Of a stretch of 64,000 nt of DNA, positions 1-64,000 are shown one piece after another. The notes under the pieces are model-generated. The model was not told the origin of the DNA. It did not search any database and saw nothing but the letters and a program-made list of their open reading frames with translations. The stretch comes from an uncultured Lachnospiraceae bacterium (GTDB taxonomy: Bacteria > Bacillota > Clostridia > Christensenellales > UBA1242), in the NCBI GenBank assembly GCA_964393975.1, contig CAYMVO010000003.1, positions 11,760 to 75,759 of the forward strand, read 5' to 3'. Numbering within the stretch: position 1 is the first letter of the stretch; every line of letters begins with the position of its first letter. Position numbers and translations under genes: made by a program.

Positions 1-113
1 TGATTTTTTTGTTGAAATATTATGCCGATTATGGTATAATGTTGTTATTTAAAATATGGATAATTGCAAATAAGAAGATTATACAACGCTTATTTGTTTT
101 AAAGGAGATATGT

Positions 114-1115
114 ATGAAAGTTGTAGTAGATGCTTTTGGTGGAGACAAAGCCCCTAAGGAGATTATATTAGGTTGTGTAGACGCTTTAAATGAGCAAGAG
201 GAGTTGGAGCTCATCTTGGTCGGTAAAGAAGATATCATAAGAGAGGAGCTTGCTAGTGCGGGTTATAACGGCGATAGAGTCACTATACTAAATGCGAGCG
301 ATGTGATTACTTGCAATGATGCCCCTGTGGAGGCGATAAAGACAAAGACTGATTCTAGTATAGTCGTTGCGCTAAATGAGCTCAAGGCACACCCTGAATA
401 CGCAGGATTTGTGTCTGCGGGTAGCACGGGTGCTGTGCTAACGGGCGCCTTTTTAAAGCTCGGTAGGATAAAAGGTGTACTAAGACCTGCGCTAGCACCT
501 GTCTTTCCGACCATTGATAGAGGTAGGGTGCTTATAATTGATTGTGGCGCAAATATGGATAGTCACGAGAAAAATTTGGCACAATTTGCTACAATGGGTG
601 ATATCTATATGCGTGAGGTGTACGGGATAAAGTCGCCTAGAATCGGACTACTTAGCGTAGGCGATGAAGATGAAAAAGGTAACGAGATGACTAAGAAAGC
701 TTTTGCGCTTTTAAAGGAGATGGATATAAATTTTGTTGGTAATATTGAGGCGCGATATGCGCTTAGCGGTAAATACGATGTCATTGTGACCGATGGTTTT
801 GCTGGCAACGTGCTCATAAAATCTATTGAAGGCACCGCGTCTATGATGATGAAAATGTTTAAGCAAGCGGTCAATAAAAATGCAAAATCAAAACTGGGTG
901 GTTTGCTATTAAAAGACTCATTCAAAGACATTAAAAACACTATGGACTATCACGCTTACGGCGGTGCGCCACTTTTGGGCGTTAATAATGTGGTCGTAAA
1001 GTCTCACGGTAGCAGTAATGCGTATAGCATACAGCAAAGCATCAATCAAGTGATTGCTTTCTATAAAGCGGGTTTGGTGGATAAAATTAGAAGCGCTATG
1101 ACAAAAGGCGAATAG
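114..1115 (+). CDS. plsX: Phosphate acyltransferase PlsX
   Basis: Start MKVVVDAFGGD after RBS AAGGAG; motifs VSAGSTGA, DCGAN, VVTDGFAGN-like, GAPLLG, KSHGSS; sits upstream of rnc-smc-ftsY as in Firmicutes. Confidence 0.95.
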   Translation: MKVVVDAFGGDKAPKEIILGCVDALNEQEELELILVGKEDIIREELASAGYNGDRVTILNASDVITCNDAPVEAIKTKTDSSIVVALNELKAHPEYAGFVSAGSTGAVLTGAFLKLGRIKGVLRPALAPVFPTIDRGRVLIIDCGANMDSHEKNLAQFATMGDIYMREVYGIKSPRIGLLSVGDEDEKGNEMTKKAFALLKEMDINFVGNIEARYALSGKYDVIVTDGFAGNVLIKSIEGTASMMMKMFKQAVNKNAKSKLGGLLLKDSFKDIKNTMDYHAYGGAPLLGVNNVVVKSHGSSNAYSIQQSINQVIAFYKAGLVDKIRSAMTKGE

Positions 1116-1116
1116 T

Positions 1117-1758
1117 ATGGATTTTAAAAAAGTAGAGAGAGCTATCGGTTACACTTTTAAGGATAAAGACCTTATTTGTAGAGCATTTACACATAGTTCT
1201 GTTAGCGGGGATAACAATGAAAAGTTGGAGTTTTTAGGTGATAGCGTACTAGGGTTTATTGTAGCAGATTATTTGTATGGGCTTGGCGAAGATGAAGGGC
1301 AAATGACAAAGAAAAAGGCAGATATTGTGTGTGAAGTCAGTCTTGCGGAGACGATAGACAATTTGGATATAGTGGATAATCTTTACGCTGGAGCACACCT
1401 AAAAGCAAACATTACACCCGCTATAAAATGTGACCTTTGTGAAGCTATCATTGGTGCAATGTATATGGATGGCGGGTTACAGCCGTGTAAAGATTTTGTT
1501 ATGAAATTTGTAAACCTCACAAAACGCATTCACGACGCAAAGAGTGAGTTGCAAGAGTTAATACAAAAAGAAGGCGTAAATTACATACATTACGATACTA
1601 CAAAGGTGGGTGGTGAGAGTCACAATCCTATTTTTGAGAGTAGACTATATTTGCACGATAGACTAGTGTGCTCAGCGACGGGTGGTAGTAAGCGAGAGGC
1701 GGAACAAAAATCCGCTGAAAAAGCACTTGAAATTTTGAAAGGAGAAGAAGGCAAGTGA
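1117..1758 (+). CDS. rnc: Ribonuclease III
   Basis: RNase III signature NEKLEFLGDSVLG, D..EAIIGA and a C-terminal dsRBD (KSELQE...GGSKREAEQKSA). Confidence 0.95.
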   Translation: MDFKKVERAIGYTFKDKDLICRAFTHSSVSGDNNEKLEFLGDSVLGFIVADYLYGLGEDEGQMTKKKADIVCEVSLAETIDNLDIVDNLYAGAHLKANITPAIKCDLCEAIIGAMYMDGGLQPCKDFVMKFVNLTKRIHDAKSELQELIQKEGVNYIHYDTTKVGGESHNPIFESRLYLHDRLVCSATGGSKREAEQKSAEKALEILKGEEGK

Positions 1759-4700
1759 TTTTTAAAGAAATTGATGTCGCAGGATTTAAATCTTTTGCGG
1801 ATAAATTGGAGATAAAGTTTGATTCGGGTATTACCGCCATTGTGGGACCTAATGGTTGTGGAAAGAGTAATGTCGCGGACGCTATTCGCTGGGTTTTGGG
1901 TGAGCAAAGTTCAAAACTATTGCGTGGTTCCTCTATGCAAGATGTCATCTTTAAAGGCACGCAAAAAAGAAAAAGTCTTTCTTACTGCGAGGTTTCACTA
2001 GTTTTTGATAACACAACTAAGATATTTAATATTGACTATGACGAAGTCGTTTTGACTCGTAAACTCTATAGGTCGGGTAATAGCGAGTACCTTATCAATA
2101 AAAACAATGTTAGACTAAAAGATATCACCGATTTGCTCCACGATAGCGGTATTGGCAAAGAGGGCTATTCTATCATTGGACAGGGTAGGGTGGAGCAGAT
2201 TATTTCTAGTAAACCCGAAGATAGACGTGGTATATTTGAAGAGGCGGCGGGGATAGCAAAGTTTAAGGCGCGAAAAATAGACGCTGAGAGAAAGCTAGAG
2301 CGTACACACGAAAATTTGACTCGTCTAAACGATATTATTGCCGAAATAGAGAGACAAGTAGGACCGTTAAAAACGCAAAGTGAAAACGCAAAAAAGTATC
2401 TAGATTTTAAGAGTGAACTAAAAAATCACGAAGTCAATTTGTATATCAATCAATACGACAGTGCGAGTGAATCAAGACAAAAAATCAAAGACGTCATTGC
2501 TGGACTAGATCAGGAGCTAGCACTCCGTGAAGGCGAGTTAAATAGCGTTATTAAAAAATACAATGACAATATGGATGCACTAAGAAAGTTTGATGATGAT
2601 ATAAAATCATTAAATGAGCAAATTTTGAATGTATCACTTAAGATACAAAAGTTTTCTAGTGATAATACACTTTTAAAAGAAAGGATAAACTTTTTAAACG
2701 AACAAGTAAATAGAAGTGAGAGTCAAGCTAATGCTTTTAGTGAGGAGATAAGTTTTAATGAAAAAGTCGCTAAAGATAATAGCGACAAGATAGCTGAGCT
2801 GAAAGTAGAACTAGCACAAATGGAAAATCAAGAAAAAGAATTGACCAATAAATATTTAAAGATTGTTGGTGAGTTGACGCAAAGCGAAGACGCAAACGAA
2901 GAAGCAAACAATCAAGTGATTAATGCGCTAGAAAGGTTGACCGATATCAAGGCAAACACTTCAAAACTATCTACCGAAAAAGAGGTATTATTGCGTCTTA
3001 ATGATGAAAATCAAGGCAAAATAAACGCTCTAAAAGAAAAGATTGTAACCAATGAAGAACAAATCAATATCATAAATAGAGAAAATAGCGATGTGGACGA
3101 GAAAAAGTCCGCGCTAGAGGAGTTTACCGCTAACGCAAAAAACACACTAGCAGATTTGGACTTTAAGATACGACTAGCGGAAAGAGACTTGGGGGAGAGT
3201 AAGACCAGACTCCAAGTATCCACTAATAGAAAAAATATGATTAGTGACTTGCAAGCAGATTTTGAAGGGTATGCGGGCAGTGTAAAGAGACTTTTGCAAG
3301 ACGCAAATGCTAATAGCGTGCTTAGTGGAAATATTGTTGGTGTAGTGGCTCAGTGTATAAAAGTGCCAGCTAGACTCGAGACAGCTATGGAGGTGGCGTT
3401 AGGGAGTGCTCTACAAAACATCATCACTAAAAATGAAGACGATGCAAAAGTGCTCATAAACTATCTAAAAGAGAAAAAGTACGGTAGAGCGACTTTTTTA
3501 CCGCTAAATAGTATAAAACCTAGAAATATTGACTCTAAATATATGAGTGCTATAAAGTCAAATGGCATTTTGGGTGTGGCAAATACACTCATTGAGTTTG
3601 ACACTAGTTTGAGTAGAGTGTTTGAGGGGCTTTTGGGCGCTACTGTTATCGCTGAAGATTTGGACTGTGCGGTAGATTTGAGTAAAAAGTGCAATTATGC
3701 TTTTAAGGTGGTGACACTAGAGGGTGATGTCATAAATCCTGCGGGTTCACTCACTGGCGGTAGCAAAAAGAGTGAAGCAACAAACCTACTTTCACGAGAC
3801 CGAGAGATAGAAAGACTCACAGAAGAGATAGTCGCATTAAATAAGAAGATTGGCGAGTTGCAGTTAAACCTTGACAAATTAAATTATGAAAGGAACAATC
3901 TTGCGACCGAATATGAAGCAAAATCTAAAGAGTTAAATAGTATAAAGGTAGATTTTGCGGGCGTATTTGAAAAGCGTGCTAGATTTGAAGATTTTAATAA
4001 TAGACTAAATGAGGAGATTATTAGTATACAAAATGAGATTGAAAAGTCTATTATTAGGATAAAATACATTGAGGACGAGCTAAAATCAGCTGATGAATTA
4101 GAGACCACTCTCACCAACGCGCGTATCAGTGCCGGTGAGACCAACAAGGCTAGACAAGAAGTCTTTGATAGTCTTAAGGAGCAAAAGGAAAATTATAATA
4201 AATCTACTACTGATTTACGGATAAAGATTGTGTCACTTGAGAGTGATATTCGTGCTTTGGAGAACGACAACGAGAGACTCGAAGCGGAAAATAAAGAGCT
4301 AAGCGACAAGATTACATTTGAGCAAAAAGCGATAGAGACAAACAAAAAAGCGATAAAAGATATGTTTGCTACTAGCGAGGGTGGTGCGAATGCAGAAAAG
4401 CAAGAAAAGTACGAGAAGCAGTTAGAGGAAGTCCGCTTTAAGGTGGCAAAACTAGAACAAGGCAAAGTGGATATCCAAGAGGATATGAAGACACTAGACA
4501 CTAAGAGAAGCGGTTTGACTGATAATATAAACGTTTTGAATAAAAAGCGTATGACTCAAGAAATGAATTTGCAAAGAGTGGATAGTGATTTACAGTCAAT
4601 GCAAGATAGAATTTATGAGGAATATAGTCTCACTTATGAGACGTGTCTACCTTTGAAACAAGCGGACTATGATGTGTCTAATGGATACAAGATAGTCGCC

Positions 4701-5345
4701 GAAATCAAGAGAGAAATAAATAAATTAGGTAGTATAAATGTCAATGCTATTGAAGAGTACAAACTCGTTAGCGGTAGATATGAGGAGATGAGCGAACAAG
4801 CAAACGACCTTATAAAAGCGGAAGAGGAGTTTAAACAAATCATTAGCGAATTAAGTAATGAAATGACTACTATATTTAATGAAAAGTTTAATATCATAAA
4901 TCAAAACTTTACTAAGATTTTCTCGCAACTTTTCGGTGGTGGTTCGGCAAGATTAGAGCTATTAGAGAGTGACGATCCGCTAAATGCAGGTGTAGATATT
5001 GTAGCGGAGCCACCTGGTAAAAAACTGCAAGCAATGACACTAATGAGCGGTGGAGAAAAGACACTTACCGCTATTGCGATTTTGTTTGCGATACTAAAAC
5101 TCCGTCCTATGCCATTTTGCCTTTTAGATGAGATAGAGGCGGCACTTGATGACGCTAATATTACTCGTTTTGCGAACTATTTAAAGAAGTTTTCTAATGA
5201 GACACAGTTTATCGTGATTACTCACCGTAAACCTACTATGGAGCTAGCCGATAGCCTTTATGGTGTGACAATGGAAGAAAAAGGTGTGTCAAAGATTGTG
5301 TCTGTAAAACTAGCAGACGCTATAAAAAATTCAACAGAAGGTTAA
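1755..5345 (+). CDS. smc: Chromosome segregation protein SMC
   Basis: Walker A GPNGCGKSN, long coiled coils, hinge GRATFLPL/GSLTGG, signature MSGGEK, Walker B LLDEIEAALD. Confidence 0.97.
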   Translation: MIFKEIDVAGFKSFADKLEIKFDSGITAIVGPNGCGKSNVADAIRWVLGEQSSKLLRGSSMQDVIFKGTQKRKSLSYCEVSLVFDNTTKIFNIDYDEVVLTRKLYRSGNSEYLINKNNVRLKDITDLLHDSGIGKEGYSIIGQGRVEQIISSKPEDRRGIFEEAAGIAKFKARKIDAERKLERTHENLTRLNDIIAEIERQVGPLKTQSENAKKYLDFKSELKNHEVNLYINQYDSASESRQKIKDVIAGLDQELALREGELNSVIKKYNDNMDALRKFDDDIKSLNEQILNVSLKIQKFSSDNTLLKERINFLNEQVNRSESQANAFSEEISFNEKVAKDNSDKIAELKVELAQMENQEKELTNKYLKIVGELTQSEDANEEANNQVINALERLTDIKANTSKLSTEKEVLLRLNDENQGKINALKEKIVTNEEQINIINRENSDVDEKKSALEEFTANAKNTLADLDFKIRLAERDLGESKTRLQVSTNRKNMISDLQADFEGYAGSVKRLLQDANANSVLSGNIVGVVAQCIKVPARLETAMEVALGSALQNIITKNEDDAKVLINYLKEKKYGRATFLPLNSIKPRNIDSKYMSAIKSNGILGVANTLIEFDTSLSRVFEGLLGATVIAEDLDCAVDLSKKCNYAFKVVTLEGDVINPAGSLTGGSKKSEATNLLSRDREIERLTEEIVALNKKIGELQLNLDKLNYERNNLATEYEAKSKELNSIKVDFAGVFEKRARFEDFNNRLNEEIISIQNEIEKSIIRIKYIEDELKSADELETTLTNARISAGETNKARQEVFDSLKEQKENYNKSTTDLRIKIVSLESDIRALENDNERLEAENKELSDKITFEQKAIETNKKAIKDMFATSEGGANAEKQEKYEKQLEEVRFKVAKLEQGKVDIQEDMKTLDTKRSGLTDNINVLNKKRMTQEMNLQRVDSDLQSMQDRIYEEYSLTYETCLPLKQADYDVSNGYKIVAEIKREINKLGSINVNAIEEYKLVSGRYEEMSEQANDLIKAEEEFKQIISELSNEMTTIFNEKFNIINQNFTKIFSQLFGGGSARLELLESDDPLNAGVDIVAEPPGKKLQAMTLMSGGEKTLTAIAILFAILKLRPMPFCLLDEIEAALDDANITRFANYLKKFSNETQFIVITHRKPTMELADSLYGVTMEEKGVSKIVSVKLADAIKNSTEG

Positions 5346-5348
5346 TTT

Positions 5349-6239
5349 ATGGGATTATTTTCAAAATTGTTTGGCGGTCTTAAAAAGACAAAAGACGCCT
5401 TCAAGACTAAATTTGACGATTTATTTAAAAGAGAATTAGATGATGAGTTTTACGATGAATTAGAGGAGATTTTGTATACATCTGATATAGGTGTCACTGC
5501 TACGGAGCATATTTTGGACGAGATGAAAGACCGTATCAAAAAAGCACATATAAAGACTGCAGATGAGGCGAGAGAGGTTTTACGCAAAGTGATGCTAGAG
5601 ATTTTAGATACTGAAAAGCAAGAGTTTGAGTATCCGCTCGTTATTACCGTTGTAGGTGTGAATGGTGTGGGCAAGACTACCACTATCGGCAAAATGGCTA
5701 AATATTTTCAATCATTAGGTAAAAACGTCGTTTTGGTGGCGGGAGACACTTTTAGAGCGGCTGCGACCGAGCAATTAATTGAGTGGGGCAAGCGAAATAA
5801 TGTGCGTGTCATATCTCAAGGCGAGGGTAGTGATCCTAGTGCGGTCGTGTTTGATGGCATAGCGCACGCAAAAGCAAAAGGTGTAGACGTGCTTATCATC
5901 GATACCGCAGGTAGACTACACAACAAGACAAATCTAATGGAAGAGTTAAAGAAGATAAATCGTATCAAAGAGCGTGAGTGGGGTGATGCTTTGACGCTCA
6001 ATCTTTTGGTGCTAGATGCGACCACTGGACAAAATGCTACTGTTCAGGTCGAAGCTTTTAAAGAGGCTATCGGCATAGATGGTATAGTCCTCACAAAACT
6101 AGATGGTTCGGCTAAAGGTGGCGTGGTGCTAGCGATAGCGGAGGAAAACGAATTACCTATATATTTTGTCGGTGTTGGCGAAAAAATTGATGATTTGGAA
6201 GAGTTTGATGCGGAAACTTTTGTGAATGCTATCATTTAA
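5349..6239 (+). CDS. ftsY: SRP receptor FtsY (short form)
   Basis: GVNGVGKTTT, DTFRAAA, DTAGRL, TKLDGSAKGG. Confidence 0.97.
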   Translation: MGLFSKLFGGLKKTKDAFKTKFDDLFKRELDDEFYDELEEILYTSDIGVTATEHILDEMKDRIKKAHIKTADEAREVLRKVMLEILDTEKQEFEYPLVITVVGVNGVGKTTTIGKMAKYFQSLGKNVVLVAGDTFRAAATEQLIEWGKRNNVRVISQGEGSDPSAVVFDGIAHAKAKGVDVLIIDTAGRLHNKTNLMEELKKINRIKEREWGDALTLNLLVLDATTGQNATVQVEAFKEAIGIDGIVLTKLDGSAKGGVVLAIAEENELPIYFVGVGEKIDDLEEFDAETFVNAII

Positions 6240-6255
6240 TAAAGAGGTGTTGTAA

Positions 6256-8220
6256 ATGAATAAAAAAGAAAGACCTATCTTTCCTAAAAGGGCAATAGTC
6301 ACTTGCGGTATGCCGTATGGAAATAAAGACCTACATTTTGGTTTTGTGTTTGGTATGGCGCTTCAAGCGGATATATTTGCTAGATTTTTAAAGTGTAGGA
6401 TAGGTAAAGATAATGTTATATTTGGCTCGGGTACTGATTGTTATGGTTCACCTTTGCACGAGACCTATAGAAAAAAAGTAGAAAATGAAGGGTACACGGG
6501 GACAATCGTTGATTTGGTAAAAGATTTTCATAACAAACAAGAACAATCTTTAAAATTAGCAGAACTCGGACTAGATTATTTTTACGCTTCCGCTTTTGGT
6601 GAGGCGGTGGAGGAGCATAGAGCGGTTAGTGCGGAGTTTTTTGAGAAAATGTACGAGTCGGGCAACCTCAAGAAAATGAGTACCGAGCAGTTTTTTGACG
6701 AAGAAAAAGGGTGCTTTATCAATGGTAGACAGGTCATCGGCGAGTGCCCTATTGAGGGGTGCAAGTCTACAAAAGCGTACTCTGATGAGTGCGAACTAGG
6801 ACATCAATATTTGCCAAAAGAATTAAAAAATCCTATCAGTACTCTTTCCAACACTACGCCAGTGCTTAAGAGCATAGATAATTGGTATCTTGATATGTTG
6901 GAGTATAAGGATGACATTTTAGAGATTTTGCAGTCGCAAGAAAAAGACAGAAGACACCGCAAGTTTGTTTCTAAGGAGATTAGAGAGTTTTTAAAACTAC
7001 CTGAGACGTATATAATAAAAAAAGACCAGATAGAAAAGTGGGACAAGATAAAGGGCATTTTGCCACCTTTTAAAGTGATAGATGACGCTGAAAACAAACC
7101 TAGTTTTACCATACAATTTGACAGACTAGAAGATAGAGAGTTGGCGTGCAAACTCCTCAGTCAAAACGAAATCCGCTACCGCAACGGTAAGACTTTGGTA
7201 CCTTTTAGAATAAGTGATAACGGTGAGTGGGGCGTACCTCTACCTAGTAAAGATGGACTAGAGGGTAGGACTTTTTATGTGTGGCCAGAAAGCCTTTGGG
7301 CACCTATATCATTCCTTAGAACATACCTAAAAAGTCATCCAAACAAGGCGAATGATTGGCGTGATTGGTGGTGCAGTAAAGACGCTGAGGTTTATCAATT
7401 TTTAGCGGAAGACAATATGTATTTTTATGGACCACCACAAGAAGCGATATTTTTATCCACAAGAGGAGCAAACCCTAGCATAGAATATAGAGACGGCGAC
7501 CTAAAGATGACAAACCTCATAGTAAATAAACATTCATTGCTTTTGGGGGTAAAGGCGAGTAGTAGTGGTGCGGTGAGGGCGCCACTTGGTAGAGAACTTT
7601 TAGAGCATTACACTTTAGAACAAATGCGTATGCACTATTTAGCTAAAAATCTTGGAGATACAAACTCAAACTTTTCACCAAAAGCGTTAAATCCTAACGC
7701 AAGACCTGAGGATGATGATCCTGCGGTCAAAGAGGGCAATTTACTGATAAATATTTATAATCGTATCTTGAGAAAGTTTAGCTATGCGTGTGTAGATTAT
7801 TTTGATTCGCTTATACCTTTAGGCACAGCGAGTGAAAAGGCAAAAGTATTAGCGGAAGATGCCATTTTAAATTATGAAGATAGAATGTATACTTATAAAT
7901 TTCATATCATTTATAACATACTAGATAACTTTTTGCGTAGTATAAATAAATATTATGAAACTAATAAAAATCTTATAGAGGCAAAGGACAGTTCACCTCT
8001 TATTGACTTAGCGTATTTGATTAGGATTGCGAACACATTGCTTTATCCTATCATTCCTAGCAAGTCACAAGAGATTGCGGACTTTTTAGGACTAAATGAC
8101 AAGTGGACTAGTTGGGACTACATTTTTGATGACATTGATACATTTGTCGGTGCTAATCACAAGATTGAAAAATTGATAGATGAAAACCCGTTTTTTAAAA
8201 AACATCCATCGCAACAATAA
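6256..8220 (+). CDS. metG: Methionyl-tRNA synthetase, atypical (HIGH motif reads HFGF, KMSKS reads KASSS)
   Basis: PYGNKDLHFG, GTDCYGSP, knuckle CPIEGC...DECELGH, FYVWPES; class I aaRS layout; no C-terminal Trbp111-type domain. Confidence 0.8.
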   Translation: MNKKERPIFPKRAIVTCGMPYGNKDLHFGFVFGMALQADIFARFLKCRIGKDNVIFGSGTDCYGSPLHETYRKKVENEGYTGTIVDLVKDFHNKQEQSLKLAELGLDYFYASAFGEAVEEHRAVSAEFFEKMYESGNLKKMSTEQFFDEEKGCFINGRQVIGECPIEGCKSTKAYSDECELGHQYLPKELKNPISTLSNTTPVLKSIDNWYLDMLEYKDDILEILQSQEKDRRHRKFVSKEIREFLKLPETYIIKKDQIEKWDKIKGILPPFKVIDDAENKPSFTIQFDRLEDRELACKLLSQNEIRYRNGKTLVPFRISDNGEWGVPLPSKDGLEGRTFYVWPESLWAPISFLRTYLKSHPNKANDWRDWWCSKDAEVYQFLAEDNMYFYGPPQEAIFLSTRGANPSIEYRDGDLKMTNLIVNKHSLLLGVKASSSGAVRAPLGRELLEHYTLEQMRMHYLAKNLGDTNSNFSPKALNPNARPEDDDPAVKEGNLLINIYNRILRKFSYACVDYFDSLIPLGTASEKAKVLAEDAILNYEDRMYTYKFHIIYNILDNFLRSINKYYETNKNLIEAKDSSPLIDLAYLIRIANTLLYPIIPSKSQEIADFLGLNDKWTSWDYIFDDIDTFVGANHKIEKLIDENPFFKKHPSQQ

Positions 8221-8302
8221 TTACTTAAATATTTTTTTAAAAATAGTGTCAATATCTAAAAAAATAAAAAATTAGGTTTATAATGTAGACCTAATTTTTT
8301 TC

Positions 8303-10573
8303 TTAAAAATACCAGCGTGAGGTATCAGTGCTTGCGCTTGACCTAAAAAATATGGTTGCTTTATTGCTATGCTCTTTCAAACCGCTTTTTTGTGTGATTT
8401 CTAAGTAGTATTCATATTTTGCGTTTGGCTTTATATCGGTGTCCAAGTATTCTATATATTCCGCGCTTTCGCTTTTTTCAAGTATGATAGATTGTGTGAT
8501 CAATCTATTATTTACATATTCTTTTTTTATCAGTTTATAAGACTGATGAAGTGCGGTCGTAAAACTTAATTTTACGCTTTGCTCCATTTTTGTAGCACTT
8601 AGGACGCTTTGCTCTATATTTGTAAAATTACTACTTATTTTTGTTGGTTTGTGTGCTATATCAAATAATGTGTTTAAGGTGTAACGGTTAGGTGTGTTAT
8701 TGCTTGCTAGCAAGATATCACCTTTTTCAAAAGACAATCTATCTATTTTGGTCTCAATGACTGAGTTTGGCTTTTTAAATGGCGCAGGAGTGCTCTCTTT
8801 ATATAGTGCATTTAGTATAGACTTTAGTTTTATAGTAGGGGATATTTCGTTTCTTAGACTAGTATTTAGTAGGTTTTCTTTGTCGTGGCTCATTGCATAG
8901 TACCAAACGCAACTAGTATGACTTGTGGTCTGTGCGACACATAACATATCGGTATTTAGTGATTTATCATTGGTGCCGTTGGTACCGCTCTTTGCACGCA
9001 CTTCAAAATCTAAAGCATTTAACGCCTTGCAAGTACCTTCGGTGACCGCTTTTCGCATCATTTCGCCGACTAAGTATGCGGTGGAGTCTTTCATAACGCT
9101 AGTTTGTTTAGGGTGGTGAGTGTAAATCACATTGCCTTTTTGGTCGGTTATTTTTCGTATAAAAGTTGACTTTGTAAATTTGCCACCCTTAGCAAAAGGA
9201 CTATACGCATTACATAGATCGGTTATACTAACGCCGTTTGTCATAGCGCCGAGTGCTAGCGCTAGTCCGTTATCACTTTTATCAAATTGTATGCCGAGTT
9301 TACTAGCAAATGCTTTTGATTTTTCGATGCCGTTTTGCGCTAAAAGGTCTACTGCAGGCACGTTTAAAGATAGCGCAAGTGCTTTGGAGGCGGTGATTTT
9401 ATCATAATACTTATCATTTATATTGTGAGGGGCATAGCCACCAAAATCTTTTGGTCTATCATCAAGTACACTATCAAAATACAAATCACCACTTTCTATC
9501 ATTGGCGCATATACAAGAATAGGCTTCAAGCAAGATGCAGGCGTCCTCTTTACGCTAGCGCCACCATACTCTAGACTCGAACAAAACCCAACTATACCGC
9601 CCGTTTCATTGTCTATCACTATGCCGTTATACATAGCGTGACTAGTTTTTACATTGGCGGATAGAATATTTTGCGTGTTTTTATCTAAATACGTATATAT
9701 TTTGTATCCACCTAAGGCAAGCGCACTTTTAGATATATTTAAGATTTCACTAGCTTCAGTAAGTGATGCGGTCAAATATTCCGTGTTTGATGAGTTTGCC
9801 CTTGATATTTTCAAATCTAGACCTATTTTTTTAGCGCTTTGATATTTTTCTTCGGTTATTTTACCTAATTTGTACATTTGCGCTAGTACTAGATTTTTTC
9901 TATTTAGACAAGCGCTTTCGTGACTTATAGGGGAGAGATAAGTCGGTGATTTTATCACACCCGCTAACACTGCTGACTCATTTAATGTCAAGTCTTTTGC
10001 GCTCTTTCCATAATAAAATTGCGATGCACTTTCTATACCATAGCAACCGCTACCAAAATATATAGCGTTTAAATACATCTCTAGTATTTCATCTTTTGAG
10101 TAGTTTTGTTCTAGTTTCAATGCCAAAAGCACCTCTTTTATCTTTCGTGAGTATGTTTTTTCATTGCTTAAATGTGTGTTTTTGATGAGTTGTTGACTGA
10201 TTGTAGAGGCTCCTTCTATTATGTTACCGCTTTTTATATTGTTTAGCATTGCTTTCGCCATTCTTCCTATATTTATACCATTGTGACTATAAAACTTTGA
10301 GTCCTCAATGCTAATAAATGCGTTTTTGGTGTCTTCATTCAAATCTTTTACCGTAGCATACGGATAACTAGCAAAATTCATTTCCGCGTTATTTGAGTCA
10401 AATATACTTACGGGGGTAGTCAAAGATTGCAGTTTTTCATCATCTAATTGTAACGAACTAGATAACAAAATCAAGTAAAACGCTATAGTACATACTGACA
10501 AAACAAAAGTCAAAACTATTATTTTTAATATTTTTTTATTATTAACTTTTTTCTCATTTTGTCGCACTTGCAT
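8303..10573 (-). CDS. Class A penicillin-binding protein (transglycosylase + transpeptidase)
   Basis: N-terminal TM; glycosyltransferase motifs EDSKFYSHNG, GASTISQQLIKN, RKIKE; transpeptidase SCLK, SLN, KSG. Confidence 0.92.
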   Translation of the reverse strand: MQVRQNEKKVNNKKILKIIVLTFVLSVCTIAFYLILLSSSLQLDDEKLQSLTTPVSIFDSNNAEMNFASYPYATVKDLNEDTKNAFISIEDSKFYSHNGINIGRMAKAMLNNIKSGNIIEGASTISQQLIKNTHLSNEKTYSRKIKEVLLALKLEQNYSKDEILEMYLNAIYFGSGCYGIESASQFYYGKSAKDLTLNESAVLAGVIKSPTYLSPISHESACLNRKNLVLAQMYKLGKITEEKYQSAKKIGLDLKISRANSSNTEYLTASLTEASEILNISKSALALGGYKIYTYLDKNTQNILSANVKTSHAMYNGIVIDNETGGIVGFCSSLEYGGASVKRTPASCLKPILVYAPMIESGDLYFDSVLDDRPKDFGGYAPHNINDKYYDKITASKALALSLNVPAVDLLAQNGIEKSKAFASKLGIQFDKSDNGLALALGAMTNGVSITDLCNAYSPFAKGGKFTKSTFIRKITDQKGNVIYTHHPKQTSVMKDSTAYLVGEMMRKAVTEGTCKALNALDFEVRAKSGTNGTNDKSLNTDMLCVAQTTSHTSCVWYYAMSHDKENLLNTSLRNEISPTIKLKSILNALYKESTPAPFKKPNSVIETKIDRLSFEKGDILLASNNTPNRYTLNTLFDIAHKPTKISSNFTNIEQSVLSATKMEQSVKLSFTTALHQSYKLIKKEYVNNRLITQSIILEKSESAEYIEYLDTDIKPNAKYEYYLEITQKSGLKEHSNKATIFFRSSASTDTSRWYF

Positions 10574-10782
10574 ATTTTTATTTTAAACAAATCTATATTT
10601 TTTATGCGACAAAATTTTATCTTTTTTGTGCTTTTTGGTAATGTTTTTTTGGTAAAGGTGTTTCTTTTTAAAAAAGAAAAACAAAGATTTTTAATGGCTT
10701 TAAAAGATTTTGTTTGCTTAAATGTTGAAATTTATCAAAAAATTTAGTATAATCATTATAACTTTTTTAAAAGGGGGAAGTT

Positions 10783-13425
10783 ATGATAAAGAGTGACCTT
10801 TCGCCGATGATGCAACACTATATGTCTCTAAAGGAGGAGTATCAAGACTGTATCATTATGTATAGACTTGGCGATTTTTACGAGATGTTTTTTGATGATG
10901 CAAAGATTGTATCAAAGGAGTTAAATCTTGTGCTGACGGGTAGAGATTGCGGTCTTAGTGAGAGGGCTCCGATGTGTGGCGTTCCGGCGCACGCTATAGA
11001 TAGTTATTTGTCAGATTTGGTGGCTAAGGGGTACAAGGTAGCGATTTGTGAACAGTTGAGCGCACCACAAAAGGGAGCAATGGTAAAGCGTGATGTCGTA
11101 CGAGTGGTTACGCCAGGTACGGTCATTGAGACAGAGATTTTAGACGCTAATAAAAATAATTACATAGCGTGTATTGATTGTGAAAAGGGTGAGTGCGGAC
11201 TAGCGTATCTAGATATTAGTACGGGTGCCTTTTATGCGAAGGAGTTTGTTGGGGAGTACTTAACTGAGCTCAATGATGAACTGCTTAGGATACAACCCGC
11301 TGAGGTGATATGCAATCAATACACCGTTGATATATCCGGTAGTTTAGGTGGCGTAGTTTTGGGTAGTTTGCCAAAATTTTTCAAATATTTTGATTGGGCT
11401 TTTCAAAATGAGACTGCCATAAATATGATTTTGAAACAATACAATATAAAAGATATAAAAAGTACGGATATTTATGAGAAAAAATGCGTCATAGGTGCGT
11501 GCGGTGCCTTGCTTGAGTACATTAAAAATACTCAAAAGCGTGACTTGACACATATAAAACCTATTACGCTTTTGAGAGATGATGCGTTTATGTACTTAGA
11601 CGCAAACGCTAGGCGAAATCTAGAACTCGTCACCACTATGCGTGACAACAAGAAAAAGGGCTCTCTTTTGGATGTTTTGGATGACACCAAGACAAAAATG
11701 GGAGCGAGGTATTTAAGGACGCTTATAGAGCAACCATTAAGGAGTGCTAAAGAAATCAATTTGCGTCTAGATGCGGTAGAGGAACTGATAAAAAACATTA
11801 TCCAAAAAGAAGCCTTAAAGGAGACTCTTAAGGATATCATTGATATTGAGAGAGTGAGTAGCAAGCTATCTTATAATACGATTTTACCTATTGATTGCGT
11901 GAGACTAAAAAAGGCATTATCTAAGATTATGGATTTAAAACTTATACTCACAAAGTTTAAATCACCTCTTTTAGTAGATATAAATAATAATATTGCCGAT
12001 TTTAACGCTTTGATAAAGATACTAGAAGACTCATTAGATGAGAAAAAGACTATTGATGATTTGGATGACACAAACCTAACAAAGCGAGAAAAAGCTAAGC
12101 GTGTGCCACCGCTCATTATAAAGAACGGATACAATTCACAACTAGATGAATATCGCAATATGCGTAATAATAGCTTGAGTTACATTCAAAACCTTGAGGT
12201 CGTAGAAAAACAAAAAACGGGACTAGATTTAAAAATCAGTTTTAATAACGTATACGGATATTATATAGAAATAGGTAAGGAATACGCATCAAAAGTGCCG
12301 TTTAGATATGTGAGAAAGCAAACCGTTTCAGGCAAAGATAGATATGTGACGGAAGAACTAAGAGAACTAGAAAATAGGCTTGTAGATGCGGAAGATTTGG
12401 CTAACGAACTAGAAAAAACACTTTATGAAAACATAAAGAAGATCTTGAGGGAAAACTTTAAAGTGTTTCTAAAGACGGCAGAGCAAGTCGCTCTTTTGGA
12501 TGTGCTCGTTAGTTTTGCTAGTGTGTCAACAAAATACAATTATTCAAAACCCGAAATCAATGATAGTCTAACCGAATTGGATATAAAAGAGGGTAGGCAC
12601 CCAGTGGTCGAGTCTTTAAACCGTTCGGATAATTTTGTGCCAAACGATATATTTTTGGATGATAGGGACAATCGTATTATGATAATCACAGGTCCTAATA
12701 TGGCGGGTAAAAGCACGTATATGAGGCAGACGGCTATTATAGCTCTAATGGCGCATATAGGGTGTTTTGTCCCTGCGAAATCTGCTAAGGTACCTATTTT
12801 TGATAGGATATTCACCCGAGTAGGTGCTAGTGATGACCTTGCTTTTGGTCAAAGTACTTTTATGGTGGAAATGAGTGAGGTGAGCAACATTTTAAATAAT
12901 GCTACAGACAAGAGTCTAGTCATACTAGATGAGGTGGGTAGAGGGACTGCGACTTATGATGGTCTTAGTATAGCGTGGTCAATAATGGAGTATATATCTA
13001 AAAACCTCAAGTGCAAGACTCTTTTTGCGACGCATTATCACGAACTCACAGATCTAGAAAATATGCTAGAGGGTGTGAAAAATTACCGTATTAGTGTAAA
13101 AGAATTTAATAATAACATCATATTTTTGAGAAAAATTGTGCGTGGTGGTGCAAATCGTAGTTTTGGTATAGAGGTCGCACAACTTGCTGGTTTACCTAAT
13201 ATTGTTATTCAAAGGGCGAAAGAAATCTTGTCGCTTTTGCAAGTAAATGAAAGGACAAATCTCAAAAATGTTTGTGAGAACGCTTTACCTCAAGAGTTTG
13301 AGAATGGGAGCAAAGAGGATAATCAAATAAAGCAGATTTTAAAGGATATTGATATAAATAATCTTACACCATTTATGGCAATGGAAGTTTTGAATAATTT
13401 GTTAGAAATTATAAATAAAAAATAG
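10783..13425 (+). CDS. mutS: DNA mismatch repair protein MutS
   Basis: GDFYEMFF, PMCGVP, TGPNMAGKSTY, STFMVEM, LDEVGRGT, ATHYHEL. Confidence 0.98.
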   Translation: MIKSDLSPMMQHYMSLKEEYQDCIIMYRLGDFYEMFFDDAKIVSKELNLVLTGRDCGLSERAPMCGVPAHAIDSYLSDLVAKGYKVAICEQLSAPQKGAMVKRDVVRVVTPGTVIETEILDANKNNYIACIDCEKGECGLAYLDISTGAFYAKEFVGEYLTELNDELLRIQPAEVICNQYTVDISGSLGGVVLGSLPKFFKYFDWAFQNETAINMILKQYNIKDIKSTDIYEKKCVIGACGALLEYIKNTQKRDLTHIKPITLLRDDAFMYLDANARRNLELVTTMRDNKKKGSLLDVLDDTKTKMGARYLRTLIEQPLRSAKEINLRLDAVEELIKNIIQKEALKETLKDIIDIERVSSKLSYNTILPIDCVRLKKALSKIMDLKLILTKFKSPLLVDINNNIADFNALIKILEDSLDEKKTIDDLDDTNLTKREKAKRVPPLIIKNGYNSQLDEYRNMRNNSLSYIQNLEVVEKQKTGLDLKISFNNVYGYYIEIGKEYASKVPFRYVRKQTVSGKDRYVTEELRELENRLVDAEDLANELEKTLYENIKKILRENFKVFLKTAEQVALLDVLVSFASVSTKYNYSKPEINDSLTELDIKEGRHPVVESLNRSDNFVPNDIFLDDRDNRIMIITGPNMAGKSTYMRQTAIIALMAHIGCFVPAKSAKVPIFDRIFTRVGASDDLAFGQSTFMVEMSEVSNILNNATDKSLVILDEVGRGTATYDGLSIAWSIMEYISKNLKCKTLFATHYHELTDLENMLEGVKNYRISVKEFNNNIIFLRKIVRGGANRSFGIEVAQLAGLPNIVIQRAKEILSLLQVNERTNLKNVCENALPQEFENGSKEDNQIKQILKDIDINNLTPFMAMEVLNNLLEIINKK

Positions 13426-13434
13426 GAGGTATTT

Positions 13435-15345
13435 ATGGGTAAAATAAATTTGCTAGATAGTTCAGTGTATAATCATATTTCCGCGGGCGAAGTGGTGACA
13501 AACCCTTCTGCCGTCGTAAAGGAACTAGTGGAAAATAGTATCGACGCTGGCGCCGATAAGATTACCATAGAGGTTGAGGGCGGTGGAATAACTAAAATTC
13601 GTGTAATAGATAATGGCTCAGGTATGGAAAAAGATGATGTGAAAAAAGCGTTTTTGTCTCATGCGACTAGCAAAATTAGTAATATTGATGATATTTTTCA
13701 TATTTCTACGCTTGGCTTTAGAGGCGAAGCGCTCGCTAGTATTGGTGCTGTTAGTAAGGCAAATATTGTGACCAAAACGCGCGATACTGATACAGGTGTT
13801 TCTTTGTCTGTAGAGGGTGGGGTGTTTGGAGATGTTACGGAATGTGCGAGCACCGATGGTACTTCTGTGACGGTTACTAATTTATTTTACAATACACCTG
13901 CGAGGTTAAAGTTTTTGAAAGCTACTAGGTTTGAACAGAGTGATATAAATAAGGTCGTTTCTAGATTTATACTAGGACATCCACAAATAAGTTTTACATA
14001 TTTAGTAGACGGTGAATTGTTTTATCAATCATCTAGCGGTACTTTGTTCGATGCTATATATTCGGTTTATGGTGCTGAGTTTTTGCAGGAAATGTTTAGT
14101 ATGGATATTAAAGAGAACGGCATTCATTTGAGCGGGTATATATGTACACCCTTAGGTACAAAAAATAGTAATAGTTGGCAAAATACTTTTGTAAATGGTC
14201 GCTGGGTGGAGTCTAAAAGTATAAGTACTGCTTGCTTTAACGCTTATAGTAATTATGTTATGAAAAATAAATATCCATCTTACATATTAAATATAGAAAT
14301 TGATCCTCGTGATGTTGATATAAACGTGTCTCCGCAAAAGACCGAGGCAAAGTTTGTGCGTGATGTCGATGTGTTAAATTTGACGTATAAGGGCGTGGCG
14401 CTTGCTTTGGCAAAGCACGAGAAAGAACAAGAAGAAAAAGAAAACGTTGAAAGATTGGGTGCTACACCGACTATTGATAAGGACGAAAAGGTCGTTATAA
14501 ATGCAAATAGTTTCAATCCAAATTTGTTTGAGTGCGATAAACCAAGTGAAAAGCCGATAAGTGTAACGGTAGAGGAGCAACCTGAAAGTCATTTAAATGA
14601 TACAACAGTTCAAATCTTTGAGGGATATAACGAGGTTAAAAAGGTAGAAGATATAAAGCCTGTATCAAAAATTGTCTTTAACTCACCATCAAGCGTAATG
14701 AGTGAGGTTATGAAAATGGAGGCGGATAAAATCCATAAAACACTTAGTCAAAGTACATTTTTAGAGGAGGATGAACCTTTTAAAATAGTTGGTGTCGCAT
14801 TTACTACGTATATAATAGTTGAGTCGGGCGAGCAATTGTATTTTATTGACCAACACGCCGCTCATGAGAGGGTGCTTTATGATAAGTTTGTGGCGGAGGT
14901 AAAGTCGGGTGACGTACATTCGCAACCGCTACTGATTCCGTTTACGTTAAATACAAGTTATGCTGAAAGTGAATTTTTAGAAAAATACAAGAGTGAATTG
15001 TCATCTATGGGGTTTGAAATTGATGTGTTTGGAAATAATGCTTATAAGATATCCGCTGTTCCAGAGATTTTGAGTGATTTAGATCTAAATATCTTTTTTA
15101 GAGATATATTTAGTGAATTGAATTATCTTACAAATCAAAATGAATTGATTAAAGACAAAATAGCGACCAAAGCGTGTAGGAGCGCTATCAAAGCGGGTGA
15201 TAAAATAGGTGATGATGAGATTGCGTTGTTGATAAAAATGGTAAATAGTAGCGATAGTCCTTTGCAATGCCCACACGGCAGACCTTTTGTCGTGAAAGTC
15301 ACCAAGACAGAACTAGAAAAGTGGTTTAAAAGGATAGTATGTTAG
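13435..15345 (+). CDS. mutL: DNA mismatch repair endonuclease MutL
   Basis: ISAGEVV, VKELVENSIDA, LGFRGEALASI, endonuclease motif DQHAAHERVLYD, ACRSAIK, CPHGRP. Confidence 0.98.
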   Translation: MGKINLLDSSVYNHISAGEVVTNPSAVVKELVENSIDAGADKITIEVEGGGITKIRVIDNGSGMEKDDVKKAFLSHATSKISNIDDIFHISTLGFRGEALASIGAVSKANIVTKTRDTDTGVSLSVEGGVFGDVTECASTDGTSVTVTNLFYNTPARLKFLKATRFEQSDINKVVSRFILGHPQISFTYLVDGELFYQSSSGTLFDAIYSVYGAEFLQEMFSMDIKENGIHLSGYICTPLGTKNSNSWQNTFVNGRWVESKSISTACFNAYSNYVMKNKYPSYILNIEIDPRDVDINVSPQKTEAKFVRDVDVLNLTYKGVALALAKHEKEQEEKENVERLGATPTIDKDEKVVINANSFNPNLFECDKPSEKPISVTVEEQPESHLNDTTVQIFEGYNEVKKVEDIKPVSKIVFNSPSSVMSEVMKMEADKIHKTLSQSTFLEEDEPFKIVGVAFTTYIIVESGEQLYFIDQHAAHERVLYDKFVAEVKSGDVHSQPLLIPFTLNTSYAESEFLEKYKSELSSMGFEIDVFGNNAYKISAVPEILSDLDLNIFFRDIFSELNYLTNQNELIKDKIATKACRSAIKAGDKIGDDEIALLIKMVNSSDSPLQCPHGRPFVVKVTKTELEKWFKRIVC

Positions 15346-16226
15346 TAGTGATAGCGGGACCGACTGCGGTCGGAAAATCTGACCTTGCGGTAGAGCTAGC
15401 TGAGAAGATAAACGGTGAGATTGTGAGTGCTGACTCTATGCAAATATACAAAGGGTTTGACATAGGGACTGCAAAAATCACGCAAGACGAAATGAAAGGC
15501 ATTCCTCATTATATGATTGATGTTACGAGCAAAGACGCGCCGTTTAGCGTGAGCGATTATAAAAATATGGCGAAACCAATCATTGATGATATTTTAAAGC
15601 GTGGCAAAACGCCGATATTAGTCGGTGGGACAGGGTTATATATTGACGCTATATTACACCCTTTTCAGTTTGGCGGATACGACGAGACAGTAAGACAAAA
15701 GTATAATGATATGTTGGCAAGTATTGGAAAGGAGGCACTTTACGAGATTTTAAAGCAAAAAGCACCCGACAAGGCTAATAAAATACATCCCAACAATACT
15801 AAAAGAGTGGTGCGAGCGTTAGAGACGGCTGAGGTCGGTGGCGGTAATAGTGATGATAAAGTCAAAAATGAATATGATTATATTTATATAGTGCTAAAAA
15901 TGGATAGGGAAGCGCTTTACAACCGCGTAAACAAGCGTGTTGATAAAATGATAGATTTAGGGCTTTGTGATGAAGTGGCTAGACTAAAAGATATCTACCC
16001 TTGGGAGTGCCAAGCGATGCAAGCGATTGGTTATAAGGAGTGGCGTGAGTATTTTTTGGGGCGCGACACTTTGGAAAATGTAAAGGAAAAAATCAAATTA
16101 AACTCAAGACATTATGTAAAAAGGCAACTTACTTGGTTTCGTGCTAAAAGCGAGGCTGTTTGGTTTGACGCATCAAAAAAGGATGAGATTATTGAGTATG
16201 TTGCAAATAAGATGAAAGGAAATTAA
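15339..16226 (+). CDS. miaA: tRNA dimethylallyltransferase
   Basis: GPTAVGKS, DSMQIY, GTAK, GGTGLY, KRQLTWF. Confidence 0.97.
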   Translation: MLVVIAGPTAVGKSDLAVELAEKINGEIVSADSMQIYKGFDIGTAKITQDEMKGIPHYMIDVTSKDAPFSVSDYKNMAKPIIDDILKRGKTPILVGGTGLYIDAILHPFQFGGYDETVRQKYNDMLASIGKEALYEILKQKAPDKANKIHPNNTKRVVRALETAEVGGGNSDDKVKNEYDYIYIVLKMDREALYNRVNKRVDKMIDLGLCDEVARLKDIYPWECQAMQAIGYKEWREYFLGRDTLENVKEKIKLNSRHYVKRQLTWFRAKSEAVWFDASKKDEIIEYVANKMKGN

Positions 16227-16227
16227 T

Positions 16228-17457
16228 ATGGAAAATATAATTGAAAAATCAGAAGAAGAACTAAAAGATTTATATAAAGAATTAGATAAAATAGCAGAGT
16301 ACAATCAAGAAAAAGTCTTGAATGCTTTTAGAAAATATAGAATCAGTGAGAGACATTTTGCACCAACAAATGGTTATGGTTATGGTGATGCCGGTAGAGA
16401 TACGCTGTATAAGGTGGTGGCGGAGATTTTCGGTGCTGAAGACGGTATAATTACACCATATATTGCTTGTGGCTCTCACGCTTTATCGCTTACTTTGTTT
16501 GCGCTTTTAAGGCACGCAGGTCAAAAAATGTTATCTATCACAGGTAAACCTTATGATACGCTTTTAGAGGTCATAAACGGCGTTGAGGGTGAGGATATAG
16601 GAAGCCTTAAAGATTACGGCATTATCTATGAACAAATCGACTTAAATGATAATAAAATAGATTATGTCGCTATTGAAAACGCTTTGAAAAATGGTAAATA
16701 CGATTTGATTTATTTGCAAAGGTCTCGTGGCTATGCGTGGCGTGATGCTTTGTCAATAGCGGAGATAAAGAAAGTTTGCGATTTGGTGCGTGAGTATGAC
16801 AAAGAGGTCGTTATAATGATAGATAATTGCTATGGTGAGTTTTCTGAAATGCTTGAGCCCGTACAAGTCGGCGTAGACGTACAAGTCGGTGCACTCCAAA
16901 AAAATTGCGGTGGCGGTATCGCTCAAAATGGCGGATATATTGTCGGTAAACACAAGATTATTGAGGCAGTCGGTAGGAGACTATTTTCTCCTTCACTTGG
17001 GCTTGAGGTCGGTTCGTATGCTTATGGATATAGAGATTTTTATCACGGCTTGTTTATGGCTCCTCACACTACAAAGCAGGCGCAAATGGGGTGCTTGCTA
17101 ATGGCTAAGACTTTTAGTAAATTGGGATACAAAGCTTTTCCAGACTGCACATATACACCTAGAGATATTGTAGCGAGTATAGAATTAGGTTCTCGTGAAA
17201 AATTGATAAAGTTGTGTCAAATTTTGCAGTCTTATTCACCTGTAGATAGTTTTGTCACCCCAGAACCTTGCCAAATGCCAGGATATCCTAATGAGGTCAT
17301 TATGTCGGCGGGTACCTTTATCTCGGGTGCGACTATTGAGCTTAGTTGTGATGCTCCAGTGCGTCCACCGTACATACTATATGTGCAAGGCGGGTTGACT
17401 TATGAGCATATCAAAATAGTACTAAGACAATTTATAAAAGCATTGCAAAATGAATAA
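16228..17457 (+). CDS. PLP-dependent methionine gamma-lyase-like / aluminium resistance family protein (YnbB-like)
   Basis: GYGYGDAGRD, QRSRGY, DNCYGEF, KNCGGG, AGTFISGATIELSCD, QGGLTY; downstream of miaA as in Firmicutes. Confidence 0.88.
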   Translation: MENIIEKSEEELKDLYKELDKIAEYNQEKVLNAFRKYRISERHFAPTNGYGYGDAGRDTLYKVVAEIFGAEDGIITPYIACGSHALSLTLFALLRHAGQKMLSITGKPYDTLLEVINGVEGEDIGSLKDYGIIYEQIDLNDNKIDYVAIENALKNGKYDLIYLQRSRGYAWRDALSIAEIKKVCDLVREYDKEVVIMIDNCYGEFSEMLEPVQVGVDVQVGALQKNCGGGIAQNGGYIVGKHKIIEAVGRRLFSPSLGLEVGSYAYGYRDFYHGLFMAPHTTKQAQMGCLLMAKTFSKLGYKAFPDCTYTPRDIVASIELGSREKLIKLCQILQSYSPVDSFVTPEPCQMPGYPNEVIMSAGTFISGATIELSCDAPVRPPYILYVQGGLTYEHIKIVLRQFIKALQNE

Positions 17458-17542
17458 TTATATGCTAAAAAGTCGCGGTTTTACGGGCAAAATTGAGGGT
17501 TTTTAAAAAATAAAAAAAATTTTAAAAACTTTGTAAAAGTAG

Positions 17543-17571
17543 TTGACATTTTATGTTTTTTATATTATTAT
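17543..17571 (+). promoter_or_regulatory. SigA promoter of tRNA cluster
   Basis: TTGACA (17543-48), 17-nt spacer, TATTAT (17566-71). Confidence 0.75.
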
Positions 17572-17616
17572 ATAAGAGTCAAAGTAATTAGTGTATTTTA
17601 TATGCTACTTTGATAT

Positions 17617-17692
17617 CGGGGTGTAGCGCAAGTGGTAGCGCATATGGTTTGGGACCATAGGGTTGGGAGTTCGAGTCTCTTCACCCCGACCA
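17617..17692 (+). tRNA. tRNA-Pro(TGG)
   Basis: Cloverleaf CGGGGTG/CACCCCG, anticodon loop TTTGGGA, encoded CCA. Confidence 0.96.
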
Positions 17693-17713
17693 ATAAAGAG
17701 GTGTTCTCTTTAA

Positions 17714-17790
17714 GGACCTTTAGCTCAGTTGGTTAGAGCAACTGGCTCATAACCAGTTTGTCCGGGGTTCGAGTCCCTGAAGGTCCACCA
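17714..17790 (+). tRNA. tRNA-CAT, most likely Ile2 (lysidine-modified)
   Basis: Anticodon loop CTCATAA; acceptor GGACCTT/AAGGTCC and D-arm resemble Bacillus tRNA-Ile2 rather than initiator tRNA; encoded CCA. Confidence 0.88.
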
Positions 17791-17797
17791 TTATTTT

Positions 17798-17874
17798 GGC
17801 CTAGTAGCTCAGTTGGTTAGAGCGCCAGCCTGTCACGCTGGAGGTCGAGGGTTCGAGCCCCTTCTGGGTCGCCA
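17798..17874 (+). tRNA. tRNA-Asp(GTC)
   Basis: Cloverleaf, anticodon loop CTGTCAC, encoded CCA. Confidence 0.96.
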
Positions 17875-17912
17875 ATAATTATGCTAGAAGAATTTTTATA
17901 AAGTTCTTTTAT

Positions 17913-17988
17913 GGCTCGATAGCTCAGTCGGTAGAGCAGGAGACTGAAAATCTCCGTGTCGGTGGTTCGATTCCGCCTCGAGCCACCA
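17913..17988 (+). tRNA. tRNA-Phe(GAA)
   Basis: Cloverleaf GGCTCGA/TCGAGCC, anticodon loop CTGAAAA, CCA. Confidence 0.96.
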
Positions 17989-18015
17989 ATCCTTTCTTTA
18001 AAGGGGTTTAAATAT

Positions 18016-18090
18016 GCTGGTGTGGCTCAATGGCAGAGCAGCTGACTTGTAATCAGCAGGTTGAAGGTTCAACTCCTTTCACCAGCTCCA
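18016..18090 (+). tRNA. tRNA-Thr(TGT)
   Basis: Cloverleaf GCTGGTG/CACCAGC, anticodon loop CTTGTAA, CCA. Confidence 0.96.
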
Positions 18091-18094
18091 TTAT

Positions 18095-18179
18095 GGAGAA
18101 GTACCAAAGCGGCCAACTGGAACAGACTGTAAATCTGTCGGTACTACCTTCGGTGGTTCGAATCCACCCTTCTCCACCA
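18095..18179 (+). tRNA. tRNA-Tyr(GTA)
   Basis: Cloverleaf with long variable arm, anticodon loop CTGTAAA, CCA. Confidence 0.96.
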
Positions 18180-18211
18180 TATATTGTATAATTAAGACTT
18201 TAATGGTTACT

Positions 18212-18246
18212 AGATATAGCGTATATAATGTGCGCTATATCTTTTT
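18212..18246 (+). terminator. Intrinsic terminator after tRNA cluster
   Basis: AGATATAGCG/CGCTATATCT hairpin followed by a T run. Confidence 0.75.
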
Positions 18247-18263
18247 CTATGAAAATTGCAATA

Positions 18264-18290
18264 AAAATGAGAGTCAAAATGAGAGTCAAA
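18264..18290. repeat. Tandem 12-bp repeat (AAAATGAGAGTC)x2
   Basis: Two exact adjacent copies plus AAA, ~85 nt downstream of tRNA-Tyr. Confidence 0.8.
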
Positions 18291-18367
18291 TTTGTGCTTA
18301 ATTACATTATGTAATTATTTATGATTGTATAATAAATGTTGGGGTGGGTAGATAGTTTAATAAAAAA

Positions 18368-18428
18368 GGTTCTATGTCAAAGGTTGGGGGGTAAATAAAA
18401 AATAAATATTTTTGCTATTATTAGTTTG
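18368..18428 (+). repeat. ~60-bp dispersed repeat, copy 1 (IS-end-like GGTTCTATGTCAA...)
   Basis: Aligns with 44065-44124 with a few substitutions and a 1-nt indel. Confidence 0.65.
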
Positions 18429-18553
18429 CTTGTGTGTGGCGAACAAGTTTTTTGTAAATAGAGTAAGTCGTTTTTTATTTTGGTTTTTGTGCTTAAAAAA
18501 AAGTATCTTAGGTGAGTACCTAGGATACTTTTCGTATGTAGTGTTTGAAAATT

Positions 18554-19525
18554 TTATATTTCTGATTGTTTATTTTTTAAAGAATCTTGCCAGTCCTTGA
18601 TTTGTGATTCGATAAGCTCTTTATCTTTATTGAAGGCATCTTTATGATTCTTTAAGATTTCTTTGCCAGCTTCTTGAGCTTCTTTCATAGTGGTCTTAGC
18701 TTTTTCTAAGATTTCTTTGCTCTTTTCTCTGATTTTTTCTACTTCAGCGTCAATCTTTTTCTGTAACTCTGCATTTGCTTTGTTTAGCCCATCTTTTGCG
18801 TTGTCTAATTGCTTTTGAATATTAGTTTTGAGTGAATCAACCTCTATTTTATCAAGTTTGTCTTGTAAAGATGTGATTAATTCGTTGAAGTCTGTAATAG
18901 TCTTGGAAACACCACTTTTCACCAACTCAATAGCTTTCATTAGCTCCGTTCTAAGAGTCACGGCAGTATCTTTCAATTCATCGGTGGTAGTATTGATAAG
19001 ACTCAAAATTTCATCGGTAGTCTTATTTGCATATTCTTTTGATGAAACATTTAAATTGTTAAGTGCTACTTTTAAATCACTACTTATATTAGTGATTGCA
19101 CCAGCGATGATACCATTTTCACTAAAGTATTCGTTGACTTTGTTAGTAACTTTTTCTTTTAATGCTTTGTAATCTTCTGTGTTTTCAGCGTAAATATTTA
19201 CACTCACGGTAGTACCAGTAGTATCTACATTGATGTGTCCTGCTTCGGTGCTAAGCTCCACAAAAAGTTTTGCTGCCTCTTCAGCTGATTTACCCTCAAA
19301 ATTTACATTAGCAACAATCTTTTCGCCGTCTTCATTTAAAACATTTACACCTACAACTTTGTTGCTAGAATTTAAAACAAATTGCACGTTAGGGTTTACA
19401 CTACATTCCATAACTGCTTTCGCATTTTTGTCATTGTTTTTTGCAATGAACATAACACCTACTATCGCAACTACCAAAACTATAGCGATAACGATAGCAA
19501 ATTTCCAACTTTTTGATTTTGTCAT
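18554..19525 (-). CDS. Membrane-anchored protein with RsgI-like juxtamembrane domain and helical C-terminal tail
   Basis: One N-terminal TM, then SVNPNVQFVLN..NKVV.VNVLNEDG, resembling the RsgI INPS.EL...N...V...ALN.DG motif; heptad-rich C-terminus. Confidence 0.6.
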   Translation of the reverse strand: MTKSKSWKFAIVIAIVLVVAIVGVMFIAKNNDKNAKAVMECSVNPNVQFVLNSSNKVVGVNVLNEDGEKIVANVNFEGKSAEEAAKLFVELSTEAGHINVDTTGTTVSVNIYAENTEDYKALKEKVTNKVNEYFSENGIIAGAITNISSDLKVALNNLNVSSKEYANKTTDEILSLINTTTDELKDTAVTLRTELMKAIELVKSGVSKTITDFNELITSLQDKLDKIEVDSLKTNIQKQLDNAKDGLNKANAELQKKIDAEVEKIREKSKEILEKAKTTMKEAQEAGKEILKNHKDAFNKDKELIESQIKDWQDSLKNKQSEI

Positions 19526-19814
19526 ACGACCTCCTAAAAATTCAAATTAATGAAGATTAATTCTTCTGACAAGATTATATAACATTATATTGAAAAAGGC
19601 AATTAAAATATTTAAATTTTTTTAAAAAAAACAATTTGAAAGAGTTATAAATCAATCTTATTTATGCTTTTTTATAGCGAACTATTTGAAAATCTTTATA
19701 TTTTTAATAAAAACTATTGCAATTACTAAATAAATAAGTTATACTACTAATAACAATTAAGCGGTTTTTTAATGGTGGGAGTTATATTGTTAATTTAATA
19801 AGAAAGAGATTGTT

Positions 19815-20753
19815 ATGGGGTTAAGAAATACATTTAAGATACTTTCTTCAAATTTTTCATTGACTTGGAAGAGTGGACTATATAAATTAGTTAGTTTTTT
19901 TGCAATAATTTTTTTGTGTTACATTTTAGTGTCACCGATTTTTACCGAGCTTCAAAGCGCGGATTTAATGGGTAGATTGTATACTCTTTTTGAGGCGCTA
20001 TTTACCTTTGACGGGACTATGCTAACGCAGACTGCTACCAGTATCGCTAGCACACTTAATTCTGTGGTGATGAGCGCATACATTGTAAATATTATACTAA
20101 TGTTTGTATTATTATTTGCGGTGCTACCATTTTTATTTGATTTGTCAAATGTGGCGGAGTGTGATATACTGTACGGGGCAATGAGTTGCAATACAAAGCT
20201 AAATTATATTGCGAGCTTTATGGGATGTTTGCGTGCATCTTTTAAGGTCGCGTTACTCAGACTAGCTATCACTTTCCCATATTCGCTTGTTGTGTTATTC
20301 GTATTGTATGCAATTATTAATATGATACTCATAGGTGGCTTTGTGACATACTTAGCATTATTTTTAGTGATATTTGTATGTGTAGTCGCTATTGCTTTTG
20401 AACGTGCATTAATTGGTTATTTTGCGCCAGCAACTATAATACAAGATATGAAAGCAAAGTGCCTGATAAAGAGAGGATTTTGTCTAAATCTTAGGCAGTT
20501 TGGCAAAAATTTCTCTAGTAATTTTATCTTCTCTATTTGTGCGTTTTTTGTGAATGCGCTTGTGGGGATTTACACTATCGGTGTTGGATTACTCGTCACA
20601 CTACCTAGCAGTCTATTGTGCTATAATATTTTGAGTATGGTGTCATATTGTAACGCTTTTGGTATAAACTATTATGTGTCACCATCCGAGATTGTGTATA
20701 GTAAAAAGTTGGATGAACAACTTAGTCTAAAAGATATGCAATATTTATTGTAA
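19815..20753 (+). CDS. Hypothetical multi-pass membrane protein
   Basis: 312-aa ORF with several hydrophobic segments and genome-typical codon usage. Confidence 0.75.
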   Translation: MGLRNTFKILSSNFSLTWKSGLYKLVSFFAIIFLCYILVSPIFTELQSADLMGRLYTLFEALFTFDGTMLTQTATSIASTLNSVVMSAYIVNIILMFVLLFAVLPFLFDLSNVAECDILYGAMSCNTKLNYIASFMGCLRASFKVALLRLAITFPYSLVVLFVLYAIINMILIGGFVTYLALFLVIFVCVVAIAFERALIGYFAPATIIQDMKAKCLIKRGFCLNLRQFGKNFSSNFIFSICAFFVNALVGIYTIGVGLLVTLPSSLLCYNILSMVSYCNAFGINYYVSPSEIVYSKKLDEQLSLKDMQYLL

Positions 20754-20989
20754 CATTTTTAAAGTGCGTGAAGTTTTGAGCTATTAAAATATGTATTTGA
20801 GTATTTAGCGGAATATTTATGTTGTGCTTTTCTTAACTATGGATAAAAATTGATGTAACATCTAAAAAATAAATCAATAAACATTAAATGCTTATTTATA
20901 AGTTTTGATTGTTTTTAAATCTTGCATAAACGAAAAAAGCCTGAAAGGGCGTTAGTATATTAAATTTTTAAAAAAGGAGAGTTTATTTT

Positions 20990-22936
20990 ATGAACGAAAA
21001 AGATATGGCAGTTAAAACTGCTAAAAATGAAATTAATAAAAATAATGAAGAAAAATTAAAATCACGACCTCAAAAGGCGCTATTTGAGATTGGCGATAAT
21101 GGGTTTAAAGAAGTTGAGGCAACTAATAAAAAACCTATGAGGACTAAAAGAGTCTCTAGTGATAAGGTGGAGGAGGTAGACGCTAATATTATTGATTTAG
21201 CCAAACAAGTACCTAAAAAGCGAAGAGTAAACGAACTAAAGGTAATAAGCGAATTGGAAGATGAGATTATAGCGAAAAATCATACACAAAAAAATAAAAA
21301 GTTAAAAGTCGTGTTTTTAGGTGGCGTTGGCGAAATTGGTAAAAATATGACCGCTTTGGAATACGAAGATGATATCATTGTAATTGATGCGGGGCTTACC
21401 TTTCCTGATGTTGAGATGCCTGGTATTGACGTCGTTGTGCCAGATATCACATATTTACTTTGCAACAAAGAAAAAATCAGAGGTTTCTTGATTACTCACG
21501 GACACGAGGACCACATAGGCGGGTTGCCTTATGTCTTGAATGAAATCAATGCACCTATGTTTGGTAGTCGTATGACAATGGCTATTGCCGAAAATAAATT
21601 AAAAGAGCACCCTAGAATTAAATACAGTGCAAATTCGGTCAAAGCTGGTCAAAAGGTCAAATTGGGTTGTTTTGAGGTGGAGTTTATACACGTAAACCAC
21701 TCTATAGCAGGTTCTATGGCACTCAGTATAAAGACTCCTGTGGGGCAAGTCGTTCATACGGGTGACTTTAAGATAGACTTTTGTCCTATCAATGATGATG
21801 TGACGGATATGACTAGGTTCGCCGAGATAGGTAGAAAGGGCGTGCAATTATTATTATGCGAATCGACTAACGTTGAGCGTAGTGGCTATAGTATGAGTGA
21901 GTCTACTGTAAAGGAGACTTTGGATAGACTATATGAGCAATACAAAGACAAGCGATTGATTATTGCGACTTTTGCTTCAAACACTTATAGACTGCAAGAG
22001 ATATTAGATTTGGCTAAAAAATACAATAGAAAAGTCGCTTTTAGTGGTCGTTCAATGGTGAATATCACCGAAACCGCTATGAAGGTTGGTGAATTGAAGT
22101 TTGATAAGGATATCTTTATTGATATAGAAAGGGTGAATAATTACAAATCTAGTGAGGTCGTAATCGTTAGCACGGGTAGTCAGGGCGAACCTATGAGCGC
22201 TTTGTCTAGAATGGCGAATGATGATTTTCCTAAAATCACAATCAACGAGAATGACTGCGTGATTTTGTCATCTTCACCTATTCCTGGAAACGAGAGTTTT
22301 GTGTATAGGGTAATAAATAAATTGTATCAAAAAGGCGCTATGGTTATTTATCACGAACTTGCATCCGTTCACGTGTCAGGACACGCTTGTCAAGAAGAAC
22401 TTCGCACTTTGCACGCTTTGATAAAGCCAAAATTCTTTATCCCTGTGCACGGCGAATATAGGCATTTAAAATTGCATCAAAAGCTCGCAATTAGTATGGG
22501 TGTCCCTGAAAGAAATACTATGATTGCTGATTTGGGCAATGTTATTGAAATAGGTCCAAATAGTATCACTAAAGCTCCTGATGTCACCTCGGGTAAGAGA
22601 TTAGTGGACGGTTATGGCGTCGGTGATATGGAGAGTGTCGTTCTTCGTGATAGAAAACAACTTGGCGAAGATGGTGTTTGTGTCGCTATGGTGTATGTGA
22701 ATAGTATGGGTAAATTGTCTCGCAAACCTGAGCTTATGAGTCGTGGTTTTGTGTATAATGATGAGCAAAACGAAGTGGTGTCTGAGGCAAAATTATTCCT
22801 AAAAGAAGCACTAGAAAACACTGATTTGAAAGAAATGGATAAACCTTTAATCAAACAATTAGTCAAAAAGACTCTAACAAACTTTTTCTTTAAAAAGACA
22901 AAGAGAAGACCTTTGATATTGACAATTATTCAATAA
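20990..22936 (+). CDS. rnj: Ribonuclease J with long Lys-rich N-terminal extension
   Basis: LGGVGEIGKNM, THGHEDHIG, HTGDFK, STGSQGEP, HVSGHA, PVHGEYRH. Confidence 0.96.
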   Translation: MNEKDMAVKTAKNEINKNNEEKLKSRPQKALFEIGDNGFKEVEATNKKPMRTKRVSSDKVEEVDANIIDLAKQVPKKRRVNELKVISELEDEIIAKNHTQKNKKLKVVFLGGVGEIGKNMTALEYEDDIIVIDAGLTFPDVEMPGIDVVVPDITYLLCNKEKIRGFLITHGHEDHIGGLPYVLNEINAPMFGSRMTMAIAENKLKEHPRIKYSANSVKAGQKVKLGCFEVEFIHVNHSIAGSMALSIKTPVGQVVHTGDFKIDFCPINDDVTDMTRFAEIGRKGVQLLLCESTNVERSGYSMSESTVKETLDRLYEQYKDKRLIIATFASNTYRLQEILDLAKKYNRKVAFSGRSMVNITETAMKVGELKFDKDIFIDIERVNNYKSSEVVIVSTGSQGEPMSALSRMANDDFPKITINENDCVILSSSPIPGNESFVYRVINKLYQKGAMVIYHELASVHVSGHACQEELRTLHALIKPKFFIPVHGEYRHLKLHQKLAISMGVPERNTMIADLGNVIEIGPNSITKAPDVTSGKRLVDGYGVGDMESVVLRDRKQLGEDGVCVAMVYVNSMGKLSRKPELMSRGFVYNDEQNEVVSEAKLFLKEALENTDLKEMDKPLIKQLVKKTLTNFFFKKTKRRPLILTIIQ

Positions 22937-23037
22937 GACAAACTTTTTTAAAAATTTGAGACTTTGAAATCGTAAAAAATAGTTTACAATTTATCAAAAA
23001 AGTTATATAATGATAAAAACTATAGAGGAGATATTGT

Positions 23038-23640
23038 ATGAGTATTAAGAGATTTAATGGCGTTAATATCAATGAACCATATACTGAGTATGAAAGTTTT
23101 TCTAATGAGTGTGTAGATGACTTAGCGAGCGTAGCTGAAGATGTTGGTGCTTTATCATCTATATGTTATAAAAATAAATTAGCATACGATAGAGTGTATA
23201 AAAAGTTTAAAAAATCACATCCGAAAGAGACTGCGAAATATGATAAGTCTTTTGAGGAGTTGCGTGCCAATATCGCCGATAGAAGTTTGAAGACTAAGAG
23301 AAAGATTAAAGTTATTAGTGCAAATAGCGATCTAGGTGCTTTGGTGGAAATATTAAATTCTGCATCAAATTATGTGCTTGAGCTAACAGATAATATTATT
23401 ACTGATATGTTATCTTTAGGAGGTAGCACCAAAGGCAAAAAGGATGTAAATTCATTTATGACTAATTATTTAAACGCTGTTAAGCATTTTAATACCGCTC
23501 GTAATTGGATGAATACATTGACTGCCACGATTGGAAATGCTTATGAATTAAAAAATACAGTCAAAAATACGAAAGTAACTAAAAAGCTTGAAAGACCTAC
23601 AAAATCAAAATCAAAGTCTTTTAGTCTAATGAGTAGATAG
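23038..23640 (+). CDS. Hypothetical helical protein
   Basis: 200-aa ORF with RBS GAGGAG; no recognised motif. Confidence 0.75.
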   Translation: MSIKRFNGVNINEPYTEYESFSNECVDDLASVAEDVGALSSICYKNKLAYDRVYKKFKKSHPKETAKYDKSFEELRANIADRSLKTKRKIKVISANSDLGALVEILNSASNYVLELTDNIITDMLSLGGSTKGKKDVNSFMTNYLNAVKHFNTARNWMNTLTATIGNAYELKNTVKNTKVTKKLERPTKSKSKSFSLMSR

Positions 23641-23724
23641 TTTGTGATATAAAAGTTGCATTTATGCGACTTTTTTTGTGTGTTTCTAGCAATTCTTTCA
23701 AGTCGATAATTATTATTTACATTA

Positions 23725-23790
23725 TTCGACAAAATTAGCGATAAAAATACAAAATCTTCACTTGAATTGTATCAATTTAATAGCTATAAT
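23725..23790 (+). promoter_or_regulatory. SigA-type promoter with upstream Spo0A-box match
   Basis: TTGAAT (23762-67), 17 nt, TATAAT (23785-90); TTCGACA at 23725-31 is the reverse complement of the 0A box TGTCGAA. Confidence 0.55.
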
Positions 23791-23820
23791 AAGGGTAATA
23801 CATAAAAGGAGGAAAGATTT

Positions 23821-23955
23821 ATGAAGTACAAAATTGTGGAAGCACTCGCAGTCGCTTTAAAGTCTGAGGTGCAAAATGAAATCATAGTGCAAGATGATTG
23901 CATTGTAGTAAAATTAAGTGGCGATAAACAAGTCGTTATCAAAGTACAAGAATAA
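23821..23955 (+). CDS. 44-aa microprotein (not in ORF track): MKYKIVEALAVALKSEVQNEIIVQDDCIVVKLSGDKQVVIKVQE
   Basis: Strong RBS AGGAGG 8 nt before ATG; promoter upstream; similar to the next ORF. Confidence 0.72.
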   Translation: MKYKIVEALAVALKSEVQNEIIVQDDCIVVKLSGDKQVVIKVQE

Positions 23956-23968
23956 AGGAGATGAAAGA

Positions 23969-24127
23969 ATGAAAAACGATTTAAGAAAAGAATTAAAAAC
24001 AAAAGAAGAAGTAATGGAGTATCTTGTCGATGCAATTGATACTTTTTTGGAGGATGAAATATCCAAAAACATTAAGATAGAAATGTGTGGTGATGACATT
24101 TGTATCAGTTTAAATAGAGAGGACTAA
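23969..24127 (+). CDS. 52-aa acidic microprotein: MKNDLRKELKTKEEVMEYLVDAIDTFLEDEISKNIKIEMCGDDICISLNRED
   Basis: RBS AAGGAG overlapping the previous stop; paralogous pattern to 23821-23955. Confidence 0.7.
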   Translation: MKNDLRKELKTKEEVMEYLVDAIDTFLEDEISKNIKIEMCGDDICISLNRED

Positions 24128-24141
24128 AAAATTAAATTTTA

Positions 24142-24170
24142 TCATATTGTTTTTTGATGACGCATAATAT
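24142..24170 (+). promoter_or_regulatory. SigE-type promoter of spoIVA
   Basis: TCATATT, 14-nt spacer, CATAATAT; matches the sigma-E consensus, and spoIVA is sigma-E controlled in B. subtilis. Confidence 0.65.
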
Positions 24171-24195
24171 ATATCAAATTAGATTCGGAGGTTTT

Positions 24196-25674
24196 ATGAA
24201 ACAGTTTGAAGTTTATGAAGACATCGCCGAGAGAACTAACGGTGATATCTATGTTGGCGTTGTCGGTCCTGTTAGGTGTGGCAAGTCTACATTTATAACA
24301 AGGTTTATGAAGTTATTAGTTCTACCTAATATCACTAATAAGTATAGTTTGGAGCGTGCAAAAGATGAGTTGCCTCAAGCGGGAGATGGTAAAACTGTTA
24401 TGACTACACAACCTAAATTTGTACCTAATGAGTCGGTGAAAATCACCGTCAAAGATAAAGTCTCTCTCAATGTGAGAATGATTGACTGTGTAGGGTATTT
24501 GGTGAGTGGGGCGTTAGGACAAAAGGAGGGCGAAAAGCCTAGACTAGTAAAGACTCCGTGGAGTGATACGGAGATGTCTTTTGAGGAGGCGGCGCAAATA
24601 GGTACGACAAAGGTTATTGAGGAGCATAGCACAATAGCAGTGCTTATGACTACGGATGGCACTGTTACGGATATCCCGAGAGAGAGCTACATAGAGGCGG
24701 AGGAAAAGGTCGCTTGTAGACTCGCAAAAGCAAACAAACCTTTTGTAATTGTACTAAACACAAACGAACCAAATACTAATAAGTGTAAAACGCTGGTAGC
24801 AGAACTTGAAGAAAAATACAATGCTCCTGTCATTGCTTTAGATGTGGAGTCAATGAATGAGGATGATATTGATAACATTTTTGAAAAGATGCTTACACAG
24901 TTTCCGCTTGTCAGTATAAAGGTAAAATTACCTAGTTGGCTAGAGACGTTACCATTTGATAACGAACTTATCCAAGAGATTACCGCCGAGGTGAGTCGTA
25001 TGGCGGATGGAGTAAAGAAGATAGGCGAGGTCAAGAGTGATAATGTGCTTTTTATGGATAGTGATAAATTTGAGCCTTTGGTGGTGCAAAATATTGATTT
25101 GGGCGAAGGTAAAATAGTATTTGTAGTCACTCCAAAGCCGAACCTATTTTATAGTGTGCTTAGTAATGAGTGCGGAATGGAAATACGAGATGATTCGCAT
25201 TTGATGGGGTGTTTGAAGCAACTCACTCACGCGAAAAATGAGTACGACAAGCTAAAATTGGCACTAGCTGATGTCGGTGAGACTGGTTACGGTGTGGTTT
25301 ATCCAAATCTTGATGAGATGAAGTTGGAGGAACCGCAAGTCGTAAAGCAAGGTAACAGATCGGCAATAAGACTCAAAGCTAGTGCGCCGAGTCTACATAT
25401 CATACGTGTGGATGTCGAGACCGAAATAAATCCTATTGTGGGGAGTGAAGTGCAAAGTGATGAGCTTATGAAAAACTTGCTTAGTGAGTATGAGTCTAAC
25501 CCTTTGGGGTTATGGCAAACAAATATGTTTGGAAAGTCATTACACGAACTCGTAAAGGAGGGGTTGACCTCAAAACTAAATGCTATGCCTATTGATGTCC
25601 AAAAGAAAATGCGAAAGACTTTGTCTCGTGTCGTGAATGAAGGGCGAGGTGGAGTCATTTGTATACTTTTGTGA
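24196..25674 (+). CDS. spoIVA: Stage IV sporulation protein A
   Basis: DIAERTNGDIYVGVVGPVRCGKSTFI, ELPQAG, MTTQPKFVP, APSLHIIR, NEGRGGVICILL. Confidence 0.97.
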   Translation: MKQFEVYEDIAERTNGDIYVGVVGPVRCGKSTFITRFMKLLVLPNITNKYSLERAKDELPQAGDGKTVMTTQPKFVPNESVKITVKDKVSLNVRMIDCVGYLVSGALGQKEGEKPRLVKTPWSDTEMSFEEAAQIGTTKVIEEHSTIAVLMTTDGTVTDIPRESYIEAEEKVACRLAKANKPFVIVLNTNEPNTNKCKTLVAELEEKYNAPVIALDVESMNEDDIDNIFEKMLTQFPLVSIKVKLPSWLETLPFDNELIQEITAEVSRMADGVKKIGEVKSDNVLFMDSDKFEPLVVQNIDLGEGKIVFVVTPKPNLFYSVLSNECGMEIRDDSHLMGCLKQLTHAKNEYDKLKLALADVGETGYGVVYPNLDEMKLEEPQVVKQGNRSAIRLKASAPSLHIIRVDVETEINPIVGSEVQSDELMKNLLSEYESNPLGLWQTNMFGKSLHELVKEGLTSKLNAMPIDVQKKMRKTLSRVVNEGRGGVICILL

Positions 25675-25889
25675 GTGTATACATAAATAATCTTGAGTGG
25701 CATAGCAAATTTAATAGAATATTATCCTTATCGGATAATTTTGCGTGAAACTCGTTAAAAAAATGTGGTTTGATTTTATGTCAAAATTTGATAATACAAT
25801 CACAATATTTTCTCTTATATTTAAAAAAATAATAAATCTAATCAATTAAAATAGGAACTTTATTGGTAAAATGAAGTCCCTTTTTTTAT

Positions 25890-26097
25890 CCTAAGTCGTA
25901 AGGTAAGCGTCATATAAATATCACACTCAAACCGCTTTTACGGCTCTCTAGCACTGGTGTCGACGCATATTTTTGTAAAAAATTTATGGCTCAGGAGGAC
26001 ATAGGGTGAGTATTTGAGGTCGTGCCCTGAGCATTTTTAGTGGTTTTCGGCGTTAGTGCCGACTGCATGCTTATAACATAAGGTGGGCTTTTTTTTA
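25890..26097 (+). ncRNA. Candidate structured ncRNA (6S-like architecture)
   Basis: Nested helices 25904-10/26067-73, 25929-36/26039-46 and 25989-95/26026-32, 3' hairpin 26047-62, ends in GGGC-T7; no ORF. Boundaries approximate. Confidence 0.4.
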
Positions 26098-26150
26098 TAA
26101 ATATAGCTCAATAAAAAAGTATATTGATAGAGAGTATGCTATCTTAAAAA

Positions 26151-26300
26151 GCGTACGCGTAGTGAAGACTAGCGCAAGGCATTGTGTAACAACGCGGTTT
26201 GCGGTCCTATGGTCTAATATCTTACTCTAATAAAACATATCCTTTTTATATATGCGTATTTTGCACCTGTGGCATTATAGCTAGGCGGGACCGCTTTTTT
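26151..26300 (+). ncRNA. Second candidate structured element
   Basis: CGCGT/ACGCG stem enclosing a TAGT-GAAG-ACTA hairpin; GCGGTCC (26201-07) pairs with GGACCGC (26288-94), followed by T6. Confidence 0.25.
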
Positions 26301-26475
26301 CTATCTTTGTAATGGATATTTATCGTTTTAAAGAGTGTTAATCTCAAAGGAGATATTTCTGATATCTTTTTTTAAATAAGTATTGCTTTTTTGTAAAATA
26401 ATGTTATAATATAAAATGTAAGCAATATAAATGGCTTGCGTTATTTATATTGTAATTTATAAAATGGAGTGTGAA

Positions 26476-27780
26476 ATGGAGAACACTAGAGATGAGCTTT
26501 TAAAGTTTGGAATTTATCAACTTAGAACGATTGGTCGTGAGGTCGGTGTAAAATTGCCTACAACATACAATAAAAATGACCTTATTAATGAAATATTGAG
26601 CGTAACAAGTGGTGAGAAAGAGCCGTATTTTAAACAAACTAAAAAAGGTAGACCGCCAAAAGAGATAAAGCAAGAAATTTTTGATAAAAGCAATCAAAAA
26701 TTAAGCGATTATTTGAGAGTTAGTAGAGAGGAACTGTTTTATCTAAATGACAACTCTAGAGACTATGAGTCAAAAGAGGAGATTGATATTAACGGACTAC
26801 TATTGACTTGTGATGATTACAAGGTCATTGTCCCTTGCAAATGGTCGGGTAATTTTTGTTTTGTTACTGAAAATAGCGTATCAGTTTATAATCTAAAAGA
26901 GGGTGATTATATTGTCGGTAAAGCGAAAATCAAACTTTCGTGCAATAGATGTGTCTTGACGCAGGTTATATCGGTAAATGGGCAAAGCTTTGTGGACGAG
27001 TCAAAGCAAGACATAGATAATACTTTGAGTGTGATTGAAAGTCCGCTCTTAAGTGACGCCGAAAATGTTTTTATCAAGTCTATTTGTCCTATGGAGCCGA
27101 GAGACAGGGTGTTAGCGGTCGCGGAAAATAAAAAATCACTTTTTATAGGTATGTATTCACTTGTCAAAAATTTGGTCGCAAATCCTAATAACAAAGTGGT
27201 TTGTATACTGACAAATTGTAATTTTGAAGAGATAAACGTCTTTGGAGCTATCGAGGGACTTACTTTGATAGCGTCCGCTTTTGATGTCGAGGACTCGTGT
27301 CAATTAGGTCAGTATGAATTGGCACTAAAACATATAAATAGGTTGTGCGAGGAGTCTGACAAAAATATTATTGAGGTGATTGTAGATTTGGGTGCTGTTA
27401 TAGGCGTTTATAATCATACTCAAGAGGCAAATCAGACATTTTACAAACTAAAAACAAACTTTTCGTCTGCAAAAAAATTAAAAAATTCATTGACAATTAT
27501 ATATGGTTTGGTGTACAATACTAGTGGTTATAGTGAGCTAGATGGATTGGAAAATCTAAAGATTACTTTTCCTAATGATGAGTATTCTAGAGATTTCAAG
27601 TTTAAGATTGATATTCTTCACACTGAGAGGAGTGGATTTTTTGAGGTCAAAGATTTGCTTCGTACTAAAATTGATTCGTTTGTAAAGAGTGGCGAATATG
27701 AAGAGCGACATCTAGAGCTGGAAAGACTAGTGGAGTCTTGCAGTGTAGGGCAAGATCTAATAGAAAGACTAAAAATGTAA
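26476..27780 (+). CDS. Highly divergent Rho-like protein with degenerate ATPase motifs
   Basis: Rho N-terminal domain (QLRTIGREVGV...KNDLINEIL), OB RNA-binding segment (LKEGDYIVG...VISVNG), RecA-like core collinear with Rho (IASAFD, SLTIIY, IDIL), but no GKT Walker A. Confidence 0.72.
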   Translation: MENTRDELLKFGIYQLRTIGREVGVKLPTTYNKNDLINEILSVTSGEKEPYFKQTKKGRPPKEIKQEIFDKSNQKLSDYLRVSREELFYLNDNSRDYESKEEIDINGLLLTCDDYKVIVPCKWSGNFCFVTENSVSVYNLKEGDYIVGKAKIKLSCNRCVLTQVISVNGQSFVDESKQDIDNTLSVIESPLLSDAENVFIKSICPMEPRDRVLAVAENKKSLFIGMYSLVKNLVANPNNKVVCILTNCNFEEINVFGAIEGLTLIASAFDVEDSCQLGQYELALKHINRLCEESDKNIIEVIVDLGAVIGVYNHTQEANQTFYKLKTNFSSAKKLKNSLTIIYGLVYNTSGYSELDGLENLKITFPNDEYSRDFKFKIDILHTERSGFFEVKDLLRTKIDSFVKSGEYEERHLELERLVESCSVGQDLIERLKM

Positions 27781-27794
27781 GGAGTTTAGAGATT

Positions 27795-27992
27795 ATGTTA
27801 TTTGAGCCACCAGTGGAGAAAATGGTAGAAAAAGTTGGTAATGGTTACTTGCTAGCAAATTTAATGGCAAAAAGAGGTAAGATGTTGTATCAACATCCAA
27901 CAGATGAGCTATCTTCTGGTAAAAAGACTGAGCTTCAAGTCGCTGCCGAAGAGATTTATTCGGGCAAAGTTTCTATAGAACCAAAAGATTAG
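27795..27992 (+). CDS. rpoZ: RNA polymerase omega subunit
   Basis: 65 aa; PPVEKMVEKVGNGYLLANLMAKRG...LQVAAEEIYSGKV matches the omega pattern (Y.L....AKRA...AL.EI..GK). Confidence 0.8.
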   Translation: MLFEPPVEKMVEKVGNGYLLANLMAKRGKMLYQHPTDELSSGKKTELQVAAEEIYSGKVSIEPKD

Positions 27993-28014
27993 ATCATATT
28001 AGGAGGGTGCAACT

Positions 28015-28641
28015 ATGGACTTTATGAATGATTTTTGCGATGACGCTAAGATTTTGAGAACTAGGAAAAATAAATTGAGTCCTTTTTTGTCAGTATTGCT
28101 ATATTGTTTTGGACGATTGGGTGCGGGGGTGTTGGTACCTATTGTTATATTTACCTTTATGACTGCGACCGTTGTGTTTTACGGGTTTGATAGTCCTAAT
28201 CGTTTTGAGTATTGGTATGGTATTATCATTGTGCTAGTGACTGTTGTTTTGAGTTTGCTAGTGATAATTGGTGTGAGGTCTTTGTACAAAAAGAGTAAAG
28301 GTACCGCGAGACTTGTTTTTGCGTTGCAATCTGTTTCCGATGCTTTGAGGTTTGAGAGCAAGGAGATAGATAGAGCGTTGAGGCGTTTTGATAGAGCAAA
28401 GACTAATATTGATAAGGTCTACGCCCTTAACTATATATATTTGACAAATGAGGAATTACTCGGTGAGATAGATAGTCATTTGAAAGATTTTACACAGTTA
28501 AAGGATACACCGAAAAATCGTGAAGTGTATGAGGTCTTGGTTGCGTTAGCTGAAAAAGTTGAGGTGTACAAGGCAAAATGTGAGGCAAATAGAATGGCGT
28601 TTATTGATGTAAACAATTTGAACGCGTCAAGTGGGGAGTGA
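28015..28641 (+). CDS. Hypothetical protein, 2 TM plus cytoplasmic helical domain
   Basis: RBS GGAGG; two hydrophobic helices in the N-terminal half. Confidence 0.75.
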   Translation: MDFMNDFCDDAKILRTRKNKLSPFLSVLLYCFGRLGAGVLVPIVIFTFMTATVVFYGFDSPNRFEYWYGIIIVLVTVVLSLLVIIGVRSLYKKSKGTARLVFALQSVSDALRFESKEIDRALRRFDRAKTNIDKVYALNYIYLTNEELLGEIDSHLKDFTQLKDTPKNREVYEVLVALAEKVEVYKAKCEANRMAFIDVNNLNASSGE

Positions 28642-28763
28642 GCCAAATGGCTCGCTTTTTGCTAAAAAATAGAAAAATTAGGACTTTATTTTGATTTGAG
28701 TATTGACATATTTGAGTAAATAATATATACTATTTATTAGTTATGTACAAGGTTGGTGAGTGT

Positions 28764-29597
28764 ATGGCTTATAACGATTTAGGTTTTAGAGAATTTGATT
28801 TAGATAGGATTATAAGAGCAGTTAATAATGAAAAGAATGAGTATAATTGGTTTCAAAGGGCGTATGACAACTTTGCATATTCGCTTAGGGGCGTTGTAGC
28901 AGGTGGTTTGCGTTCTGCTACGGGGTTTATAGTGACTGCGCTTGCGTTGAATTATGTGATACCAGTGTCTGAGCCTGTTGGTATTGCTTTTGGTGTGGGT
29001 GTTGCGAGCTCTATTGTTCCGCCAGTTGTTAATACTAAGTTGAATAAACATAGGTCTATAAATTATCACCATATTCTTAGTGCGATTAGGTATTTTAAAG
29101 AGGACTTGCAAGCGTCTAAGACTGTTATGAAAAAGCTAGAAAAGAGTCTTATAAATGTCGTCGAAAAAGAAAGGAAAAAAGGTATTGATTTGTCAGAAGA
29201 AAAGCTTGATCTAATGCAAAGGTTTGCAGGGTGTCTCGGTGACTCTGTCAAGAAGTTTGACGCAAAATTATTGGAGCTAAATGAGCAATATGATGAGTCA
29301 GTCTGCGAAAAAGGTCTAAAAAAGAAGCATAAAAAGATGCACGATATTATAAAGTATATATCTGGTATACGTGACCATATAGATGATTTGTATGATGATG
29401 CGTGCTATGTTTGTAATGTGATAAGTGGTGAGTATACATACGATCCTGATTATACACGTGGCAATAAACTATTTCAATATATGGATGAAGAGCTCTATGA
29501 TGAGCAATTAAGAGAATACATTAGTCAAGGAAAAGATGTGATTACAAATTATGATTTTGATAGATATGACGGCAAGACAGCCGAAAGGAATATCTAA
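28764..29597 (+). CDS. Hypothetical protein with N-terminal hydrophobic hairpin and coiled coil
   Basis: ORF preceded by TTGACA-17-TATACT (28703-28731); alternative start at 28743. Confidence 0.7.
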   Translation: MAYNDLGFREFDLDRIIRAVNNEKNEYNWFQRAYDNFAYSLRGVVAGGLRSATGFIVTALALNYVIPVSEPVGIAFGVGVASSIVPPVVNTKLNKHRSINYHHILSAIRYFKEDLQASKTVMKKLEKSLINVVEKERKKGIDLSEEKLDLMQRFAGCLGDSVKKFDAKLLELNEQYDESVCEKGLKKKHKKMHDIIKYISGIRDHIDDLYDDACYVCNVISGEYTYDPDYTRGNKLFQYMDEELYDEQLREYISQGKDVITNYDFDRYDGKTAERNI

Positions 29598-29667
29598 TTA
29601 TAATGCTATACAAGAAAAGATCGTTGGTATAAAAATTTGTACCAACGGTCTTTTGTGTAATGATTAT

Positions 29668-30000
29668 TTAAAAAATATTTGATACACTAAGTTCTGTATA
29701 AGTTCTTTCAAAAGCAGATATCATAAGCACTATCATACATACCGATAATAGTACACCAATGATAGCACCTTTAATAGCCATTTTAGAATTTTTAGGTGCA
29801 TCTTTTCGCCACGCCAAGAAAAGAATAAAACCTATCAATGGAAAAAAGAAACCTAAAAACCCCCAACCGATACTACCCGTGTCCACTGCGTTTTTATCTG
29901 GATCGAATGAAGAGTTGCTATCTTCCTTTACCAATCTACCACAATGTAGACAAACATCAGCGTTATCATTTAGTAGACTACCACAATATTTACAATACAT
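29668..30000 (-). CDS. Zinc-ribbon plus membrane domain protein
   Basis: MYCKYCG...VCLHCG followed by TM helices (GWGFLGFFFPLIGFILFLAW). Confidence 0.85.
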   Translation of the reverse strand: MYCKYCGSLLNDNADVCLHCGRLVKEDSNSSFDPDKNAVDTGSIGWGFLGFFFPLIGFILFLAWRKDAPKNSKMAIKGAIIGVLLSVCMIVLMISAFERTYTELSVSNIF

Positions 30001-30238
30001 ACTAACTCCTTTAATAAACTAACATATTTTATGGTACTAATGATATCATAAAAATGACTAAATTGCAATATAATAATTTGTAGTTTTGTATTAAAATCAA
30101 AATCTAATAGCAAAAATTTATTTGCGTAATTTTTTTCGTTTGTTTGAGTGACCTATAACAGTACAAAATATGTGTAGTAGTCTAGTGGCGTATGGGACTA
30201 AAAAACTACAAGGTAGACAAAAGCCTTGTAGCTTTTTT

Positions 30239-30967
30239 TTAGATGGTAGGGACAAAGTTTTCAAAAATGATATTGTCGCAACAACCTGCTATCTTTAGGT
30301 AATCACTTTGACTATTTACAGTCCAAGCAAGAAGTGGTAACTCTTTATGCTTTTTGACATAGCGATTAGGTAGGTCTTGAGCGTTGTAACTAATAAAATC
30401 AGGTCTAGCAATCTTATTGAAAAACATTCTCTTTAAAAAGTATTTTCTAAATATAGACATCTTAGTACCTTTAAAGAAACTAGATAATTGACCACGCAAG
30501 ACTTGTGGTGCATTATGAGCGAACCACTCTAAGACGTAAGGGTTAAAACTTTGAATAGCGTATTCACCTTTGTAATCTTTTAGTAGTCGTAGTAGCGCGG
30601 ACTCTAATTCGCCAACCTTACTACCGCTATTTTTTATCTCAATCAAGATTGGCGTCTTGCCGTCAATAGCACTTAGGACTTCCTCTAGTGTAGGAATGGT
30701 GTATTTTGTGTTTAAAATATGGCAAGAGGATAAATCTTCCTTTTTAAGGTTTTTCAAATAGCCATCCTTGCCCGTAAGCCTACAAAGTCTATCATCGTGA
30801 AAAACGACGATAGTACCATCGGATATTTGCTGAACATCTAGCTCTACAGCAAAACCATTTTCCACCGCAAGATTGAACGCTCCTAAAGTATTTTCAGGGT
30901 TTTCATCATTATGAAATCCTCTATGTGCGATATATTTATTAACTAACCAACTATCAAATAAACTCAT
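30239..30967 (-). CDS. Glycerophosphodiester phosphodiesterase family
   Basis: IAHRG, PENTL, VELDV, VFHD, IEIK, QSFNP. Confidence 0.92.
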   Translation of the reverse strand: MSLFDSWLVNKYIAHRGFHNDENPENTLGAFNLAVENGFAVELDVQQISDGTIVVFHDDRLCRLTGKDGYLKNLKKEDLSSCHILNTKYTIPTLEEVLSAIDGKTPILIEIKNSGSKVGELESALLRLLKDYKGEYAIQSFNPYVLEWFAHNAPQVLRGQLSSFFKGTKMSIFRKYFLKRMFFNKIARPDFISYNAQDLPNRYVKKHKELPLLAWTVNSQSDYLKIAGCCDNIIFENFVPTI

Positions 30968-31156
30968 ATTTTATACCTCTTTATGCTAAATTAAAGGTTT
31001 ATGTGTTTATTATAACATATTTTTTTTAAAATTACTAGCATTTTAAGGTAAAAATAAATTGCCTTTTGATATTTTTATGATATACTAAATAAGAAACAAT
31101 TAATGGCTTGATGTTTTTAATTATAAGCGTTAAGAAAAATTTATTTAGGGATTTGT

Positions 31157-32950
31157 ATGAGAGATTTGAGCAAGATTAGAAATTTTTGTATAGTAGCACA
31201 TATAGACCACGGGAAAAGCACACTAGCGGATAGACTCATTGAGTATACTGGGACTGTGTCAAAGCGTGATATGAGCGAGCAACTATTAGATAGTATGGAC
31301 TTGGAAAAGGAGCACGGCATCACTATAAAACTAACTCCTACTAGAATGAAGTACAACTATAATGGTGAGGAGTATGTTTTAAACCTTATTGATACACCTG
31401 GACACGTAGATTTTACTTATGAGGTCAGTCGTTCGCTTGTGGCGTGTGAGGGCGCGATACTGATTGTGGACGCTTCGCAAGGTGTGGAGGCGCAAACGCT
31501 CGCAAATGTTTATTTGGCATTAGATAACAATCTAGAAGTCTTGCCAGTGATAAACAAGATAGACTTACCGAGTGCTAGACCTAGTGAGGTCAAAAAAGAG
31601 ATAGAGGACATCATAGGTATACCTGCAGATGATGCACCGCTAATTAGTGCTAAAACAGGTCTAAATATTGATGATGTTTTGAGGCAAGTCGTAGAAAAAA
31701 TACCCGCTCCAAAGGGAGAGTTTGATGCACCGCTTAAGGCGCTTATATTTGATAGTTATTATGACAATTATAAAGGCGCTGTGTGTATGGTGCGTGTGTT
31801 TGACGGTAGCGTAAAGGTGGGCGACTTAATAAAAATGTGTAGCAGTGGCAAGACATTTGAGGTGACCGAGGTCGGATATTTTGTGCCAAAAGCGAGCGCT
31901 GTAGATGTGCTAGAGTGCGGTGATGTTGGGTATATCTGTGCGAGTATAAAAAACGTGAGCGAGTGCAAGGTGGGTGACACTGTGACGCTTGCAAACAATC
32001 CGACTGAGCATCCGCTAGCGGGATACAAGCAAGTGCAACCTGTGGTATTTAGTGGTGTGTTTTTGGTGGATGGTAGTAGGTTTAACGATCTAAAAGACGC
32101 GCTCGAAAAACTTAGACTAAACGATGCGTCGCTAACCTTTGAACCAGAAGTGAGTACTGCGCTTGGATATGGGTTTAGATGCGGTTTTTTGGGACTACTG
32201 CATTTGGAGATTATAACCGAGAGACTAGAGCGAGAGTTTAATTTGGATATTATCACGACTGCACCGAGTGTTAGTTATAGGATACTCACGACCAAAAACG
32301 AGGAACTTATGATTAGTAATCCGTGTAGTCTTCCTTCGCCTCAAGAAATCGCCGTTTGGGAGGAACCTATCGTAAAATTAGAGGTCTACACTCCACCTGA
32401 ATATGTGGGTGCGGTGATGACTCTTTGTCAAGACAAACGTGGCGAATACAAAGATATGCAATATATCGACGCTAGTCGTGTGAGATTAAATTATATTATG
32501 CCACTTAACGAGATAGTGTATGACTTTTTTGATAACTTAAAATCTCGCACTCGAGGTTATGCGAGTCTAGACTACGAACTCGCTGGGTACAAGGAGAGCG
32601 ATTTGGTGAGAATGGATATTTTGCTAAATGGCGAAGTGTGTGATGCGCTTAGTCTCATAGTGCATAGAGACAAGGCATACGCAAGAGGTAGGGGTATTGT
32701 AGAGAAACTAAAAGAAATCATACCTCGTCAGTTGTTTGAAGTGCCTATTCAAGCGTCTATTGGCAATAAAGTCATTGCGAGAGAGACGGTAAAAGCGATG
32801 CGTAAAGATGTGCTCGCGAAGTGTTATGGCGGTGATATTACTCGTAAGCGTAAATTATTAGAAAAGCAGAAAGAGGGCAAGAAGAGGATGCGTAAGGTGG
32901 GTAGTGTGGAACTACCTAGCGAGGCGTTTATCAGTATTCTTAAGATATAA
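31157..32950 (+). CDS. lepA: Elongation factor 4
   Basis: [56 protein letters not shown]. Confidence 0.99.
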
Positions 32951-32951
32951 T

Positions 32952-34028
32952 ATGGCGTCTATTTATATACATATTCCTTTTTGTGAGAGGAAATGCAAGT
33001 ATTGTAGTTTTGTTAGTTACGAAAAATGTAATTTATTAGATAGATACATTGAGTCTTTGTTGGATGAGATAAGGTCAACGAAAAGGGTAGAGGTCGATAC
33101 GATTTATATAGGTGGCGGGACACCTAGTTTGCTTAGCGGAGAGCAGTTGAGTAAGATTTTGAGCGTTATAAGGCAAGAACATAATGTAAGGGGTGACGCG
33201 GAAATTAGTATTGAGTGCAATCCTAACTCTATTACAAGAGATAAACTACTTGCGTACAAGTCGTGTGGGGTGAATAGGGTAAGCGTTGGCGTGCAAAGTC
33301 TAAATGACAAGGTATTAGATAGTATTGGCAGGTTGCATACGGGAGAAGTGGCTTTAAATACTCTAAGGCTTTTATGTGAAATATTTGATAATGTTAGTGC
33401 TGATTTGATCATAGGATTACCATATCAGAGCAAGAGTCAAGTGATAGATGACATTAAAAAGATTGCACCTTTTGTCACGCACTTTAGCGTGTATAGTCTA
33501 ATGCTGGAGAGCGGAACAAAATTGTTTGATGAGGTAGAAAAAGGTGATTTGAGTCTACCAAACGAGGATGCCGTGGTGGATATGTACGATAGTGCGGTGG
33601 CGGTGCTAAAAGATTTAGGGTTTGATAGATACGAGGTGAGCAACTTTGGTCAAAAATGCGAGCATAATTTGGCGTATTGGACTCAAAAAGATTATTACGG
33701 GTTTGGCGTGGCGAGTCATAGCTATGTAAAAGGGGTGAGGTATTGCAATACCGAAAGTCTAGAGGCGTATTTGTCGGGGGAGCGTATTTTGGATAGTTAC
33801 ACGGTCGGTGAAAATGAGTCTAGAGAAGAGTACATTATGCTAAGGATGAGGCTGGCGGAAGGGTTTTTGATAAAAGATTATTTTGAAAGGTTTGGCGTTT
33901 TGCCACCTATGGACAAAGTAGAGGAGATGAAAAAACAAGGTTTGGTGGTGGAAGCGCGTGGGGCTTTGAGGGCGACTGAGTTGGGCTTTCATTTATTAAA
34001 TCATATCATTTTAAAGCTATTAGATTGA
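32952..34028 (+). CDS. hemW: Radical SAM heme chaperone HemW (HemN-like)
   Basis: YIHIPFCERKCKYC, GGGTPS, EVSNF, HNLAYW; follows lepA. Confidence 0.9.
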   Translation: MASIYIHIPFCERKCKYCSFVSYEKCNLLDRYIESLLDEIRSTKRVEVDTIYIGGGTPSLLSGEQLSKILSVIRQEHNVRGDAEISIECNPNSITRDKLLAYKSCGVNRVSVGVQSLNDKVLDSIGRLHTGEVALNTLRLLCEIFDNVSADLIIGLPYQSKSQVIDDIKKIAPFVTHFSVYSLMLESGTKLFDEVEKGDLSLPNEDAVVDMYDSAVAVLKDLGFDRYEVSNFGQKCEHNLAYWTQKDYYGFGVASHSYVKGVRYCNTESLEAYLSGERILDSYTVGENESREEYIMLRMRLAEGFLIKDYFERFGVLPPMDKVEEMKKQGLVVEARGALRATELGFHLLNHIILKLLD

Positions 34029-34117
34029 CTTTTTTTGGTAAATAAAAGTTTTTAAGGCGTAAAGTAAATATTTTTAATAGCAATGAATAAACTACCTTAT
34101 GTATAAAGGAGTAGTTT

Positions 34118-34834
34118 ATGTTGGAATTTACTTTGGTAATGACAGGGGTGGATGATATTACGCTAGAGCAAGAACGTTCATTATTACATAACAAAGTGCG
34201 AGATAAAGGTGGCATTTTTTCTACACTCGTTATGGATAAAGACATCTATTTTTTGATAGCGAGTAATAAAAATGAAGATTTGATTTTAGAGGATATTACT
34301 CAAACTATTATAAATAGTATCAAGTCTTTCAAGACGAGTTTTGTAAAAGAACATATCAATTTTAAAACTAAAAACAAGATGAAATTATCAGCACTTGTAA
34401 AGGCGCTAGTAAATTTTGATATGGGTAGTGACGCGAAGGTGATAAGGTATAAACTACTACTCAAAAACGAACTCAATTTGTATTCGTTTTATAGATTTAG
34501 ATTGAAAGATTTGGTGGATAAGTGGAGTCAACTCGTAGATATAACAAATCAAAATGTCGGGTTTTTGGGCTTTGATGAGACGTATATTGATATTATTCGG
34601 TTTTTAGTGGACGGTATATCGGTAGGTGAAGAACTTAAAGCGTTTATGCAAGATAAGGTGGTAAGCTTTTATAATAAAAACGACGAACTATTAAAAGAAT
34701 ACAGTTTTGATATGGAGCGATTTTTTGATGAACTCATATCGCATAATCCTAGCAAACTCACTATACACGGGTTTAGTGGAGATGTGAACGAGTTTTTGAT
34801 GCAATTATTTGCGGATAGAGTAAAAATTTCTTAA
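34118..34834 (+). CDS. YtxC-like sporulation protein
   Basis: LNLYSFYRFRLK...YIDIIRFLV resembles YtxC; same position upstream of thrS as in Bacillus/Clostridium. Confidence 0.65.
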   Translation: MLEFTLVMTGVDDITLEQERSLLHNKVRDKGGIFSTLVMDKDIYFLIASNKNEDLILEDITQTIINSIKSFKTSFVKEHINFKTKNKMKLSALVKALVNFDMGSDAKVIRYKLLLKNELNLYSFYRFRLKDLVDKWSQLVDITNQNVGFLGFDETYIDIIRFLVDGISVGEELKAFMQDKVVSFYNKNDELLKEYSFDMERFFDELISHNPSKLTIHGFSGDVNEFLMQLFADRVKIS

Positions 34835-34841
34835 AAAATCA

Positions 34842-34870
34842 TTGGCAACATATTAGCGTGGTAGTATAAT
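34842..34870 (+). promoter_or_regulatory. SigA promoter of thrS leader
   Basis: TTGGCA, 17 nt, TATAAT. Confidence 0.7.
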
Positions 34871-34899
34871 GGTATTAGAAACATATTGGCATTTGCTAT

Positions 34900-35132
34900 T
34901 AAGCATAAGCAAGATCCAAGTAGTCTATAACAATCTTTTGAACTAGAGATGCGCGTTCGTGGGCTGAAAGACTCGCACAAAAGGTTATAGGTGAAACCAC
35001 TTTTTGCCAGCCAACGCCCGAACTGTTTAGCGTTATAGACACAAATAAGGCTCGCTATTTAGCGAGTGAAATAAGGTGGAACCACGGTTATATATCGTCC
35101 TTAAAGTAGAATATACTTTTTGGGCGTTTTTT
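34900..35132 (+). promoter_or_regulatory. T-box riboswitch, Thr specifier (ACC)
   Basis: Stem I with AGTA/GAA loop E, AGAGA bulge, GCTGAAA loop; specifier ACC at 34996-98; T-box AAGGTGGAACCACG at 35073-86; terminator CGTCC/GGGCG plus T run. Confidence 0.92.
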
Positions 35133-35164
35133 GTTTCTATAAAAATAATAAGGAGATTTATATT

Positions 35165-35785
35165 ATGGATGAAAAAGAATTGCAAAAATTAGAAGAAAAG
35201 AAGCAAAAAGAGATGACCGCTCGCCATACTATGAGTCACGTGCTTGCGGGTGCTATCAAGTCTATCTTTGGCGATGTCAAGTTTGGTATCGGTCCTGCTA
35301 TTGAGGATGGTTTTTACTATGACTTTGATATGGAACACGCCTTAAATGAGGAAGATTTTGACGCTATTGATAAAAAAATGCGTGAATTGGTCGAACAAAA
35401 TTTGGATATGGTGCGTGAGGAGGTCTCTAGAGAAAAGGCGCTTATGATGTTTAGTGACCAACCGTACAAGGTGGAGTTGATTAAAGATTTGCCAGAAGAT
35501 GAAGTTATTTCCGTTTATCATTTGGGAGATGTGTTTACCGATTTGTGTCGTGGTCCGCTTAGAGCAAAAGGTTATAGAGTAGAAAAAGATTTTAGAAATG
35601 AAAAGATTGGATACAAAATCCGTGAAGCAGTCAAAATGAAAATACCTTATATGGTAATTATTGGCGATAATGAAATGAATAATAATACCATTAGCATTAG
35701 AAAGCGTGGAAACGAAAGTATTAACGATATTACTTTTGATGACTTGTGCTTAAGTATAGATAAAGACATAGAGAATAAGATATAA
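35165..35785 (+). pseudogene. thrS: Threonyl-tRNA synthetase with catalytic domain deleted in frame (editing domain fused to anticodon-binding domain)
   Basis: RHTMSH...GFYYDF...DLCRGP joined directly to LRAKGYRV.KDFRNEKIGYKIRE...PYMVIIGD; junction near 35557; no class II motifs. Confidence 0.8.
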
Positions 35786-36074
35786 TCTATTATGGCATTA
35801 GACTTTTTAGTCTAGTGCTTTTTTGCTATTTAAATGAGAAAATCACCTTAAACGATTAAATAGTGTAATCTTGTGTATCATTTTTAGAGGGGCATCTTGA
35901 GTATGCGATTAGTACTGCTAAAAAACATAATGTAAATTTAACTTATTTAAATGAGTCGTTTGAAGTCTGATTGTTGTATTATTTGACTAGTATGGCGAGT
36001 GAAAATCTAACTAGAAAAACTTTTATAAAGAAATCAATTATTGAATGAAAATGTAGAAAATTTTTGATATTTGC

Positions 36075-36103
36075 TTGCGTAATTGTAAATAATAAGATAT
36101 AAT
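36075..36103 (+). promoter_or_regulatory. SigA promoter upstream of surface protein (~180-nt leader)
   Basis: TTGCGT, 17 nt, TATAAT. Confidence 0.55.
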
Positions 36104-36289
36104 CAAATAGTAAGAAAGAGTACGTGGTATTTGCGGGCTTTTTATCAGAGTTCTAGCGGTGGGAAAAATGATAATCTTTAGGCGAAATTATTTAATTTTT
36201 ACATATTTTAAATTCAAATAATTTTCTATATGACATGTAAAATGTCATTACATTAATAAATCTATCTAAAATCTTTTTGAGGTGAATGT

Positions 36290-39200
36290 ATGCGATTTCA
36301 AAGAATAATAAAAACTATTATCGGTATCATTATTATTATCGGTATATTAGTGGGAATGGGGTACGGCGTCAGCACGCTACTCAATAACGATAAATCGGCG
36401 TTTTATTTTGAGGTAAACCCTAATGGCGAAGTTATGGAAGAAGTCGTTGTAGATGATATTATTGTCGACAAGGGGACCAAGATTATTTTACCTACTCCAG
36501 AGAGAGTTGGATATACTTTTGATGGTTGGTATTTTGATAGAGATTACTCAGGCGGGTATTATAGAGGCGGAGAAGAGATTTCCTCAGATAGTAGCAAGAC
36601 GCAACTCTATGCAAAGTGGAGTGTAAAAAAGTTTACGGTCGTGATTTATAACGAGTTTAATGATAGCCAAACTAAGTACACTGAAAATGTTAGTTATCAA
36701 AAAAGCATTTACTTAGACCGCTACATATCTCAAAACGAAGAGCTAGGATATACTTATAGTTGGAAAGATGCAAGTGGTGTGATTATTAGTGAGGCGAATG
36801 TCGTTATTACGGGCGATTGTACATTTACCCGTGTGAGAGAAGTGAAAGTGTACAATCTTAGGTATATTTACGAAGCAGATAACGAAGACGTCGTCTTGGG
36901 CGAGGACAGGTTGTCGTTTGGTAAATCATTTGATTTTAGCAATATCGATATGCAAAGAGTGGGATATTCATTTAAGGATAAATGCACACTCAAAAATGGT
37001 ACCGAGATAGCTAGTGGTACTTTGCTAGATAAGAGCATTATTAAAGGTGTTTATAACGATACTATAGTATTGTATCCTGTGTATGAGATTATGAAGTTTA
37101 GTGTAAAATTTTACACTTATGATGACGCTCTTTTGAGTACATTGAGTTATGATTACAATTCGTTATTGGCGCAAGATGATTTAAGCCGTATTGAGTCAAA
37201 TGCGACTTTGACTCGTGACCATTATGTATTTAAAGGGTGGTCGTACAAAGGTCAATTATTAGAAGATATTAGCACTTTTAGGATACCGACGGAAGATGTC
37301 GATTTGGTAGCGACTTATGAAAAGGAAAAATACGAGATAAAGTATTTTATTAGTGTAGGTGAGACAAAATATTTTGATACTATTACAAAGGAGTATGGAG
37401 ATAGTCTAGTAGGTACTATTCCGACCGATGAACAAATTGCGACTTTGATAGGTGATGATAGCAAGGCGTATGAGTTTTATGGGCTAAAGTATAATAATGT
37501 GACCTACGATAAAGAGACTTTTGAGCAAACATTTACTTCGGCAAATAATATGGAAATAGAAGTCTTACTCAATCAGACAAAATTAATTATCAAATATTTT
37601 GCCGGCGATGGTGAGACGATTTACAAAAAGTCATTTTTGGATATAGACTCACAAATAATTCTTCCAGATACCCCTACTAGCGAGTATGCCCCTAAGACCT
37701 CTGATACGGACACCTCGTACGTGTTTGGTGGTTGGATACTCAAAGATGGAACGGCTTTTGATGAAAGCTTTGATTTGAGTACTATAAACGGCAGTTTAGA
37801 TGTATATAGCGAATGGTTTGAGTATAATCAAAATAAATGGAAAGCAGGTCTAAATAGCGATGGTGTTACCGCTTATGTAGTGGAGTATTTAGGTGATTAT
37901 AAGAATGTTTGCGTGCCTAGTCAAGTGTTATTAAATTTTAATCCTTACAAGGTAACGACGATTGGCGACGAAAGTATCAATGGTGCGGTAGGTAACATTG
38001 AAGGTAGAAAAATATTAATCAGATCTAATATAACAACTATTGCTTATCGTGCTTTCTTTAACATAGAAAATACGAGCATTATATTTGACGATGACGACTC
38101 AAATAATAGTCTCAGTATCGGCGAGATGGCGTTTGGTAGTTTGACCGAAGCTGGAACGCAAAAATCAATCAAATCTATCACATTACCTAAGAGGACTACT
38201 AGCGTAGATTCACTTGCGTTTGGTTCGGCGATTAGTCTTGAACGAGTTGATGTGGTGAGTGGGTGTGAAAATTACAAGTCGGTCGACGGTGTACTCTATG
38301 AGGTTAATGGAAAAGATGTGATTCTTCACACCTATCCTCACGCTAAAAGTGGGACAGAGTTTGTAGTACCTAGTGACGTCACTAAGATTGGCGATAATGG
38401 ATTTTATTATTATAATGGCACAAACGCTATAGAAAGTACTTTAGAGGTGGTAAAGACTAGCAAAACTACCGCACTCAAGACTATCGGTGAAAATTCGTTT
38501 AAAAACGCTACAAACCTCACTCGTGTAGACTTTTCTACCGCACCGATAGATACGATTGGGGCATCTGCTTTTGAGGGGTGTTTTAATGATTGCTCTTCGC
38601 ACGAATTATTGTTTAATCCTACCTGTAAAATACTAAGAGTCGGCGCAAGTGCATTTAAAAATTGTTATTTTGTCACTAAGATTAGTATCGATTTGTCTAA
38701 TCTACAAGAAATTGGCGAGAGCGCGTTTTATTTTCTTGCGGGGAAGGTCGCAGTCAATAACACTCTTGAATTAGTAGAGGAAGATCTAAGCGTCACACTA
38801 AAAGATTTGACTAATATTCCAAATTATGCTTTTTGTAATAGTCAGTTATTCCTTACCATAATTGACACTAAAGATGTGACTATAGGTGAGAGCGCGTTTG
38901 GTAAAAGTATTATCAAAAGTGCTGTGTTTAATGGCAAGCTCACTTTGGGCGATTATGCTTTTAGTGAGGCGAGGATTGATTATATTCAGTTTGACCACGT
39001 TGAAGACATAAAAATTAATATGTTTGAGTATACGAGTGTAACCTCTATAAAGGTTGACTATCTAAAGAATGTGGAATATGTAAACGGTAAGCTTAGTGTG
39101 TTTTATAATAATAAGTCTTTGAAGACGTTTGTTTTTGGAGAGAATTGTTCTGTAGATGCTTTGACTCCGCTTTTGTTTTCAGGATGTATAAGTCTTGAAA

Positions 39201-39940
39201 GTGTAACGCTACCTAAAGATATTGAAGTGATACCAGCTTACGTTTTTTATGGTTGTGAAAGTTTGATTATAGATATACCTGAGAGCGTGAAAGCTATCGA
39301 GGGAGGTGCGTTTTATGGTTGTAAAAAAATAGAACGTCTAGACCTTACTCTTACGAGTTTATCAAGTGATGCGTTTAATGAGACGGGTTTGAAATATGTT
39401 TACATCAAATTTGTCGGGGATAATTGTAGTATGTCAGGAGCGTTTGTCGGTTGTACTAGTCTTAAGACTATTATTTTGGATGGAAAGGTGCCAGTGTTTG
39501 AATGTAAAAGTAGCGTGAGTTTGTATCTATTTTATAAGATAACTCCTATGAAGATTTACATTCCTCAAGGCACAAAGGCGGAGTATTTGGCTATAGATAA
39601 ATGGGTAGAGTACGAGGAGTATTTGACCGAGGTGGATCTATCAAGTGGTATGGTAAAAGATAACGGCAAACTACTAAAAGTCATTTCAAACATAGACACT
39701 ATTACTGTACCAAATGATGTGACAGCGTTAAGTGATTATGCGTTTAGTGGGTTGAGTAATTTAAAGGTCTTAAATCTAAATACGACTAGCGTGCTAACTG
39801 CAAGCGATATAACATATTTATTTGACGATGTAAATACTGATACTCTAGTCATCAAGGTACCTAATGATTTACTAGACGCTTATAAATCATCGACCTTTTG
39901 GGCGTCTTATATAAATAACTTTGTAGGAGTAGATTTTTAG
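36290..39940 (+). CDS. Large surface protein: N-terminal anchor, InlB B (Listeria-Bacteroides) repeats, BspA-type leucine-rich repeats
   Basis: Repeated PTPERVGYTFDGWY...LYAKW-type units; many IG..AF..C..L LRR units in the C-terminal half. Confidence 0.88.
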   Translation: MRFQRIIKTIIGIIIIIGILVGMGYGVSTLLNNDKSAFYFEVNPNGEVMEEVVVDDIIVDKGTKIILPTPERVGYTFDGWYFDRDYSGGYYRGGEEISSDSSKTQLYAKWSVKKFTVVIYNEFNDSQTKYTENVSYQKSIYLDRYISQNEELGYTYSWKDASGVIISEANVVITGDCTFTRVREVKVYNLRYIYEADNEDVVLGEDRLSFGKSFDFSNIDMQRVGYSFKDKCTLKNGTEIASGTLLDKSIIKGVYNDTIVLYPVYEIMKFSVKFYTYDDALLSTLSYDYNSLLAQDDLSRIESNATLTRDHYVFKGWSYKGQLLEDISTFRIPTEDVDLVATYEKEKYEIKYFISVGETKYFDTITKEYGDSLVGTIPTDEQIATLIGDDSKAYEFYGLKYNNVTYDKETFEQTFTSANNMEIEVLLNQTKLIIKYFAGDGETIYKKSFLDIDSQIILPDTPTSEYAPKTSDTDTSYVFGGWILKDGTAFDESFDLSTINGSLDVYSEWFEYNQNKWKAGLNSDGVTAYVVEYLGDYKNVCVPSQVLLNFNPYKVTTIGDESINGAVGNIEGRKILIRSNITTIAYRAFFNIENTSIIFDDDDSNNSLSIGEMAFGSLTEAGTQKSIKSITLPKRTTSVDSLAFGSAISLERVDVVSGCENYKSVDGVLYEVNGKDVILHTYPHAKSGTEFVVPSDVTKIGDNGFYYYNGTNAIESTLEVVKTSKTTALKTIGENSFKNATNLTRVDFSTAPIDTIGASAFEGCFNDCSSHELLFNPTCKILRVGASAFKNCYFVTKISIDLSNLQEIGESAFYFLAGKVAVNNTLELVEEDLSVTLKDLTNIPNYAFCNSQLFLTIIDTKDVTIGESAFGKSIIKSAVFNGKLTLGDYAFSEARIDYIQFDHVEDIKINMFEYTSVTSIKVDYLKNVEYVNGKLSVFYNNKSLKTFVFGENCSVDALTPLLFSGCISLESVTLPKDIEVIPAYVFYGCESLIIDIPESVKAIEGGAFYGCKKIERLDLTLTSLSSDAFNETGLKYVYIKFVGDNCSMSGAFVGCTSLKTIILDGKVPVFECKSSVSLYLFYKITPMKIYIPQGTKAEYLAIDKWVEYEEYLTEVDLSSGMVKDNGKLLKVISNIDTITVPNDVTALSDYAFSGLSNLKVLNLNTTSVLTASDITYLFDDVNTDTLVIKVPNDLLDAYKSSTFWASYINNFVGVDF

Positions 39941-40494
39941 TGCGAACTGTTAGCAAAAATGGTGAATCTAGCATCACTGTAGAAAGGTCAAAGTTTTTAG
40001 GTCACTGCATAAGTGTATCTAGTGAGACGGAGGCGGAAAAGTTTATTATAGACCTAAAGCGTAAAAATCCGCAAGCAAGACATATAGTCTATGTATACAA
40101 GATAGAACCAAACATAATAAAAAAATACAATAGCACCGAACCTAGCGGTACGGGTGCACCACCTATTTTAGGACTGATTGAGCGTAAAGGACTCACTAAT
40201 ATACTAGTCGCGGTGGTGAGGTATTTTGGTGGAGTGTTACTCGGTACGGGTGGGTTGGTTCGCGCGTATAGCGAGGCTAGCGAACTAGCGATACAAAGCG
40301 CAGGCGAAAAAGAATTGACTAAGTACTACAAGTTTGAAGTGACCGTACCTTATAATAGAGTGAGTGAAGTAGAGGATAGTGATGTGATGATTTTGGATAG
40401 AGTCTATGCGGAAAATGTCATTTATAAGATAGCTAGCATTAGTAAAAACATACCTTTTGATGATGCAATAAATGAAGGTGAAATATGGCTGTAG
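39940..40494 (+). CDS. YigZ/IMPACT family protein
   Basis: VERSKFLG, ARH, EPSGTGAPP, VVRYFGGVLLGTGGLVRAY. Confidence 0.93.
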   Translation: MRTVSKNGESSITVERSKFLGHCISVSSETEAEKFIIDLKRKNPQARHIVYVYKIEPNIIKKYNSTEPSGTGAPPILGLIERKGLTNILVAVVRYFGGVLLGTGGLVRAYSEASELAIQSAGEKELTKYYKFEVTVPYNRVSEVEDSDVMILDRVYAENVIYKIASISKNIPFDDAINEGEIWL

Positions 40495-41102
40495 TAACAA
40501 GATTAGAAAAGACAAATAAAAACAAAGGTAGTATGTACAAACTATTTGTAGATGAAAATGAGATTGCACTAGTGCATATTGAAGTGATTGTCAAAAACGG
40601 AATGTTTGTCGGTAAAGAGGTCGATGTCGACACTTTAAAAGAGCTTGTTTTTGAGTCAAACAAAGTGGTTGCTTTTGAGCTGGCGTTAAAGTATTTGTCC
40701 AAGTCTATGAAAACGGAAAAGGATATTTATACAAACCTCAAACAAAAGGGTTTTGATGATAGGACTACTAAAAGCGCTATCCTAAAACTAAAAGAGTATG
40801 GTTATATAAATGATTATAATTATGCAAAATATTATATCAATAGTACCAAAACAAAAGGTCAATATAGGCTAAAGGCAGAGCTAAAACTCAAAGGTGTCGA
40901 TGAGACAATTATTCAAGATTTGCTAGATGATATCGATGAGAATGAGACCATTGAAAATATAGAAAAGCTTGCGGATAGATATATGAAAAGTAAAGAGACT
41001 AATCAAAAAAATTTGCAAAAACTATATCAATTTCTCGCTAGGCGTGGATATGGAAACGAAGATATTATGAGAGTGATAAATAAATTCCGGGAGGATGAAT
41101 AA
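40485..41102 (+). CDS. recX: Regulatory protein RecX
   Basis: KLKEYGYINDYNYAKYY, LKAELKLKGV, LYQFLARRGY. Confidence 0.9.
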   Translation: MAVVTRLEKTNKNKGSMYKLFVDENEIALVHIEVIVKNGMFVGKEVDVDTLKELVFESNKVVAFELALKYLSKSMKTEKDIYTNLKQKGFDDRTTKSAILKLKEYGYINDYNYAKYYINSTKTKGQYRLKAELKLKGVDETIIQDLLDDIDENETIENIEKLADRYMKSKETNQKNLQKLYQFLARRGYGNEDIMRVINKFREDE

Positions 41103-41425
41103 TGCTTGGGTGTGATATTATAGAAGTGGATAGGGTGAGAAAACTAAAAAACTTGAGCAAGGTTTTTACATTAGATGAGCTAGAGTATGCGAGAAAATTT
41201 AGCGATCCTTATGTGCATTTGGCGGGCTTTTTCGCACTCAAGGAGGCTGTCGTAAAGGCTATGGATATACCTCTTACTGTTTCTCAAATAGAGGTGCTAC
41301 ATAACGAAAACGGAGCGCCACGTGTAAATATATTAGTAAAGCTAAAAGATAAATACAAAATAGAATGTTCTATTTCAAACCTGCAAAAACTCGCTATGGC
41401 TGTAGCATATATTGAAAGGAACTAA
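41102..41425 (+). CDS. acpS: Holo-ACP synthase
   Basis: LGCDIIEV, LAGFFALKEAVVKA, GAP, SISN. Confidence 0.88.
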   Translation: MLGCDIIEVDRVRKLKNLSKVFTLDELEYARKFSDPYVHLAGFFALKEAVVKAMDIPLTVSQIEVLHNENGAPRVNILVKLKDKYKIECSISNLQKLAMAVAYIERN

Positions 41426-41560
41426 ATCAAAAGAGATGTCATAAATTTACTCTACGGGTTTATATTTGACATTTCTTTTGTTCTTTTTTGACAAAATCTC
41501 TCAATATTTTTGAGCATTTTTCATATAAAATATATATATAAATTTCTTTTAGGAGGAAGT

Positions 41561-42442
41561 ATGTATTTAAAGCGAACTTTGATACTAAGTGGGGTAGATG
41601 ACAAATGTATTTTGAGCATTGAAAAGAGTGGTGAACCGACCGCCCATTTCAAGACGAAAAAGGGCGATTTTGCGGTGTTTCAGTTTAACGAAGCACCTAT
41701 GGAGCTTTACAAATTAAATGATGAGATGTGTGAAAAGACTTGCTTATTGCCAAATTACATAGACCTTAGTGGCGATATTTCGTGTGCAGTGCTAGATGAT
41801 AGAGCGGAGGTTTTGATGCTGGGAGCGACGAGCGGAAAAGAGCTTTTTAGAGTGAGTGTACAAAAAAATTACAATCATTTTTTAGCGCAAATAAAGTCTT
41901 TAAGTGTGACCGAACCTAGCGGTGATGGAGATCAAAAGGTAGAGGTGGAACAGTTGTTTGAGCAAACCGATGATGATATTGATAACGCTATAACCGATTC
42001 GTTATTGACCGAATGTTTAAACCGCGATAGCGTGTGTGAAGGGTGCATTTACAAAAAAGCATTTTACGAGACCAAACCGCAAGAGGATGTGCCATTAATA
42101 GAGGAGGAAACAGAGGAGGACACACCATTTTTTGACCAAGTAAAAAATAGCATAGAAAACCTTTTTGAGACCTATCCAGTCAATCAAGAACTCGTCGACG
42201 CTATTGACAATAGTCAGTTTGTAAAGGTCGATTATGAAGGTGACGGCAATTTTTATAGCGTGGGGTTGATATTTGATGAGGATGATTTAAAATATATTTG
42301 TTATGCAATACCTAGTAGTGAAGGCGAGTCGCCACCAAAAGAACTAGAAGAGTTTTCTCAGTGGTTAAAAATACGGGACGGATATGGGTATTGGCTGACT
42401 TATCAAGACGGCAAGACTGGTGAAAGCGTCACATTAAATTAA
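41561..42442 (+). CDS. Conserved-looking hypothetical protein (acidic linker, C-terminal globular domain)
   Basis: RBS AGGAGG; CEGCIYKKAFY and FVKVDYEGDGNFYSVGLI segments; family not named with certainty. Confidence 0.75.
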   Translation: MYLKRTLILSGVDDKCILSIEKSGEPTAHFKTKKGDFAVFQFNEAPMELYKLNDEMCEKTCLLPNYIDLSGDISCAVLDDRAEVLMLGATSGKELFRVSVQKNYNHFLAQIKSLSVTEPSGDGDQKVEVEQLFEQTDDDIDNAITDSLLTECLNRDSVCEGCIYKKAFYETKPQEDVPLIEEETEEDTPFFDQVKNSIENLFETYPVNQELVDAIDNSQFVKVDYEGDGNFYSVGLIFDEDDLKYICYAIPSSEGESPPKELEEFSQWLKIRDGYGYWLTYQDGKTGESVTLN

Positions 42443-42599
42443 ATTAGTTGCTCTAAATAGTGATTAGAGCAATTTTTTTTGGCAAAAATCACTAAAAAAT
42501 ACTTTTAATTGATTGACTTATTGAGGTATTTTTGCTATTATATAATAGTCTAATCGCTTTATGCGTTTTATATAGCGAAACTGTATTTTAAGGAGTAAT

Positions 42600-44003
42600 A
42601 TGAAAAAGAAATCTATTCTTATGGTAGCGTGTCTACTTGTGGTTAGTTTGGCTTTTGCGGGCTGTGGTTTTCAAAAGCTTTCAAAAATGCCTAGTTTGGA
42701 GGCGGAGGTCTTAGGTAATGGCGGTTTGTCCGTTACAAAAGGTGAATATGTATATTATGTTGATAGTTTTGTCGAGTCATCTAGTATTGCTAAGGATGGC
42801 AATACTTATAATAAGATAAAAAATGCTAGTATTTATCGTGCTAAAATGGTAGATAATAAGCTCGTCTATAACGAGGACGGCGTATTGCAAAATGTGGAGT
42901 TGGTCGTTCCTAAAATCGTAGGTTTTGAAAATACTAATTTGTTCATTTTTGATGATTATATTTACTATGGCACACCTAACACTCAATATGACAAATCTGG
43001 CACACTTCGTAATGATTTGATTGATTTTTGTCGTGCGAAATTAGACGGTAGCAATGTGCAAATCATCTATACGACTGATGAATATTCAGACAATGCGACA
43101 CATTCCTTTTACAAAGTAAATGACAAGGTATATTTGGTTGTCTTTGAGGGGAGTGACCTTGTAAAAGTGGAGATAGGTACACATATCAAAAAAGCGGTGG
43201 TACTAGCAGAAGATTTGAGTAGTGTTATGTTGCCTAGTGTGAATAATTACACTTACGCTCAAAGCGTTACCGCTAGCGGTACTTTGGGGTATGCCTATTA
43301 TACAAGAGATTTGACCGAAGATGACGGATTTTTGTCTACGAGTAGCAAAGGTAATGTGTTGGGTAGAGTGGATATCGTGACAGATGAAAAGACCGAGATA
43401 AAAGACGGTGAGACCACTCACGAGCTTTGTAGCGTTCAGTCAAACTATGTTTATGATTATAAGACTAAAAACGGCAACAAGTGCTTGTACGCTACTAGTG
43501 ATATGAAGTCATTTATACAGGTGACCACCACCGATGCTTATAGTGATGTTGTTGTGCTTACCAATGTAAACGGGGAAAATAGAGGTATCATCGCTACATT
43601 TGATGATAAGACTGTTTGGATAAAGGACGGCACAAATGTAAAAGAGTCTAGCGAATTAGTATTGGATAGCAGTATTACTGTAAAATATGTGGATAATGAC
43701 TATATATATTATTTGGACGGGACAAAGATTTATAGAGTTAGTCTAGCAGATTTTACAAAAGAATTAGTAGTCAGTGATAGCACTATGAATACTAGCTACT
43801 TTGATTTTACTGAGAGTGGATATGTATACTATTTTGCGACCTATACGGGTGATAAAGACGAGTCAGGCGTATATCTAAATAGGGTAAATTTGAGTCAAAA
43901 AGTTGAACCTGAAGAGGGCGAAGAAGAGACCGATTTGGGTTATGAGATAGAACTAGTTGGTGTTTTAGCTGAAAATCATACCACTACTGAGGATGAAGAA
44001 TAA
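42600..44003 (+). CDS. Lipoprotein, probable beta-propeller (DUF5050-like)
   Basis: Lipobox LAFAGC; repeated beta-rich YIYY units; promoter TTGACT-17-TATTAT at 42513-41. Confidence 0.75.
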   Translation: MKKKSILMVACLLVVSLAFAGCGFQKLSKMPSLEAEVLGNGGLSVTKGEYVYYVDSFVESSSIAKDGNTYNKIKNASIYRAKMVDNKLVYNEDGVLQNVELVVPKIVGFENTNLFIFDDYIYYGTPNTQYDKSGTLRNDLIDFCRAKLDGSNVQIIYTTDEYSDNATHSFYKVNDKVYLVVFEGSDLVKVEIGTHIKKAVVLAEDLSSVMLPSVNNYTYAQSVTASGTLGYAYYTRDLTEDDGFLSTSSKGNVLGRVDIVTDEKTEIKDGETTHELCSVQSNYVYDYKTKNGNKCLYATSDMKSFIQVTTTDAYSDVVVLTNVNGENRGIIATFDDKTVWIKDGTNVKESSELVLDSSITVKYVDNDYIYYLDGTKIYRVSLADFTKELVVSDSTMNTSYFDFTESGYVYYFATYTGDKDESGVYLNRVNLSQKVEPEEGEEETDLGYEIELVGVLAENHTTTEDEE

Positions 44004-44064
44004 CAATCGGTTTATCTAAAAAGAGTCTATAAGTGACTCTTTTTGCTTAATTTATCTCTAAATG

Positions 44065-44124
44065 GGCTCTATGTCAAATGTTGGTGTCAAATAAATAATA
44101 AATATTTTTGTTATTATTAGTTTG
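44065..44124 (+). repeat. ~60-bp dispersed repeat, copy 2 (GGCTCTATGTCAA...)
   Basis: Aligns with 18368-18428. Confidence 0.65.
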
Positions 44125-44391
44125 ATTTTTGTATCTAGTGATTTCAACTAGTTGGATACACTAGATTTTTCGTTTATTAATAATATTCTTTTTCTTAGGT
44201 TTTTAATGGTTCTGTGTCCATAACTTATTCGTTTTAGCACTTTTATTTTGTTATTCTTTCCTTCGGTGTATCCGTTATTATATGGGTACACTATTTGATT
44301 GTAAATAAAGTAAACCTAATTAACTTGTTTTTTGTGTTTTATATTGACTTTATAACTTTTTTTTGATATTATACAATAAAAGGATGTTAAA

Positions 44392-44708
44392 ATGGAATTA
44401 TTTAATAAAAAGCGGTTTATACATCAATATTTTTAGCACTAATTCTTTGTATTTCATTTGTATTAATCAATTTTATAAATACAAAAAATTATATACTTAC
44501 TAGAACTGTAGATGTTAGTGAGATAGGGGTGTTATCTTATGATGAAGAGGTTGATAAGTTACTAAATATATTTGATGATTATTCTTTAAGTAGTAATAAT
44601 TCAAATTTTAAATTTGAGGCTTATAAGGATATTTCAGATTATAATTTTTCGGGTATCCAATATTTATCCACATCTTCTGATACTACATGTGTTCTATGGA
44701 ACACCTAA
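44392..44708 (+). pseudogene. Frameshifted, truncated secreted protein (possible polymorphic-toxin N-terminus)
   Basis: Promoter TTGACT-17-TATTAT (44344-72); ATG frame stops after 14 codons; one extra A in the A5 tract (44407-11) gives MELFNKKAVYTSIFLALILCISFVLINF... open to 44708. Confidence 0.55.
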
Positions 44709-44724
44709 AAATTAGGAGTCGTTT

Positions 44725-45090
44725 ATGAAAATTAAAGATTGGGAAAAATATATTATAAAAAAATACGATGCAATAAAGATAAATGATTTTGTAGATTTGA
44801 AAAAATATTTAACTAACCAAGAAAACTATGCGCATAATTTTACTCCTGAGGAAATTACTGAAACTGTAATAATGAATGATGAGTACTACTCGGCATATGT
44901 TTTTGATGAATCTAAAATTGCACATAGACAAGTTCAATCTACGGATAACTCAGGATGGAGTACAACCGTTGTTTTTATAGCATCATATGATAAAGTCAAT
45001 ATATCAGATTATTATATTCACGGATCAAACGGCTTGACTAGACATGAGATGGATGAGTTTTGTCGTGATATCTACCCATTAGCAGATTGA
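44725..45090 (+). CDS. Hypothetical 121-aa protein (immunity-like)
   Basis: RBS AGGAG; AT-rich; directly follows the truncated secreted gene. Confidence 0.65.
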   Translation: MKIKDWEKYIIKKYDAIKINDFVDLKKYLTNQENYAHNFTPEEITETVIMNDEYYSAYVFDESKIAHRQVQSTDNSGWSTTVVFIASYDKVNISDYYIHGSNGLTRHEMDEFCRDIYPLAD

Positions 45091-45096
45091 GGATTT

Positions 45097-45801
45097 ATGT
45101 TTAATAAAGATTTTTTAAATATTACATTAGTGTTTTCTGGGATATTATTTATTTTTATTAGTTTTCTTTATGTAAATCATTTAAACATACATAGCACTCA
45201 GTTTATTTTTAATAATAATATTGAGAAGGTTGTTGAAATTAAAACTTCAAATGATGAAATTATTTAAAATTATGCTACTGGATTTTTTGTAAATAAAAAT
45301 GGCGTTATACTAACTAACAAACATGTTGTAAATAGTTCAGAAGACAATAATAATTTTAAAATAGTTAAAGTAAGATTATCAGACATGAATGAATGGCAAA
45401 ATGCTGAAATAATAAATGTTAGTAATAAAAGTGATTTGGCATTAGTAAAAATTGATAAAACAAACACAAAATATTTTGACTTTAGCAATAATGTTAAAAA
45501 TGGTGAAACTGTATATACATTAGGCAATCCAAATGGACTAGGATTATCTTTCAGTAGTGGCGTGGTTTCAAGTAATGAAAGAAACATATTATACAATGAT
45601 AAAACAATAACAACAATACAAACAAGTCTTGTTGTTAATGAGGGAAATAGTGGTGGACCTGTTTTTAACAGCTCCAGCAAACTTGTTGGAATAATTAGTT
45701 TTAGATTAAAAGATAAATATGATAATGTAATTCAAGGTGTTTCATTTATTTTGCCTGTTTCTACTATTCAAATGTTTATAATAGAGTCTACAGTTGAGTA
45801 A
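45097..45801 (+). pseudogene. Trypsin-like serine protease (no PDZ) with internal nonsense codon
   Basis: Signal/TM start at 45097; in-frame TAA at 45265-67; triad motifs TNKHV, DLA and GNSGGP all in the same frame. Confidence 0.82.
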
Positions 45802-45934
45802 TACTCATGATTGGACTCTTTTTTTGTGGTTTGGTGTATTTTTGAACATAATAGTCAAAAGTCAGACAAAATATTTGTTTGCTATATGCGTTTTATTTGG
45901 TGTAAGATATGGTATATAAGACTTAGGAGGATAT

Positions 45935-46723
45935 ATGGCGAGAAAAATTGTTATCACTTCGGGTAAAGGTGGTGTCGGAAAGACCACGACCGTTGCAAAC
46001 CTTGGGTGCTTCTTGGCTAAATTTAACTATCGTGTAGCACTTATGGATTTGGATATTGGGTTAAATAATCTTGATGTGGTTATGGGACTAGAAAACAAAA
46101 TTGTTTACGATATAGTAGACGTTATAAATAATAGATGTAGAGCAAGGCAAGCACTCATTCAAGACGCGACTTTGCCATCGCTCTACGTGATGCCGTCTAG
46201 TCATATAAACGTAAAAATCACAAAAGAACAACTAAAGTCCGTGGTGGACAATTTGGATCCATATTTTGATTTTATTTTGTTTGATTGTCCAGCGGGGATA
46301 GAGGAAGGGTTTCATAGGGCGGTGACCTTTAGTGATGAGGCAATAGTGGTAGTCACACCACATATTAGCAGTATAAGAGATGCGGATAAAGTGTTATCTA
46401 TCCTAAGTAGCTACGGACTAGCGGAGGTGAATGTGCTAGTCAATCGTGTGCGTGGTGATTTGATAGTAAATAAGGAGGTGCTGTCCGTGGAGGATATACG
46501 CTGTTTATTAAAAAATAAAGTCATTGGAGCAATACCTGAAGATGATAACATAGGGACTTTGGCTAGCTTTTCGGGTAATCTCACGGGTAAAGGCGATGCG
46601 ACTAGAGCGTTTTATTTGCTCGCGACAAATGTAATTGACGGCACACATAAAATATTTGATTGCACTATGAATTATCGTGGCATTATGGGAAGTATTAGAA
46701 GAAAATTGAAAAAGAAGGTGTAA
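45935..46723 (+). CDS. minD: Septum site-determining ATPase MinD
   Basis: TSGKGGVGKTT, DIGLNNLD, DCPAGIEEGF, SSIRDADK. Confidence 0.95.
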   Translation: MARKIVITSGKGGVGKTTTVANLGCFLAKFNYRVALMDLDIGLNNLDVVMGLENKIVYDIVDVINNRCRARQALIQDATLPSLYVMPSSHINVKITKEQLKSVVDNLDPYFDFILFDCPAGIEEGFHRAVTFSDEAIVVVTPHISSIRDADKVLSILSSYGLAEVNVLVNRVRGDLIVNKEVLSVEDIRCLLKNKVIGAIPEDDNIGTLASFSGNLTGKGDATRAFYLLATNVIDGTHKIFDCTMNYRGIMGSIRRKLKKKV

Positions 46724-46724
46724 A

Positions 46725-46964
46725 ATGGTAGGTAGTAGCGAAAGATTTAGTCGGGCAAATAACATTTTGCTTTTAGACAAAAAAAGAAGCGCCGACTCTT
46801 TACTAAACGATGTGATAAAATGCGATATCCTAAGCGTGCTACGGTGCTATTTTGAGCTGGAAAACAACGCTTGCATTTTGTCGGTGGATACTTTGGAGGA
46901 CGGCAAACTGAGTATAAATATGTCGGTCATAGCGACTAGAGGTAAAGATTTTTGGAAGGTGTGA
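46725..46964 (+). CDS. Divergent MinE-like protein
   Basis: 79 aa abutting minD; RANNILLLDK...IKCDILSVLRCYFEL parallels MinE RLKLIL.HDR...K.DII.VISKYV.I. Confidence 0.55.
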   Translation: MVGSSERFSRANNILLLDKKRSADSLLNDVIKCDILSVLRCYFELENNACILSVDTLEDGKLSINMSVIATRGKDFWKV

Positions 46965-47052
46965 GGATAAATATTTTCTTTTACGACAAAAAACCAAAAT
47001 ATTTGCTTTGGGCGTTTCATTATATATACTAAAAACTTTTTAAGGTGTATAT

Positions 47053-47691
47053 ATGAAGTATGAAGAATTAAATATTACCAATCTAAATAATAGTTATGTC
47101 TCACCGCTAGAGGTGAAGTATATTAATCGCAATAGACACAAGGCGTTAAAAAACTCTATTTTTGGAATGGTTTTTTTGTGCCTTTTATCGTTTAATGTTT
47201 TGTTTATTATGGACGCAATCGATACGCCGTTTACAAACAAAGTTTTGCATACCGTAAAATCTATTTTCGCAAAACCGACCGACGAACTCTTTGATGATGA
47301 TAGCGAGGTGTTTTTTGTGGCGTGGCTTTTGGGCGTGCAAAGTAGTGATGAACCTTTAGAGTTTGTGTCACCGGTCAAGCATTCTATGTCTTCCAAAGAG
47401 GGTAAAGATTTACTGATACAAAACTTAGGTAATGTCGTCTATGCGACCGAAGCGGGCAAGGTCAGTAAACTAGAGTACAATGATAGCGGTCTAAAATATA
47501 TGGAAATCACTCACGCTAGTGGTGTGGTTAGCGTTTATGACAATCTTGATTTTGTCGGGGTTGTGGTGGGGGATACCGTGACAAAAGGTCAACTCATCGC
47601 TAGTAGTAAAAATCTGACTTTTAGCATAATAAAAGGCAATGATAAGGTGGATATTGAGATTAGCGACGGACGGGTAGTATTAGGTGCGTAA
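47053..47691 (+). CDS. SpoIVFA-like protein (TM plus degenerate M23 domain)
   Basis: VYATEAGKV, ITHASGVVSVYDNL (HxH zinc motif lost), VGDTVTKGQLI; upstream of an M50 protease. Confidence 0.7.
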   Translation: MKYEELNITNLNNSYVSPLEVKYINRNRHKALKNSIFGMVFLCLLSFNVLFIMDAIDTPFTNKVLHTVKSIFAKPTDELFDDDSEVFFVAWLLGVQSSDEPLEFVSPVKHSMSSKEGKDLLIQNLGNVVYATEAGKVSKLEYNDSGLKYMEITHASGVVSVYDNLDFVGVVVGDTVTKGQLIASSKNLTFSIIKGNDKVDIEISDGRVVLGA

Positions 47692-48493
47692 GTCGTTTTC
47701 ATTTTTGATACATCCTTTATTTTTGATTTTTGCGTGCGTGATGATTTATTTTGGGAATGCGGTTGTGTTTTTTGAGTTTATGCTAGCGGTCATTTTGCAC
47801 GAACTCGGTCATAGTTTGGTCGCTAAAAGGTTAGGATACAAACTGAAAAGTCTTTGCCTTATGCCGTATGGAGCGCAACTAAACCTACAAAGTAACGCCC
47901 TAAGATGTAGTGATGAGGTACTAATTGCCCTAGCAGGACCTTTTGTGAATGTCCTTTGCTTTTGTGTAGGAGTAGCTCTTTGGTGGCTCTTTCCGCTGAT
48001 GTACCCGTACACCGAAGCTTTTGTAATGTCTTCTTTTGTAATGGCGATATTCAACCTTTTACCGCTAGTACCGCTAGACGGTAGCCGTGTAATATTGGCG
48101 TTTATGGGAGCAAAAAACAAACGCCGACTTGGGTATAAAATACTATCAATCATAAATTGCGCTATAAGTGGGGTGCTATTTATACTTTTTGCGGTTAGTT
48201 GTTTTTATGAGGTAAACTTTACTTTTGGAATAATATCAATATTTTTGATGATGGGCGCTTTTGAGAGGGACACCGATTTTGACTACTGTTATCTATTTCA
48301 GTTTGAAAAGTTCGAGCTAAATAAAAAGCGAAGTTTACCTATCAAATTTTTTGTCGTGCATAAAGATTTTAAAGCGTTAGACCTTTTTCGCCTCGCTAGT
48401 CCAAACTTTTACGCTGTCGCAGTGGTGGTGGATGATGATTACAAGCCGATAAAAACGATTTATGAGTCAGATTTTCATAAGCTAGTGGGGTAA
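47684..48493 (+). CDS. SpoIVFB-like M50 intramembrane metalloprotease
   Basis: HELGH, IALAGPFVN, FNLLPLVPLDG. Confidence 0.88.
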   Translation: MRKSFSFLIHPLFLIFACVMIYFGNAVVFFEFMLAVILHELGHSLVAKRLGYKLKSLCLMPYGAQLNLQSNALRCSDEVLIALAGPFVNVLCFCVGVALWWLFPLMYPYTEAFVMSSFVMAIFNLLPLVPLDGSRVILAFMGAKNKRRLGYKILSIINCAISGVLFILFAVSCFYEVNFTFGIISIFLMMGAFERDTDFDYCYLFQFEKFELNKKRSLPIKFFVVHKDFKALDLFRLASPNFYAVAVVVDDDYKPIKTIYESDFHKLVG

Positions 48494-48495
48494 AT

Positions 48496-49458
48496 ATGCG
48501 GTTGAAAGTGGTTTATCTTCTTGTCCTAATATGCGGTTGCGTTATGGGTGCGGGGTTTGTCAGTGGTAGCGAATTATGGCTATTTTTTGGGCGGTACGGG
48601 TGGTTTGCCTTGCCGTTATTACTACTATTTGCGTGTGTGTTTGGTAGCGGTGTGTACAAGGTGATGATGTTAAAGGAAAAGTACAAAATAGGTAATATAG
48701 AGGAATTAAGCGTCTTGCTTATGCCAAAAATAGGACGATACATTGACTATGTGCTAAAGTTTAGCTACCTCGTCTTTGCCTCCGCAATGCTCGCGTGTAT
48801 ACGCACCCTTGCGGGCGAGTGGGTTTGCGTTGGCGTGCTAATCGTGTCATTTGTCATTGTGTATTTAAACAAAAAAACTCTTATGCGACTAAATCTATTT
48901 TTGGTGCCGATAGTGATAGGTTTTGTGGTGAGTCTAATAGTGGTTAATCAAAATAGTATTGAAATAGCGAGTCTATTGCGACCTACTACTAGCGTGTTTT
49001 TTGCTAGCGTGGGCGTGGTCTTCTATGCGACTGTAAATCTGCTATTGTGCTTTGGCGCACTCTTAAAGTCGTATAAATCTCTCACAAAAAAAGAGACCTA
49101 TCTAGTCGCTTTGGTCTCTAGCGTTATACTATGCGTGCTAGCGTGGTGCGTGCTATTACTTGTTTGCTCTACTGATTTTAATCTTATTGATTTACCCCTA
49201 AGCGGTGTCGCAAGTAGTAGTGGTGCTATGTTTGGTGTGCTAGGTGATATTGTCATAGTCGCGAGCATTTTTACCACGTTTATTGCCTGCGTTTTTGGTG
49301 TGCATACCGACAAGACTAGTGCGCATAGACTCGTTTTTTTATTTTGCGCCATATACATTTTGAGTTTGGTCGGATTTTATCATATATTAGAAATAGGATA
49401 TTTTGCAGTGGGCGTCTTTTCGTTTACGTATTTTGTCTTACTTATGCGAAAGACTTAA
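48496..49458 (+). CDS. YkvI-like membrane protein
   Basis: GCVMGAGFVSGSELWLFFG motif; multi-pass membrane protein. Confidence 0.78.
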   Translation: MRLKVVYLLVLICGCVMGAGFVSGSELWLFFGRYGWFALPLLLLFACVFGSGVYKVMMLKEKYKIGNIEELSVLLMPKIGRYIDYVLKFSYLVFASAMLACIRTLAGEWVCVGVLIVSFVIVYLNKKTLMRLNLFLVPIVIGFVVSLIVVNQNSIEIASLLRPTTSVFFASVGVVFYATVNLLLCFGALLKSYKSLTKKETYLVALVSSVILCVLAWCVLLLVCSTDFNLIDLPLSGVASSSGAMFGVLGDIVIVASIFTTFIACVFGVHTDKTSAHRLVFLFCAIYILSLVGFYHILEIGYFAVGVFSFTYFVLLMRKT

Positions 49459-50270
49459 TTACCGCTTTTGCGTACTCGTTTTTCTAGTGCCATTACGCCA
49501 AAATACATTGCCGTAGCGAGTATGCACAAGATAAGCGTGCTAGACATTACAAGGTCTAGATTGAATACCGTTCCGCCGTAGACTATTAGGTACCCGAGTC
49601 CCGCTTTGCTCACCAAATATTCGCCCATAATCGTACCTACCCAAGTAAGCCCGACGTTGATTTTGAGAATGGAAACGAGTTCGCCAAGTGCGTTTGGAAA
49701 TACGAGTTTTGTAAATAATTGCCACTTGCTAGCACCCATTGCTTGCATTAGGAGTATTTTGTCTTTGTCGCACGACATAAACGCACTTAGCATTGACAAT
49801 ATTGTCACTATGATGAGGATAAGTATTGCCATTACGACAATAGCTTTTGTGCCACTGCCAAACCATATTATGATGAGTGGACCGAGTGCTATTTTTGGTA
49901 GCGCGTTTAGTACCACAATGTAAGGATCTAGTACGCGCCTAAGAGACTCGCTCCACCATAACGCTATCGCTATAACAAGTCCCAAACCCGTCGCTATCAC
50001 AAACCCTAAAATCGCCTCATATAGCGTGACGTATATATGTGTAAATAGTTCACCCGAGATAGCAAGTTTGACTATGCAGTTAAACATTCTACTCGGACTA
50101 CTCATAAAGAATGAGTCAATCACACCTAAAAAAGCAAAGAGCTCCCAAAACCCTATTATCCCCACTATCAAAGATATTTGTAAGGTGATGATTATCCATT
50201 TTTTGCGGTTTACTTTTTTAATAAAATCAGTGTGTTCTTTTGTAAAATTGTTTTCTTTTTTATTTTTCAT
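49455..50270 (-). CDS. ABC transporter permease (NitT/TauT, YtlD-like)
   Basis: FFMSSPS, NALPKIALGPL, EAA loop MQAMGASK, GTIMGEYL; start placed at MKNKK. Confidence 0.9.
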   Translation of the reverse strand: MKNKKENNFTKEHTDFIKKVNRKKWIIITLQISLIVGIIGFWELFAFLGVIDSFFMSSPSRMFNCIVKLAISGELFTHIYVTLYEAILGFVIATGLGLVIAIALWWSESLRRVLDPYIVVLNALPKIALGPLIIIWFGSGTKAIVVMAILILIIVTILSMLSAFMSCDKDKILLMQAMGASKWQLFTKLVFPNALGELVSILKINVGLTWVGTIMGEYLVSKAGLGYLIVYGGTVFNLDLVMSSTLILCILATAMYFGVMALEKRVRKSGN

Positions 50271-51003
50271 ATTGAAGTTCCTTCCAGATTGTATCAAAAT
50301 ATTTTTTAAACTCTTTTTGCCCTCTCCGCTCAAAAGGTGTCAAGTCTTTATCTAGTCTTATCGTAACTATTTTCTTTACTACGGCTGGTCGTTTTGATAG
50401 TATTATCACTCTGTCCGCCATTGATATTGCCTCGTGTATGTCGTGCGTCACAAGGATAGCGGTCTTTTCTTCCGACTTTATTATCCGCCACACATCATCG
50501 CACACATCTAAGCGGGTTTGAAAGTCTAGCGCCGAAAACGGCTCATCCAAAAGCAGTATATCTGGCATCAAAGCGAGTGTCCTTATCAGTGCGACACGCT
50601 GTCGCATTCCTCCGCTGAGTTGATTAGGGTAGTGGTCTAAAAAATCACCTATGCCGTATTTTTCGCTCAAATCTTTTATATATGATATGCTCTTTGGGGT
50701 ATCTTTTTTTTGCAGTTCTAGTCCTAGTGTTATGTTTTTATAAATGGTACGCCAGTTAAACAAATGGTCTTTTTGAAACATATATCCGCTCTTGAGTCCG
50801 TCCGCCATAACTATTTGCCCGCTAGACGGCTTTAAAATGCCTGCTATCAGTGACAAAATGGTCGTCTTACCGCAACCGCTAGGTCCTACTATCGCTACAA
50901 ATTCACCCTTTTTTATCTCAAAATCTAGACTCTTTATTGCTAGCGTCTCATTGCTTAATGTATGGTATATCAAACTAACATTGTCAAATTTTAAAATGCT
51001 CAT
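50260..51003 (-). CDS. ABC transporter ATP-binding protein (NitT/TauT, YtlC-like)
   Basis: GPSGCGKTT, LSGGMRQR, LLLDEPFSALD, VTHD. Confidence 0.95.
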   Translation of the reverse strand: MSILKFDNVSLIYHTLSNETLAIKSLDFEIKKGEFVAIVGPSGCGKTTILSLIAGILKPSSGQIVMADGLKSGYMFQKDHLFNWRTIYKNITLGLELQKKDTPKSISYIKDLSEKYGIGDFLDHYPNQLSGGMRQRVALIRTLALMPDILLLDEPFSALDFQTRLDVCDDVWRIIKSEEKTAILVTHDIHEAISMADRVIILSKRPAVVKKIVTIRLDKDLTPFERRGQKEFKKYFDTIWKELQYEK

Positions 51004-51416
51004 TTTCCCTCGTTTTTTAAATAAAATATCAAAAGGTTTTTCCCCTTTTAATTCATTATATGTTTTGCTTTATAATTTGTTATTATATGATATCATCTCG
51101 CACAAAACATTGCGTTACATAATGTTTGCGTTGTACTTTTACTAGTTTGTATAAATGAAGTGACTTTGTGTGTTAGGATTGATAGATTTAAAGCAGATAT
51201 GCAAATAGAAAGCGACTATAAATATGAGGGCAATCTTATTTAAAAACACACCTCTAAAAGATGATAATTGGTTATTTGTATGTTAATTAAAATTTGATAA
51301 AATAATTTAAAAAGTTATAAAAAAAGAAGCATTGCGTTTTATACACCTATATAGGTGAGTCGCATTGCTCCTTTTTTGTAATGTCAGCGATAAAAATAAC
51401 GATTGGTTTTTTTGGT

Positions 51417-52436
51417 TTAACTATTTAGTTTTTCCATTACTTTTAGGGCGATTGAGTTGTCGACGAGTTTAGAAAACTCTACCTTTTGGTCTAGATATCC
51501 TGCGTCTATCATAATGGTTTGGAGTTTGTCTAGTGCGTTTGCGTTCATTACGGGCGTATTGTTCCAAGCGTCAATATTTTTGTAGCTTTGAATTGCTTTT
51601 TTGATAGACTCTAGACTAGTACCCGCAAACGAGTCTTTTAAGGCGTTAGCAACGGTGTCAAGGTCGTTATTTATTATAAAATAATAACCTTTCATCACTG
51701 CGGTCAAAAACTTTTCTATTTTTTCGCTATTCTTTTTTGCATAATCTTTTTTTGATATAAAGGCGGTGTATGGTATTTCTCCGCTTTCTTGACCAACACT
51801 TGCGATATTATAACCTTTACCCGCCATTTCATAGTCGCTAGCGGTCGGCTCAAACATAGTGCAGTATGCGTTGGTGCTTGCCTCAAATGCTGGCGCCACC
51901 ATATTAAACGAGTAATCAAGGTTTAGTATCGTGTCAACATCTGCGCTTATCTGGTCACCTACCTTTAGACCATTCTTTTTGAGTACATATTCTAGTACCA
52001 TAGCAGGGACGCCACCCTTACGCCCACCGATAATCTCTTTGCCTTTTAGGTCGGACCAACTAAAATCTGTATCGTTTGTCTTGCTCATTAGGAACGAACC
52101 GTCACGCTTTGTGAGTTGCCCAAAAATAACCGGCGCGTTCTTTGCGCCCTCTTTCACTACATAGATGCACGCTTCAGGTCCCATAAGACCGATATCCGCG
52201 TCACCACTTAGTACTGATGCCATAGATTTATCCGCGCCACCGCCATTAGTGAGCTCTATTTTTAGACCTTCATCTTCAAAATATTTATTGTTGATTGCCA
52301 CATACAAAGGTGCGTAAAAAATACTATGAGTCACTTCATTTAGTCTAATTGTGTTATTATCACTATTGGTGCAACCAGCAAATAAAAAAGTCACCGATAA
52401 TATAGTAGCGCAAATAAATATGCTTAATTTTTTCAT
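51417..52436 (-). CDS. ABC transporter substrate-binding lipoprotein (NMT1/THI5-like, YtlA-like)
   Basis: Lipobox LFAGC; EVTHSIFYAPLYVA...EGL..GGGADK. Confidence 0.9.
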   Translation of the reverse strand: MKKLSIFICATILSVTFLFAGCTNSDNNTIRLNEVTHSIFYAPLYVAINNKYFEDEGLKIELTNGGGADKSMASVLSGDADIGLMGPEACIYVVKEGAKNAPVIFGQLTKRDGSFLMSKTNDTDFSWSDLKGKEIIGGRKGGVPAMVLEYVLKKNGLKVGDQISADVDTILNLDYSFNMVAPAFEASTNAYCTMFEPTASDYEMAGKGYNIASVGQESGEIPYTAFISKKDYAKKNSEKIEKFLTAVMKGYYFIINNDLDTVANALKDSFAGTSLESIKKAIQSYKNIDAWNNTPVMNANALDKLQTIMIDAGYLDQKVEFSKLVDNSIALKVMEKLNS

Positions 52437-52587
52437 AAAATCTCCTTTTTTTAGTTTGTAATATACTATTCAAAGCGGATTATAAATGTTAATATTTTAA
52501 ATATTTACTTTTTTTTGAAAATACTTGAAAAGTTGCACTAAGTTTGTTATAATGATAAAGAAATATTTTATAAAGGGTTGGCTCGTT

Positions 52588-52845
52588 ATGAATTTTAATA
52601 ACATTTATTTACTGGCAAGTTTGATGGAGTGGCTTGAAAACCCACTAGCAATAGTAGGTGTGGTTTTGGCGGCGGTAGGTCTTGCGATGGCGTTTATAGC
52701 TAAGCGTATCACTAAGGCAGTTAGACATAAGAGTGATATTGATTCTAATGATAAGGTTTATGTTTCTTTGTGTTTGACTGGCTTGATTTTGGTCATAGTG
52801 GCGCTAATATTAGTCGCGGTCGCATCATCAAAGTTACCTCAATAA
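52588..52845 (+). CDS. Small 2-TM membrane protein
   Basis: Two hydrophobic helices separated by a basic loop. Confidence 0.65.
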   Translation: MNFNNIYLLASLMEWLENPLAIVGVVLAAVGLAMAFIAKRITKAVRHKSDIDSNDKVYVSLCLTGLILVIVALILVAVASSKLPQ

Positions 52846-52908
52846 ATTTTTTGTGAAAAACGCCAATATTTTTTGGTGTTTTTTTGATTTTTGGTGTATA
52901 ATAAAGAT

Positions 52909-54720
52909 ATGAATGAGAAAATAAAAGAAAAATTAAATAATATGCCTATGAAATCTGGCGTTTATATAATGAAAGACTCTTCAAATAATGTTATCTACGT
53001 CGGCAAGGCTAAGCGCTTAAAAAATCGTGTGAGTAGTTACTTTAACGGTAGCGCAAAACACACCAAAGTGTTAGCACTCGTGGAGCATATCACAGATTTA
53101 GATTATATCATTTGCGATAGCGAATACGATGCACTAGCGCTCGAGAGTAATCTCATAAAAAAATATATGCCTTTTTATAACATTCTTCTAAAGGACGGCA
53201 AGGCATATCCGTACATTAGGGTAGGTGTCAACGAACCTTACGGAAAGGTAGAGATTGTGAGAAAGATTGATAGTGACGGCGCAAAATATTTTGGTCCTTA
53301 TGTGGAGGGCGTGAGGGCAAAGGAATTGATAGAACTAATCAATAATACCTTTTTATTGCCAAATTGCGGACACAAATTAAAGCTGGACAAACCTATAAAG
53401 CCGTGTATAAACTATAGTATGGGACTTTGCGTGGCACCTTGTGCGCATTACGTCACACCAAAGGACTACAAGGCGCGACTAGACAAAGTCATAGACTTTT
53501 TGAGCGGAAATGATAGCGCTGTGGAGGGCGAGCTAAAGTCGCAAATGCAAATTGCGGTAGAAAAAGAGGACTTTGAAAGGGCTATAAAACTAAGAGATTA
53601 TCTAAAAGTCGTAAGTAAATTAAAGAGCAAGGTCATTGCACAATTACCTAAGACGCTAAACGCCGATTTGATAGCGTATATCTCTAATGGTATAAATAAT
53701 AGTATTGCGATAGGTTCTGTTAGGGCGGGTAAATTGCTAGGTATTTTCACCGAATCTACCGATTTGATGGACGATAATATGCTAGAAGATTTTATCGTGC
53801 ATTATTATACAGATAGACTAATACCGAGTGAGATTTATATAAATAGACCTATGTCTAGTGAGGTTTCTAAGTTTTTAGGTACGCTAGCACATCACAAAGT
53901 GCGATGCTTTACGCCACTAAAAGGTGTAAAAAAATCATTACTAGATATGGCGATAAAGAATGCTAATCAGCACTTTATAAAAGAAAACGACCGAAGTACC
54001 ATAGTCTACAACAAGACTCTTGGCGCGGTGTATAGCCTACAGAAAGAGCTTAGACTAGATAGACCACCTATGCGGATAGAATGCTATGATATTTCGCATA
54101 TTAGCGGTACTTTTAAGGTGGGTTCAATGGTTGTCTTTATAGGCGGTCAACCCGCTAAAAATCATTATAGAAAGTTTAAAATAAAAGAGGTAGAGGGTAA
54201 TAATGATTTTGAGAGTCTAAAGGAGGTCATAAGGCGTAGACTTGGTAACATACTTGAGGGGGCGGAGGATGTGAGTCTAGGTAGCGTACCTGATTTGATG
54301 GTGATTGACGGCGGTAAAGGACAACTCAGTAGCGTTATGGAGATCTTTAAAGAGGTGGATAAAGGCGTGACAAACTCTATAAATGTCGTGTCACTTGCTA
54401 AGCGTATTGAGGAGGTGTTTGTACCTAATACTAGCGAACCTATTATACTAGACCACCACCATTACTCGCTAAAGTTACTACAAAAAATCCGTGATGAAGC
54501 GCATAGGTTTGCTATCACTTTCCATAGAGATTTGCGGGGTAAAGGGATGATTGTCAGCGTGCTAGACGGCATAAAGGGAGTCGGGCAAAAAAGAAAATTG
54601 AGCTTGCTACGAACCTTTAAGACTGTAGAAAATTTAAAAAACGCTACCTTAGATGAGATAGAAGCAGTGGATGGAATGAGTAAAAATACCGCGTTAAATA
54701 TTTTTAGGGCATTGCATTAA
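52909..54720 (+). CDS. uvrC: Excinuclease ABC subunit C
   Basis: GIY-YIG (GVYIMK...YVGKAKRLKNRV), UVR domain, ECYDISH, DGGKGQ, RDEAHRFA, HhH motifs. Confidence 0.97.
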   Translation: MNEKIKEKLNNMPMKSGVYIMKDSSNNVIYVGKAKRLKNRVSSYFNGSAKHTKVLALVEHITDLDYIICDSEYDALALESNLIKKYMPFYNILLKDGKAYPYIRVGVNEPYGKVEIVRKIDSDGAKYFGPYVEGVRAKELIELINNTFLLPNCGHKLKLDKPIKPCINYSMGLCVAPCAHYVTPKDYKARLDKVIDFLSGNDSAVEGELKSQMQIAVEKEDFERAIKLRDYLKVVSKLKSKVIAQLPKTLNADLIAYISNGINNSIAIGSVRAGKLLGIFTESTDLMDDNMLEDFIVHYYTDRLIPSEIYINRPMSSEVSKFLGTLAHHKVRCFTPLKGVKKSLLDMAIKNANQHFIKENDRSTIVYNKTLGAVYSLQKELRLDRPPMRIECYDISHISGTFKVGSMVVFIGGQPAKNHYRKFKIKEVEGNNDFESLKEVIRRRLGNILEGAEDVSLGSVPDLMVIDGGKGQLSSVMEIFKEVDKGVTNSINVVSLAKRIEEVFVPNTSEPIILDHHHYSLKLLQKIRDEAHRFAITFHRDLRGKGMIVSVLDGIKGVGQKRKLSLLRTFKTVENLKNATLDEIEAVDGMSKNTALNIFRALH

Positions 54721-54773
54721 ATTGTTTGACAAAAGATTACAAAAGTTTTAAAATATACAAGGAGGTAAAGAGT

Positions 54774-55367
54774 ATGAAAGAGTATTTTAAAAATTTAAAG
54801 TTTACTTCGCTAGCGTTCGGGCTATTGTATTTACTTTTTGGTTTGTCTTTGCTAATTTGGCAAGACACCGCAAAAGCGACTATGCTCGTTTTGTTTGGCG
54901 TGGCAATAATCGTGTTTGGTGGCGTTAGCATATTAAACTATTTTATTTATCGGACGGAACCTTTTGGCTTGTTTATTGGTGTCATAAATATTGTCTTAGG
55001 TGCGCTAACTATTGTGTACGCTGGCGACTTGTCAAATGCGGGAATTTTTGCGGGCGTGTTTGCTTTTATATTTATGTTTAGTGCGGTTTTCAAATTTCAA
55101 AATGCACTTATACATAGACGTTTTGGTGTGAAAAATTGGTGGCTTGAGGCTATTTTTGGCACAATAATGCTAGTAGTTAGTATAGTGATTATATGTAGTC
55201 CGTTTGCGGAAAATGTTTTACTGACGCTCTTAGGACTGTGTATAATTATAGATGCCATTATGCAAATAATAACGACATTTATTGTCGCTAATAAATTAAA
55301 GAAAATCAAACATTCATTTAAAGAGTTTTTTACCGTCAAAGATGAAGATGATGTTATAGAACTTTGA
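54774..55367 (+). CDS. HdeD/DUF308 family membrane protein
   Basis: RBS AGGAGG; repeated short TM hairpins. Confidence 0.75.
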   Translation: MKEYFKNLKFTSLAFGLLYLLFGLSLLIWQDTAKATMLVLFGVAIIVFGGVSILNYFIYRTEPFGLFIGVINIVLGALTIVYAGDLSNAGIFAGVFAFIFMFSAVFKFQNALIHRRFGVKNWWLEAIFGTIMLVVSIVIICSPFAENVLLTLLGLCIIIDAIMQIITTFIVANKLKKIKHSFKEFFTVKDEDDVIEL

Positions 55368-55394
55368 TAATGTTTGATATAGAAAAAACTGCTA

Positions 55395-55498
55395 TCTAAG
55401 GGCTAGCACTTTTGAAACTAGCAGAATAAAAAGAAAGGAACAATGTAAAATAAATACAATGTTCCTTTTTGTATTAGTTTCAAAAGCAATTGACTAAG
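55395..55498 (+). repeat. ~105-bp palindromic element, copy L
   Basis: Inverted copy at 62831-62936 (central 36 nt are 34/36 identical); arms TTTGAAACTA/TAGTTTCAAA flank a terminator-like hairpin. Confidence 0.8.
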
Positions 55499-55583
55499 GT
55501 CAAAATATATGTCAAATCTTGGATTTCATAACATATTATCCAAATAAAATGATAATTATTTGTTTATCATTTTATTTATTCCC

Positions 55584-56003
55584 CTATGATTGACTTGTAT
55601 TGAAAATATATTTAGTATTGAATTCAAATTCAAATTTATTATCTGGAAATTGAAAATTATTTAGATTGTAAGAGATTTCTTGATATATATCATTTGTACC
55701 ATCTTCTGAAGCCTTAAAAATTGACCAAAATTTATAAAATTCTATTTGTCCACACGCATTAGATTTTATAAAGTCAATAAATTTTATAAATTTCTTTTTA
55801 TTTTCATCCTTGTAAAAATCTTCAAAATTTGTTATGTCGTAGCCAAGTTCATTTACAATAGGGTCAGAAATGTAATAAAATTTTTTATCAAATGTATAAT
55901 TTTTTATATACTTATTTAACGATTTAGTTTCTTCAAAACCTAAATTCAACTTTTTAATGTTTTTAATTTTAGTATCACTACCTATAACATAATATGCACT
56001 CAT
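55584..56003 (-). CDS. Hypothetical 139-aa protein, putative immunity protein
   Basis: AT-rich, aromatic/Lys-rich; RBS GAGG; 6 nt after the stop of a toxin-tip-like fragment. Confidence 0.65.
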   Translation of the reverse strand: MSAYYVIGSDTKIKNIKKLNLGFEETKSLNKYIKNYTFDKKFYYISDPIVNELGYDITNFEDFYKDENKKKFIKFIDFIKSNACGQIEFYKFWSIFKASEDGTNDIYQEISYNLNNFQFPDNKFEFEFNTKYIFNTSQS

Positions 56004-56009
56004 AAGACC

Positions 56010-56271
56010 TCACAATTGTATATATGGCACACCAAATAAACAGTGTCCTTGATGATTATAAGTATGCCAATGATTAAAGAATATACCTTTCTTTAAAACT
56101 CCATCTTTTTCAATATGGGCTTCATCTAAATTAGGAGTTTGACCATTGCCCGCATCTTTAGCTATTTGATAAGCATTTTCCGAATAAAATGTATAAATAG
56201 GTATATTTAATCTAGTCGCCCAAGTCGCTAAAGTTCTATCTATTGGTGTCAATGAAATATACGCAACACCA
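56010..56271 (-). pseudogene. 5'-truncated fragment, probable polymorphic toxin C-terminal tip
   Basis: No proper start or RBS; frame begins at the repeat junction (56271); ends DEAH...FNHWHTYNHQGHCLFG. Confidence 0.5.
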
Positions 56272-56327
56272 TCATTTGAAAATAACGCGTTGCGTTGCTT
56301 TCCTCTGACTTTCGATAATATAAACTA
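56272..56327. repeat. 56-bp repeat, copy 1
   Basis: Identical to 56421-56476. Confidence 0.9.
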
Positions 56328-56395
56328 TGTGATGTTGATTTTCTCACTTATGTTCGTAAATCAATTTTGCTAACGCAAATCCGTTATAAATAACG

Positions 56396-56476
56396 GCATC
56401 ACTGTTTGAATAAACATCAGTCATTTGAAAATAACGCGTTGCGTTGCTTTCCTCTGACTTTCGATAATATAAACTA
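56396..56476. repeat. 56/73-bp repeat, copy 2
   Basis: 56421-56476 is identical to copy 1; 56396-56468 matches 60205-60277 with 4 substitutions. Confidence 0.9.
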
Positions 56477-56671
56477 AAAATTTTTTCATATAATCTCCTA
56501 TGATAAAAAGATTATACAACATTCAATCCCAAATTTCAATACTTAAATTAAAAATCTTTGCATTAGCAAATCAAAATTATGACAAGCAATTGAATCTTAT
56601 TTGATTTTTTAATTTACAAAAAGTATATTCTAGGGAAACTCCTAAAATATACTCTTTATTTCTTAGAAAAT

Positions 56672-56710
56672 ACCGCTAGTTTCAAACAACATTGACTAAG
56701 GGATAGCGGT
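56672..56710 (-). terminator. Hairpin ACCGCTA/TAGCGGT containing a half-copy of the palindromic element
   Basis: 56677-56701 matches 55475-55499 at 21/25 nt; lies just 3' of the 56719 stop. Confidence 0.6.
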
Positions 56711-56718
56711 TTTTGCTT

Positions 56719-58809
56719 TTAATCTTCTTTTTTATATATTCTATAGATTGAGTATTTATATAGCGGGATATTGTCCATTATTTGATACAAATTTCTCTTA
56801 AAGTTTATATCGTCCACATTTACTTGTATATTGTGTTTTTTACTCTCAGCGTTTATATCTTTCGTTATATCGTCCAAACCTTTAAAGGTCGTCAAGGTCA
56901 ACAATTCTCTTGTCGTCGTGTTTAGCGTGCTTAGGTGGTTTGCGGTGATATAATTTTTCTTTTTCATAGGGATAAACCCTTTTATAAACCAAAACGCATT
57001 AGAGCGTAATTGTTCCTGATAGGCGAGCATATTACGAGTGGACAAAGTATCAGGGTATGGATAGGTGTAGACTTTTTCTCTTTTGTTGTATATGATTTCT
57101 TTCAAAGGATCGTATACTTTGTAAAATTCCTTATTGCTGACTTCTTCAGTACCTATTAAATCAAATCCACAAAGGTTGAGCTTTGTCCTAATATTTATAC
57201 TGCTAAATATATCAAAATCTTTCAAGTTTACATCTTGCGAGTTCCAAAGATTTAATTTCAATTTATCTAGTGCGCGTTGTTGTTGATTTATGCGAGATAT
57301 TTTGTTGATAGACTCTAATTGTTCCACAACTTCCGCATTTTTGAGTTCCTCTTGAAAGTTTCTTTCAATGGATAGTTTGTTTAATTTTTCGCAAATAATT
57401 GTGTCATAGTTCATTATATCGTATTCGCCGTAAGGTTCTACGCCCGCATCTAGTAAAACATTTTTATATATAGCGTTTGTTATCCTACAAAAATATTTAA
57501 TATTTAGCATATTGTATTGTTTGAAATATTGTTTTAGTCGTATCACTTCGTCAATATTATCTAGGTCGCTACCAAAGCTCACTATTACATAAGTAAGCGA
57601 GTCGTTTTTATCCTTTAACGAATTTACAAATTCATCCAAATCTACTTGAAATTCTTTTTTGTAAAAATCTTTCTTGTGATATGTTAGATTCATGGGTTTT
57701 GTAGGTAGGTCAAAATACTCAGTTTGGTTAAACTTGCCGTCACAAAATCTACCAAAGTTAGAGTTGTAGTTTTTATCCGCAAAATCGTTTTTATCAAATA
57801 TATGATAGTCTACTATCTTTGGCGTAGGTGTGCCGTTTATTAGTGTAGGAAATTGATTGTCCGCGATGAGATAGTTGAATAGGTTTTTATTAGGGTTGCC
57901 GTGTCCTATAAGTAAAACGCTTAATGAAGTATCACTACTTACGCTAGCGGTGGAGTAGTCTATTTGTGAATGAGATAAAAACCTTGTCATAGGGTAGTCG
58001 GTGATAAATTTTTGAGATATAAGGCTGTACTTATTGAAAAAACTAATATTTTCGTTGCCGTAATTAAACTTGAACGCCTCCTCATATTGATTGTCTATTG
58101 AGATATAAAGATTGAATAAATGATTGTCAATTTCTTTGTAAGAGTTTATAATCTTTAAAATATTTTCACTATTTGTGTCAAAACTTATAAATGTTACCCT
58201 TTTATTTTTAAATTGAGAAAATCCTTTTGCGTTGATTTTGTCAAATTTTAGGTTTAAAAACTTTTTAGACAAAAGTTCCTTTTTAAAGTCTTTTGCGACG
58301 TCACCTATCCAAAAAATCACATTTTTTGACGGGATAGTTTGAGCGAACTTTTTTGCGTCCTCATTGTATCCTAAAATGACAAAAATCTCTTTTTTACCAA
58401 ATAGTATACGTTTTGTTTTGAAAAAGTTGGAAAAATAACGACCTATTATACCTAGCAAAGCAAATAACAATGCAAATAGATTTAAGAAAAACGATATGTT
58501 AAACGCTACCTCAAATAAGACATTTTGTGATATGGCAGGTGAGAGGACGCCCAAATCTACCTTTAGCACGCAAGCACCTATTGCTTGTGATATGCAGTCG
58601 GATAAATTTAATATAAAATCATTCTTTGCGACCTCGCCGTATCCAAATATTGCTATTGCGTAGACGCAAAAGTTTACTATCAGCGTCGGGATAAAGTATT
58701 TTGCGTTTTTGATATCTACTATTTCTTTTTGCGTGAGTAACTTTATACCCATAAAAATTAGTACTAAAATCTCAAATATAATTAGACCTATTATAACTGT
58801 GTTTATCAT
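56719..58809 (-). CDS. Membrane protein: N-terminal channel-like TM region, two Rossmann/RCK-like domains, C-terminal RyR-like domain
   Basis: TM helices at aa ~1-130; VILGYNE and LLIGHG dinucleotide-binding strands; C-terminal LAYQEQLRSNAFWFIKGF.P...IMDNIP resembles RyR-domain LA..EH.RW.....GW. RBS GGAGG sets the start at 58809. Confidence 0.65.
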   Translation of the reverse strand: MINTVIIGLIIFEILVLIFMGIKLLTQKEIVDIKNAKYFIPTLIVNFCVYAIAIFGYGEVAKNDFILNLSDCISQAIGACVLKVDLGVLSPAISQNVLFEVAFNISFFLNLFALLFALLGIIGRYFSNFFKTKRILFGKKEIFVILGYNEDAKKFAQTIPSKNVIFWIGDVAKDFKKELLSKKFLNLKFDKINAKGFSQFKNKRVTFISFDTNSENILKIINSYKEIDNHLFNLYISIDNQYEEAFKFNYGNENISFFNKYSLISQKFITDYPMTRFLSHSQIDYSTASVSSDTSLSVLLIGHGNPNKNLFNYLIADNQFPTLINGTPTPKIVDYHIFDKNDFADKNYNSNFGRFCDGKFNQTEYFDLPTKPMNLTYHKKDFYKKEFQVDLDEFVNSLKDKNDSLTYVIVSFGSDLDNIDEVIRLKQYFKQYNMLNIKYFCRITNAIYKNVLLDAGVEPYGEYDIMNYDTIICEKLNKLSIERNFQEELKNAEVVEQLESINKISRINQQQRALDKLKLNLWNSQDVNLKDFDIFSSINIRTKLNLCGFDLIGTEEVSNKEFYKVYDPLKEIIYNKREKVYTYPYPDTLSTRNMLAYQEQLRSNAFWFIKGFIPMKKKNYITANHLSTLNTTTRELLTLTTFKGLDDITKDINAESKKHNIQVNVDDINFKRNLYQIMDNIPLYKYSIYRIYKKED

Positions 58810-58827
58810 ACAAACCTCCATTCAAAG

Positions 58828-58920
58828 AGTATAATACACTATTTGTCTTTTGTCAATTTGTTTGTTGGTCCAAATTATTTAATTCAAATGGTTGACAAAT
58901 TGCGCTTTCGCTAGTATAAT
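58828..58920. promoter_or_regulatory. Back-to-back SigA promoters
   Basis: Minus strand TTGACA-17-TATACT (58856 to 58828); plus strand TTGACA-17-TATAAT (58892-58920). Confidence 0.75.
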
Positions 58921-58948
58921 ATCTACAATTATGTGTTGGAGTAAGAGT

Positions 58949-59920
58949 ATGGAAAAGTTAAAGGCAAATAGTTTACCGAGCGTCTATGTCTTTGATATTG
59001 AGGGGACTTTGCTAGATGGTTACGGCAAGATTAGAGCTGGCGCAAAGGAAATGTTTACCGCGATCAAGACAAAGACCGATAGAAAGGTGTTGTTTGAGTC
59101 GGGTATGAATGAGAAAGAAGTCCTTTCTATTATCGATAAGATCAATGCGGAGTTGGATGAAGATTGCAAGTTGACTCCTTGCGTTGCTAGTTGTTGCGGT
59201 AGTCGTATCATTAATGAAAAGGGCGAGCCTATTTTTTGCGATATTATTAGTTTTGAGGATATCCAGACTATAAACCGTATCTTGCTAAAGTATAGTCCTT
59301 CCACGGCGATTGTTTATAGGACAAAGACGGAAAACGTGATTTGCAAGATTGAGGAGTTGTATACGGGGTTTGGTAAAAAGCTCACTACTGAGGAGCAAGA
59401 CAAACTGGATAACATTTATCAGATTTTGTACACGACTCATAATGTACCGTTGCTTTGTAGAGAGGTGGGGCATAAGGAGTTAGAGCAAATGCTCAATAAT
59501 GGCGAGGTGTTTTCGTTAGAGATTGCTGGTGTTGACCTCAATAACGATCCCGCTTTAAATGCAAAAGTCGCTAAAGAAATCGCAAAAGCGACTGGTCTAA
59601 AGTATAGTCTCAGTGTCACTATGCAACTCGCTAGACAAGATAAATATACTGCGCTAGTTAATTTTATAGGCGTCAAAGAGGCGAGAAACGCTTGCTATAT
59701 GGGTGACGGCGCAAATGATATTCCGTGTCTAAAAAGATGTGGACATAGCGTGTCCGCTTTTGCAAAATTAAAAGATGTGGTAAGGGCGAGCAAGTTTGCG
59801 GTAAATACCACACTAGTAGAGGTGATACCTTATATAATAGGCGAACCTTATGATGCAAAGCGTCTGAAAGGACTTAGCAATATGTGTCTAAAACAAGCAT
59901 TAGCGAGAAGGAAAAAATGA
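58949..59920 (+). CDS. Cof-type HAD hydrolase (divergent)
   Basis: Motif I FDIEGTLLD, cap domain, DK, motif IV MGDGANDIPCL. Confidence 0.8.
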   Translation: MEKLKANSLPSVYVFDIEGTLLDGYGKIRAGAKEMFTAIKTKTDRKVLFESGMNEKEVLSIIDKINAELDEDCKLTPCVASCCGSRIINEKGEPIFCDIISFEDIQTINRILLKYSPSTAIVYRTKTENVICKIEELYTGFGKKLTTEEQDKLDNIYQILYTTHNVPLLCREVGHKELEQMLNNGEVFSLEIAGVDLNNDPALNAKVAKEIAKATGLKYSLSVTMQLARQDKYTALVNFIGVKEARNACYMGDGANDIPCLKRCGHSVSAFAKLKDVVRASKFAVNTTLVEVIPYIIGEPYDAKRLKGLSNMCLKQALARRKK

Positions 59921-59965
59921 TATCTTTTATAATTTTTTGTAGCCGACTATCTTAGTCGGTCTTAT

Positions 59966-60053
59966 GGAGAGGTGTCTGAGTGGTCTAAAGTGCTGTCTTG
60001 GAAAGGCAGTGTTGGGAAATCAACCGCAGGTTCAAATCCTGTCCTCTCTGCCA
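59966..60053 (+). tRNA. tRNA-Ser(GGA)
   Basis: Cloverleaf with long variable arm, anticodon loop TTGGAAA, CCA end. Confidence 0.95.
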
Positions 60054-60204
60054 AGTTATTCGCGCGTAAATCTTATATACTAAGGTTTGCGTTGTTTTTT
60101 ATTTAAAAAGCAAAAAGTCTTAAAGATATTAGAAACTATGTGTCGTAAATTTTAAATCAAATTTAAAATTTTTATTGCTATCGCAATTACACAATAAATT
60201 GTGT

Positions 60205-60277
60205 GCGTCACTGATTGAATAAACATCAGTCATTTGAAAATAACGCGTTACGTTGCTTTCCTCTGACTTCCGATAAT
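60205..60277. repeat. 73-bp repeat, copy 3
   Basis: Matches 56396-56468; 150 nt downstream of tRNA-Ser. Confidence 0.88.
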
Positions 60278-60558
60278 TTTAATTAACAAGTTGCATAAGC
60301 CTTTTGATAGCTGAAAAATTTGACCATATTGAAGTCTTGGTTATAAAAAATCTTTTATGCGCTATAACTTCTAATCTAATAGCGTATCGCAGTCAATAAA
60401 CAACCTGTGAAGATGAAAATTTATAATAATTCGTTCATCCCATTTTGACCTTATTTATTTTTTATCACGCTAAAGTAAGCTAGTAGTTTAGGTATAAAAA
60501 CACAAACAAAACCCCAACTAAATAATTACACTAAATTGTAAAGTTTTTCAAAATGATG

Positions 60559-60587
60559 TTGACAAAAAAAAATAAATTTGATATCAT
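60559..60587 (+). promoter_or_regulatory. Strong SigA promoter of peptide/rSAM operon
   Basis: TTGACA, 17 nt, extended -10 TGaTATCAT. Confidence 0.78.
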
Positions 60588-60627
60588 AATACTAAGTTTA
60601 TATGCTTAAATTATAGGGAGGGTAAAG

Positions 60628-60789
60628 ATGTTTTATCTAAATGAAACTTTGAAAGAAAAAATTTATTCAAAAATTAACAACAAATTTGAATTTTGCGACA
60701 TTACTGAAAAATCTTATACAGAAAACTGTTCGTGTAAGGGTGGTTGTGGTACTTATACACCGCCATGTTCATGCTGTGCTTATAATTAA
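60628..60789 (+). CDS. 53-aa Cys-rich RiPP precursor candidate (not in ORF track): MFYLNETLKEKIYSKINNKFEFCDITEKSYTENCSCKGGCGTYTPPCSCCAYN
   Basis: RBS AGGGAGG, upstream promoter, leader plus Cys/Gly-rich core (7 Cys), 60 nt before the radical SAM gene. Confidence 0.85.
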   Translation: MFYLNETLKEKIYSKINNKFEFCDITEKSYTENCSCKGGCGTYTPPCSCCAYN

Positions 60790-60849
60790 TACTGAAGATT
60801 GAAATAATACGGGCAAAACCTTGTTCCGTTATTTTTTAAGGAGAAAATT

Positions 60850-61971
60850 ATGCCAAATAAATTAAATGGAAATAACAATATGAGATATGTAACATTTATA
60901 GTTACTCAAAATTGCAATTTGAATTGTACATATTGTTATGAACATAATAAAACTAAAAGTTCATTTGATGTTGAACTTGTAAAACAAATAATTTTAAAAG
61001 AGTTAAGCGCAAAAGATAGATATACTGAAATATGCTTTGATTTTTTTGGTGGAGAGCCTTTTTTGGAATTTCAGAAAATTAAGGAAATAGTTGAGTATTT
61101 TAAGGGGAAAAAGTTTGATAAAAAAGTTTATTTTTTTGCTGGTACTAATGGAACTTTAATTACTAAAGAAATACAGGATTGGTTATTGGAAAATAGAGAT
61201 ATCTTTCAAATAGCATTAAGTTTGGATGGAACTAAAGAAATGCATGATTTAAATAGAAGCAATTCTTATGATTTAATTCCTATACATTTTTTTGCAAATA
61301 AATTTCAATATTTAAGTGTAAAAGCAACTATTTCTCCGAAAACGATATATTCCCTAGCGGACGGGGTTATAAATTTACACAATTTAGGTTTTAAAAATAT
61401 TTCTTGCAATTTAGCAGTAGGGGTTGATTGGTCATCTGAGGAATATACTAAAATTTTAAATAGAGAGTTATACAAGTTGATAGAATATTATTTAGAAAAC
61501 CCAACATTAAAACCTTGTAATTTATTAGAATATCAAATTGAAAATGCTGTGCATCCAAACAACGGTAAAGCAATAAAGTTTTGTGGAGCTGGTACTCGTA
61601 CTAAAGTTTATGATATAGATGGAAAAGTATATCCTTGTCAGTATTTTTTACCGTTAACAATAGGTGATAAAGCTAAAGAGCCTATTAACATCAAATTTTC
61701 AGATGTTATGAATATAGAAGAAATGGATCCAATTTGTCAAAAATGTATAGCAGTTAATATTTGTCCTTCTTGTTATGGCTCAAATTATCAAGAAACAGGA
61801 GATATACATAAAAAAGACAAAGACTTTTGTAGATTACAAAAAGTAATAATTTTGGCTAATACATACTTTAAAGCAAAATTATGGGAGATGGGGAGGCTTA
61901 ATTTAGACGAATATGCCGAGCAAGAATTGCTAAATAGTATTATAAAAATTCAAAATGAAATAAAGATTTAA
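60850..61971 (+). CDS. Radical SAM/SPASM peptide maturase
   Basis: CNLNCTYC, FFGGEP, SLDG; SPASM cysteines CGAG...GKVYPCQ...CQKCIAVNICPSC...FC; no N-terminal RRE extension visible. Confidence 0.92.
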   Translation: MPNKLNGNNNMRYVTFIVTQNCNLNCTYCYEHNKTKSSFDVELVKQIILKELSAKDRYTEICFDFFGGEPFLEFQKIKEIVEYFKGKKFDKKVYFFAGTNGTLITKEIQDWLLENRDIFQIALSLDGTKEMHDLNRSNSYDLIPIHFFANKFQYLSVKATISPKTIYSLADGVINLHNLGFKNISCNLAVGVDWSSEEYTKILNRELYKLIEYYLENPTLKPCNLLEYQIENAVHPNNGKAIKFCGAGTRTKVYDIDGKVYPCQYFLPLTIGDKAKEPINIKFSDVMNIEEMDPICQKCIAVNICPSCYGSNYQETGDIHKKDKDFCRLQKVIILANTYFKAKLWEMGRLNLDEYAEQELLNSIIKIQNEIKI

Positions 61972-61981
61972 TGAGGGGAAA

Positions 61982-62785
61982 ATGAAAGTAATTAGTGTTG
62001 GTAAAGATAATGCAATATTTCAACAAATTTATGCATTAAAAGAAAATCGTAATAAAAGAGCTCAAACAAAAATGTTTTTTGTTGAGGGCATACAAAACAT
62101 TAAAGATGCTATGACTTTCGGTTGGCAAATTGAGGCTTTTATTTATTCAAAGAACACAAATTTGTCTAATTGGGCAAAAAGCGTGTTAAATAAAGCTAGT
62201 TATAATTATATTTTATCACCTGATTTAATGAATAAATTGAGCGATAAAGATGAGGTAAGTGAAATTTTGGCAATTATAAAAATGAGAGATTTACAACAAC
62301 CTAAATATTCAAAAAATCCTATAATAGTTTTAGTCGATAGACCTTCTAAAAAAGGGAATTTAGGTACAATTATTAGAAGTTGTGACGCATTAAACGTTGA
62401 ACAAATATATTTTTCTGGGCATAGTGTAGATATATATGACCACACAGTTATAACTGCATCAATGGGCTCATTTTTTAAAGTGCCAATTACTTTTATTCCT
62501 AGCAACAACGATTTTTTAAAATTAGTAAATGATTTAAAGTCAAAATTTAGTGATTTAAAAGTTGTTGCGACATCGCTTCAAACTAATAATAGACTACAAG
62601 ATTACGATTTTACAAGACCAGTTTTGTTGCTAATAGGAAATGAAACTGAGGGGCTTTGCAAGTTTTACAATGACAATGCCGATGATTTTGTAAAGATTTC
62701 AATGAGACCAAATATTGACTCTTTAAATATAGCTTGTGCAACAACTGCTTGCTTGTATGAAATAAACAGACAAAGGAATTTTTAA
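61982..62785 (+). CDS. SpoU/TrmH family RNA 2'-O-methyltransferase
   Basis: FFVEG, GNLGTIIRS, ASMGS, LLIGNETEGL, IDSLNIA; 10 nt after the rSAM stop. Confidence 0.92.
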   Translation: MKVISVGKDNAIFQQIYALKENRNKRAQTKMFFVEGIQNIKDAMTFGWQIEAFIYSKNTNLSNWAKSVLNKASYNYILSPDLMNKLSDKDEVSEILAIIKMRDLQQPKYSKNPIIVLVDRPSKKGNLGTIIRSCDALNVEQIYFSGHSVDIYDHTVITASMGSFFKVPITFIPSNNDFLKLVNDLKSKFSDLKVVATSLQTNNRLQDYDFTRPVLLLIGNETEGLCKFYNDNADDFVKISMRPNIDSLNIACATTACLYEINRQRNF

Positions 62786-62830
62786 TTTTTAACAATATAC
62801 AAAACTGGTGCTTCAAACCTAAATTAATCG

Positions 62831-62936
62831 CTTTGTTAATAATTTTTGAAAATAATTTAAAAAGGAACATTGCATTTATTTTGCATTGTTCCTTGTTTTT
62901 TTTATTCTGCTAGTTTTAAAAGTGTTAGTCCTTTGA
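62831..62936 (-). repeat. ~105-bp palindromic element, copy R (inverted relative to copy L)
   Basis: Aligns to the reverse complement of 55395-55498; includes terminator AAGGAACATTGCA...TGCATTGTTCCTT. Confidence 0.8.
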
Positions 62937-63227
62937 CCACTTTTTTTATTTTGCCTAGTATCTTTAATAATAAGTAGAACTCTATCTTTATCACTTTTAT
63001 TTATTTTAAATACTCGTAAAAGAAACAAAGGTTTTGATATGTTTAAAAATACAGATTTATAAAAAAATAGTCAACTTTTTACGGTTGACTACTTTTTGTT
63101 TGATTATTTAGTTAAAAGTAAAGATAAAGTGTAGTTTGTTGTAAATTGATTTTAGTGTAGACAATGAGGTATGTCTATTTTTTTACTAGTCATTTACTAT
63201 GCAAATTTTTAAAATTACCTTTAGACA

Positions 63228-64000
63228 TTACACCAATTCAAATGTAACATTCGTCGTTTCTCCTTGCGCTGGGCGAGTAGGTCTATACTCGTTCCAATTT
63301 TCCTCGTTAAAAGCGTAAGCCGTTTTTTCGTTATTCTCAGTGACTGTAAATTGCCAAGTCTTTCCCGAATCAGCATTAGTCAAGTAATCACCACTAGGTA
63401 AAAGCGTATTCAAATCGCTAAATTCTATATCATATATAACGCTCAATAATAGCTTGGAATAAAAACTCCCACTAGTATCTAATGTTATATATTCACCAAC
63501 GCCAATAGTACCAAAGGAATAATCGCTATTATGCGCGTGACCAGTTACGTTAGTCGCGTAAGCAGATTTGATATAGACACCACCTTTATTCATATCTAAT
63601 GTAATTGTAAGAGAAGGTTTGTCTTGCAAATCGCTAGGTCTTAGTAGGACGTATGAAACATTTTCATCCGCTAAGAAAGCGTTGATTTTCTCTGTGTTGA
63701 ATGTCCCATAGTTTACATTTGAGCAATACTTGTTCGTCGCGGTTGTGTCGTACTTATGAGTGGTAAAGTCGTAGTAATGTCCATTGCATTCAATTTTCCA
63801 ACTGCTAAATTCTTGTTTGCCAGCGGTCTTGATGTTTTGAGTGACTGGCAATTCGCTCTCTATGCTAGCGAAAGTGTCTTTTGTGCAAGTAAAACGCACA
63901 ATCTTTGAAGTCGTCGAATTGAAACTCATAGTCTCATCATTTAGTTCGTAAATAAAGTCTTTTTGTCCTACATCTATCCACCTTGCATAGATAGTGCCAC
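63228..64000 (-). CDS. 3' end of a large surface protein (runs off the window edge)
   Basis: Frame is open from the window end (…GTIYARWID… InlB-repeat-type terminus) to the stop at 63228; the ORF-track Met at 63929 is internal. Confidence 0.75.
   Translation of the reverse strand, partial: GTIYARWIDVGQKDFIYELNDETMSFNSTTSKIVRFTCTKDTFASIESELPVTQNIKTAGKQEFSSWKIECNGHYYDFTTHKYDTTATNKYCSNVNYGTFNTEKINAFLADENVSYVLLRPSDLQDKPSLTITLDMNKGGVYIKSAYATNVTGHAHNSDYSFGTIGVGEYITLDTSGSFYSKLLLSVIYDIEFSDLNTLLPSGDYLTNADSGKTWQFTVTENNEKTAYAFNEENWNEYRPTRPAQGETTNVTFELV

Follow-up and report, generated by a model that had tools for sequence, protein, structure and literature searches.

A remnant of a threonyl-tRNA synthetase gene behind a T-box leader in an uncultured Lachnospiraceae bacterium that carries a complete thrS gene on a low-GC island

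The remnant gene and its expression signals

How can a gene that is preceded by the regulatory apparatus of a threonyl-tRNA synthetase (ThrRS) gene lack the entire aminoacylation domain of the enzyme, and from where does the cell then obtain its ThrRS? This question is raised by a locus in a stretch of 64,000 nucleotides (hereafter the window) from an uncultured Lachnospiraceae bacterium, a gut member of the Clostridia with a small genome. The original prediction, which was made from the letters of the window, described an intact T-box for tRNA-Thr with the specifier ACC and a ribosome-binding site (RBS) in front of an open reading frame (ORF) for 206 amino acids, in which DLCRGP is joined in frame to LRAKGYRV at about position 35557. 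All of these elements were recovered, that is, the RF00230 match, the specifier and the sequence AAGGAG, and the junction was found exactly there, between P131 (35555-35557) and L132 (35558-35560). The 206-codon open frame at 35165-35785 on the plus strand fuses a part of the ThrRS editing domain in frame to a part of the anticodon-binding domain. The locus comprises the following features:

34118 to 34834, plus strand: orf238, a conserved neighbour upstream of thrS, with homologues at the thrS loci of relatives
34842 to 34870, plus strand: putative sigma-70-type promoter TTGGCA-17-TATAAT, a consensus match only (11 of 12 positions)
34903 to 35105, plus strand: T-box leader for tRNA-Thr, with the specifier ACC at 34996-34998 and UGGA at 35077-35080 (full RF00230 model)
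35096 to 35132, plus strand: terminator hairpin of the T-box with a U6 tract (predicted fold of -13 kcal/mol, z -2.5, followed by UUUUUU)
35150 to 35155, plus strand: RBS AAGGAG, 9 nt upstream of the ATG, by direct reading of the sequence
35165 to 35557, plus strand: remnant codons 1-131, the N-terminal 70% of the N2 editing domain of ThrRS, ending in DLCRGP (TIGR00418 positions 1-114; E. coli residues 70-185)
35558 to 35785, plus strand: remnant codons 132-206 and the stop codon, the anticodon-binding domain minus its first strand and helix (PF03129 positions 24-87 of 94)
35794 to 35819, plus strand: intrinsic terminator of the remnant unit, an 11-bp stem followed by a T run (-15 kcal/mol, z -5.8)

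The leader at 34903-35105 matches RF00230 over the full model (positions 1-219) with 65.8 bits and an E value of 4.6e-14. Since the Rfam gathering score for RF00230 is 93, the leader was missed by a scan of the whole window at the gathering threshold and was found by a local scan with an E-value limit. The thrS T-boxes of related bacteria, of which 16 were detected in 19 relatives, reach 60-91 bits and thus all remain below 93 bits, so the cut-off of Rfam is too strict for this lineage. The specifier lies in the context GAA-ACC-A at 34993-34999, in which the codon is followed by a purine. Moreover, the T-box sequence AAGGUGGAACCACGG holds the UGGA at 35077-35080, which is complementary to U73-CCA, the end shared by the three tRNA-Thr genes of the genome, among them the gene for tRNA-Thr(GGU). 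Because both the specifier and the UGGA fit the tRNA-Thr of the genome, the switch is coherent with its tRNA. All elements that are invariant across the thrS leaders of the family were found in the leader of the remnant. The predicted terminator hairpin at 35096-35126, which precedes the U6 tract, has its 5' arm within the T-box match that ends at 35105, as is expected of a switch between terminator and antiterminator. With the promoter, the T-box, the terminator/antiterminator and the RBS untouched, transcription of the remnant in response to uncharged tRNA-Thr probably still takes place.

Behind the leader, the ORF runs through the editing-domain residues up to DLCRGP and continues with three quarters of the anticodon-binding domain, counted from its C-terminal end. 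In a profile search, residues 20-131 corresponded to positions 1-114 of the TIGR00418 thrS model and a second stretch to positions 495-563, and a Pfam search aligned residues 131-194 with positions 24-87 of the 94 positions of HGTP_anticodon (PF03129). By mapping onto solved ThrRS enzymes, residues 18-131 were placed at residues 70-185 of the E. coli and 72-184 of the S. aureus enzyme, and residues 129-198 at residues 566-635 of the S. aureus enzyme. In full-length relatives, 377-387 residues (1.13-1.16 kb) lie between the two junction points, and about 380 codons are gone from the remnant. There was no Pfam match in the remnant to the class II core (PF00587, tRNA-synt_2b) and the TIGR00418 positions 115-494 are missing; the deleted core comprises motifs 1-3, the zinc site and the dimer interface. 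In E. coli numbering, and with the domain boundaries of the structure 1QF6, four pieces are lost: about 39 residues at the end of the N2 editing domain, the linker helix, all of the catalytic core and, from the anticodon-binding domain, the first strand and helix. Thus, Pfam, TIGR00418 and the alignment agree with the earlier claim that the editing His and the class II core have disappeared and that the anticodon-binding domain is without its first strand and helix. The N-terminal TGS domain is absent as well, which is the normal state of thrS throughout this whole family.

Both domains that were kept are severed within their folds. The editing site of the type HxxxH...CxxxH is incomplete, as H21, H25 and C128 are kept and the His after CRGP, a near-invariant residue among 42 ThrRS sequences, is replaced by Leu132. 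The retained residues H21, H25, K102, D126 and C128 are presumably the equivalents of H73, H77, K156, D180 and C182 of E. coli ThrRS and would thus represent five of the six residues of the editing site, a list that reportedly goes back to work by Dock-Bregeon et al. 2000/2004. The sixth residue, the equivalent of H186, is absent from the remnant. The tRNA_SAD domain was matched only over positions 1-17 of 44, with 18 bits against a cut-off of 24, and the C-terminal part falls short of a complete class IIa anticodon-binding domain (PF03129) because its first strand and helix are gone. The whole remnant scored 155.5 bits with TIGR00418, for which the equivalog cut-off is 383.65 bits. The remnant is derived from a bacterial ThrRS, yet it is a member of this enzyme by none of these measures.

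In the AF2 model of the remnant, residues 128-147, including the first retained strand of the anticodon-binding domain, are coil, the pLDDT drops below 50 at residues 132-135 and the pTM is 0.61. The predicted picture is that of two half-domains without a defined mutual arrangement. The high pLDDT of 89 reflects full-length homologues in the underlying alignment and is hardly informative on whether the cut domains are stable; the model was used solely to show the floppy junction.

Reality of the junction and the native thrS locus

Two sources of the junction had been considered by the original prediction, a chromosomal deletion and an assembly collapse. A real deletion that cuts inside both domains stood up to the comparison with further data and the collapse did not, because the same ORF with the same junction occurs, with SNPs, in 12 other assemblies that were made by different assemblers from different samples. 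The junction was found in at least nine ENA MEGAHIT assemblies (ERZ27279213-20 and -34) and four Logan assemblies (SRR11880811, -14, -23 and -32). At 12 loci, on contigs of up to 78 kb, the gene order is unchanged, the identity to the window is 99.6-100% outside one divergent block and SNPs are present on both sides. Three protein variants (the exact sequence, A28V together with I176V, and I176V), all of them 206 amino acids long and 99-100% identical, were found on at least 19 contigs. To judge from the accession series, the assemblies stem from one or two studies, and their independence is hence one of samples and assemblers and not necessarily of host populations. For an artefact of assembly or binning, by which a full-length thrS would have been collapsed, no supporting point was found in this draft genome of 38 contigs. 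The identical junction is present in the NCBI genome as well as in the SNP-bearing ENA and Logan assemblies, and the halves of the remnant are only 63% and 40% identical to the other thrS gene of the genome, so that the remnant cannot be a chimera of that gene. An artefact is thus extremely improbable, and this reading can be regarded as effectively refuted.

Outside the species, no short homologue with full coverage was present among 5.8 billion proteins; the sole full-coverage cluster is the species' own and has three members. The remaining short matches are pieces of full-length thrS and extend over no more than 74% of the query. The fusion was seen in none of 40 relatives, a degenerate pattern of the junction was found neither in 185,579 species genomes nor in the JGI metagenomes, and a degenerate probe for a C-terminus of the native type, as would be carried by an intact close allele, had no match in the JGI metagenomes. 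Moreover, a literature search yielded no description of a bacterial ThrRS remnant of such architecture. There is no conserved protein family with this architecture, which is confined to a single species. The proposed search for the junction in independent genomes was therefore successful in further assemblies of the same species and came out negative in all other species searched.

The sister species from the same genus (G001) has the gene order GDPD, lepA, hemW, orf238, T-box, a full-length thrS for 600 amino acids and a gene for an LRR surface protein, which is also the order in the window. Orf238, for which there was no Pfam or NCBIfam match, has homologues directly upstream of a T-box and thrS in G001 (71% identity), in six other members of the family and also at the loci L055 and L069. 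The position of orf238 upstream of thrS in relatives marks the locus as the ancestral thrS site, which the remnant occupies.

The two parts of the remnant differ in their affinities. The C-part (residues 132-206), which is up to 69% identical to relatives, is sister to the C-terminus of the G001 thrS product (69% identity, UFBoot 98). The N-part (residues 18-131), with 54-76% identity to relatives, does not group with G001 (54%), and is nearest to thrS of MAGs that carry the label Christensenella sp. UBA1242 or uncultured Clostridia (72-76%). With the UBA1242-type MAGs L055 and L056, the N-part shares 75-76% and the C-part 44-50% identity. The nearest relatives of the two parts are thus incongruent, each placement having a UFBoot value of 98, which points to mosaic thrS alleles; either lineage may be the one that recombined. 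Across 300 genomes of the family, thrS alleles of very different similarity classes occur within one genus (E values of about 1e-160 and about 1e-260 with the same query), and the genera with such divergent classes include g14, g15, g51 and g56. In the genus g41, seven of the eight sampled genomes gave two thrS matches. These patterns suggest that thrS is frequently exchanged or replaced among these genomes of about 1 Mb.

The complete thrS gene and its island

If the remnant was real, a second thrS had to exist elsewhere, and the search of the study genome (G000; 1.08 Mb, 38 contigs, 99% complete) bore this out with one complete copy. It is located on the minus strand at G000:C5:14919-16598 and is, with 687 bits, the only TIGR00418 match above the cut-off of 384 bits. 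The weaker TIGR00418 matches in the genome are SerRS, ProRS and GlyRS. A split gene, in which the catalytic core of ThrRS would be encoded separately, was rejected because no other TIGR00418 matches than these three remain. The editing motifs of the complete gene product are whole (RHTMAH and DLCRGPH, i.e. HxxxH/CRGPH). Upstream of the gene lie a promoter that resembles TTGACA-17-TATAAT and a leader of about 190 nt, and no T-box, not even a degenerate one, was found there at E values of up to 10.

The complete thrS lies together with a Bud32-like gene, orf303, and a radical SAM/SPASM gene on an island of 4.8 kb (G000:C5:14743-19589; L036 7744-12590), which has a GC content of 28.7%, as opposed to 34.3% in the genome, and is flanked by genes for an S26-like peptidase and an ABC-F protein. 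In G001, which has neither the island nor orf303, only 72 bp separate the S26-like from the ABC-F gene. Given the close spacing of the flanking genes in G001 and the low GC content of the insert, the complete thrS is a lineage-specific insertion. Gene conversion from the island thrS was also considered as the source of the N-part of the remnant and was rejected as a recent event, as the two are only 63% identical. The product of orf303 (303 amino acids, 23.8% GC) has a Bud32-like kinase fold, and the gene is absent from four relatives. The location of thrS beside a gene for a radical SAM/SPASM maturase-like protein recalls the self-resistance copies in antibiotic gene clusters; no convincing small ORF for a precursor peptide was found next to the radical SAM gene, in the upstream gap of 544 bp.

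The fate of the remnant and its relation to known systems

Taking structure and history together, it is very likely that the native, T-box-controlled thrS underwent a real, species-wide in-frame deletion and that the enzyme is supplied by the island copy. The lineage would have gained the second, complete thrS without a T-box on the low-GC island, and the deletion of about 1.15 kb would have been tolerated because this gene had already been gained. The native thrS would then have lost its 380 or so codons by a single in-frame deletion, leaving the island copy as the sole threonyl-tRNA synthetase. The remnant would be translated into two half-domains on a floppy linker, which would have no aminoacylation and most likely no editing activity, and it would be fixed in the species with its decay yet to come. 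The product is probably a non-functional young relic of the native thrS that was displaced by the acquired copy and may still be expressed under the control of the T-box. The restriction of the architecture to a single species, the cuts through both domains, the replacement of the CRGP-associated His by Leu and the editing site of the island enzyme itself speak in favour of a relic, as do a haplotype with A28V at an invariant column and the common turnover of thrS in the family; the in-frame result, moreover, has one chance in three with any deletion. However, the ORF, the promoter, the T-box, the terminator and the RBS are intact, the frame has neither a frameshift nor a stop codon and the SNPs have a synonymous bias, all of which counts against a relic.

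The signs of constraint are ambiguous. Of the seven SNPs in the ORF, five are synonymous and two are conservative non-synonymous changes, and the neighbouring genes show this ratio too (36:12). Under neutrality and with the observed transition spectrum, the 5:2 split has a P value of 0.04-0.05, which rises to 0.2 if the tight pairs 35488/35491 and 35740/35746 are each counted once as imported tracts, and the test is confounded if the imports derive from lineages with an intact gene and hence with a synonymous bias of their own. In comparison with the 42 ThrRS sequences, the retained parts keep 19 of 19 invariant columns and all near-invariant columns bar one, the junction His, and the reference strain carries no degenerative substitution at conserved columns. 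One strain haplotype has A28V at a column that is invariant in the 42 sequences. The branch of the C-part is not accelerated (0.10 for the remnant and 0.41 for G001), and no frameshift or stop codon was found in the ORF of any strain examined. The intact signals, the SNP bias, the kept residues and the short branch would fit a very recent deletion equally well.

The same observations can be read as traces of a function. The deletion product could be a small, non-catalytic protein derived from ThrRS, produced solely in response to uncharged tRNA-Thr, that kept or gained a function. It would either bind tRNA-Thr, so as to sequester it, protect it or hand it over to the island ThrRS, or carry out weak trans-editing of Ser-tRNA(Thr). 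The intact expression signals with a T-box that fits the tRNA-Thr of the genome, the five retained residues of the editing site, the SNP bias at P of about 0.05, the conserved columns without degenerative change in the reference strain and the short branch would be accounted for. However, the protein occurs in one species only, it has lost H186 together with the last 39 or so residues of the editing fold (tRNA_SAD over 17 of 44 positions) and has an anticodon-binding domain without its first strand and helix. Moreover, the editing motifs of the complete thrS leave no apparent need for trans-editing, the invariant column at residue 28 is polymorphic (A28V) and the preserved frame had a prior of one in three. 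A kept or gained function is thus doubtful, and it is still less likely that the mini-protein is under selection as a starvation-induced factor for binding tRNA-Thr or for residual trans-editing. In the latter case, it would be a bacterial counterpart, reached by another route, of the freestanding proofreading and tRNA-handling proteins that are derived from synthetases.

The trans-editing role that the original prediction held to be conceivable found no support, since the island thrS encodes HxxxH/CRGPH, the remnant lacks the second His and about 39 residues of the domain and the fusion exists in no relative. Moreover, the likeness to the crenarchaeal Ser-tRNA(Thr) hydrolase ThrRS-ed (NF011500), which combines editing and anticodon-binding parts without a catalytic core, is superficial. 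It is limited to the anticodon-binding part, as residues 132-200 of the remnant match model positions 297-365 with 33.8 bits against a cut-off of 362. The editing domain of archaeal ThrRS has a different, DTD-like fold. Furthermore, ThrRS-ed consists of complete domains and is conserved across species, whereas the remnant consists of two cut domains in a single species. AlaX/AlaXM proteins of the tRNA_SAD superfamily (NF040865) are homologous to the N2 domain and share the HxxxH motif, but they have the full HxxxH and CxxxH site and a complete fold, while the remnant is without the second His and scored 28 bits over residues 13-115 against 300.

It could also be the leader RNA that is selected, with the ORF as a passenger. 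The leader might then, for example, act as an RNA that binds uncharged tRNA-Thr or insulate transcription of orf238 and the LRR gene from each other. Indeed, there is not a single SNP in the 203-nt T-box among the 10 assemblies with the common leader; with about 1.4 SNPs expected at the local diversity, this absence is not unusual. The strain represented by L052 and L054 (ERZ27279218 and SRR11880832) differs from the window at 87 positions between 34529 and 35149 (about 14%; about 11-14% in the leader). This divergent block (L052 1-620, L054 1-308) comprises the 3' half of orf238, the promoter and the T-box and ends about 15 nt before the start codon of the remnant; from 35150 on, the sequence is identical to the window over the whole ORF and 6 kb downstream. 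The divergent leader, which scores 62 bits as a T-box, keeps its predicted fold by compensatory changes, among them G-C in place of A-U in stem I and U-A in place of C-G in stem III. This mosaic shows recombination with a fairly distant relative at the remnant locus. The donor may have an intact thrS, and selection on the leader after the deletion is thus not proven; the divergent haplotype was probably shaped in the donor lineage, in front of an intact thrS, before it was imported. Furthermore, the remnant has its own terminator, so the downstream gene is not under the control of the leader, and we know of no trans-acting T-box leader. Selection on the leader RNA is therefore highly unlikely.

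A young relic of a displaced gene, which remains the preferred reading, can be placed among known systems. With bacterial thrS (TIGR00418, in the TGS-less short form of this Christensenellales-like family), the remnant has the locus, the T-box and the N-terminus in common, but it is short of about 380 residues and functionally no member. B. subtilis has the duplicated ThrRS genes thrS and thrZ, which are both controlled by T-boxes. Duplicated ThrRS genes are also known from Anabaena as T1 and T2 (PMC4787780; reviewed in PMC9437257). These cases resemble the present one in that a genome has two thrS genes, one of them under a T-box, and in that a duplicate frees one copy to change. However, both copies are complete, active and used under different conditions in those bacteria, whereas here the T-box copy is gutted and a constitutive-looking copy is the sole enzyme. 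In the xenologous displacement of aminoacyl-tRNA synthetases, an acquired copy takes over and the native one is lost (PMC2588523). The same would apply here, where thrS types switch between congeneric species, and the difference from the usual displacement is that an intermediate stage appears to have been caught, with the native regulation and the reading frame still intact. The locus would thus show, as a clean snapshot from nature, how an essential aminoacyl-tRNA synthetase gene is displaced by an acquired copy on an identifiable island. If the weak signs of constraint hold in more strains, the remnant would also become a testable case of a synthetase fragment that has been recruited to a role under tRNA-sensing control.

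The remnant also bears a risk for annotation. Pipelines may label it as threonine--tRNA ligase or as an anticodon-binding-domain protein, and T-box control of ThrRS would then be inferred in this genome, yet the working enzyme has no T-box. Two further synthetases of the genome are short as well. The ProRS at G000:C7:50542-51870 is a short form of 442 amino acids that fails to reach the cut-off with two out of three models for bacterial ProRS, and the AlaRS at G000:C5:26367-28148 is a short form of the PRK01584 type with 593 amino acids. Together with the TGS-less ThrRS, they indicate that this genome carries generally trimmed synthetases.

What the first reader, a model, noticed from the sequence alone, without database searches (positions are those of the whole stretch)
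60559..61971. Unannotated Cys-rich peptide plus radical SAM/SPASM maturase: candidate new ranthi/sactipeptide-type RiPP
Seen in sequence: a 53-aa ORF below the ORF-track cutoff, with RBS AGGGAGG and a near-consensus promoter (TTGACA-17-TGaTATCAT). It has a charged/hydrophobic leader and a core ENCSCKGGCGTYTPPCSCCAYN (C-x-C-x3-C-x6-C-x-C-C). The rSAM gene with CxxxCxxC and a full SPASM Cys set follows 60 nt later. The islet is AT-rich (13/60 GC in 60901-60960) and lies next to tRNA-Ser. Established knowledge: small Cys-rich ORFs beside SPASM enzymes are RiPP precursors (SCIFF/ranthipeptides, sactipeptides, CXXX-repeat targets). Inference: this Cys spacing matches none of the families I recognise, and no RRE, exporter or leader peptidase is visible, so the product may be new and possibly intracellular.
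Basis: partly seen in the sequence, partly recalled or inferred. Interest (0 to 1): 0.88.

Follow-up and report, generated by a model that had tools for sequence, protein, structure and literature searches.

The report
Cys-rich peptide, radical-SAM maturase, rRNA methylase cassette
This is a real, rare three-gene islet: a small cysteine-rich peptide, the radical-SAM enzyme that most likely cross-links it, and a ribosomal-RNA methyltransferase resembling an antibiotic self-resistance enzyme, so it may encode a new ribosome-targeting peptide antibiotic from an uncultured gut bacterium, though no function has been tested.

Summary
There is a 53-aa ORF at 60628-60789 with a ribosome-binding site and promoter. 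A 373-aa radical SAM/SPASM gene follows 60 nt later. Both lie in an AT-rich islet beside tRNA-Ser.

The peptide is a real gene. Its core, C-x-C-x-G-x-C-G-T-Y-x3-C-x2-C-x-Y, is nearly invariant in about 20 metagenomic homologues. Codon differences in the core are 167 synonymous to 34 non-synonymous, while the leader evolves freely.

The enzyme lacks an N-terminal RRE. It scores below the cut-offs of every named family (PapB 172/340, CXXX-repeat 146/350). It belongs to a large unnamed clade whose other members (49% identity or less) sit next to CXXX-repeat peptides that share the leader start "MFxL".

Its closest solved relative is AviRb, the avilamycin self-resistance 23S rRNA methyltransferase (38% identity).

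- This gene accompanies all 12 informative loci of this peptide type, in two gene orders and on mobile elements.
- It accompanies none of 46 sister loci.
- It stays intact where the peptide or enzyme gene has decayed.

Best reading: a new variant of thioether-type RiPP with an rRNA-methylation immunity gene. The chemistry and the target are inferred, not shown.

The parts
59966..60053 (+). tRNA-Ser (anticodon GGA). It marks the left edge of the AT-rich islet and is followed by a terminator-like hairpin at 60064-60092.
   Evidence: ARAGORN, Rfam tRNA 49.3 bits, hairpin. No att-like direct repeat of the tRNA 3' end was found downstream.
60559..60587 (+). Sigma-70-type promoter: TTGACA, 17 nt, TATCAT, with an extended -10 TG.
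   Evidence: 11 of 12 consensus positions matched. The TTGACA box is conserved in 5 of 6 homologous loci. In L177 a deletion starts just after this box.
60615..60621 (+). Ribosome-binding site AGGGAGG of the peptide gene.
   Evidence: Read directly from the sequence.
60628..60789 (+). Precursor peptide, 53 aa. Residues 1-33 form a variable leader that starts MFxLxxxLxxKI. Residues 34-53 form the near-invariant core CSCKGGCGTYTPPCSCCAYN.
   Evidence: ORF. Homologues and alignment A2. More distant members. Codon differences: core 167 synonymous to 34 non-synonymous, leader 101 to 366. No Pfam or NCBIfam hit.
60850..61971 (+). Radical SAM/SPASM peptide maturase, 373 aa. It has no N-terminal RRE and carries a C-terminal pair of helices (residues 324-370) after the SPASM domain.
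   Evidence: Pfam Radical_SAM and Fer4_12. NCBIfam best hits PapB 171.9 of 340 and TIGR04115 146.2 of 350. Invariant cysteines. AlphaFold2 model with pLDDT 86. Best structural matches are CteB, anSME, TigE and ChlB.
61982..62785 (+). SpoU/TrmH-type RNA 2'-O-methyltransferase, 267 aa, with an L30e-like RNA-binding N-terminal domain. It is AviRb-like (COG0566C) and is the proposed self-immunity gene. It starts 10 nt after the rSAM stop and has its own GAGGGG ribosome-binding site.
   Evidence: Pfam. Best PDB match is 1x7o AviRb, 166.7 bits, 38% identity (identity of 1x7o from PMC1829167). Co-occurrence 12 of 12 versus 0 of 46. GC 28.6%, like the rSAM gene.
63068..63091 (+). Terminator-like hairpin with a T-run; the likely end of the three-gene operon.
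   Evidence: Consensus scan only; not tested further.

Best explanation
I read this as a horizontally acquired three-gene operon for a ribosomally made, post-translationally cross-linked peptide antibiotic, together with its immunity gene.

**Proposed mechanism, step by step**
1. The 53-aa precursor is bound by the RRE-less radical SAM/SPASM enzyme through its N-terminal leader (MFxLxxxLxxKI). This step is inferred.
2. The enzyme uses the SAM-derived 5'-deoxyadenosyl radical and two auxiliary Fe-S clusters to cross-link the core. The most likely product is thioether bridges from the five invariant cysteines (C34, C36, C40, C47, C50) to carbons of neighbouring residues such as the invariant T42, Y43 or Y52. 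This is inferred by homology to PapB, CteB and QhpD-type enzymes. The link type and partners are unknown.
3. The leader is removed and the product released by functions not encoded in the cassette.
4. The third gene, an AviRb-like SpoU enzyme, 2'-O-methylates an rRNA nucleotide in the producer's own ribosomes. The site is probably in 23S rRNA but has not been determined. This protects the producer, which implies that the mature peptide inhibits translation.

**What is shown:** the genes, their conservation, their linkage, and the selection on the core.

**What is inferred:** the chemistry, the immunity role and the target.
For: **Precursor and maturase form a real pair**
- They are adjacent in every locus of this type, with unrelated flanks.
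- The core is under strong purifying selection while the leader drifts.
- The enzyme has the complete rSAM and 7-Cys SPASM cysteine set. Its fold is closest to the thioether-forming CteB.
- Sister enzymes at 49% identity or less sit beside CXXX-repeat peptides with the same leader start. Those peptides pass NCBIfam TIGR04114.

**The methyltransferase is functionally linked to the pair**
- It is present in 12 of 12 non-redundant informative loci whose rSAM is at least 54% identical, and in 0 of 46 sister loci (Fisher 1e-12).
- Two gene orders occur: peptide-rSAM-SpoU and SpoU-peptide-rSAM.
- The cassette sits beside Mob_Pre and resolvase in L091, and beside a TraG/T4SS coupling protein in L186.
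- In the window, rSAM (26.7% GC) and SpoU (28.6% GC) are the two lowest-GC genes of 42 (mean 37.0, sd 3.5).

**The methyltransferase looks like a resistance enzyme**
- Its best solved relative by far is AviRb (166.7 bits; the next scores 91.5). AviRb is the avilamycin producer's 23S Um2479 resistance methyltransferase (PMC1829167; PMC12772374).

**Decay pattern typical of bacteriocin loci**
- The producer genes are broken while SpoU stays intact. L177 has lost the peptide gene and the 5' third of the rSAM gene. L182 and L183-185 carry rSAM frameshifts. P0286 has a frameshift inside the peptide core, but its neighbouring genes were not examined.
Against: - No experiment of any kind supports the reading.
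- SpoU homologues at 65% and 58% identity (L178, L180) stand alone in housekeeping-looking neighbourhoods with no remnant of the pair. In the SpoU tree they nest between cassette-linked clades. The gene could therefore be a lineage-wide RNA methyltransferase that the pair merely travels with.
- AviRb-like genes also occur in Streptomyces plasmid and chromid records, with no producer link examined. A reciprocal-best-hit counterpart of AviRb is reported in S. albidoflavus J1074 (PMC12772374). At 38% identity, neither the target nucleotide nor a resistance role is established.
- No exporter, leader peptidase or regulator is conserved.
- The 12 linked loci represent only a few independent lineages, so the Fisher p-value overstates independence.
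- The core has no Cys-x3-Asp/Glu acceptor motifs of the PapB type, so the cross-link pattern cannot be predicted.
Confidence: 0.5

Rival explanations
1. The peptide and rSAM enzyme form a genuine RiPP pair, but the SpoU gene is an ordinary RNA 2'-O-methyltransferase of this bacterial lineage. It is only a stable neighbour or co-transcribed passenger. The peptide's function (signal, metal binder or membrane-active bacteriocin) has nothing to do with the ribosome.
For: Stand-alone SpoU orthologues at 58-65% identity sit near ribosomal-protein, pseudouridine-synthase and LepA genes with no remnant of the pair. They nest within the cassette-linked clades in the tree. COG0566C contains uncharacterised members such as RrmA, whose function is not known (PMC1829167). 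There are more than 120 SpoU clusters at 55% identity or above, against about 30 rSAM clusters.
Against: The linkage survives a change of gene order and transfer onto mobilisable and conjugative elements. SpoU shares the foreign low GC of the islet in the window, in L090 and in L091. None of 46 sister loci has it. In L177 the stand-alone state is demonstrably derived by deletion of the producer genes.
Confidence: 0.25
2. The cassette is an addiction or toxin-antidote module of mobile elements. The modified peptide acts inside the producing cell on its own ribosomes, and the methyltransferase is the antidote. No export is needed.
For: No exporter or peptidase is conserved in any locus. The 55-56% clade lies on mobilisable or conjugative elements beside resolvase, Mob_Pre or TraG. 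The cassette is AT-rich and lies next to a tRNA gene.
Against: The roughly 80% clade sits in differing chromosomal contexts with no visible mobility genes. Loss of the toxin genes with retention of the antidote (L177, L182, L183) fits this reading and the secreted-antibiotic reading equally well. Known addiction modules rely on an unstable antidote, which a methyl mark on rRNA is not.
Confidence: 0.1
3. The peptide is not an antibiotic. It is an intracellular cysteine-rich metal-binding or redox peptide, or a cofactor precursor in the manner of PQQ or mycofactocin, matured by the rSAM enzyme.
For: The core resembles metallothionein-like CxC/CC motifs. It has a conserved C-terminal A/S-Y and an invariant GTY. 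SPASM enzymes also make cofactors; QhpD-associated loci turned up as distant relatives.
Against: No partner dehydrogenase or cofactor-using enzyme is conserved nearby. The patchy, mobile and frequently decayed distribution is typical of bacteriocins, not of cofactors. It does not explain the linked RNA methyltransferase.
Confidence: 0.1
4. The SpoU enzyme is a tailoring enzyme that methylates the peptide itself.
For: Adjacency and probable co-transcription only (10-nt gap). One SPOUT enzyme with a protein substrate is reported (PMC9508554 abstract).
Against: It has the L30e-like RNA-binding domain (PF22655, PF22435) and is a close full-length homologue of an rRNA methyltransferase. It is kept intact where the peptide or rSAM gene is deleted or broken, and it occurs alone.
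Confidence: 0.03

Closest known systems
PapB/PapA (freyrasin ranthipeptide system; NCBIfam NF047865)
   Same: It is the best-scoring named family for the enzyme (171.9 bits). Both are radical SAM enzymes with two auxiliary clusters that act on a Cys-rich ribosomal peptide. PapB forms Cys-S to carbon thioethers (PMC12373016).
   Different: The score is half the family cut-off of 340. PapB has an N-terminal RRE at residues 1-86 (PMC12715619), which is absent here. PapA has six Cys-x3-Asp motifs, and this core has none. No methyltransferase partner is reported in the PapB papers read here.
CXXX-repeat peptide / radical SAM maturase system (NCBIfam TIGR04115 enzyme, TIGR04114 and TIGR04117 peptides)
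   Same: The nearest relatives of this enzyme (40-49% identity) sit next to CXXX-repeat peptides that pass TIGR04114 and share the leader start MFxL. Enzyme length is the same and the RRE-less architecture is shared.
   Different: The enzyme scores 146.2 against a cut-off of 350, and even the CXXX-associated sister enzymes score only about 150. A true annotated member on the Anaerococcus prevotii plasmid is 33% identical. This peptide is not a CXXX repeat and hits no model. SpoU is linked only to this sub-clade. I found no experimental characterisation of the CXXX system in the searchable literature.
CteB/SCIFF (thermocellin) thioether maturase, PDB 5why and 5wgg
   Same: It is the closest solved structure to the AlphaFold model (Foldseek E 3e-19, TM 0.69) and the closest by sequence. 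Both have the SPASM domain with two auxiliary clusters.
   Different: Sequence identity is 22-24%. The N-terminal roughly 90 residues of CteB lie outside the alignment with this enzyme. The TIGR03974 score is 107.5 against a cut-off of 425. SCIFF peptides (GGCGECQTSCQSACKTSC) are unrelated to this core.
AviRb, avilamycin-resistance 23S rRNA Um2479 2'-O-methyltransferase (PDB 1x7o; COG0566C)
   Same: Full-length alignment at 38% identity, 166.7 bits, with the same L30e-like plus SpoU architecture. Like AviRb, it is encoded inside a biosynthetic locus.
   Different: AviRb protects against an oligosaccharide (orthosomycin) in an actinomycete; here the partner is a peptide in a low-GC Firmicute-like genome. 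The target nucleotide and any resistance function are untested. Close homologues also occur without the biosynthetic genes.
Thiopeptide producers' TsnR/NshR self-resistance (RiPP plus SPOUT rRNA methyltransferase)
   Same: From my own knowledge, this is a precedent for the logic proposed here: a Cys/Ser/Thr-rich RiPP that binds the 50S subunit, with a SPOUT 2'-O-methyltransferase as producer immunity.
   Different: The methyltransferase here is not of that family (NF000477 42.9 of 425; PDB 3nk6 and 3gyq 24-26 bits). There is no YcaO, dehydratase or pyridine synthase, so the chemistry is radical SAM-based and entirely different.

Membership tests
Radical SAM / SPASM peptide maturases (superfamily level) | CxxxCxxC radical SAM cluster motif | tested here: met
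   C22-x3-C26-x2-C29, invariant in 26 homologues. Pfam PF04055 46.5 bits and PF13353 47 bits.
Radical SAM / SPASM peptide maturases (superfamily level) | Seven-cysteine SPASM region for two auxiliary [4Fe-4S] clusters | tested here: met
   C245, C263, C296, C299, C305, C308 and C327 are all invariant. The AlphaFold2 model is closest to the SPASM enzymes CteB and anSME.
PapB family ranthipeptide maturase (NF047865) | Whole-protein score at or above the curated cut-off (340 bits) | tested here: not met
   171.9 bits.
PapB family ranthipeptide maturase (NF047865) | N-terminal RiPP recognition element (PapB residues 1-86) | tested here: not met
   The radical SAM motif begins at residue 22. The model shows strand 11-19 leading straight into the TIM-barrel core. 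PapB RRE per PMC12715619.
PapB family ranthipeptide maturase (NF047865) | Substrate with Cys-x3-Asp/Glu thioether motifs | tested here: not met
   The core CSCKGGCGTYTPPCSCCAYN has no internal Asp or Glu. Only some homologues end in Asp.
CXXX-repeat target radical SAM maturase (TIGR04115) | Score at or above the curated cut-off (350 bits) | tested here: not met
   146.2 bits.
CXXX-repeat target radical SAM maturase (TIGR04115) | Adjacent peptide with Cys-Xaa3 repeats (TIGR04114, cut-off 20 bits) | tested here: not met
   The window peptide and the L091 peptide give no hit. Sister-clade peptides from L093 and L121 score 27.8 and 24.1 bits.
SCIFF system (TIGR03974 maturase) | Score at or above 425 bits and a SCIFF-type six-Cys peptide | tested here: not met
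   107.5 bits. SCIFF peptides seen in distant loci are unrelated to this core.
Ranthipeptide / sactipeptide (classes defined by chemistry) | Cys sulfur linked to a non-alpha carbon (ranthi) or an alpha carbon (sacti) of an acceptor residue | not testable with these tools
   Requires MS/MS and NMR of the modified peptide.
AviRb-type (COG0566C) rRNA 2'-O-methyltransferase | L30e-like N-terminal domain fused to a SpoU catalytic domain, with closest similarity to AviRb | tested here: met
   PF22655 65.4 bits, PF22435 40.6 bits, PF00588 111.2 bits. PDB 1x7o 166.7 bits over residues 8-265, with the next hit at 91.5 bits. COG0566C definition from PMC1829167.
AviRb-type (COG0566C) rRNA 2'-O-methyltransferase | Methylates 23S U2479 and confers resistance to the locus product | not testable with these tools
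   Needs rRNA modification mapping and susceptibility assays.
NshR/TsnR thiopeptide-resistance methyltransferase (NF000477) | Score at or above 425 bits | tested here: not met
   42.9 bits.
RlmB (TIGR00186) | Score at or above 160.15 bits | tested here: not met
   108 bits.

The most novel reading that the evidence does not exclude
The cassette makes a radical-SAM cross-linked, cysteine-rich peptide from uncultured gut Clostridia that inhibits the bacterial ribosome. The producer is protected by an AviRb-like 2'-O-methylation of 23S rRNA. This would be a new structural class of ribosome-targeting RiPP. To my knowledge it would also be the first thioether-type rSAM RiPP with target-modification immunity, and the immunity gene would point directly to the binding site.
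Probability: 0.3. Interest if true: 0.85.

Novelty: new variant of a known kind. Interest (0 to 1): 0.66.

Why it matters
New antibiotic scaffolds that hit the ribosome are rare and valuable. If the immunity reading is right, mapping the nucleotide that the methyltransferase modifies would locate the peptide's binding site and speed up mode-of-action work.

Even without that, the locus defines three things:
- an unnamed sub-family of RRE-less SPASM maturases;
- a new, extremely constrained core motif;
- a natural series of producer-loss, immunity-retained genotypes in gut metagenomes, which is useful for studying bacteriocin ecology.

It also gives a handle on the large, uncharacterised CXXX-repeat sister family, which shares the leader.

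Tried and rejected
- **Attenuator or terminator between the peptide and rSAM genes.** The hairpin at 60799-60839 folds at -8.8 kcal/mol with a z-score of -0.84, no better than shuffled sequence. Rejected.
- **Integration scars.** No att-like direct repeat of the tRNA-Ser 3' end and no convincing terminal inverted repeats were found. No integrase is visible in the window.
- **Regulatory RNA.** Rfam finds only the tRNA.
- **Anti-phage defence system.** PADLOC gives only weak rSAM-core similarity to pVips (49 bits) and nothing for the peptide or SpoU. Rejected.
- **Phage origin.** No relative was found in viral contigs.
- **Plasmid relatives.** The best enzyme hit is 39% identical (Phocaeicola). 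The best SpoU hits are Streptomyces TrmH-family genes at 36-37%.
- **Species-representative genomes.** None holds a close relative; the best is 44% identical.
- **Literature.** Searches for the CXXX-repeat system, TIGR04115, and rSAM RiPPs with rRNA-methyltransferase resistance found nothing relevant.
- **Organism names.** Cluster look-up gave only "Clostridiales bacterium", and one SpoU hit was labelled "Christensenellales bacterium", so the taxonomy is only indicative.
- **First ORF-scan script.** It failed on a file path, and one family scan failed on a frame error. Both were repeated successfully.
Full report
**1. Observation**

- A 53-aa ORF lies at 60628-60789 (MFYLNETLKEKIYSKINNKFEFCDITEKSYTENCSCKGGCGTYTPPCSCCAYN). 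It is preceded by AGGGAGG 6 nt upstream.
- A TTGACA-17-TATCAT promoter with an extended -10 TG lies at 60559-60587. It matches 11 of 12 consensus positions.
- The count of promoter-like sites in this AT-rich stretch is not above the shuffled expectation (19 against 19.7). However, the TTGACA box is kept at the same distance in 5 of 6 homologous loci.
- Sixty nucleotides after the stop, a 373-aa gene (60850-61971) encodes C22-x3-C26-x2-C29 and seven further cysteines. All of these are invariant across 26 homologues.
- tRNA-Ser(GGA) lies at 59966-60053.
- The stretch 60901-60960 has 13 G+C of 60.

**2. The peptide is a real gene under selection**

- A word-indexed search found 17 homologous peptides of 52-54 aa. 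An exhaustive HMM search of 1.84 billion cluster representatives found seven peptide clusters of this type and no other convincing match; an eighth hit was a weak partial match to a 1165-aa protein. The family is therefore real but rare. Small ORFs are under-called, so these counts are lower bounds.
- Across all members, the invariant pattern is C-x-C-x-G-x-C-G-T-Y-x3-C-x2-C-x-Y. Five cysteines are invariant (C34, C36, C40, C47, C50), and C49 can be Ser or Gly.
- In seven loci compared codon by codon, the core shows 167 synonymous and 34 non-synonymous pairwise codon differences. The leader shows 101 and 366. The core is thus tightly constrained while the leader drifts, apart from its start MFx[LI]xxxLxxK[IV].
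- The peptide matches no Pfam or NCBIfam model.

**3. The enzyme**

- Pfam finds Radical_SAM and Fer4_12.
- The best NCBIfam hits are PapB (171.9 bits, cut-off 340) and the CXXX-repeat maturase TIGR04115 (146.2 bits, cut-off 350). Next come nif11-type, CcpM, SCIFF and QhpD maturases. All are far below their cut-offs.
- The AlphaFold2 model (pLDDT 86) is closest to the thioether-forming CteB, then to anSME, TigE and ChlB.
- There is no room for an N-terminal RRE, because the SAM-cluster motif starts at residue 22. PapB carries an RRE at residues 1-86 (PMC12715619). Two conserved C-terminal helices (residues 324-370) follow the SPASM domain. Whether they bind the leader is speculation.

**4. The wider family**

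- The enzyme has more than 780 homologous clusters, almost all unnamed and from metagenomes.
- I collected neighbourhoods from species-representative genomes, JGI/ENA metagenomes and exact-match look-ups and scanned them.
- Enzymes at least 54% identical to this one always sit beside a peptide of the "CGTY" type.
- Most enzymes at 40-49% identity sit beside CXXX-repeat peptides, for example ...CKGSCKGGCTRSCKGNSR. These peptides pass NCBIfam TIGR04114 and share the MFxL leader start.
- Even those sister enzymes score only about 150 bits on TIGR04115. An annotated TIGR04115 member on a plasmid is 33% identical.
- The whole clade is therefore an unnamed sister of the PapB and CXXX-repeat families. 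The window carries a divergent sub-clade of it with a new core.

**5. The third gene**

Ten nucleotides after the rSAM stop, with its own ribosome-binding site, lies a 267-aa SpoU-type methyltransferase (61982-62785). It has an L30e-like RNA-binding domain.
- It is below the cut-offs of RlmB, TrmH and NshR/TsnR.
- Against solved structures, its best match by a wide margin is 1x7o (166.7 bits, 38% identity, full length; the next hit scores 91.5 bits).
- 1x7o is AviRb. This is the 23S rRNA Um2479 methyltransferase that protects the avilamycin producer, and it is the type member of COG0566C (PMC1829167; PMC12772374).

**6. Linkage of the methyltransferase**

- Among non-redundant loci with enough flank, 12 of 12 with an rSAM at least 54% identical have this SpoU next to the pair. 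None of 46 sister loci does (Fisher 1e-12, not corrected for phylogeny).
- The flanks differ between loci: HAD hydrolase and tRNA-Ser here, UvrD in L087, SepF, signal peptidase II and a pseudouridine synthase in L090.
- In the 55-56% clade the gene order changes. It is SpoU-peptide-rSAM in L091 and L098, and peptide-rSAM-SpoU in L186.
- In that clade the cassette lies beside Mob_Pre and resolvase, or beside a TraG-type coupling protein.
- In the window, the rSAM gene (26.7% GC) and SpoU (28.6% GC) are the two lowest-GC genes of 42 (mean 37.0, sd 3.5). SpoU is likewise GC-poor relative to its surroundings in L090 and L091.

**7. Decay series**

Producer genes are often broken while SpoU stays intact.
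- L177 sits in the same genomic context as L096. A deletion runs from just after the -35 box to about codon 104 of the rSAM gene. It removes the peptide gene and the SAM-cluster motif, while the 268-aa SpoU remains intact.
- L182 has an rSAM frameshift in an A-run. L183-185, from three samples, share another rSAM frameshift with the peptide and SpoU intact.
- P0286 is a peptide with a frameshift inside the core; its neighbouring genes were not examined.
- Losing production while keeping protection is what one expects of an antibiotic-immunity pair in a community.

**8. Counter-evidence**

- SpoU orthologues at 65% identity (L178) and 58% identity (L180) stand alone, with no remnant of the pair. 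They lie near ribosomal-protein, pseudouridine-synthase and LepA genes, and their GC content is close to that of their surroundings.
- In a neighbour-joining tree, they nest between cassette-linked clades. This fits either repeated loss of the producer genes or a lineage-wide methyltransferase that the pair tends to accompany.
- AviRb-like genes also occur in Streptomyces plasmid and chromid records, with no producer link examined, and a reciprocal-best-hit counterpart of AviRb is reported in S. albidoflavus J1074 (PMC12772374). Family membership therefore does not prove a resistance role.
- The site methylated, the chemistry installed on the peptide and any bioactivity all remain untested.

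**9. Interpretation**

I commit to a three-gene RiPP cassette: a precursor, an RRE-less rSAM/SPASM cross-linking maturase, and an rRNA-methylating immunity enzyme. This implies a translation-inhibiting product. My confidence in each part is:
- about 0.9 that the pair is a precursor and its maturase;
- about 0.6 that the chemistry is thioether formation;
- about 0.75 that SpoU is functionally coupled to the pair;
- about 0.5 for the full model.

The rivals are a passenger housekeeping methyltransferase (0.25), an intracellular addiction module (0.1), a metal or redox peptide (0.1) and peptide methylation by SpoU (0.03).

**10. Context and verdict**

- The window is chromosomal. It carries SMC, MutS, a class A PBP, RNase J, UvrC and a BspA-type LRR surface protein. 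Overall GC is 35.5%.
- A 79%-identical SpoU is labelled Christensenellales, and another cluster member is labelled Clostridiales. An uncultured member of the Clostridia is therefore likely, but this is not shown.
- Nothing matching this system was found in the searchable literature.
- Verdict: a real feature, and a new variant of a known kind (a Cys-rich peptide matured by a SPASM radical SAM enzyme).

Noticed in passing
L093 6129-6284; also L106-L116, L143, L154 and L108 (directly downstream of the rSAM gene): A small zinc-ribbon-like ORF of 51-60 aa (C..CG ... CP[KR]RP ... H.W) follows the maturase in 14 CXXX-repeat sister loci. It is an unannotated, conserved third partner of that sister system.
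   Followed up: partly
L094 6127-6642 and L095 4711-5226: A GNAT (Acetyltransf_3, RimJ/RimL-like) gene directly follows the maturase in one CXXX-type lineage. It could be another immunity or tailoring function.
   Followed up: no
window 56719-58821 (-): A 700-aa ORF with a hydrophobic N-terminus has no Pfam, NCBIfam or PADLOC hit. It is also present in L081.
   Followed up: no
window 44001-46000 and 55001-56000: These are further low-GC stretches (25-28% against a 35.5% average) that hold only short ORFs. They may be other acquired islets.
   Followed up: no
window 36290-39940 (+): A 1216-aa surface protein carries BspA-type leucine-rich repeats and Listeria-Bacteroides repeats. Similar LRR_5 and DUF285 giants flank the cassette in L087.
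   Followed up: no
L178 5001-6579 and L179 158-1736: Two SpoU-family genes lie in tandem. One is the stand-alone orthologue (65% identical to the window's) and the other is a 249-aa paralogue at 27% identity.
   Followed up: partly
L091 833-3519: The mobilisable element that carries the SpoU-peptide-rSAM cassette also carries a metallo-beta-lactamase-fold gene, a class I methyltransferase, DUF3788 and DUF3795 genes, between Mob_Pre and resolvase genes.
   Followed up: no
window 17617-18179 (+): A cluster of six tRNA genes (Pro, Met, Asp, Phe, Thr, Tyr).
   Followed up: no
window 58892-59920 (+): The HAD-IIB (Cof-type) hydrolase ORF is listed from a TTG start as 342 aa. The gene called on the identical contig is 323 aa, so the true start is probably a downstream ATG.
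   Followed up: no
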